Of a stretch of DNA of 30,280 nt, positions 1-30,280 are shown piece after piece. This stretch comes from an uncultured Bacteriovoracaceae bacterium. Its GTDB lineage: Bacteria > Bdellovibrionota > Bacteriovoracia > Bacteriovoracales > Bacteriovoracaceae. A program made the translations under genes and the position numbers. Positions within the stretch are counted from its first letter, which is position 1; each line of letters begins with the position of its first letter. The stretch lies in NCBI GenBank assembly GCA_964012805.1, contig CAXGUD010000042.1, forward strand, positions 1 through 30,280, given 5' to 3'. Below the pieces are notes generated by a model. That model did no database searches. It was not told where the DNA came from and saw only the letters and a program-made list of their open reading frames with translations.

Positions 1-2
1 AA

Positions 3-78
3 TGGTGGAGATGATAGGACTCGAACCTACTACCTTCACAGTGCAAATGTGACGCTCTCCCAGTTGAGCTACACCCCC
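3..78 (-). tRNA. tRNA-Ala (anticodon UGC)
   Basis: Reverse complement reads GGGGGTGTAGCTCAACTGGGAGAGCG-TCACA-TTTGCAC-TGTGA-AGGTAGTAGGTTCGAGTCCTATCATCTCCA-CCA. It is 76 nt with a cloverleaf, TGC anticodon, G3:U70 Ala identity pair, GTTCGA T-loop and encoded CCA. Confidence 0.97.
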
Positions 79-109
79 AACTACTTGCTGATTGCTTTAG
101 AGTGAAAGG

Positions 110-138
110 AATTTAATCCTTTCCTTTTTTCCTGTCAA
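110..138 (-). promoter_or_regulatory. sigma70-type promoter of tRNA-Ala
   Basis: Minus strand TTGACA (138-133), 17-bp spacer, TAAATT (115-110), about 30 nt upstream of the tRNA 5' end. An A-rich tract lies upstream (UP-element-like). Confidence 0.75.
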
Positions 139-217
139 ACCTTTTTTTTATTTTTTTCTTGTTTTCTTTTGCTTTTTTTTCCAAAATTCTATGAACGACC
201 TTTATTTAGGGACAAAA

Positions 218-790
218 ATGAAAAAAGTATTATTCTTATCTTTTGCACTTTTAATATGCTTTTCCTGTAAACAAGGTAATAAAAGCAATTACTTCGGGCA
301 AAAAGGTTCATCATCTGATGGTAAAACTCTTCTTGTCGATAAGAGAGGCCTCTCATTATCCTATGGATTAATTAAAACTATTCATGGAACGATTACTGTT
401 AAGTTTTTTCCAAAAAAAGCACCAAAAAGTGTCCAAAGGTTCCTAACATTAGTTCAAACAGGCTTTTACGATGGGCTTTCTTTCCATCGCGCCATTAAAA
501 ACTTTGTTATTCAAAGTGGTGACCCCACCAATTCAGGGTTTGGAGGAAGTGGTGTTAAACTTAAGCAAGAATTTAACAATTCGCCGCATATAAAAGGAAC
601 ACTCGCTTTAGCAAGGGACAAAGACCCTGATAGCGCAGACTCTCAATTTTATATTGCGCTTTCAACACTACCTCATTTAAACGGAAAATATACTGTTATT
701 GGTCAAGTTACGAAAGGACTTAGCATTTTAGATAAGATAACCAAAGGAGATAAGATTATTTCTTTTACCTATAATCCTAACCCCTATTAA
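218..790 (+). CDS. cyclophilin-type peptidyl-prolyl cis-trans isomerase, predicted lipoprotein
   Basis: Motifs FYDGLSFHR, FVIQSGDP, DSADSQFYI and HLNGKYTVIGQV. MKKVLF...CFSC looks like a lipoprotein signal. ATG at 218 has AGGGA upstream, preferred over the ORF-track start at 191. Confidence 0.9.
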   Translation: MKKVLFLSFALLICFSCKQGNKSNYFGQKGSSSDGKTLLVDKRGLSLSYGLIKTIHGTITVKFFPKKAPKSVQRFLTLVQTGFYDGLSFHRAIKNFVIQSGDPTNSGFGGSGVKLKQEFNNSPHIKGTLALARDKDPDSADSQFYIALSTLPHLNGKYTVIGQVTKGLSILDKITKGDKIISFTYNPNPY

Positions 791-802
791 GAAAAGATAT
801 AT

Positions 803-970
803 TTATTTACCATGCCTTTCACCATCTTTTGTATAGATGAATAGCTTAAGAACAATAAGTGCGATAATAAGAATCGGAATTACTCCGCCCCAGTTACTCA
901 TTGAAAATTGATCCTCTTTAGGCCTTTCCACTTCTTTGTGAACAACTGATGATTTATACTGCTTACTCAT
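803..970 (-). CDS. 55-aa single-TM small protein, last gene of the cox operon (not in the ORF track)
   Basis: Manual translation: MSKQYKSSVVHKEVERPKEDQFSMSNWGGVIPILIIALIVLKLFIYTKDGERHGK*. AAGAGG RBS just upstream of the ATG, 28 bp after the CoxIV stop, one hydrophobic helix. Confidence 0.75.
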   Translation of the reverse strand: MSKQYKSSVVHKEVERPKEDQFSMSNWGGVIPILIIALIVLKLFIYTKDGERHGK

Positions 971-998
971 TTTTCCTCTTTTTTTGTTAAAGTAGTTT

Positions 999-1289
999 TT
1001 ATCTATACATACCTTCTAAAACCAGAAAAAAAGCATATGCTCCAGCACTTAAGGGAATTAGAGCGATAAATTTTAACCAAGCTTTTTCTTCCTTAAGGTG
1101 CATGTACCACCAACCAACAGCGAAAGCTTTAATTACCGCCAATAAGGTTAGTCCAACGCCCTTACCAAATTTGCCTAAAAAATGCATATCTGGAATATAC
1201 AATTCAAGGATAGTAAGAACACCTAAAGCAAAAAAGACCCACATGTATTCTTTGGTATGACCTTTGTATTCTTCAGAATGATCAGACAT
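999..1289 (-). CDS. cytochrome c oxidase subunit IV (prokaryotic COX4/CtaF family)
   Basis: 96 aa with three TM helices. Family patterns Y..VFFALGVLTILE and KAFAVGWWYMHLKEE; position in the cox operon. Confidence 0.85.
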   Translation of the reverse strand: MSDHSEEYKGHTKEYMWVFFALGVLTILELYIPDMHFLGKFGKGVGLTLLAVIKAFAVGWWYMHLKEEKAWLKFIALIPLSAGAYAFFLVLEGMYR

Positions 1290-1323
1290 ATTTACCTCAT
1301 TTTTATATCTTAGATATTAAATA

Positions 1324-1980
1324 CTAACTTCTATTTGCCAATAGTCCTACATCAACCATCATCTGGTTGAGACTAAATTTATTGGTTGCGTAATAACCCC
1401 TTACCCATCCATCTGAATCAACCAAAACAAACTTCTCACTGTGTACAATATCAAAAAGAGTGGAATCCTTTGAAGAGTGCTCAATGGGCACTTTAAAACC
1501 ACCTGTAATTAAATCTTTTAAGGAATCTTTAGGTCCTGTTAAGAATGACCAGACAAAAGGATTTGCCTGGAGCTTTCTTGCGTATTTGTATAGCACTTTA
1601 GGCGTATCTACTTCCGGATGAACAGAAAAAGTTGTAATAACAACCTTTTTATTTAATCCTCTAATTCTCTTTTGAATTTCCTGCAATTTTTTCATTTGCT
1701 TTGGACAAACAGTTGGACAAGAAGTGAACATAAAATTGGCTATATAGATACGACCCTTAAGTTCTTTTGAACCATAAGGTTTTCCAAAGCTATTTAATAG
1801 GTTGAACTCAGGTATCTTATAGAGCTTAGGAAGGGGAGGTGGAAGCTCTCTCTTAAATGACCTTGCCAAAGGATAAACAAACAAAAATGAAGCGAGGATT
1901 AGCCAAAAGGCTTTTTTACCTACAATTCTCTCCAAGAAATTATTTTCTCTTCTAAATTTTCTTAAACTTACTGCTTCCAT
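1324..1980 (-). CDS. sco: SCO1/SenC copper chaperone
   Basis: FTSCPTVCP (CxxxC), FSVHPEVDTP, conserved His in HSEKFVLVD, N-terminal TM anchor. Confidence 0.93.
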   Translation of the reverse strand: MEAVSLRKFRRENNFLERIVGKKAFWLILASFLFVYPLARSFKRELPPPLPKLYKIPEFNLLNSFGKPYGSKELKGRIYIANFMFTSCPTVCPKQMKKLQEIQKRIRGLNKKVVITTFSVHPEVDTPKVLYKYARKLQANPFVWSFLTGPKDSLKDLITGGFKVPIEHSSKDSTLFDIVHSEKFVLVDSDGWVRGYYATNKFSLNQMMVDVGLLANRS

Positions 1981-2009
1981 AACTTACTAACTTCTTATTC
2001 CTGATAATC

Positions 2010-2948
2010 TTATTTATTTTTTTCTATAGAATTAATAAATGCTTTCCTCTTAGCTTGATCTTTTTTAAAGCCCTGAAGATACCTAACGTAATACGCCAAC
2101 GCCCATATCTCATTATCTTCAATAACATCTTTCCAGCTCGGCATAGCAGCTCCGCCAGCACCTGCCAAAAGTCTCATATATATATCGTTGATTGCTATCC
2201 TCTCAGGATCCTTAAGACCTTTTTCTTCTTTCATTGTTCCAACAGATCTTAATTCATGCATAGTAAAATCTGGGGGCATTACTTTGTATCCATGCTCTCC
2301 CTCTTGTAGTTTTAATTTGTACATCTCTTCATCAAATTCTTCTATCGCTTCATCATTTATTTTCAAGGAAATTTTATTTAATTCTTCATGAGAAACATAA
2401 GCTCTGTGGCATGATTGGCATTGTGCCACGACATGATAAACTTCCTTTCCTTTTTCTATTGCAAAACTTTTATGAGATGCACCATATGGATCTTTACCAA
2501 CGACTAGTTTTTTTCCTAATTTTTTATCCTTACCTTCCCAGGCTTTTGGAGCGAAAGTTTTAATGTATTGGATAACATTATAGACTTGCTCTTTACTCAT
2601 ATCCCAAGGAAGCATCGCAGTTCCATTTAAACCATGCTTTATAATTTTATAAAGAGTATCATCGTGGGGAAGCTCACCAGCAACGACATGACCAAATTTG
2701 TAAATTCCAAGCTTAAAGTTCCTCGGAGGCGGGAATAAACCTTTTCCAGAAACTCCATTTCCGTCACCATTAAAACCATGACAGCTTACACAATAATCCA
2801 TATAAACTGATTTACCGTCATTGAGTTGATCAGCCGTTGCATAAACACCACCTGCGAAAAACTTTCCTTCATGAAAAGTACTCTCCTTACAAGAAAAAAG
2901 TAATGTCATTAAACAAATCAAAACAAAATAAGGCTTTATTTTCCTCAT
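2010..2948 (-). CDS. diheme cytochrome c lipoprotein
   Basis: Lipobox-like LLFSC. Two CxxCH motifs (CVSCH, CQSCH), each followed by a candidate distal Met (TAMLPW, AAMPSW). Confidence 0.88.
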   Translation of the reverse strand: MRKIKPYFVLICLMTLLFSCKESTFHEGKFFAGGVYATADQLNDGKSVYMDYCVSCHGFNGDGNGVSGKGLFPPPRNFKLGIYKFGHVVAGELPHDDTLYKIIKHGLNGTAMLPWDMSKEQVYNVIQYIKTFAPKAWEGKDKKLGKKLVVGKDPYGASHKSFAIEKGKEVYHVVAQCQSCHRAYVSHEELNKISLKINDEAIEEFDEEMYKLKLQEGEHGYKVMPPDFTMHELRSVGTMKEEKGLKDPERIAINDIYMRLLAGAGGAAMPSWKDVIEDNEIWALAYYVRYLQGFKKDQAKRKAFINSIEKNK

Positions 2949-2969
2949 AAAATTCCTCTTAAGTTAACC

Positions 2970-3563
2970 TCATAAAACAAAAAGGGTTATATAAATTAAA
3001 ACCCATACAACACCTAAAAAATGCCAAAAAGCACTTATGTTCCTAACAACGTTTTCTTTAAGCTCTTTTAATTCAGGAACCCTGAAAACCTTAGCAACTA
3101 ACCAAAGCTTTAGGATTACTGCAAGAACCATATGACCAACATGGGTCCAAGTAAAACCATAAATTAACGAAGCATATATTCCTGTACCTTGAAAAATACC
3201 CCTGTCTCTTAGGCTTTCCCACAAAGTAAATTGGGACCCGATGAAGCTAAAGCCTAGAATCAAAGATAACAAACCTACATACTTTGCTACTTTTTTTTCT
3301 CCTTTCTTTATCGACCTTTCCACTACCACCAGCGTAATACTACTCAAAACAATGAAAAGTGTGCTGAGTGATGGGATTCCTAAGCCAACTCTGTCCATAC
3401 CCATAGGTGGCCATTCTTGGGCATTAAATCTGAATATTGCATATCCTAGGAAAAAGACAGCAAAAAGCATCGTGAATGAGACGAGGGTAATAATCATAGC
3501 AATTGAGTTAGCTATATTCTTCCCCTCGTGATCTATGTTCATGGCACTTTCTTTAGCGACCAT
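2970..3563 (-). CDS. ctaE: heme-copper oxidase subunit III (short form), copy A
   Basis: Five TM helices, YGFTWTHVGH and FWHFLGVVW motifs, directly downstream of coxI. Confidence 0.88.
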   Translation of the reverse strand: MVAKESAMNIDHEGKNIANSIAMIITLVSFTMLFAVFFLGYAIFRFNAQEWPPMGMDRVGLGIPSLSTLFIVLSSITLVVVERSIKKGEKKVAKYVGLLSLILGFSFIGSQFTLWESLRDRGIFQGTGIYASLIYGFTWTHVGHMVLAVILKLWLVAKVFRVPELKELKENVVRNISAFWHFLGVVWVLIYITLFVL

Positions 3564-3598
3564 AACTTTAACCCACTTTGCCCTTTTTTCAAGTCTCG

Positions 3599-5329
3599 TT
3601 AACTAGTAACGAGCTCTTCGGTTTGATATTGAAAATCTTTCCCATCTTTTAGATTTGGGTTACCCAATTCGTGGGGGCCACACTTCACGACAGGAATATC
3701 TTTAAAGTTATAACTTGGAGCTGGAGAAGGAATTGTCCATTCCAAAGTACCAACTTTCCAAGGGTTTGCCACTGCCTTCTTTCCGTTCCAAACACTCCAT
3801 AAGAAGTTGAAGAGAAAGATAAACTGAGAGCCTCCAAGCAGTAGGGCGGAAATCGTGACAAACTCATTCATAGGAATCAATCGCCTTAACTCTTCGTAGT
3901 AAAAAGGGTTGTAGATTCTTCTATGCATCCCACCATACCCGATAAAAAGCATTCCCATAAAAACGCCGTTTATTCCAAGCATTGTTAGCCAAAAATGGAT
4001 CTTTCCCCAAAACTCACTCATCATGGTTCCAAACATCTTAGGCATCCAGTAGTATATACCAGCAAATCCACCTAGAAGAACAGAGGCTGCCATCGTGTAG
4101 TGAAAATGTCCCACAACAAAGTAAGTATCATGAAGATAAAAATCTGTTGTAGTTGTTCCAAGATAAAGACCCGTAAGTCCTCCAAGCCCAAAAACAAAAA
4201 CAACACCCAATGAGTAAAGCATCGGAGTATCAAACCTTATTGAACCTTTCCAAATTGTACCCAACCAATTCCCAAAAAAGATTGCTGAAGGAATCGAAAT
4301 GGTCATAGTCAGGGTCATAAACGATTGAGTTAAAAGAGGGCTCATTTGAGTCGTGAACATATGATGACCATATACAAGAATAGAAAGTACCGAAATTGAA
4401 ACCATCGATAATGCAGTTGCTTTAGCAGCAAAAGCAGGTTTTCTAGAAAAGAAAGAAAGAAGGTCTGAAACGATACCCCATGCTGGAAGAATCAAAATAT
4501 AAACTTCAGGGTGACCAAATATCCAAAAAACATGCTGATACAAAATTGGGTCTCCTGATCCACTTGTTGCAGCAGCTCCTGCCAGGAAAAAAGATGTTCC
4601 AAAGACCCTATCAAAAATTACAAGCAAACATCCTGCGCCCAATACAGGAACAAAAATCGCATTTAAAATGGCTGTCATCCATATACCCCATATTGTAAGA
4701 GGCATATCAAAGTAACCCATACCTGGAGCTCTTAAAGTGATAATCGTAGTGATATAATTAACAGCCCCAAGGATAGAGGAAATACCTATCGTAAAAATAG
4801 CCATATACCATAAAGTCTGACCTACCCCCGGGCTTCCAAAGGTGAGTGCTAATGTCGGATAGGATGTCCACCCCCCTGCTGCAGCTCCAAGAGGTGTGAA
4901 GAGGGCCGAAAGTAAAAGAGCCCCCGATATAAAGAAAAACCAATAAGAAAGCATATTCAATAACGGGAAAGCCATATCCCGACACCCAATCATAAGCGGT
5001 ATACAGAGGTTTCCAAACGCTCCGATCAAAAGTGGAGTAATTGCATAGAAGATCATTATCGTTCCATGCTGCGTAAAGAGCATTGCATACGTGTCTGGAG
5101 GCACAATTCCGTTAGTATGAGGAAATAAAATACTCCCCAAAATAGGAAAAGATTGCCCAGGATAGGCTAAAGTCCACCTAATTAGGAGCGCCATAATCCC
5201 ACCTACTCCCAAAAAGAATAGGCCTGACCAAAGAAATTGCTTGGCAATAACCTTGTGATCAAATGAGAATATATATTTTCCTAAAAAGGTTTTTGGTACC
5301 GGGTGCGCGTGCTGCTCAAAAAAAGCCAT
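3599..5329 (-). CDS. ctaD: cytochrome c oxidase subunit I, A1-type, lacking the K-channel Lys
   Basis: FTQHG, DMAFP, GHPEVY (H273/E275/Y277), GHHMF (H322/H323), HDTYFVVGHFHY and MHRR are all present. Helix VIII reads ISIPSAIFFGNW. Confidence 0.96.
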   Translation of the reverse strand: MAFFEQHAHPVPKTFLGKYIFSFDHKVIAKQFLWSGLFFLGVGGIMALLIRWTLAYPGQSFPILGSILFPHTNGIVPPDTYAMLFTQHGTIMIFYAITPLLIGAFGNLCIPLMIGCRDMAFPLLNMLSYWFFFISGALLLSALFTPLGAAAGGWTSYPTLALTFGSPGVGQTLWYMAIFTIGISSILGAVNYITTIITLRAPGMGYFDMPLTIWGIWMTAILNAIFVPVLGAGCLLVIFDRVFGTSFFLAGAAATSGSGDPILYQHVFWIFGHPEVYILILPAWGIVSDLLSFFSRKPAFAAKATALSMVSISVLSILVYGHHMFTTQMSPLLTQSFMTLTMTISIPSAIFFGNWLGTIWKGSIRFDTPMLYSLGVVFVFGLGGLTGLYLGTTTTDFYLHDTYFVVGHFHYTMAASVLLGGFAGIYYWMPKMFGTMMSEFWGKIHFWLTMLGINGVFMGMLFIGYGGMHRRIYNPFYYEELRRLIPMNEFVTISALLLGGSQFIFLFNFLWSVWNGKKAVANPWKVGTLEWTIPSPAPSYNFKDIPVVKCGPHELGNPNLKDGKDFQYQTEELVTS

Positions 5330-5400
5330 ACTAACAGTCTCCCTTTATCCGATCTAATCTTTACTTATATTTATTTAAGTTTTCCACAATTACAAAAATC

Positions 5401-6267
5401 TTAGCGTACTTCCCACTTCCAACCCCAATAAAGGTTTAAGTCTTCAGGATCATTAACTTCCATTGCCACTCTTTGAGCTTGTCCTAACCAACTCTCAAAG
5501 TCTTCTGGCGTATAAGTGGTTAATTTAGCTCCCATCATGTAATGGTGTGTTCCACACATTTCCGCACAAGCAATTGGCCACTTCCCTGCCTTATTTAGCT
5601 CCATCCAAATCCTCGAGATTCGACCAGGCATAGCATCAACCTTTCTTCTCGCGTTTGGTAGGAAAAAAGAATGAATAACATCTTTTGACGTTACTTGAAA
5701 TAGTAACTTTCTATTGATTGGAACTCTAAGGTCATTGACGGTTACAACATCATCTTGAGTATTGAAAACCTCATCTTTTCCTGCATATCTAAACTTCCAA
5801 ACCCATTGCTGAGCCATGACCTGAACCTTTAAGGGTTTCTCTTCTTCTTTAGGCCAATTTAAGAAAACGTTTCTTAAATCGTTGTTTGATATTGCGGAAA
5901 TTGTGGCGTCAATACCTATAAAAACCGCAACTCCGATAATGGTGACAGTCCAAATGTGAACTGGTTTATTCCCGTAGGTGTAAAGCGGTTTTTTATTTTT
6001 TTTGTGATGGTAAATAAAAGCAAAACCAAAAAGGCCTGCACAAACTAAAATGAAAAAGAAGAGGTTCATATAGGTCGTGTAGTTGAAGAGCCAATCGATA
6101 AGATGGCCGTTAACAGAAATATCCTCCGGGGGAACAGTAATATCCCAATAATTAGTACTTTTATAATCAGTACCGTCTTTTGCATTTGCTACAGAAAGCA
6201 TTAAAGATGTGGCGATCACACCCATTGATGAGACAATAAACTTAAAAATTCCAAATATTCCACTCAT
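5401..6267 (-). CDS. ctaC: cytochrome c oxidase subunit II (CuA)
   Basis: Signal peptide, two TM helices, QQWVWKFRY, DVIHSF and the CuA motif CAEMCGTHHYMM. No fused cytochrome c. Confidence 0.95.
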   Translation of the reverse strand: MSGIFGIFKFIVSSMGVIATSLMLSVANAKDGTDYKSTNYWDITVPPEDISVNGHLIDWLFNYTTYMNLFFFILVCAGLFGFAFIYHHKKNKKPLYTYGNKPVHIWTVTIIGVAVFIGIDATISAISNNDLRNVFLNWPKEEEKPLKVQVMAQQWVWKFRYAGKDEVFNTQDDVVTVNDLRVPINRKLLFQVTSKDVIHSFFLPNARRKVDAMPGRISRIWMELNKAGKWPIACAEMCGTHHYMMGAKLTTYTPEDFESWLGQAQRVAMEVNDPEDLNLYWGWKWEVR

Positions 6268-6358
6268 AAAACTTAGTCCTTAACGAGTTGACATACTTTT
6301 GTTTTAAATAGAAGAGAAAACTACCAGAGTTTATTTTATAATTAAATGGGTATTTTTT

Positions 6359-7285
6359 CTATTTAAAAAAAATCATTCCTCCTAGAAGAAGAGGGAGGTA
6401 TATGATTGATGCATAAAAATACATCTTCGCCCACTTCTTTAGTTTAACCCCTTCATCTTGGAAAAATAAACCTAGTGAACTTTGTATGATGAAAGGTATA
6501 TTAAGCGCCAAAGCGATCCACAAAAAGTGAGGCTTAGCTATGTTGAAATAGACAGGCAGGATAGAAATTAAGCCCAAAATAATCGTAAAAATAAAAATAT
6601 AAACTTTGGTAAGTCCCAAACCTTTTTGGTTAGGATAAACTTTAATATTTGCGCTCTCATAATCTTCCGCATGGTAAATTGAAATTGCCCAAAAATGAGG
6701 CAATTGCCAAATTAAAAGAACTGCAAAAAGACAATAAGCGAATACATCAATAACTCCTGTTACTGATGTCCAACCCATTAAAGGAGGCATAGCACCTGGA
6801 ATTGCCCCAACATAGACAGCGTATTCACTTTTTTGTTTCATAGGAGTGTAACTAAAAAGATATAAAACAGAAGCAACCAAACCAAGAACACAAGTAATCG
6901 GATTTACTGCTAAAAATAAGCCAACATGACCAATAGCTACAAGAAATATACCAAAAAAAAGTGCGTTATTAGGACTTAGTTTACCTGACGGAAGAACTCT
7001 TGCTCTTGTCCTTTCCATTTTAGAGTCAACATCCCTCTCAATAAAACAGTTGAGGGCACACGCACCTCCAACAATCATTGAAATAAAGAAAAGGGAATAA
7101 ATTGCATTCAAATAGTCTATAACTCCTGGAGCCATGATGAAGCCAACCAGACAAGTTGACATAACAAGCAAAGTCAACTTGGGTTTAGTGAGTTCAAAGT
7201 AATCCAAGAAAACTCCCCCCATACCCTTTGCTTTTAAATTTTCCCCAATTAATTTCAACGCCCTTATCTCCGCATAGCCTTTCAA
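6359..7285 (-). CDS. cyoE: protoheme IX farnesyltransferase (heme O synthase)
   Basis: LTKPK, ALNCFIERDVDSKMERTRARVLPSG, YTPMKQ, GAIPGAMPPLMGW and WQLPHFWAI. TTG start with GGGAG upstream. Confidence 0.95.
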   Translation of the reverse strand: MKGYAEIRALKLIGENLKAKGMGGVFLDYFELTKPKLTLLVMSTCLVGFIMAPGVIDYLNAIYSLFFISMIVGGACALNCFIERDVDSKMERTRARVLPSGKLSPNNALFFGIFLVAIGHVGLFLAVNPITCVLGLVASVLYLFSYTPMKQKSEYAVYVGAIPGAMPPLMGWTSVTGVIDVFAYCLFAVLLIWQLPHFWAISIYHAEDYESANIKVYPNQKGLGLTKVYIFIFTIILGLISILPVYFNIAKPHFLWIALALNIPFIIQSSLGLFFQDEGVKLKKWAKMYFYASIIYLPLLLGGMIFFK

Positions 7286-7503
7286 AAAATACTCCCACAG
7301 CGCATCACAAAAGATCCTTTCAGATAAAGATACATAAACAAAGTTATCACATGAAAAATGAAAAATTTGCTAAAAAAGAGATCTTACTTCTTTTGCCTAA
7401 AAAACTTCTATGCCACTATTTCCTATTAAAGTTTTCTGCTAAAGACAATAGTGATTTTGTACTATTTTTTTAATATGAATACCACTTATTACTATTTCTC
7501 TTT

Positions 7504-7517
7504 TTTATGATGATCAA
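7504..7517. promoter_or_regulatory. possible FNR/Crp-family box in the cyoE-kynA divergent region
   Basis: TTTAT-GATG-ATCAA matches TTGAT-N4-ATCAA at 9/10 positions and ends about 45 bp before the kynA start. The AT-rich context makes a chance match plausible. Confidence 0.25.
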
Positions 7518-7562
7518 GTAGAAAGCTTTCAGGATTCTTTCCAAAGTTAAAAGGTATTTGTA

Positions 7563-8654
7563 ATGAAAAAACCAGTTAATTATAAAGACTATCTTCAACT
7601 CGATAAAATTCTTGATGCTCAACACTGTAAAAGCAAAGAAGTTGGACAAGAGTGTCATGATGAAACATTGTTTATCATTGTTCACCAGGCCTATGAATTA
7701 TGGTTTAAACAAATTATCCACGAGCTAGATTCAATTATTAAGGTATTCACCCAACCCAAAATTCCTGATTATCAGATGTCACTTATAAGCTCGAGGCTTG
7801 AACGAGTTAATCAAATTCAGAAAGTCATTATGGAGCATTTGGTAATACTTGAAACTATGACGCCAATGGACTTCCTGGAGTTCAGAGACCATCTTATACC
7901 GGCATCAGGTTTTCAAAGCGTTCAATTTCGAACAATCGAAATAAAGCTCGGCTTAGGCCTCAAGAAAAGGAAAACTGACTTTGAAAACTTTATTTTAGGA
8001 AGACTTGCTCCTGAAGACAGAAACTTCCTTGTCGAGTTAGATAAATCACCTTCCTTATTTCAACTTATAGAAAAATGGTTGGAAAGAATACCTTTTATTC
8101 AAGAAGAACATTTTGACTTTTGGAGAGAGTTTCAAAAATCAGTAAATGAAATGTTAAAGACTGACAAAAAGTTTATTGAGGATAATTTAACTCTCCCTAA
8201 AGAACAAAAATTAATTCAACTTGAGGGCATTGAGGCGACCAAGGAAACTTTTCATTCCTTATTCGATTCAAAAAAGTTCCACTCCCTTAGAACAAATGGA
8301 AAGAATAGATTGTCACAAAAAGCGACTCTGGGAGCCCTTTTTATTTTACTTTATAGAGATGAACCAATCTTGTATCAACCTTTTAAAATTTTGAACTCAC
8401 TTATGGATATAGATGAAAATTTCATTGCATGGAGACACCGCCATGCCCTTATGGCGCTAAGAATGCTTGGAACAAAAATGGGAACAGGAGGATCCTCGGG
8501 TCACGAGTACTTAAAAACAGCCGCTGAAGAGAATAAAATATTTAATGATTTGTTTAATCTCTCAACCTTTCTTATCCCTAGATCAAAGCTTCCAGAACTT
8601 CCCGTTCAAATTAAAAAAGAGCTCAACTTTAATTTTTCTGGAGACCCCAAGTAA
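7563..8654 (+). CDS. kynA: tryptophan 2,3-dioxygenase (long, animal-like form)
   Basis: HDETLFIIVHQAYELWFKQ, MTPMDFLEFR, PASGFQSVQFR and WRHRH...RMLGTKMGTGGSSG. Confidence 0.96.
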   Translation: MKKPVNYKDYLQLDKILDAQHCKSKEVGQECHDETLFIIVHQAYELWFKQIIHELDSIIKVFTQPKIPDYQMSLISSRLERVNQIQKVIMEHLVILETMTPMDFLEFRDHLIPASGFQSVQFRTIEIKLGLGLKKRKTDFENFILGRLAPEDRNFLVELDKSPSLFQLIEKWLERIPFIQEEHFDFWREFQKSVNEMLKTDKKFIEDNLTLPKEQKLIQLEGIEATKETFHSLFDSKKFHSLRTNGKNRLSQKATLGALFILLYRDEPILYQPFKILNSLMDIDENFIAWRHRHALMALRMLGTKMGTGGSSGHEYLKTAAEENKIFNDLFNLSTFLIPRSKLPELPVQIKKELNFNFSGDPK

Positions 8655-8666
8655 GGAATTAAACTT

Positions 8667-10091
8667 TTAAAAATTAAAGCTTATATTATTTTTTTCAAGG
8701 TAGGGACTGATCCTTTCCTTGAAAAGCCTTTCTGCTTTACTTAAGCTCAGTTGATCCTTTGAGGTGAGGCCTTCGCTTAATTCATCAATCAACTTCTTTT
8801 GAATAATACCCAGCTGATAAGCGTGAGCGTAACCAATTAGACTATAAGTCACCATAGCATAACGGGACCTATAAAGGTCCGGAAAGGTTTGCTCTAGTTT
8901 ATTTTCAATTTGTTTTTTCAATAAAAAACTTGGATCTCCAACCTTATCCTTCATTTCATGAAAATTTTCTAAAGCCATATCAGCAATAGCATTGGCATGC
9001 TTAACTCTTTCGTCGGTAAATTGTTGAAAGACAGATTTCCAGTCATCTTGGTTTTTAGAAATAAGATCATCTAAAACGGTACAATCCTCAAAACCGCAAT
9101 TCATTCCCTGCCCAAAAAAAGGAACAATCGCGTGAGCAGCATCTCCAACCAAAAGAACTTTGTCTTGCAAATTCCAAGGATAACATTTAACTGTCCCCAA
9201 GGTTCCGACAGGATTGGCAAAAAAGTCTTCTTCCAAACCAGGCAGAACACCCAATGTATCAGAAAAATAATTCTGAAAAAAACCTTTCACATCCTCTTTA
9301 TTTTTTAACTCTTCAAAGTTTGGTTTTCCAGAATTGGAGTCTTTAGGTAAATATAAAGTCCCAGTGAAACTTCCCTTTAAATTTGCCAGAGTCATAAACA
9401 TGAAACTTCCGCGAGGCCAAATATGAAGAGAATCTTTGTCCATCACATAATTTCCAGATGAATCTGCAGGGACAAAAAACTCCTTGTAGCCAGATTCTAA
9501 TAAATCTACTTTTTCAATAAACTCAGAAGAATCAAACTTTTCAGGAAAAGATTTTTTTAAATAATCCATCATCTGCTTTCTACATAATGATCCCGCTCCA
9601 TCCGTTGCAAAAATATGGTCAATTTCATGGTTTTCTTCTTCATGATTTCTACTATGAAAAGTGTAAATATTTTTCTCAAAATCACAGTTTTTAACCTGCC
9701 TATTGAAATGAAATTTTACACCTTCTTTTTCAGCGATCGAGATAAGGGATTTGTTAAGAAGCGATCTCGATACTGAATAATTACATTCACTTTTATCTTT
9801 TCCGTAGGGTTGAAAAGTGAGATCTCCTTCTAAAGAATGCATCATCCTTCCAAAAACAGGAACTGTAATTTCCTTTAATTCATCCCAAAGCCCTAAGCGG
9901 CTTAAAGCATTGATTGCTCGGGAGGTTATAATTAAATTAATGGAGCGCCCTCCATCAACATCATCTTTCCTTATATCACCTCTCTTTTCAAAAACTGAGG
10001 CTTCAATCCCACGCCTTTTTAAAAAAATGGCCAACAAAGACCCAACCAGGCCACCACCGATAATTGCAAATCGCTTATTTTTTGTTTTCAC
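8667..10091 (-). CDS. kmo: kynurenine 3-monooxygenase
   Basis: GGGLVG FAD motif, GRSINL, LHIWPRGSFM and GDAAHAIVPFFGQGMNCGFED. The GTG start overlaps the kynU stop (GTGA). Confidence 0.94.
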   Translation of the reverse strand: MKTKNKRFAIIGGGLVGSLLAIFLKRRGIEASVFEKRGDIRKDDVDGGRSINLIITSRAINALSRLGLWDELKEITVPVFGRMMHSLEGDLTFQPYGKDKSECNYSVSRSLLNKSLISIAEKEGVKFHFNRQVKNCDFEKNIYTFHSRNHEEENHEIDHIFATDGAGSLCRKQMMDYLKKSFPEKFDSSEFIEKVDLLESGYKEFFVPADSSGNYVMDKDSLHIWPRGSFMFMTLANLKGSFTGTLYLPKDSNSGKPNFEELKNKEDVKGFFQNYFSDTLGVLPGLEEDFFANPVGTLGTVKCYPWNLQDKVLLVGDAAHAIVPFFGQGMNCGFEDCTVLDDLISKNQDDWKSVFQQFTDERVKHANAIADMALENFHEMKDKVGDPSFLLKKQIENKLEQTFPDLYRSRYAMVTYSLIGYAHAYQLGIIQKKLIDELSEGLTSKDQLSLSKAERLFKERISPYLEKNNISFNF

Positions 10092-11356
10092 AGATGATCC
10101 TTAAAAATTTGAACTAAACGATACACATCTTCAAAGTTATTGTAGAGAGGAACAGGTGTAACTCTAAAAATGTCTGGCTCCCTAAAGTCAAAAATAACTC
10201 CTTTCTTAGTAAGAGTATTTAATAAATTTTTTGATCCATTTGGAACCCTCAAGCAAAGCATACTTCCTCTTTCTTTTTCTGGAGTCACCACATGGCATTT
10301 TTCCCCGCAGTTTTCTTTTAAAAGGAATTGGAAGTAGGAGGTCAATTCATCACCTTTTTTTCTTAAGGCCTTCATTGTTGCTTTTTCAAAGAGCTCCATT
10401 GAAGCTCTAAGAGAAGCTAATTGAAAAATAGGTGGATTACTTAGCTGCCAAGATTCAGCATTTCCAATTGCTTTAAATTCGCGCTCCATTAAAAAGCGTC
10501 TTTCCTTATCGTGACCCCACCAGCCTTCAAAACGAGGAATCTTGTTGTCTCCATGATGATTTTCATGAACAAAACACCCGGCTAAACCTCCAGGCCCCGA
10601 GTTAAGGTATTTATAAGAACACCAAACAGCAAAGTCGACATTCCAATCATGAAGATTAAGAAGTAGGTTTCCAGCACCATGAGCTAAGTTAAATCCAGCC
10701 AGTGCACCTCTTTCGTGAGCTTTTTTTGTAATTGATTTAAAGTCAAAACATTGACCTGTTAAGTAGTTAACATTTCCAAGCATAACAAGGGCAAGCTCAT
10801 CGCCTAATTCATCAATTTTATCCAAAATATCTTGAGGACGAAGGGTTTCTTCACCCTCACGAGGAGCTAATTCAACGATGGCATCTTTTGGATTAAAACC
10901 ATGAAACTTAGCTTGAGAATCCACAGCATATTGATCTGAAGGAAAGGTATTTGGCTCAATCAGAATTTTGTAACGCTCCTTAGTCGGCCTATAAAAAGAA
11001 ACCATCATTAAATGAAGATTAACGGTAAGAGTGTTCATCACAACGACTTCTGAAGACTTTCCCCCAACAAGGTTGGCCATACTGTCAGTGAGAAGCTCAT
11101 GGTAAGAAAGCCATGGATGACTACTCTTGAAGTGTCCCTCTACACCGTATTTTGCCCAAGCATAACACTCGTCATTTATATATTCTTGAGCATTTTTAGG
11201 CATGAGCCCCAGAGAGTGACCTGCAAAATAAAGAACTTGCTCGTCAGAGTCTTCTTTTTTTGGAAAAGAAAAACTTTTCCTAAAGTGAGACAAGGGGTCA
11301 TTGTTATCTTTTGTCTTGGCAAAATCTATTGAAGTATCATTCATCAGAGAATTCAT
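10088..11356 (-). CDS. kynU: kynureninase (3-hydroxykynureninase type)
   Basis: YFAGHSLGL, MNTLTVNLH, FPSD, AHGAGN, PLP-Lys motif WCSYKYLNSGPG, GWWGH and SNPP. Confidence 0.95.
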   Translation of the reverse strand: MNSLMNDTSIDFAKTKDNNDPLSHFRKSFSFPKKEDSDEQVLYFAGHSLGLMPKNAQEYINDECYAWAKYGVEGHFKSSHPWLSYHELLTDSMANLVGGKSSEVVVMNTLTVNLHLMMVSFYRPTKERYKILIEPNTFPSDQYAVDSQAKFHGFNPKDAIVELAPREGEETLRPQDILDKIDELGDELALVMLGNVNYLTGQCFDFKSITKKAHERGALAGFNLAHGAGNLLLNLHDWNVDFAVWCSYKYLNSGPGGLAGCFVHENHHGDNKIPRFEGWWGHDKERRFLMEREFKAIGNAESWQLSNPPIFQLASLRASMELFEKATMKALRKKGDELTSYFQFLLKENCGEKCHVVTPEKERGSMLCLRVPNGSKNLLNTLTKKGVIFDFREPDIFRVTPVPLYNNFEDVYRLVQIFKDHL

Positions 11357-11374
11357 TTTTTAATTCCTCATTTT

Positions 11375-12157
11375 TTAATTTATTGAAAAACCCACTTCCC
11401 CAATTCCTTCCACCTTAAGAAGACAATTCATACCACTTTCCATCATAACAGCTGCTGTAGCTGCTCCAGCAAGAACAATTTGTCCTGCTTTCAAATTTAT
11501 GCCTCGAGAAGTCGCTAGGTGGCTCAACTCTACTAATGATTGAAAAGGATTCCCAGAAATATCTTTAGAAGACCCAACCTGGCTAAGTTCCCCATTAATA
11601 AACATTTCCATTTTTAAGTTTTCAAAATCTAATTTTTTGAAATCTTTCAACTCAGGACCCAAAACAAAATGGGAAGATGAAGCATTATCTGCAATAACAT
11701 CTTCTAAAGAAAAATATTTAAATTGGGTGTAACGGGAGTCCAAAACCTCTAACGCAGGATATACTGCGCTACAAGAATCTATGGCATCTTTAAGAGTTAA
11801 AGGAGATTCAATATCCCTCTTTATTAAAAAAGCGATTTCAGGCTCTACTTTTGGATGAATCATTCCTTCCATTGAAAAGCTGCCTTCATTAGATATTTCC
11901 ATCTTGTCGGTCAAAAACCCATAAAGTGGCGAATCTAGGTCCATTTGTTCTCTTTTGGCTTTTGAGGTTAAACCCATTTTATAACCTCTTAGGAACTCTC
12001 CTTTGTCAAAGCGGTGTTTAGACCCCATATCCTGGATTTTGTAGGCATCCTCAACAGAGAAATCTTTAAACTCTTTGCTTATCTGCTCGATAGGGCTTGC
12101 TTCAAGCCTAGCGTCAGTCAATTTTCCTGCCAATTCAGTTCTTTGAGACTCCTCCAC
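11375..12157 (-). CDS. FAH-family 4-oxalocrotonate decarboxylase (DmpH/NbaG-like); 2-keto-4-pentenoate hydratase possible
   Basis: GYKMGLTSKAKREQM, HPKVEPEIAF, EVLDSRY and DVIADNASS. GTG at 12157 is preceded by AAGGAG; the ORF track starts at TTG 12172. Confidence 0.8.
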   Translation of the reverse strand: MEESQRTELAGKLTDARLEASPIEQISKEFKDFSVEDAYKIQDMGSKHRFDKGEFLRGYKMGLTSKAKREQMDLDSPLYGFLTDKMEISNEGSFSMEGMIHPKVEPEIAFLIKRDIESPLTLKDAIDSCSAVYPALEVLDSRYTQFKYFSLEDVIADNASSSHFVLGPELKDFKKLDFENLKMEMFINGELSQVGSSKDISGNPFQSLVELSHLATSRGINLKAGQIVLAGAATAAVMMESGMNCLLKVEGIGEVGFSIN

Positions 12158-12265
12158 AATTTTCTCCTTCAAAATTCGAAATAAAGTTATGAATAATTTT
12201 ACTTTTTTTTTATAAGAATGAATATTTAATATAAACTGATAAAAAGCCCTTAAAGAGAGCCTCTA

Positions 12266-12916
12266 ATGTTCATTGAACCTGATTCAAAGATTTATGATAT
12301 TTCTCCAACTATTTCAAAGGATATCGCTGTTTTTCCTGGAGACACTCCCTTTGAAAGAGAGGTTCTTATGTCTTTTGAAAAAGGGGACCACCTCCATCTC
12401 TCTACAACTCGATCAACGCTGCACATAGGAGCTCACGCTGACGCACCAAACCACTATCACCCCAAAGGACAAGGTATTCATGAAAGGGACCTTCACCTTT
12501 ACTTGGGGTTATGCCAAGTCATTTCAGTTAAACTGAAGCCCAAAGAAAGAATTATTCCAAGTCACCTTGAAGGTCAAAAAATTAGGGCTCCAAGAATTCT
12601 TTTTAAAACAAGTTCATTTAATAACCCTGACAATTGGAATAATGACTTTAACTCTTTATCACCTGAACTTATAGAATGGTTAGTAACAGAAAAAGTTAAA
12701 CTTGTAGGAATCGATACTCCCTCTGTTGACCCGTCAGATGATAAGGTCCTCCATTCTCATAATTGTATCTACGAGAATAATCTTGCTATTTTAGAAGGGA
12801 TTATTTTGAAAAATGTTAAAGACGGTCTCTACACATTAGTAGCGCTTCCACTAAAAATAAAAGATGCCGACGCAGCTCCAGTTAGGGCCATACTTGTAGA
12901 GAATAAGGAAAAATAA
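12266..12916 (+). CDS. kynB: kynurenine formamidase (metal-dependent cyclase family)
   Basis: FPGD, HIGAHADAPNH (HxGxHxDxPxH), GIDTPSVD, ILEG and DAAPVRA. Confidence 0.92.
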   Translation: MFIEPDSKIYDISPTISKDIAVFPGDTPFEREVLMSFEKGDHLHLSTTRSTLHIGAHADAPNHYHPKGQGIHERDLHLYLGLCQVISVKLKPKERIIPSHLEGQKIRAPRILFKTSSFNNPDNWNNDFNSLSPELIEWLVTEKVKLVGIDTPSVDPSDDKVLHSHNCIYENNLAILEGIILKNVKDGLYTLVALPLKIKDADAAPVRAILVENKEK

Positions 12917-14362
12917 ATGAAAAAAATTCTAAACTTTATTAATGGTGAGTTTGTTGAGCCGACATCCAAAGAATACCTGGAAAATGTTTCTCCTATAAAT
13001 GGGGACATCTATTCACTCATTCCAGATTCAGATGAAAGAGATGTCCAAAAGGCACTCAGAGCTGCTGACAAAGCTTCTCTTGGCTGGGCTGAAACACAAG
13101 CCTCTGACAGGAGTCAAATTCTTCTTAAAATGGCTTCTATTATTGACTCCAAGAAGGATGAACTTGCAAAAGCAGAAACCATTGATAATGGAAAGCCTAT
13201 TAAACTCTCTAAAAAAGTTGATATTCCAAGAAGTTCATCAAATTTAAAGTTTTTTGCTGAAATGATTTCTCAATTTAAAGGTGATCATTTTCCTTCAGAA
13301 GAACATGTATTTAATTATACAGTTAGAAAACCCTTGGGAGTCGTCGCTTGTATATCTCCTTGGAACCTTCCCCTTTATCTTCTTACCTGGAAAATTGCTC
13401 CTGCTCTTATTACAGGAAATACAGTCGTTGCTAAACCATCTGAAATAACGCCGATGACAGCTTTTTTATTGGGAGAAATTGCTAATGAAGCGGGACTTCC
13501 AAAAGGCGTTCTTAACATTATTCATGGAACTGGAGAAAAGGTAGGCTCTCCCCTTGTCTCCGACCCTCTTGTCAAAGGTGTATCCTTTACAGGTAGCACC
13601 CTAACAGGAAGATCAATCGCAGAAAAAGCCGCTCCCTCATTTAAAAAAGTCAGCCTAGAAATGGGTGGCAAAAACCCCAATATCGTTTTTGAAGATTGTG
13701 ATTTTGAAAAAGCTGTTAATACAACTGTTCGCTCGAGTTTTGAGAATCAGGGACAAATTTGTCTATGCGGTTCAAGAATTTTTGTTCAAAGATCAATTTA
13801 TCAAAAGTTTAAAGAAGCACTTAAGGAAAAGGCCTCAAAAATGGTTATTGGAGACCCACTTTCAGAAAAAACTGATTTGGGGGCACTTGTTTCCAAAGGT
13901 CATTTTGATAAAGTAAGCTCTTACATTGACCTTGCTAAAGAAGAAAAAGGAACTGTTTTATTTGGAGGTGAAAAACCAAATTTAGATACCTCTTTAAAAG
14001 ATGGCTATTACTTAAAACCAACACTCATTGAAGGCCTTGACCCTTTTTCAAGAACAAACCAAGAAGAAATTTTTGGACCGATAGCTTCCATCACTCCTTT
14101 TGATTCAGAAGAAGAAGTCTTAAAGTGGGCCAATAGTACAACTTATGGTTTAGCAGGAACTATATGGACACAAGATTTAAAAAGGGCCCATCGTCTTGCG
14201 AATAAGGTTAATTCAGGAATTTTATGGGTTAATTGTTGGATGAAAAGAGACTTAAGAACACCTTTTGGAGGTCTTAAACAATCAGGAGTAGGAAAAGAAG
14301 GTGGTTTATACGCTCTCAATTTTTTTACAGAAGAAAAAAATATTTGTGTAGATTTTAGTTAA
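12917..14362 (+). CDS. 2-aminomuconate 6-semialdehyde dehydrogenase (ALDH8/HMSADH family)
   Basis: ISPWNLPLYLLTWKIAPA, FTGS, LEMGGKNP, catalytic Cys in NQGQICLCGSR and EEIFGP. Pathway context supports the substrate. Confidence 0.87.
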   Translation: MKKILNFINGEFVEPTSKEYLENVSPINGDIYSLIPDSDERDVQKALRAADKASLGWAETQASDRSQILLKMASIIDSKKDELAKAETIDNGKPIKLSKKVDIPRSSSNLKFFAEMISQFKGDHFPSEEHVFNYTVRKPLGVVACISPWNLPLYLLTWKIAPALITGNTVVAKPSEITPMTAFLLGEIANEAGLPKGVLNIIHGTGEKVGSPLVSDPLVKGVSFTGSTLTGRSIAEKAAPSFKKVSLEMGGKNPNIVFEDCDFEKAVNTTVRSSFENQGQICLCGSRIFVQRSIYQKFKEALKEKASKMVIGDPLSEKTDLGALVSKGHFDKVSSYIDLAKEEKGTVLFGGEKPNLDTSLKDGYYLKPTLIEGLDPFSRTNQEEIFGPIASITPFDSEEEVLKWANSTTYGLAGTIWTQDLKRAHRLANKVNSGILWVNCWMKRDLRTPFGGLKQSGVGKEGGLYALNFFTEEKNICVDFS

Positions 14363-14382
14363 ATTAATCTTTAGAGGAAATA

Positions 14383-14802
14383 ATGACAAAAGAAACAATT
14401 CATTCAAATCAAGCACCAGAACCCGTTGGAGCCTACCCTCACGCCCGAAAAGTCGGAGATCTTCTCTTCCTGTCAGGGATAGGTCCAAGAAAAAAGAACT
14501 CAAAGGAAATTCCTGGAGTCACTCTTAACGATGATGGGACAATTAAGTCTTACAATATTGAAGAACAATGCCACAGCGTTTTTCAAAATATAAAGTTTGT
14601 TCTTGAGGACTCAGGAGCCAGCTGGGACAGTCTTGTGGACGTTACTGTCTTTTTAACTAATATGAAAGATGACTTCCCAACCTATAATAAGATTTACAAA
14701 GAATATTTTAAAGACAATAGACCTTGCAGAACCACTGTAGAAATTAGTTCATTGCCAACACCAATTGCCATTGAACTGAAATGCATCGCAAGCTTGGCTT
14801 AA
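14383..14802 (+). CDS. RidA/YjgF-family protein, probable 2-aminomuconate deaminase
   Basis: APEPVGAYPHA, LFLSGIGP, FPTYNKIY and RPCRTTVEISSLP..IAIE. Sits between the AMS dehydrogenase and HAO genes. Confidence 0.82.
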   Translation: MTKETIHSNQAPEPVGAYPHARKVGDLLFLSGIGPRKKNSKEIPGVTLNDDGTIKSYNIEEQCHSVFQNIKFVLEDSGASWDSLVDVTVFLTNMKDDFPTYNKIYKEYFKDNRPCRTTVEISSLPTPIAIELKCIASLA

Positions 14803-14823
14803 CCTTTAAATTAGGATCTAGTT

Positions 14824-15339
14824 ATGGGACTTATGAGTACAATTAATTTAAAAAAATGGATTGAAGAGCATAAAGAACTCTTAAAACCACCTGTTGGGAA
14901 TAAATGTGTTTGGAAAGATAGAAACTTTATCGTTATGGTTATTGGTGGACCCAATAGGAGGGAGGATTATCACATCAATTCTGATGAGGAGTTTTTTCAT
15001 CAAATAAAAGGTGATATTACTTTAAAATATATTGATAAAGATGGTTCTTTTAAAGAAGTGGAGATTAAAGAAGGAGATATCTTCCTTCTTCCCCCCAAAG
15101 TGCCTCATTCACCTCAACGTCCTGAAAACTCTATTGGTATGGTAATTGAGAGAGTCAGAGGCCCTAATCAAAAGGATGGTTTTGCGTGGTATTGCCGCCA
15201 ATGCAACAATAAACTCTATGACCATTATCTTCATGTATCAAATATCGAAACTCAACTACCCATCGTATTCAAAGACTTTTACTCTAATGACCAACATATA
15301 ACCTGTGGTAAATGCGGATACAAAAATATCAAGGTATAA
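14824..15339 (+). CDS. nbaC: 3-hydroxyanthranilate 3,4-dioxygenase
   Basis: LKPPVGNK, GGPNRREDYH, EEFFHQ, PHSPQR and rubredoxin-like CRQC/CGKC pairs. Confidence 0.96.
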   Translation: MGLMSTINLKKWIEEHKELLKPPVGNKCVWKDRNFIVMVIGGPNRREDYHINSDEEFFHQIKGDITLKYIDKDGSFKEVEIKEGDIFLLPPKVPHSPQRPENSIGMVIERVRGPNQKDGFAWYCRQCNNKLYDHYLHVSNIETQLPIVFKDFYSNDQHITCGKCGYKNIKV

Positions 15340-15340
15340 A

Positions 15341-16357
15341 ATGGATATTTCAAATATAAAAAAAATTGACGTTCATACTCATATTCTTCCTCCAAATATT
15401 CCAAAATTTAAAGATAAGTTTGGCTATGGAGGCTTTATCCACCTTGATCATGACCACCATAATTGCTGCGCCAATATGGTAAGAGACGATGGGTTCTTTT
15501 TTAGAAAAATAGAGTCCAACTGTTGGTCACCTGAAAAGAGGATTGAAGAATGTCTAAAGACTGGTGTTCATAGACAGGTTCTTTCCACAGTACCTGTCAT
15601 GTTTTCTTATTGGACTAAACCTCAAGATGGTCTTTATATAGCCCAGTTTCTTAATGATCATATTGCAGAAGTTTGCCAAAAGTGGCCTTCAAACTTTTTT
15701 GGTCTTGGCACTCTTCCCATGCAAGATACAGAATTGGCGATTAAAGAACTTGAAAGATGTATGAAAGATTTAAACCTCCAAGGAGTTCAAATAGGCTCTC
15801 ATATTAATGAGATGAATTTGAATGACCCTGCCCTTTTTCCTATTTTTGAAGCAGCCCAAGAATTAGGTGCCTCTATTTTTATCCACCCCTGGGACATGAT
15901 GGGAAAAAGTGAAATGCCAGATTATTGGTTGCCCTGGCTCGTTGGCATGCCTGCTGAAACATCAAGGGCCATTTGTTCAATGATTTTTGGTGGAGTCTTT
16001 GAGAGGTTACCAAGGCTAAGAGTTGCCTTTGCCCATGGTGGCGGCTCTTTTCCTTCTACCATTGGGAGGATAGAACATGGCTTTAATGTTAGACCTGATT
16101 TATGCGCAAAAGATAATCAGAAAAACCCAAGGGATTATCTTAAGTCTTTTTTCATAGATTCGCTTGTTCATGATAAAAGTGCACTTAAATACGTCGTAGA
16201 CCTTTTCGGAGCCGAAAATATTATGCTCGGAAGTGATTATCCATTTCCACTGGGTGAACATCACCCGGGTTTATTAATTGAATCTATGACTGAGTTTGAT
16301 GATAAGATAAAGGGACAATTACTCTATCAATCTGCTCTAAGATGGCTTGACCTCTGA
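15341..16357 (+). CDS. nbaD: 2-amino-3-carboxymuconate 6-semialdehyde decarboxylase (ACMSD)
   Basis: DVHTH, FIHPWDM, WLPWLVGMPAET, AHGGGSFP and GSDYPFPLGE. ATG at 15341 begins 1 nt after the nbaC stop; the ORF track starts at 15305. Confidence 0.94.
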   Translation: MDISNIKKIDVHTHILPPNIPKFKDKFGYGGFIHLDHDHHNCCANMVRDDGFFFRKIESNCWSPEKRIEECLKTGVHRQVLSTVPVMFSYWTKPQDGLYIAQFLNDHIAEVCQKWPSNFFGLGTLPMQDTELAIKELERCMKDLNLQGVQIGSHINEMNLNDPALFPIFEAAQELGASIFIHPWDMMGKSEMPDYWLPWLVGMPAETSRAICSMIFGGVFERLPRLRVAFAHGGGSFPSTIGRIEHGFNVRPDLCAKDNQKNPRDYLKSFFIDSLVHDKSALKYVVDLFGAENIMLGSDYPFPLGEHHPGLLIESMTEFDDKIKGQLLYQSALRWLDL

Positions 16358-16575
16358 GCCATCTCTAGCTTCTTTTCTACTTTCTTAGCTTTTTTAATTA
16401 TCCTATAGATAAAGTAACCTGGAACATAAGTGAAAGCGATGAAACCAATAAGTATATAGGCCGTATAATCATCTTCAGAACCTTGAACAGCTCCAACGCA
16501 AGCCGGACAGGCCATGGCTTTGGAAGAAATCAAAGCCATGGTAGTTAAAAAGAATATTTTTATTTTGTTTAACAT
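16327..16575 (-). CDS. small exported/membrane protein with an N-terminal CxxC (CPAC)
   Basis: MLNKIKIFFLTTMALISSKAMA|CPACVG... gives a signal peptide, CxxC, one TM helix and a basic tail. ATG lies 4 nt after the CoxIII stop, and the 3' end overlaps ACMSD convergently by 31 bp. Confidence 0.7.
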   Translation of the reverse strand: MLNKIKIFFLTTMALISSKAMACPACVGAVQGSEDDYTAYILIGFIAFTYVPGYFIYRIIKKAKKVEKKLEMAQRSSHLRAD

Positions 16576-16579
16576 AATT

Positions 16580-17218
16580 TCACAGAAGGTAAATAAACGT
16601 AAAAACAAGAATCCAGACTAAGTCGACAAAGTGCCAAAACAAGCCTGCCAACTCTAACTGGTTATAATTTCCATTATCAAAAACACCCTTATGGGCCAAG
16701 TTATACATTTGACATAAATAAAGCGTTCCCATCAAAACATGCAGTCCATGGAATCCAGTAACTGAGTAGAACGTAGACATGAAGTGATGATATGTGACTC
16801 CTTTATACACAAAAGGCGCTCCAAACTTCATATTTTGCATGTAGAGGATGGTGTATTCATAAACTTGAAGACCTAAGAAAATAAATCCTCCTAAAATAGT
16901 TAAGAGAAGCCACTTCTTCATCTTATCTCTATTCTTCATTCTACATGCGTCAATTGACAGAACCATTGTCACCGAACTGCAAATAAGAAGAAAGGTCATA
17001 AAAGCTGGTAAATCAACTCCACCCAAAGCTTCAATTGGGTTAGGCCAATCTTTAGTAGCCCTTAAAATCGCATAAGCTATAAGTAAACCTGCAAAGCTCA
17101 TCGCATCTGTAACAAGAAAAATCCACATGGCTATTTTGCCTGGCGTAGCTTTCCCAAACTGAGGGTCTTCTGGGTACGTTAGCATTTCAGCTGGTCTATT
17201 ATTTGCGTGAGCGCCCAT
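16580..17218 (-). CDS. ctaE: heme-copper oxidase subunit III (short form), copy B
   Basis: MWIFLVTDAMSF, TFLLICSSVTMV, QVYEY, TGFHGLHV and GLFWHFVDLVW. Confidence 0.92.
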   Translation of the reverse strand: MGAHANNRPAEMLTYPEDPQFGKATPGKIAMWIFLVTDAMSFAGLLIAYAILRATKDWPNPIEALGGVDLPAFMTFLLICSSVTMVLSIDACRMKNRDKMKKWLLLTILGGFIFLGLQVYEYTILYMQNMKFGAPFVYKGVTYHHFMSTFYSVTGFHGLHVLMGTLYLCQMYNLAHKGVFDNGNYNQLELAGLFWHFVDLVWILVFTFIYLL

Positions 17219-17241
17219 TTTTTCTCTCCTAAATTAGCTTT

Positions 17242-20154
17242 TTACTCTTTATCGAGTCCCTTTGGAAATTTATCATACCCTATAGATTGCAAATATTTAA
17301 CTAGAGCGTTCATTTGTTTTTCTGGGTCTCCACCAAAAATAGTATCCTCCAAACTTTCTCCTCCTTCCCAGAAGGATGGCATTCTTGTGCCAGGCATAAT
17401 AGTCTGAGGATTTTCAAACCATCTTTTTATCCAAGTTGGTCTTAACCTCAACTTGGAGTAGTGGAGATTAGGAGCTTGAGCTTCTTCACTATTAAAGCCT
17501 CCTGAGTGACAAGAAACACACTCTAAAGCATTCCAAAGTTTTTTAGCTCCTTCCTCTTCTCCAGGCAACCATTCAACTTTTCCGACCCTCTTTACAAAAG
17601 TTTGTCTATTGGCCTTGTATTGGAACCCGGTTACAATTTTATTTATCTGATCATTAGTATAATGATAACTCGGCATTCTAACCTTTAGCCAGGGTCTTAA
17701 GGTATGAACATTGTTTAAGAAATAGTGGAACCAATTGGCACGCACTCTCCATCCTTCACCGTAAAGTCTAGGTGGCCCCTCATTTATATCGTCTTCATAC
17801 AAGGATAGTATATCTCCGCCCCAGAAGTTTTCACCATTTTCGTCATTATATTCGTCTGTCATTTTATGATTAATTTTATGACACCCAATACAATTAAAAT
17901 GGTTAACAACCTTCATGCCTTCAGCCCACTTAGATTCTTCTGGACTTAGGTTTTTTCTTCCTTGAGGAGGAACATAGTCACTTACTTGACCTAAAAGAGC
18001 AGTTGTCATGGAAACAGATTCCTCTTTGGTCATATGGAAGTTCGGCATCATAAGTAGGTCTTTAAAGGCTTTATCTGTCCCTCTATCCCATCTTCTTGGG
18101 TTTAATAAATGAGCTTCAATCCAGGCTTCTCTAGTGTGTTCTACATCATATTCATGTCCAAAGCCGAATTGGTGGACTGCCTTTGAACCAACATTTGTAA
18201 GTTCAGGACCAGGATAGGCTCCACCCAAGGCAGGCCGCTTGAATCCTTCTATGTTGTGGCAAGCATAGCACCCATATTTATTTATTGAACGGCGACCAAG
18301 CTCAACAGTTCTCTCATGATCGCTCATTTTAGCCAGTCTGGCACGTGCCTTCTCTTCAGTATCAAAGGCTGAAAAGTAATCCTTAACAAGAAGATCATCT
18401 CGAACTTTTTTATCTAACTTTTCAAACTTAAGCTCCTCAAACTTTTTATTTTTGAGTGAAAGGATGTAAGCCGTCATATCATTAGCTTCTCTATCAGTTA
18501 GTCTAAAAGAAGGCATAATGGTATCTTTTTGATAGTGTTTAGGTTTCTTAAGCCATGTAACTAGCCAATCACCATTAAGTTTTGATCCAGACCCTTGAAG
18601 CCACGGACCTGCGTAAGCCTTAACTTTCTTCGAAGCTTTTTCCAGACCATCTACGCCGTGGCAGGATAAACAACCGACTTCATAAATAAGCTTTTTTCCT
18701 TTTTCTGGATCACCGCCAGTATACTTCTTGTAGGGTCTATACTCTTTAGATTTATCATATAAATACTCGGCCATAGCGTTAACTTCAGCAATGTTTTTAA
18801 CCATATGCTTTGGCTGCTTATTATTATCTAAATTAAAAAACTGCGGCATATTGGCGTGCTCATTAAAGCTTTTTGGTGCCCATACCCAGTTTTTAATAAA
18901 CTCCTTACTAACTTTGGAGGCGATTTTTGTTAGACTCGGTCCAGGACTTCTTTTGTGCTCCCATCCTTTTATTTTATGGCAACCATAGCAGCCATATTGT
19001 TCAATTTTTCTCCAGCCCTTATTAAGGGTAATTGAACCAGGTATTGCCTCTACGCCCTTATGACATTTGACACAACCAGCTTCAAAGTGCCTTTTAGGAA
19101 ACATTGGCTGAGGAACTTTATGAGGCGGGTGCCAGTTGTATTTCTTTGCCCATTCCTTAGCTTGCTCAGGAGAGTTAGGCGTATGTGAAACTGATTGGAA
19201 ATCATGAACTCTATGCCCTTGACCCTGGTGACAACTCGTACAACCCATCTTTTTTAGTGAGTGTGGTGAATCACTTCCAGCAAATAAATGGAGCCTTGGA
19301 TGAGTCGTAAATGGCTGAGGCTGATCTTCGTAGCCAGGTTTATCGATAAAGGTATGGCACGTGTGGCACCTATCTACTTTGGGAACCTTTTGGAAGTATA
19401 AATCGTCTTTTAAGTTCGGTAAGTGGACCTGCTGAATCTTTATTGTTGGATCTAGCCAGTCGATAATTGGAGCATTTCTAAGTAGCCATACTGGGTTTGT
19501 TAAAGTGTCAGTCTTTTTCTCAGCCATAAGAAGAAGCTTCTTCTTCATGAGCATCTTACCCATTTCTGATTTGACCTTGGTCACTGATTCCGCAAGCCTT
19601 AACAATTTTGTATCGGCAATCTTTTTTTCTGCAGCTATCGCCTTGAGTTTATCTTTCGAATCAGCAAAACCTGCTTTATAGGTTTTAAGCTTTTTCAATA
19701 ATTTTTCAGCTTTCAGCTTGTCCTTAAGTTTACCCGACTCAAGATAATGGGACTGTGCTATCTCATAGTTAAACGTAGTGGCAGATACATTCGCATTAAA
19801 ATCTCCATTAATCATAGTTTGGACTTTAAAACGCTTATTAATATCTGCGATCTCTTCATTTACCTTATCAATCTCTTCTTGATTTAAATCAACAGCCTTT
19901 TGATTAAGAACTAGATCTTTTTCCAACTGAGCTAGCTTCTTTTTATCGATTTTCTTCTCTGCTTCAAGAATATCTTTTTTTATTTTTTCTTTCTTGATGT
20001 CTTGGGCTTTAATTTGCCACCGCTTCCAGGGACGCATATAGTCCTCTAGAAACATCCAGCCTACTGTCACTAAGAGTAAAAAGCTCAGAAAAGCAAAAAC
20101 TTTGTTGAGCTTTTTCATATCATAGGCCATTCCTGGCTCATGCTTTTTTGTCAT
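17242..20154 (-). CDS. membrane-anchored octaheme cytochrome c of the Rieske/cytochrome b complex
   Basis: N-terminal TM helix, long Lys/Glu-rich coiled coil and 8 CxxCH motifs (CHTCH, CTSCH, CVKCH, CYGCH, CLSCH, CYACH, CIGCH, CVSCH). Confidence 0.9.
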   Translation of the reverse strand: MTKKHEPGMAYDMKKLNKVFAFLSFLLLVTVGWMFLEDYMRPWKRWQIKAQDIKKEKIKKDILEAEKKIDKKKLAQLEKDLVLNQKAVDLNQEEIDKVNEEIADINKRFKVQTMINGDFNANVSATTFNYEIAQSHYLESGKLKDKLKAEKLLKKLKTYKAGFADSKDKLKAIAAEKKIADTKLLRLAESVTKVKSEMGKMLMKKKLLLMAEKKTDTLTNPVWLLRNAPIIDWLDPTIKIQQVHLPNLKDDLYFQKVPKVDRCHTCHTFIDKPGYEDQPQPFTTHPRLHLFAGSDSPHSLKKMGCTSCHQGQGHRVHDFQSVSHTPNSPEQAKEWAKKYNWHPPHKVPQPMFPKRHFEAGCVKCHKGVEAIPGSITLNKGWRKIEQYGCYGCHKIKGWEHKRSPGPSLTKIASKVSKEFIKNWVWAPKSFNEHANMPQFFNLDNNKQPKHMVKNIAEVNAMAEYLYDKSKEYRPYKKYTGGDPEKGKKLIYEVGCLSCHGVDGLEKASKKVKAYAGPWLQGSGSKLNGDWLVTWLKKPKHYQKDTIMPSFRLTDREANDMTAYILSLKNKKFEELKFEKLDKKVRDDLLVKDYFSAFDTEEKARARLAKMSDHERTVELGRRSINKYGCYACHNIEGFKRPALGGAYPGPELTNVGSKAVHQFGFGHEYDVEHTREAWIEAHLLNPRRWDRGTDKAFKDLLMMPNFHMTKEESVSMTTALLGQVSDYVPPQGRKNLSPEESKWAEGMKVVNHFNCIGCHKINHKMTDEYNDENGENFWGGDILSLYEDDINEGPPRLYGEGWRVRANWFHYFLNNVHTLRPWLKVRMPSYHYTNDQINKIVTGFQYKANRQTFVKRVGKVEWLPGEEEGAKKLWNALECVSCHSGGFNSEEAQAPNLHYSKLRLRPTWIKRWFENPQTIMPGTRMPSFWEGGESLEDTIFGGDPEKQMNALVKYLQSIGYDKFPKGLDKE

Positions 20155-20236
20155 TCTTTCAACCCTTTTCCCAATTTAGAACTTTATTTTTAAAGTTTAT
20201 CCACACAGTAATAATCTAAAATCATCTAAATCTTGC

Positions 20237-21316
20237 CTACAAGTTTAGCTCGAACTCTGGCATTGCAATCAAGTACTTTAAACTGAATAGCCATCTAAGC
20301 ACCATTTTAATCGGTAAACTCAACATCCCAAGAGCAAGGAATATTAATATAAAGTACCTTATATAACCTATACCTCTAATGAGTTGCTTCCCTTTGTTCG
20401 TGAACATAAACGCGTACGGAAGAACAAACTGGTAAACACCAGCCACTAAAATTCCAGGAAACTCGCGAATAAAAATATTTGAAGGCAAAGCCATATTAAA
20501 CCACTTAATCCAGAAAAATTCTGAAAGGTTAACGTTGTTTTCAGCTACAACCTTGTGAAAATCCCAGTATTCAAATGGTCCGTAAAAAGTCCAGTTGGGC
20601 CCTCTAAGAAAAGTTCCAACAATAATAAGGAATATCCAAAGAACTAGCCAACCATACGACCATAAAAAGATGGCCATTTTCCTCTCAGCAAAAGTGTAAT
20701 AACCGTTCCCTTTAGGGTTTGTATCAATGTAAGGCATCGCCATAAGACCCACAATAATAAGGACTGGGAGCACAACACCGGCCATCCAGGGGTCAAAGTA
20801 AACTAGCATTTCTTGTAAACCTAAAAAGTACCAAGGAGCTTTGGCTGGGTTAGGTGCCCAAGTAGGGTTGGCTGGCTCTTCAAGTGGCGCTTTGAACACA
20901 ATTGCCCAAACCACAAGAAAGACAGTACAGCCAATAATAGCAAATAATTCAGTGTAAACCAGATTAGGCCAGCACCACACTTTCTCTCGCTCTTCAGGAG
21001 TTGCTTCTATCGGTACATCCCCAGCCTCAATCCTCTGGTCATTAACAGAAGCCTTATACAAAGAAAGCCACTGGAAGTAGACGAGCATAACAACCAAAAT
21101 ACTTATTGGGATATTATCAGGCCACAAGATGATGGCGAGAAAGTTGGGGTCAGTACAGGCCCAACCAAATACCGCCAAACTTATTACTGAAAACCAAACC
21201 AGAAATTTCTTTGTACCAACAAAATGGTAATACTTGTACATGAGCACAAATAGAATTGTAACTAAAGGAAAGGAGATAATAGGGTCTGCAAGTTTATTGA
21301 GAAATTCTTTTATCAT
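20237..21316 (-). CDS. petD: cytochrome b C-terminal / subunit IV-like protein with extra TM helices
   Basis: VWCWPNLV, APLEEPANPTWAPNPAKAPWYFLGLQE (PEWY-equivalent) and MPYID. Follows the cytochrome b gene. Confidence 0.85.
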   Translation of the reverse strand: MIKEFLNKLADPIISFPLVTILFVLMYKYYHFVGTKKFLVWFSVISLAVFGWACTDPNFLAIILWPDNIPISILVVMLVYFQWLSLYKASVNDQRIEAGDVPIEATPEEREKVWCWPNLVYTELFAIIGCTVFLVVWAIVFKAPLEEPANPTWAPNPAKAPWYFLGLQEMLVYFDPWMAGVVLPVLIIVGLMAMPYIDTNPKGNGYYTFAERKMAIFLWSYGWLVLWIFLIIVGTFLRGPNWTFYGPFEYWDFHKVVAENNVNLSEFFWIKWFNMALPSNIFIREFPGILVAGVYQFVLPYAFMFTNKGKQLIRGIGYIRYFILIFLALGMLSLPIKMVLRWLFSLKYLIAMPEFELNL

Positions 21317-21372
21317 TTTTTAGCCTCTAAATTAAACTCATGACTAATTTTTTAATTAAACAATTACAACCT

Positions 21373-22164
21373 CTATAAAGGAGCAGATATACCGCCGTCT
21401 TTTCTAATTCTCCAAAAGTGAACTGCCATCAAGACAGAAGCCACAAGAGGAATGAATACGCAATGAAGTATGTAAAATCTAAGAAGCGCTGGTTCACCAA
21501 CGAAACGTCCCGCTAATAACTGAAACCGAACATCATTCTTGTCAGATACCATAACGAAATCACCAATTTGCGCCAACATTGCTCCTGGACCACCGTGACC
21601 TAGGAAAGGAGTTGCCTTCGCCATGTTTGCACCAACAGTAATCGCCCAAATAGCTAGCTGATCCCAAGGAAGTAGATACCCTGTAAAGGAAAGTAGTAGG
21701 GTTAAAGTCAAAAGCAAAACCCCAACACCCCAATTAAACTCTCTAGGTGGTTTATAAGATCCAGTTAAGAAAACACGCATCATATGCAGCCAGGTTGTAA
21801 TAACCATTGCGTGAGCTCCCCATCTGTGAATTTCCCTCATTATTCCCAAGGGCACATGCTCTCTCAAAGCAATGATGTCATTCCAAGCATACTCAGCAGT
21901 AGGCCTGTAGTAAAACATCAATAGAACACCAGTTACGGTGAGAGCCAAAAAAATAAAGAACGTTAATCCACCCATGCACCAAGTGTAACCGAGTTGAACA
22001 CCTGACTTTTTTAATTTGATTGGGTGAAGGTGTAAAAAAACGTTACCAGCAATAATCGCGGCCCTATTTCTAGAGTTATCAGGTGGACCGTGTCGAAAAA
22101 TCGATTTCCACACCTGTGTTTCTCTAACTTTTTGAGCAAAACCCTCTATACCTTTTCCAGCCAT
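21373..22164 (-). CDS. petB: cytochrome b6-like (N-terminal cytochrome b) with heme c_i Cys
   Basis: WCMGG, heme-ligand pairs IHRW...WLHM and ILHC...AVHF, YKPPREFNW and SFTGYLLPWDQ. Confidence 0.94.
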   Translation of the reverse strand: MAGKGIEGFAQKVRETQVWKSIFRHGPPDNSRNRAAIIAGNVFLHLHPIKLKKSGVQLGYTWCMGGLTFFIFLALTVTGVLLMFYYRPTAEYAWNDIIALREHVPLGIMREIHRWGAHAMVITTWLHMMRVFLTGSYKPPREFNWGVGVLLLTLTLLLSFTGYLLPWDQLAIWAITVGANMAKATPFLGHGGPGAMLAQIGDFVMVSDKNDVRFQLLAGRFVGEPALLRFYILHCVFIPLVASVLMAVHFWRIRKDGGISAPL

Positions 22165-22201
22165 AACCGAGTCCTTAAAAAAAATTTGTTTCCTATAATT
22201 T

Positions 22202-22705
22202 TTATACTGGGATAAAAGAGTCAGGATGATCCCATTGACCCTTCTCCTCTCTATATATTTTCGTTTTATCCACCTTGATTTGACCCTCAGGAGTCAGACC
22301 TATCTTATACCTTTCCAAAGGTCTCGGTGCAGGACCTTCAAAGTTAATCCCATTGGCGTAATAACCTGACCCATGGCAAGGGCACTTAAATTTTCTTTCT
22401 GCGGGAAGCCAGTTAGGAATACAGCCGAGATGAGTGCAGATGTTTGAGAGAGCAAAAAGTTTCCCTTCTAACCTTACAATCCAGACACCATATATTTCTT
22501 TCCACCTTTCATCCACGCCTTCAGCATAATCAGCGGTTCCACCTGCAATAAAGTCCATCTCTGGTTCAAAAACTACGTTTGGGTAAGAAAAGCGAAATGC
22601 AAGGCCTAAGAAACCGGCGCAAGCTGCAGTAAATGTTACCCAACCAACAGTAAGATAGCTGAAAAACTCTCTTCGATTTAGACTTGTTTTGGTGTTGTCA
22701 CTCAT
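22202..22705 (-). CDS. petC: Rieske 2Fe-2S protein with Tat signal
   Basis: Twin-arginine LNRREFF, boxes CTHLGC and CPCHGSGY, and GPAPRPL. ATG at 22705 has GAGG upstream; the ORF track starts at 22720. Confidence 0.95.
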   Translation of the reverse strand: MSDNTKTSLNRREFFSYLTVGWVTFTAACAGFLGLAFRFSYPNVVFEPEMDFIAGGTADYAEGVDERWKEIYGVWIVRLEGKLFALSNICTHLGCIPNWLPAERKFKCPCHGSGYYANGINFEGPAPRPLERYKIGLTPEGQIKVDKTKIYREEKGQWDHPDSFIPV

Positions 22706-22844
22706 GAACTTTAACCTCAAATATTAATGTTTAAATGGAAAAAGGCCCCATGATCCGTTTCCATAAAAAAAAGGACAGCATTTCAATTTTTATTTGCCCA
22801 CAAACAAAAAAAGAACAAGCAAGTAATCGTTCCACACAAACCGA

Positions 22845-22871
22845 TTATCGGCTCTCTCCCTCAATTTTTCA
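22845..22871 (-). promoter_or_regulatory. candidate sigma28 (FliA) promoter upstream of the Rieske gene
   Basis: Minus strand TGAA-N15-GCCGATAA, against consensus TAAA-N15-GCCGATAA. The -10 match is perfect and overlaps the palindrome CCGAT-T-ATCGG (22841-22851). Confidence 0.4.
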
Positions 22872-23730
22872 ACAGTTTTAAAACTTCCTTAGCCTGTAGA
22901 GAAACTTTTCCCCCAGATTTTTCCTGGGAAAGTTGTAACAAAGACTTATTTAGAGCTAACCACTTCACCTTTCTAATTGAGTTTAAAACATTAAGCTTCA
23001 AACTCTCAACTTGCCGAGCATCTAAACCATTGCCTTTATTATCTTTGTCAGGCTTTAAACTCAAAATATCCTCCAAAATGGGGACCGCCTTTTGGTTCTT
23101 AAAACTTACTAAAACTCTCGCCGCAGCATATTTAACCCCACGGTTTTCATCATCTAAAAGACCTTCAATCATGCTCTCTGCCTTACCAACTTTATGAGCT
23201 CCCAGAGTTAAAATAGCAGCTTGTTTAATAGCAGTGTCTTTTGATTTTAAAAGGTCCAATATAACTCCCCATTCAATATCCAACTTATCTGTCGACATAT
23301 TTCCAATTGAAGTTAAAGAATGAAATTTCACGTTTTTATCTGAGTCTTTTAGCCCAAGAAGAAGGATCGGGAGAGACTCACGGCTATTCAAAGCCCCTAA
23401 CGCAACAACGATAAAGTCTCTAGTTCTCGGATCTGCCTCAGAAGATTTATAGATATAACCAAGTCTTTTAATTAGTTCGGGAATTTCATCTTTAGGAACC
23501 TGGGATGATGCAATAACTTTTGAAAGTTCATAAGCTGCAACCCATTTATTTCCAAAAGACTTAGACTCCATTTCCCTAACTAAATCTTGATAATTTCGGT
23601 CTGTTGAGAGCATTCTAGTCACGCCAAACACAATGAGCGCACCAACTAACACAATAGCCAATGGGACCATCAAACCACTGACTGCAGGGTTTTTATCAAT
23701 TAATTTTTTATCCTCATATTCAGTTGTCAT
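22861..23730 (-). CDS. membrane-anchored HEAT/PBS-lyase repeat protein
   Basis: One N-terminal TM helix, then repeats such as DPRTRDFIVVALG, DKNVKFHSLTSIG, DTAIKQAAILTLG and ENRGVKYAAARVL. Confidence 0.8.
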   Translation of the reverse strand: MTTEYEDKKLIDKNPAVSGLMVPLAIVLVGALIVFGVTRMLSTDRNYQDLVREMESKSFGNKWVAAYELSKVIASSQVPKDEIPELIKRLGYIYKSSEADPRTRDFIVVALGALNSRESLPILLLGLKDSDKNVKFHSLTSIGNMSTDKLDIEWGVILDLLKSKDTAIKQAAILTLGAHKVGKAESMIEGLLDDENRGVKYAAARVLVSFKNQKAVPILEDILSLKPDKDNKGNGLDARQVESLKLNVLNSIRKVKWLALNKSLLQLSQEKSGGKVSLQAKEVLKLLKN

Positions 23731-23838
23731 AGGCTTTCACTTACTTAATGTTAAAAACAATAGACACATCCGCTTATAAAAGTTATGGGGAAGCAATAGC
23801 AAATATGGATTATATTGACTAGTATAATCTGATAATTG

Positions 23839-23874
23839 AAAGAGAGCGATACATTAAAATCGACTCTCTTTTTT
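23839..23874 (+). promoter_or_regulatory. terminator-like hairpin plus U-tract directly before an RBS
   Basis: AAAGAGAG-CGAT / ATCG-A-CTCTCTTT stem with an 8-nt loop. The T-run ends at 23874, followed by GGAGG (23875-79) and ATG at 23884. Confidence 0.45.
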
Positions 23875-23883
23875 GGAGGCAGC

Positions 23884-24429
23884 ATGGCTTACCTATTACG
23901 AACACTAAACCTTCTCATGATAACTGGCATTTTGATTACCGTTGGAAGTGCTTTTGGTTTAGTAAACTTTTCTATGAGCCATATTCAACTAGCCATTCCA
24001 GTTTTCATATACACCATATTTACTCAGGCTTTTGTTATGTTTTACTTCATAGGTGTTTCGCGTTTAACAGATAACGTTTACTTCATTCTAAGTAGCGAAA
24101 AAAACCTAAATGAATTATTTGAAACACCGCCAGCAGACCTGATGCCATATAAGAAAAAAGTTTATCAGTTCTCTCAGGAAGCAACCAGAGGAAAAAGGCA
24201 AACAATACCTTGGACAATGCTTATACTAACATTAGGAACACTTGGCTTTTTGCTGGGTGGAGCCCACGACACAGGTCTTGTGTCAAAGACAACCCACTCA
24301 GGAGTTGTCTATGGTTTCCTCGCCGCAACAGGAATAGGCTTTGCTCGCCAATGGTATTACCTAGGAAAGAGTCATCTACTCTTAAGAAAGCTTAAGACAC
24401 AATTTTCTTTGCCTGATGATGCTATGTAA
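23884..24429 (+). CDS. hypothetical four-TM membrane protein with His residues at helix ends
   Basis: Four hydrophobic segments, FVMFYFIG motif, His in MSHIQ, GAHDTG and TTHSG. GGAGG RBS before ATG at 23884. Confidence 0.75.
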   Translation: MAYLLRTLNLLMITGILITVGSAFGLVNFSMSHIQLAIPVFIYTIFTQAFVMFYFIGVSRLTDNVYFILSSEKNLNELFETPPADLMPYKKKVYQFSQEATRGKRQTIPWTMLILTLGTLGFLLGGAHDTGLVSKTTHSGVVYGFLAATGIGFARQWYYLGKSHLLLRKLKTQFSLPDDAM

Positions 24430-24436
24430 CAACAAG

Positions 24437-25756
24437 TTAAAGATTTTTAATCCATATGAAGACTTTATTTTTTCCAGGGGGATTTTTACCTCGAGTTCGA
24501 GTTTCATAAAGAATCGCTTCGTCTAAGTCCATTACCTGAGCCAGGAACTCCTTTAAATAATCTCTTGGTACAAAAATATTATAATAAATCCCTCCAGGCA
24601 CATTTTGCCCAGGCTTAACATTGTCTACTTGAGTCACATTATACTTCTTCAATAATTCGTTAAGTTTTTGACTTGAAACATTAGGGTCCACTGACTTCAT
24701 CATAACGCGGAAAACTTTTTTATTTCCAAAACGTGTATCTCTATTGTTATTCTTCCTAAACTCTTCGTATTTAGAGTGTTCCAAATTGGCTATATCAAAA
24801 TCCTTAGGAAGAGAATCCCAAGAGGTTAATACTACCTCAGACTCGGTTCCAAACCCATCCTCAACTTCTTCTTCAAAATCTCTTATTCCTTCCATTTCAG
24901 AAACTTTATCTAAGTCCCTCTCATTCAGTTCAAAGTTTTTAACATTCTTGTCTGAGTCACTCCTGAAGCTCAGAGTCTTTTCCGTCCGCTTATACTGTGG
25001 CTCATAAACCTTCATTTGGTCTGCTAAATAACCTTCATACCAAATATTAAGTTCCTTAACTCCAATAACTAAAATAAAACCAACCGCAAGGATTCCAACA
25101 ATATCTTTTAAGAAAATAAAGTGGTTTTTTAAAGAAGCTCTTGCTTTTATTTTTCCAAGGTTAAAATGAGAATAATAAAGATCTTTTCTCATTTTTTTTA
25201 AAAAGATTGCCCATTCCTCATAAAGGGTGACTTCCATTGAAGGCATTATCTCATCATCTTGGCTTCCTTGGACCTCTGCTTGTAAGTTCAATTCATTTTT
25301 AATTGTTTCGTAAGATATCTCTAGATTTTGAGACGCGACATTTCCTATTTGAAAAATCGCTCCAAAATAGTCGTGATAATGAGGCAAGGCACCAAGAAAG
25401 AAGTTTCTGAGAACACTAGCAAGAATAGGAAGCGGAATCCCAGACTCTACCGACAAATCGTGAAGACTTACATCCTTGTAAATAAAAGTGAAGCTTAAAA
25501 ACTTTTCCCGAACCCAATTGAACCATGTGGTCAAAGGCCCTATTTCTATTTCTCTTTGCGCAAATTCAAACCTCTCCAAAACCTGCTTTAAAGAAAGTCC
25601 ATTGATAAAGAAGATTTTCCAAAAATCGTCGAATTCTTCATTAAATTTTCCCTGCCAAGTTACTTCAAGTATATTAAGCCTTAACCATGACCTAAAAGAG
25701 AAAAAGTCCTCGTCTGAAAAAATAATTTGTTCCATTGACTCTTCGTGAACGCTCAA
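24437..25756 (-). CDS. hypothetical single-pass membrane protein
   Basis: 439-aa ORF, TTG start with AGGA upstream, central TM helix (IVGILAVGFILVIGV). No family recognised. Confidence 0.7.
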   Translation of the reverse strand: MSVHEESMEQIIFSDEDFFSFRSWLRLNILEVTWQGKFNEEFDDFWKIFFINGLSLKQVLERFEFAQREIEIGPLTTWFNWVREKFLSFTFIYKDVSLHDLSVESGIPLPILASVLRNFFLGALPHYHDYFGAIFQIGNVASQNLEISYETIKNELNLQAEVQGSQDDEIMPSMEVTLYEEWAIFLKKMRKDLYYSHFNLGKIKARASLKNHFIFLKDIVGILAVGFILVIGVKELNIWYEGYLADQMKVYEPQYKRTEKTLSFRSDSDKNVKNFELNERDLDKVSEMEGIRDFEEEVEDGFGTESEVVLTSWDSLPKDFDIANLEHSKYEEFRKNNNRDTRFGNKKVFRVMMKSVDPNVSSQKLNELLKKYNVTQVDNVKPGQNVPGGIYYNIFVPRDYLKEFLAQVMDLDEAILYETRTRGKNPPGKNKVFIWIKNL

Positions 25757-25850
25757 TTTTTTAACATCCTTAACTATTGTTTTATAAGTTTTTCAAAGCC
25801 CTTAAAGCTATTCTAGACCCCTGAAGAAACCTTTTCCAGATCTAAAAATA

Positions 25851-25891
25851 AATCTTATTAGGAAAAAGGGAGATTTTTTCCTAATAAGATT
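25851..25891. repeat. perfect 17-bp inverted repeat with 7-nt spacer
   Basis: AATCTTATTAGGAAAAA-gggagat-TTTTTCCTAATAAGATT, in a divergent intergenic region. Confidence 0.9.
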
Positions 25892-25962
25892 CGCAACCAC
25901 CGAAAAGATATAATTTAAAGGGGTGACTTCATTAAAAACCCCTGAAAGGGATAGGTCCGTTT

Positions 25963-26391
25963 ATGTCAGAAATCGCATTACTAAAAGCTCAACGCCTGCA
26001 ACAAAGAGAAACAATAAGGCACAACGCGAAACTCAAAAAGTTAAAAAACGAAAATAGGAAGGAGTATGAAAAAACGAGAACCTCTGGAAATAACGAAATA
26101 ATAAGAATGCAAGATCGTTTTGACTCCGAAAAATCAAATCTGAAAAACATCTTGGAAGAAAAATTATCAAAGCTTAGAGTCATTCAAAGCTCAAAGTATA
26201 TGGAAGAAAAAAAAAGGCTTGAGCTTGAAATTCTTAACTTAAAAAAAACTCATGATGATAAGATTTTAGAAATAAAACAAAACCAGGCTCTAGAGGTTGA
26301 AAGACTTCAAGAATCTCATAGAAAAACAATAGATCATGCGAGAGAAAAGTTCATTAAAGAAAAAATGAAATGGCAAACAATGGATGATTAA
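25963..26391 (+). CDS. hypothetical coiled-coil protein
   Basis: 142 aa, highly charged (K/E/Q/R) and helical. Co-oriented with the next gene. Confidence 0.7.
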   Translation: MSEIALLKAQRLQQRETIRHNAKLKKLKNENRKEYEKTRTSGNNEIIRMQDRFDSEKSNLKNILEEKLSKLRVIQSSKYMEEKKRLELEILNLKKTHDDKILEIKQNQALEVERLQESHRKTIDHAREKFIKEKMKWQTMDD

Positions 26392-26417
26392 AATAACCTT
26401 ATTTAGGGGAGATAACA

Positions 26418-26843
26418 ATGAATAAAGACACTTCAAATACTGTGTTTCTGAACGGGAAAAATAAACTAATAAAGATGTTTCAACTTTTGTCAGAAACAGA
26501 AAAAAACTCTCTCTTGAGTAAAGTTGGCCAGAAAAACCCCAAATTAGCTGAGGAGCTTAGGTTTAAAAGTATTACTTTTGAAAAGGTTTTCACTATCAAT
26601 GAAAAGGAGATAAGAATGCTTTTTCAGCAAGTAAATCCTTCCATTCTTGGAATTTCTTTAAAAGGATCCCCAATTAAATATCAAAAAAAAGTTCTTTCTT
26701 TGGCACCAAGAGAGTATGCAGAAAAAGCTTTTCAAATGATGACAAGTAAAATTAATGATGAGGATAACTCAATAATAAAATCTAGGCAGAAAGTTATAGA
26801 TTCTTTAGGGTCACTAAACAAAATGGGTCTTATCGAGTTTTAA
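26418..26843 (+). CDS. stand-alone FliG C-terminal-domain protein
   Basis: PKLAEELR...TFEKVFTINEKEIRMLFQQV...LGISLKG...KVLS resembles FliG_C. GGGGAG RBS. Confidence 0.72.
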   Translation: MNKDTSNTVFLNGKNKLIKMFQLLSETEKNSLLSKVGQKNPKLAEELRFKSITFEKVFTINEKEIRMLFQQVNPSILGISLKGSPIKYQKKVLSLAPREYAEKAFQMMTSKINDEDNSIIKSRQKVIDSLGSLNKMGLIEF

Positions 26844-26856
26844 CGTCCACCTATAT

Positions 26857-27351
26857 CTAGACCTTTTCCTTTTTTTTTCTATAATCGTCCAAGCTATTGT
26901 AAATTTCTTCAGTTGTTAAACCAATCGATTCATCATTTTGAAAATTATTTTTTTCTAAAAGATTATGACTTTCTAATACCTCTAATGTTTTATTTAAGCG
27001 ATCGCAAATAACTTTCATAAGATCCATCACCCAAGGTTCACACTTTCCTAATATTCCTTTAACTTCGCTTTTTTTGATTTTTATAACTTCCACTCTTCCA
27101 ATTGAAAACGAGGTATACTCATGCTCTTTATCTATAATTAAAGAGTTTAGACCTATAATATCTTTCTTTCCCATTATCTCTATTTTTTTTAGATTCATAT
27201 TTTCTTCTTTAACGAGAAGAACTTTTCCACTTTTTATTAAATAAAGATAATGAGATGGATCTCCTTCAGCAAAAAGGATATCACCATTACCAAAAATTAA
27301 TCTTCCTTCCTGAATTAAGCTTTCAGAATCTTCTTGATATAAATTTTTCAT
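26857..27351 (-). CDS. cyclic-nucleotide-binding domain (Crp/Fnr-like) protein without an obvious HTH
   Basis: GDILFAEGDPSHYLYLIKSGKV...DIIG cNMP beta-barrel. Start overlaps the ppx 3' end by 29 bp. Confidence 0.8.
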   Translation of the reverse strand: MKNLYQEDSESLIQEGRLIFGNGDILFAEGDPSHYLYLIKSGKVLLVKEENMNLKKIEIMGKKDIIGLNSLIIDKEHEYTSFSIGRVEVIKIKKSEVKGILGKCEPWVMDLMKVICDRLNKTLEVLESHNLLEKNNFQNDESIGLTTEEIYNSLDDYRKKKEKV

Positions 27352-28243
27352 CGATCTCTCCTCCTATGAGAGTCCCATACCTCAATCCCTTAGTAGATAT
27401 TATAACTTTTTTAACACCCAACCTTTGGCCGACCTCCATTCCAACAATTCCTCCTCCGGTAATTGTTTCGAATCTTTTTCCAATGATTGGAAACTCTTTC
27501 AAAATTTGAAAAGGCTGCATCTTATTCAATTTTGAGATAAACTTTTCAAATTTTATAAAGTCAAACTCATAACCATCAATTAATTTATCTCTATAAGTTT
27601 TTATCCCCTTCAGCATTGCTCCTAAAGACGTCATCGTTCCTGCAACACAAATTATTTCTTCAGTTTTATAGTTTTCAATTTTTTTTTCATTAAATATTGC
27701 GCCCAATTTTGATTCAAACGAATTACTTTTGATCCAATCTGTGGCCCTCACCGAACCAATAGGTAAACTTACTGAGGATAAAATTGTAAATGGATTAGTT
27801 TTAACTTTTATTATCTCTGTAGATGCTCCTCCGATGTCCAGTATTACTTTTTCTTCTCTATCATTACTCAGATAACCAGAAGCGATTCCCAAACCAGTGT
27901 AAAAAGCTTCTCCAGAAGCAGTAATAATATGTGTTGAAAAACCCAAATCATTTTTTATATTTTCGAAAAAGCTAGCTGCATTTTCAGCGACTCTTGAAGC
28001 TTCAGTAGCAGTAACAATAACCGATGAGATCTCAATATTTAATTTTTCCAGTTTTTTTTTGTAGCCTTTCAAAACCTTATAGGTATCTTCCATAGAGTTT
28101 TTTAAAAAAGATCCATTTTTATCTAAATCTTTTCCTAAGCCTGTTATATTAGCTTCACTCAGATGTTCGATAAATTCGCCATTTGAAATATTCCCTGCTA
28201 ACAAAAGGACACTATTTGATCCTATATCTATTGATGCTCTCAT
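27323..28243 (-). CDS. ppx: Ppx/GppA-family phosphatase (short form)
   Basis: IDIGSNSVLL, ATEASR, EAFYTGLG, DIGGASTE and GLRYG. Confidence 0.9.
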   Translation of the reverse strand: MRASIDIGSNSVLLLAGNISNGEFIEHLSEANITGLGKDLDKNGSFLKNSMEDTYKVLKGYKKKLEKLNIEISSVIVTATEASRVAENAASFFENIKNDLGFSTHIITASGEAFYTGLGIASGYLSNDREEKVILDIGGASTEIIKVKTNPFTILSSVSLPIGSVRATDWIKSNSFESKLGAIFNEKKIENYKTEEIICVAGTMTSLGAMLKGIKTYRDKLIDGYEFDFIKFEKFISKLNKMQPFQILKEFPIIGKRFETITGGGIVGMEVGQRLGVKKVIISTKGLRYGTLIGGEIDEKFISRRF

Positions 28244-28250
28244 TTTTCCC

Positions 28251-30280
28251 TCAAAATTTAAAAAGGTTCTTGAGTTTTTTCTTATTTAGAATTTTTTTTA
28301 TTTCTTTTTCAGCTTTTTTCTTAACTTCATTTTCAATTTTTTTCTTTTGTCTATTAATTTGCTTTTGTCCCTGATGTCGTACAAATTTCGAACTTATCTT
28401 TTTAGTGGTATAACTATAATTGGGAGAGACTGCAAGCTTGTTTGTCTTTAACAAAATAGGGACCGAATTAGAGCCTATTTGATTCTTTAAAACCCTTCCG
28501 AATCCTGTTTTATTATCGATAAAATTTAAATTAATGGCTCCTCTCTTTTTTCCATTGAAAGGGTACATATAACCTTTTCCGTTTATCTCAAAACTTTTAT
28601 TGTCTCCAAATATTAAGAAATTTACTATTTTCAATCGACTCTTAGAGTAATAAGCCTTAACTTTTAAATTGTCCAACCCACTCGAAAAAGTATATTTCTT
28701 ACGACTCATCTTATTTAGTAAATCAAGCCTCTCAATATAGCTTTGAGCATAAGAATTTATATTTAACTTTTCTATTTCTAAGTTACTTCCCTGACTCTCA
28801 AAAAAAATTTTCTTTATATCACTCTCCTGGAATGGAGAATTTGTTTTAAGTGCAAAAGATCCATTTGACTTTATACTCAAATTGCCTTTTATTTTGCCTA
28901 CATTTTTTGGAATTAATGCCTTAAAATCTTGGGCATCAAATTTTTCTAGGATAACTTTGTATTTTGAGTTTAAACTATTATTTTTTTTCTTTATTAAAGT
29001 ACTCAATTTAAGTTTCCCTTTACCATATTTTAAATTGAATTTCTTAATCGCAACTGAATTCTTTTTTGCTAAAAAGTATACTTCTGAATTTAAAGGATTG
29101 CCTAATAATCTTGTCTTCTTAACAGAAATTCTTAATTCATTAGGAGGGATATACGGTAGATCAAAACCCTTACTACTCTTAACTATAACATCTTTTTCAC
29201 TTTTAATTACTCTGCTTTCATTACTTTCCTTACCTTCCTTGCTTGCTTTACTTACCTTGCTTTTTTTACTCTCTTTACTTCCCTTGCTTACCTTACTATC
29301 TTTATTTTCATTACTATTCTTGATTTCATTGTTTAGCTTCTTTTCTTTTGTGATGATAAAACTATTCGGTATATTTATTCCATCGACGACTAAATTTGTT
29401 TTTATAAAAGGAATTTTTTTTGTATTTTTTATAAATCTATTTATATCAAAATCAGCGATAGACCTGAGCTTAACGGATCCATCTAAGCCATTAATTTTTG
29501 AGCTCAGCTTAAGTCCCCTTCTATTTAAAATAATATCTGCATTTATTTTAAAATTGTATAATTTATCCCTTTTATAGATTATTTTGGCGGTATTATTTAT
29601 TTTTATATCGGGATAAACATTACTCTTAATTATTTTTAATTTCCCATTTAAAAATACTAGCCCCTCTTCAAACTTTAAATCACCATAATCTTTTCTCTTA
29701 AAAATTTTATTAATATTTACTTTCAATTTAGAAATATTTAGATCAATAGATTTTTTAGCAATTTTAAAATCGGACTCCAGAAAGTCCTCATTATTCAATT
29801 TTGAGAATAAATTTCCATTAATATTACCCTCTTTACTCAAAATTAAATTAATCCCCCCTTCTAAAGGTGATAACCTAAATAAATTATTTTTAAAATTTAA
29901 AACTGAAAACTTCAAGTCGGCTTTAACAAGACCTTGATTCAACAATTCTTTAATACTGATCTTTCCACCTAAGTTAAAGTCTAAAAAATCCTTATTCCTT
30001 TCATTGTTTTTCTGTTTGAGATAAATTTTAGATAACAAATCTATTTCTATATTTTTATTTAATCCAATATTTCGAAAAGAAAGCTTTTCTATAATCACAC
30101 TCTTACTTTTTTTACCTTTCTCTAATAGAAGAAAATTCATTTTAAAAAGTGATATATTTACGTTTATATTTTTTAAAAAAGGAAGTAGAAGTTTGCCTTC
30201 AGATTTATTACTAATATTTTTGTCACTAATGCTCTCATTACTTACTTTATCACTGCTTACTTTATCACTGCTTACTTTAT
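28251..30280 (-). CDS. large AsmA-like beta-rich envelope protein, 5' end outside the window
   Basis: The frame stays open upstream of ATG 30140 to the window edge (KVSSDKVSSDKVSNESISDK...). Lys/Asn-rich alternating beta strands and a C-terminal helical tail. The AsmA assignment is by resemblance only. Confidence 0.6.
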   Translation of the reverse strand, partial: KVSSDKVSSDKVSNESISDKNISNKSEGKLLLPFLKNINVNISLFKMNFLLLEKGKKSKSVIIEKLSFRNIGLNKNIEIDLLSKIYLKQKNNERNKDFLDFNLGGKISIKELLNQGLVKADLKFSVLNFKNNLFRLSPLEGGINLILSKEGNINGNLFSKLNNEDFLESDFKIAKKSIDLNISKLKVNINKIFKRKDYGDLKFEEGLVFLNGKLKIIKSNVYPDIKINNTAKIIYKRDKLYNFKINADIILNRRGLKLSSKINGLDGSVKLRSIADFDINRFIKNTKKIPFIKTNLVVDGINIPNSFIITKEKKLNNEIKNSNENKDSKVSKGSKESKKSKVSKASKEGKESNESRVIKSEKDVIVKSSKGFDLPYIPPNELRISVKKTRLLGNPLNSEVYFLAKKNSVAIKKFNLKYGKGKLKLSTLIKKKNNSLNSKYKVILEKFDAQDFKALIPKNVGKIKGNLSIKSNGSFALKTNSPFQESDIKKIFFESQGSNLEIEKLNINSYAQSYIERLDLLNKMSRKKYTFSSGLDNLKVKAYYSKSRLKIVNFLIFGDNKSFEINGKGYMYPFNGKKRGAINLNFIDNKTGFGRVLKNQIGSNSVPILLKTNKLAVSPNYSYTTKKISSKFVRHQGQKQINRQKKKIENEVKKKAEKEIKKILNKKKLKNLFKF
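29205..29320 (-). repeat. degenerate 9-bp coding tandem repeats (xSK tripeptides)
   Basis: Encodes NSNENKDSKVSKGSKESKKSKVSKASKEGKESNES. Recurring CTTAC/CTTGC units on the + strand. Confidence 0.75.
30241..30280 (-). repeat. 15-bp tandem repeat CTTACTTTATCACTG (at least 2.7 copies, runs off the window), encoding KVSSD
   Basis: cttactttatcactg cttactttatcactg cttactttat is directly visible. Confidence 0.85.

Follow-up and report, generated by a model that had tools for sequence, protein, structure and literature searches.

The cytochrome c oxidase encoded in the window (the whole 30,280-nt stretch of DNA analysed here) is an A1-type heme-copper oxidase that lacks the K-channel lysine. CoxI (576 aa; 3599..5329; all features in the text lie on the minus strand), assigned from profile, homologue, alignment and AF2 evidence, carries Phe351 (codon TTT, 4277..4279) at the position equivalent to K362, and CoxII (the CuA subunit, 288 aa; 5401..6267) is without the entry glutamate. 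The data support a natural, clade-wide loss of the lysine in an intact oxidase. We propose that the enzyme has swapped the lysine-gated K-channel for a lysine-free hydroxyl path assisted by a carboxylate of subunit II, a reading to which we give a probability of about 0.4. The reason why A-family oxidases require a further, lysine-gated channel has long been sought, and work on it has relied almost entirely on crippling mutants. A natural enzyme that has neither the lysine nor the glutamate, keeps the D-channel, is the only heme-copper oxidase detected in complete genomes and has relatives in culture opens this question to direct test.

In the alignment with E. coli CyoB, whose numbering we take to be the same as that of R. 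sphaeroides at the aligned channel and ligand sites, K362, T359, N365 and S299 correspond to F351, S348 (4286..4288), N354 and S288, so that the K-channel hydroxyl is kept at Ser348. HMMER alignments to mycobacterial CoxI also put F351 on the helix VIII lysine, in agreement with the first-pass annotation of this DNA, which had assigned Phe351 to the K362 site. The AF2 models are single chains and were used for helix limits only; that of CoxI resembles A-family structures (TMq 0.81–0.85) and has a continuous helix at residues 331–359. No lysine or arginine was found in CoxI residues 273–292, 304–323 and 333–359 in any of 120 close homologues, and with the membrane spans of helices VI–VIII free of both, a neighbouring lysine filling the K362 site is ruled out. 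In the sister lineage, the sole basic residue in these spans is residue 335, where helix VIII begins on the P-side.

Lysine occupies the K362 site in 0/120 of the nearest CoxI homologues and in 0/99 matches to the sister lineage, which supports the earlier suggestion of a natural variant and shows the change to be clade-wide. Two DNA runs (X5 and X6, neither flagged as a possible source) span 4277–4279 and show no difference there; together with the homologue counts, they rule out a sequencing error or a strain-private change. Strain differences are synonymous in 18 of 20 cases. Contigs from RNA libraries contain parts of coxI and coxII, leave codon 351 uncovered and give no indication of transcription. 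In the tree, CoxI falls within a group of named Halobacteriovorax and Bacteriovoracaceae loci (SH-aLRT 96–99), the ESM Atlas returned generic COX1 clusters only, and a plasmid search for the K-to-Q type yielded matches below 60% identity. The first-pass annotation overstated the case in calling K362 nearly invariant in the A-family: among 150 representatives at 50% clustering, a sample enriched for divergent sequences, 11 were unscored and the lysine is missing in 52 of the 139 scorable ones.

The remaining catalytic and proton-conducting sites are largely those of an A1 enzyme. In the CyoB alignment, D135 corresponds to D118, N124/N142/N207 to N107/N125/N191, E286 to E275, H284 to H273, H333/H334 to H322/H323, H419/H421 to H408/H410, Y288 to the cross-link tyrosine Tyr277 (4499..4501; present in 211/211 CoxI) and R481/R482 to R470/R471, so the histidine ligands, tyrosine and arginine pair are retained as previously described; the CuA ligands of CoxII are intact. 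The D-channel, described as intact, is so at its Asp, Asn and Glu sites, but the Y33/Y35/Y61 site is F32, which is also Phe in 65/68 of the Lys-bearing Bacteroidota relatives. Compared with the A1 definition of PMC3084760 (Table 2), of which O2 reduction with proton pumping is a part, the six histidines and the helix VI tyrosine are present (H88, H273, H322, H323, H408, H410 and Y277), as are the D-channel residues Asp124, Asn113/131/199, Ser134 and Glu278; the Ser193 region corresponds to S185 in a mapping via E. coli T201 only, and Tyr35 is replaced by F32. The K-channel residues Thr351, Ser291 and Tyr280 are represented by S348 (Ser for Thr), S288 and Y277. Because F351 replaces Lys354, the oxidase is A1-like by fold and phylogeny, yet not canonical A1. 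Nitric oxide reductases of the superfamily have a Glu ligand and no cross-link tyrosine, according to a passage of PMC11214002, and the invariant Y277 separates the present enzyme from them.

The neighbouring genes encode coxIV (999..1289), a Sco/SenC copper chaperone (1324..1980), a c-type cytochrome that is a candidate electron donor (2010..2948), a short first copy of coxIII (2970..3563) and the heme O synthase CyoE/CtaB (6359..7285; TIGR01473 above cut-off), and the maturation genes CtaA, CyoE and Sco were all found. A second coxIII (16580..17218) is the terminal gene of a bc-complex cluster, and the bc-type complex itself (17242..22720), composed of a Rieske protein, a split cytochrome b and a 970-aa multi-heme cytochrome c, is the likely upstream electron source of the oxidase.

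Since coxI is the only PF00115 gene in this 100%-complete genome, which contains no cytochrome bd, the gene content indicates that the Lys-less enzyme very probably functions as an aa3-type O2 reductase. A search for AOX gave no match here, and its control gave no signal either. Among 61 family genomes, eight have a single PF00115 match and no bd, and seven of these eight, this one included, carry the Lys-less enzyme; one is a single-contig genome. Additional PF00115 genes are present in most family genomes, which means that the enzyme is not required to be fast. These extra genes would also suit a slow or non-respiratory oxidase (an O2 scavenger or NO-handling enzyme) that is not the main terminal oxidase, as would the slowness of K-channel mutants of model enzymes, for which a passage of PMC7196763 gives yeast T316K at 15% of wild type. 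We regard this explanation as highly improbable given the seven genomes in which it is the single PF00115 gene and bd is lacking, the retained cross-link tyrosine and three CuB histidines, and the bc complex encoded in the same window.

The K-channel region appears to be rebuilt rather than merely decayed, because S288, S348 and N354 persist alongside newly fixed polar residues. Ser345 (4295..4297), equivalent to A356, is found in 211/211 clade CoxI, and Thr305 (4415..4417), at the M316 position opposite K362 across the channel, in 209/211; among 74 Lys-bearing relatives, neither exceeds 5%. Both sit at positions that define the K-channel in the molecular dynamics work of PMC10341450, where, in the section concerned, A356 is the corner and M316–K362 the measure of width, and this argues for a rebuilt path. 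Trp284 (4478..4480), at the F295 position, is likewise clade-diagnostic (211/211). Given their bulk, Phe351, Phe352 and Trp284 could block the path. Tyr320 (4370..4372), a lineage-specific residue at the W331 position that had been put forward as a replacement, was rejected as a necessary compensator, as Trp is kept in 74/80 sister-lineage proteins, all of them Lys-less.

The main rival explanation, which we consider rather unlikely, takes the K-channel to be plugged by Phe351, Phe352 and Trp284 and has every proton, chemical or pumped, come through the D-channel. The role of Ser345 and Asp120 of CoxII would then be only to tune the environment of Tyr277 and heme a3 or the packing of subunits I and II, and Asn223 and Thr412, both clade-fixed (211/211), may retune the active-site gate. 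Such a scheme agrees with the near-invariance of the D-channel (D118, N107, N125, S128 and E275 in 211/211; N191 in 210/211), with subunit I having no ionisable residue between D289 and Y277, and with the missing entry glutamate. However, passages of PMC7196763 and PMC10341450 state that the D-channel of model enzymes does not substitute for the K-channel in the reductive phase, and the latter gives K362 as needed for K-channel delivery by consensus. A fixed gain of hydroxyls (T305, S345) is also unexpected in a dead channel. Moreover, D132 is missing in several of the other Lys-less representatives, some of them from the wider W284 clade, which argues that not every lysine loss depends on the D-channel.

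In CoxII, TM2 is predicted as a helix at residues 101–135. The register is ambiguous: H104 corresponds to E101 in one of two options, as the first-pass annotation had it, but anchoring on the C-terminal end of TM2 brings T109 to E101 and H104 to H96. The entry glutamate is missing under both registers, with no Asp or Glu at residues 96–119, and that part of the earlier description stands. Asp120 (5908..5910), an invariant acid inside TM2 already singled out in the first reading, is conserved in 120/120 CoxII homologues, and a mid-helix TM2 acid is found in 58/58 Lys-less vs 0/67 Lys-bearing loci. This distribution makes Asp120 a strong candidate for a compensating residue. Its placement relative to CoxI hinges on the uncertain register.

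TM2 is polar beyond D120 as well (D120, T/S124, S127, N128), and reductive-phase protons might instead come from the periplasm along this face, passing through Ser345/Ser348 to Tyr277 with less charge separation per O2. A second TM2 acid four residues toward the P-side in three F-clade loci and in loci L122 and L139, as well as a helix VIII Glu located a turn above Ser356 in 10/39 hydrophobic-362 representatives, would be consistent with a periplasmic origin. In other lineages, however, the second acid lies toward the N-side (10 F-clade loci, and 6/6 f5 loci at −19), and an open P-side path would mean a leak risk and wasted energy in a sometimes-sole oxidase; we therefore find this route improbable.

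In the proposed exchange of the lysine-gated channel for a hydroxyl path, electrons would travel from the bc complex to CuA by way of a c-type cytochrome, and the D-channel would handle pumped protons and those for oxidative-phase chemistry in the normal way. The entry point of the one or two reductive-phase protons would lie near Asp289, Ser288 and Thr305; from there they would cross the Phe351 position via water and reach Tyr277 via Ser348 and the new Ser345. Asp120 of CoxII, predicted to lie beside helix VIII, could serve as a relay or an electrostatic partner.

Degli Esposti et al. 2021 offer a different route, a cbb3-like KC-channel on helix VII (D289, T305, S308, S316). On the basis of these sites, their table (PMC8239418) assigns Halobacteriovorax to 'KC-channel', the equivalents here being S316, A/G301, T305, S308 (variable) and D289, and T305 is clade-specific. 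But B. stolpii is rated merely 'hybrid' in the same table, S308 is Ala or Cys in 50/120 close homologues, position 301 is not Ser (Ala here, Gly in 108/120 homologues), and the helix VII tyrosine (Y255 in the table) is Ser here. Lys-bearing Bacteroidota also have Ser at S308 (66/68) and S316 (43/68), and the two were rejected as markers of lysine loss. A KC-channel thus seems quite improbable.

Across lineages, Ser or Thr at 356 is found in 45/45 hydrophobic-362 rows vs 1/90 Lys-bearing rows, and position 356 ranks first among the columns scanned for a link with 362 replacement; counted as independent pairs, the link amounts to five (p 0.06) or four (p 0.125). The three CoxII-acid groups share one unresolved polytomy and may be non-independent. 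The S288 equivalent has been lost in many other Lys-less lineages (Ser/Thr kept in 17/45). It is conceivable, though doubtful, that A-family oxidases have repeatedly become independent of K362 by the same recipe, in which Ala356 becomes Ser/Thr and CoxII TM2 or helix VIII provides a membrane carboxylate. If true, this would give the catalytic tyrosine a proton route free of lysine and undescribed so far; cultivable Bacteriovoracaceae would then have such an enzyme as their only means of respiration, and model oxidases with a mutated K362 could be rescued in the same way.

The Lys-less trait is already in print as a sequence classification (2020–2021) and is not new as an observation, which limits its surprise. 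Halobacteriovorax (WP_114706215) and Bacteriovorax stolpii (WP_102242033) form an 'Oligoflexia' A1 COX1 subclade in PMC8239418 (Suppl. Table S1, Fig. S7), catalogued with K354=F and COX2 E78 lost. Its pattern (Y280, S291, K354=F, T351=S, S357=N, E292=D, G, T, S/A, S) recurs here as Y277, S288, F351, S348, N354, D289, T305, S308 and S316, with Ala at 301, and the E78 position is likewise not Glu; the family match was made via the names of 75–80% identical homologues and this pattern. Prior characterisation of the subfamily, which the first reading had named as grounds for refutation, applies in part: the subfamily has been catalogued in silico as K-channel-less, although no biochemical or experimental study was found in the literature searched. 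Neither A348/A356 nor a TM2 acid is given a column in the table of PMC8239418, and the Ser/Thr356 link and the mid-TM2 acid were not found in that work. What is added here are the candidate compensating residues Ser345, Asp120 of CoxII, Thr305 and Trp284, and the evidence against the enzyme being a dispensable paralogue.

The enzyme shares its fold (TMq 0.82–0.85), HPEVY motif, D-channel, Tyr-His cross-link site and CuA ligands with canonical A1 aa3 oxidases (R. sphaeroides 1M56, P. denitrificans 1AR1; K362M mutant 3OM3), and differs from them in K362 to Phe, the missing E101 of subunit II, A356 to Ser, M316 to Thr, F295 to Trp, Y33 to Phe, and a CoxII TM2 that contains an Asp in a segment about six residues longer. 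The nearest Lys-bearing relatives, the Bacteroidota split a-III A1 oxidases (Flavobacterium type; 43–49% identical, same larger clade), share F32, S348 and often S308/S316, but keep the lysine (68/68) and the entry acid (61/61) and have neither Ser at 356 nor a mid-TM2 acid. The Cox of the Acidithiobacillus rus operon (10.1101/2020.03.01.968255) and of Ferrigenium straubiae (10.64898/2026.01.22.701106) resembles the present enzyme, in the portions of these reports that describe it, in a hydrophobic K354 site, loss of E78-II and a kept D-channel, although the authors place these iron-oxidiser enzymes in a separate A2-like lineage. Acid adaptation cannot explain the lysine loss here, because the hosts are neutrophilic marine heterotrophs or predators. 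The B-family (ba3) and C-family (cbb3) oxidases have Lys-free Ser/Thr/Tyr channels, as we infer for the K site here, but are without the D-channel that the Lys-less enzyme keeps. Their defining residues are also different: the B-family has Thr/Ser/Tyr in place of Lys/Thr/Ser, where F351, S348 and S288 are found here, and the C-family set (Y255 on helix VII, S240, S244, H247, Y227) is not present.

Mapping on E. coli CyoB places F351 of CoxI (codon TTT, window 4277-4279) at K362, as the first-pass annotation had proposed, with S348 at T359, S288 at S299, Y277 at Y288, E275 at E286 and D118 at D135, and HMMER alignments to solved mycobacterial enzymes gave the same placement. In the CyoB mapping, all His ligands, the cross-link Tyr277 and the Arg pair are retained. 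The AF2 model of CoxI (mean pLDDT 83) resembles A-family structures and has an unbroken helix at residues 331-359. The D-channel, described earlier as intact, keeps E275 and D118 and departs at one residue, Y33, which is F32 here and likewise in most Lys-bearing Bacteroidota relatives. CoxII contains no acid in residues 96 to 119, which bears out the reported absence of the entry Glu, while H199, C234, E236, C238, H242 and M245 are kept in 120/120 homologues.

The loss of the lysine is clade-wide. The K362 site is Phe in 118 and Leu in 2 of the best 120 CoxI homologues (identity 77-99%; the window's own cluster is among them), and Phe in 92, Leu in 5 and Met in 2 of 99 further matches obtained via a Marinimicrobia-labelled query protein; the homologue names include Bacteriovoracaceae, Halobacteriovorax, Omnitrophota and Marinimicrobia records. 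Within the phylum sample, 24/26 genomes of the own family gave a match at 74-79%, Lys being absent in 24/24, and a second family gave 14/14 matches at 58-64%, with Phe in all 11 opened. A quick tree of 48 rows, computed with the helix VIII columns left out and no bootstrap, unites the 20 rows from these homologues in a single Lys-less clade (SH-aLRT 100); this clade, the Lys-bearing Bacteroidota and a further two Lys-less groups branch from one polytomy. Codon 351 is unchanged in contigs that span it from two DNA runs, neither of them flagged as a possible source; these contigs together with the homologue counts rule out a sequencing error or a strain-private change. Among the strain differences listed for coxI and coxII, 18/20 are synonymous.

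The proposal of a natural variant in an intact operon stands. The operon, cyoE-coxII-coxI-coxIII-cytochrome c-sco-coxIV, lies on the minus strand at 999-7285. About 9 kb away, a bc-type cluster at 16580-22720 comprises a second coxIII together with genes for a Rieske protein, a cytochrome b split into parts of 263 and 359 aa, and a multi-heme cytochrome c of 970 aa; counted with a HEAT-repeat protein, this minus-strand block spans 16580-23730. Between the two clusters, a kynurenine-pathway block (7563-12172) encodes tryptophan 2,3-dioxygenase, kynureninase, a member of the FAA-hydrolase family and an FAD monooxygenase, the last being likely kynurenine 3-monooxygenase. Heme A synthase (CtaA) is encoded outside the operon, at G000:C1:155028-155927 of the source genome, the match sitting within a 370-aa open frame; CtaA-CtaB fusions have been described within the family (PMC8239418).

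In the source genome (130 contigs, completeness 100%), PF00115 has one match and cytochrome bd is absent. The same combination occurs in 8/61 family genomes, and in 7 of these 8 the oxidase is the Lys-less one; G177, a genome in one contig, is among the 7. Most other family genomes have additional PF00115 genes. We infer that the Lys-less oxidase very likely works, and a slow or non-respiratory enzyme seems very improbable.

Several subunit I columns changed with the lysine. W284 (F295), T305 (M316) and S345 (A356), as well as F352, N223, D289 and T412, are fixed in the 211 clade members and near-absent from 74 Lys-bearing relatives. A molecular dynamics paper places A356 at a corner of the volume taken as the K-channel and measures channel width as the distance from M316 to K362 (PMC10341450). 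In a wider sample of 150 representatives at 50% identity, Lys is missing in 52 of the 139 scorable. In a 148-row tree (short fragments removed, 16 rows of our own added), Ser/Thr occupies position 356 in 45/45 rows with a hydrophobic 362 versus 1/90 Lys rows; Gln-type variants mostly retain Ala. This is suggestive of Ser/Thr356 tracking a hydrophobic 362 and is not significant, the five differing independent pairs all pointing in the same direction (p 0.06) and a thinned 91-row IQ-TREE rebuild with 8 long branches removed leaving four (p 0.125). Tyr320, previously offered as a replacement, is unneeded for Lys loss because the site is Trp in 74/80 proteins of the Lys-less sister lineage. Ten of 39 hydrophobic-362 representatives (e.g. 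P0363, P0407, P0416) have a Glu at 353 on helix VIII, one turn above Ser356, which possibly stands in for the CoxII acid.

In CoxII, D120 is invariant (120/120 homologues). With the register anchored at the C-terminus of TM2, all 58 Lys-less loci, drawn from three groups, have an acid at -11/-12; none of the 67 Lys-bearing loci does, their acid being at -22, the E101 place, in every case. D120 then corresponds approximately to L112 of R. sphaeroides, on a face that we take to be in contact with helix VIII and with the farnesyl tail of heme a3. Anchored N-terminally, D120 is residue 117, closer to the periplasm; the AF2 helix 101-135 does not discriminate between the two registers.

Beyond residue identity and distribution, we infer, tentatively and with a probability of about 0.4, a rebuilt proton path without lysine at the former K site. 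Protons would enter at D289/S288/T305, pass F351 through water and reach Y277 by S348/S345, with D120 of CoxII as a partner. Against it stand three bulky aromatic residues (F351, F352 and W284), the absence of S299 from many other Lys-less lineages and the published view that K362 is required for K-channel delivery (PMC10341450). A sealed K site supplied via the D-channel only is somewhat less likely than the rebuilt path; the K-channel serves the reductive steps (PMC7196763). Proton supply from the P-side via TM2 we consider improbable.

Other Lys-less relatives differ in detail. Family f3, a sister family (loci L107-L117), has Asn at D396 and D401 in 10/11 and 11/11, presumably the Mg-site/propionate-region Asp positions; it also has His at 389, and TM2 of its CoxII often carries a second Asp. 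Two more Lys-less A1 groups of the same phylum (L118-L125, L139) have Ile/Val/Leu at 362 and Glu or Asp in CoxII TM2, L122 and L139 also having Phe at T359. Divergent W284-clade homologues (P0340, P0343, P0346, P0353, P0362, P0369, P0391, P0397, P0439) lack the K362 Lys and D132 Asp and may lack both canonical channels; they keep the cross-link Tyr, and in some of them E286 is Gln or Ala. A separate group with Gln at the K362 site (P0409, P0411, P0415, P0426, P0427, P0434, P0440, P0446, P0457, P0463, P0486, L140) consists mostly of ~840-aa, I+III-sized proteins, with Ala356 mostly retained.

Family definitions were taken from PMC3084760 and PMC11214002. Term look-ups in PMC6431628 and PMC5492636 gave nothing on K-channel loss, and the 2021 supplements of PMC8239418 do not contain A348, A356 or 'aspart'. 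The Lys-less subfamily is already catalogued by sequence; searches of the open-access literature found no experimental study of it. The earlier caveat of an already characterised subfamily holds in part. The sole-oxidase evidence and two candidate compensations make the necessity of K362 testable. Loss of K354 and E78 is reported for iron oxidisers in a preprint by the authors of PMC8239418, and likewise for Ferrigenium straubiae in a 2026 preprint, which calls the consequence unclear. For the A1 COX1 of Halobacteriovorax and B. stolpii, Degli Esposti et al. 2021 (PMC8239418) give F at K354 and no E78 and use the classes 'KC-channel' and 'hybrid', and their table lists the K-channel of the 'Oligoflexia' subclade as 'no, KC'; a KC-type path on helix VII, as published there, appears to us a little less probable than P-side supply for the enzyme described here.
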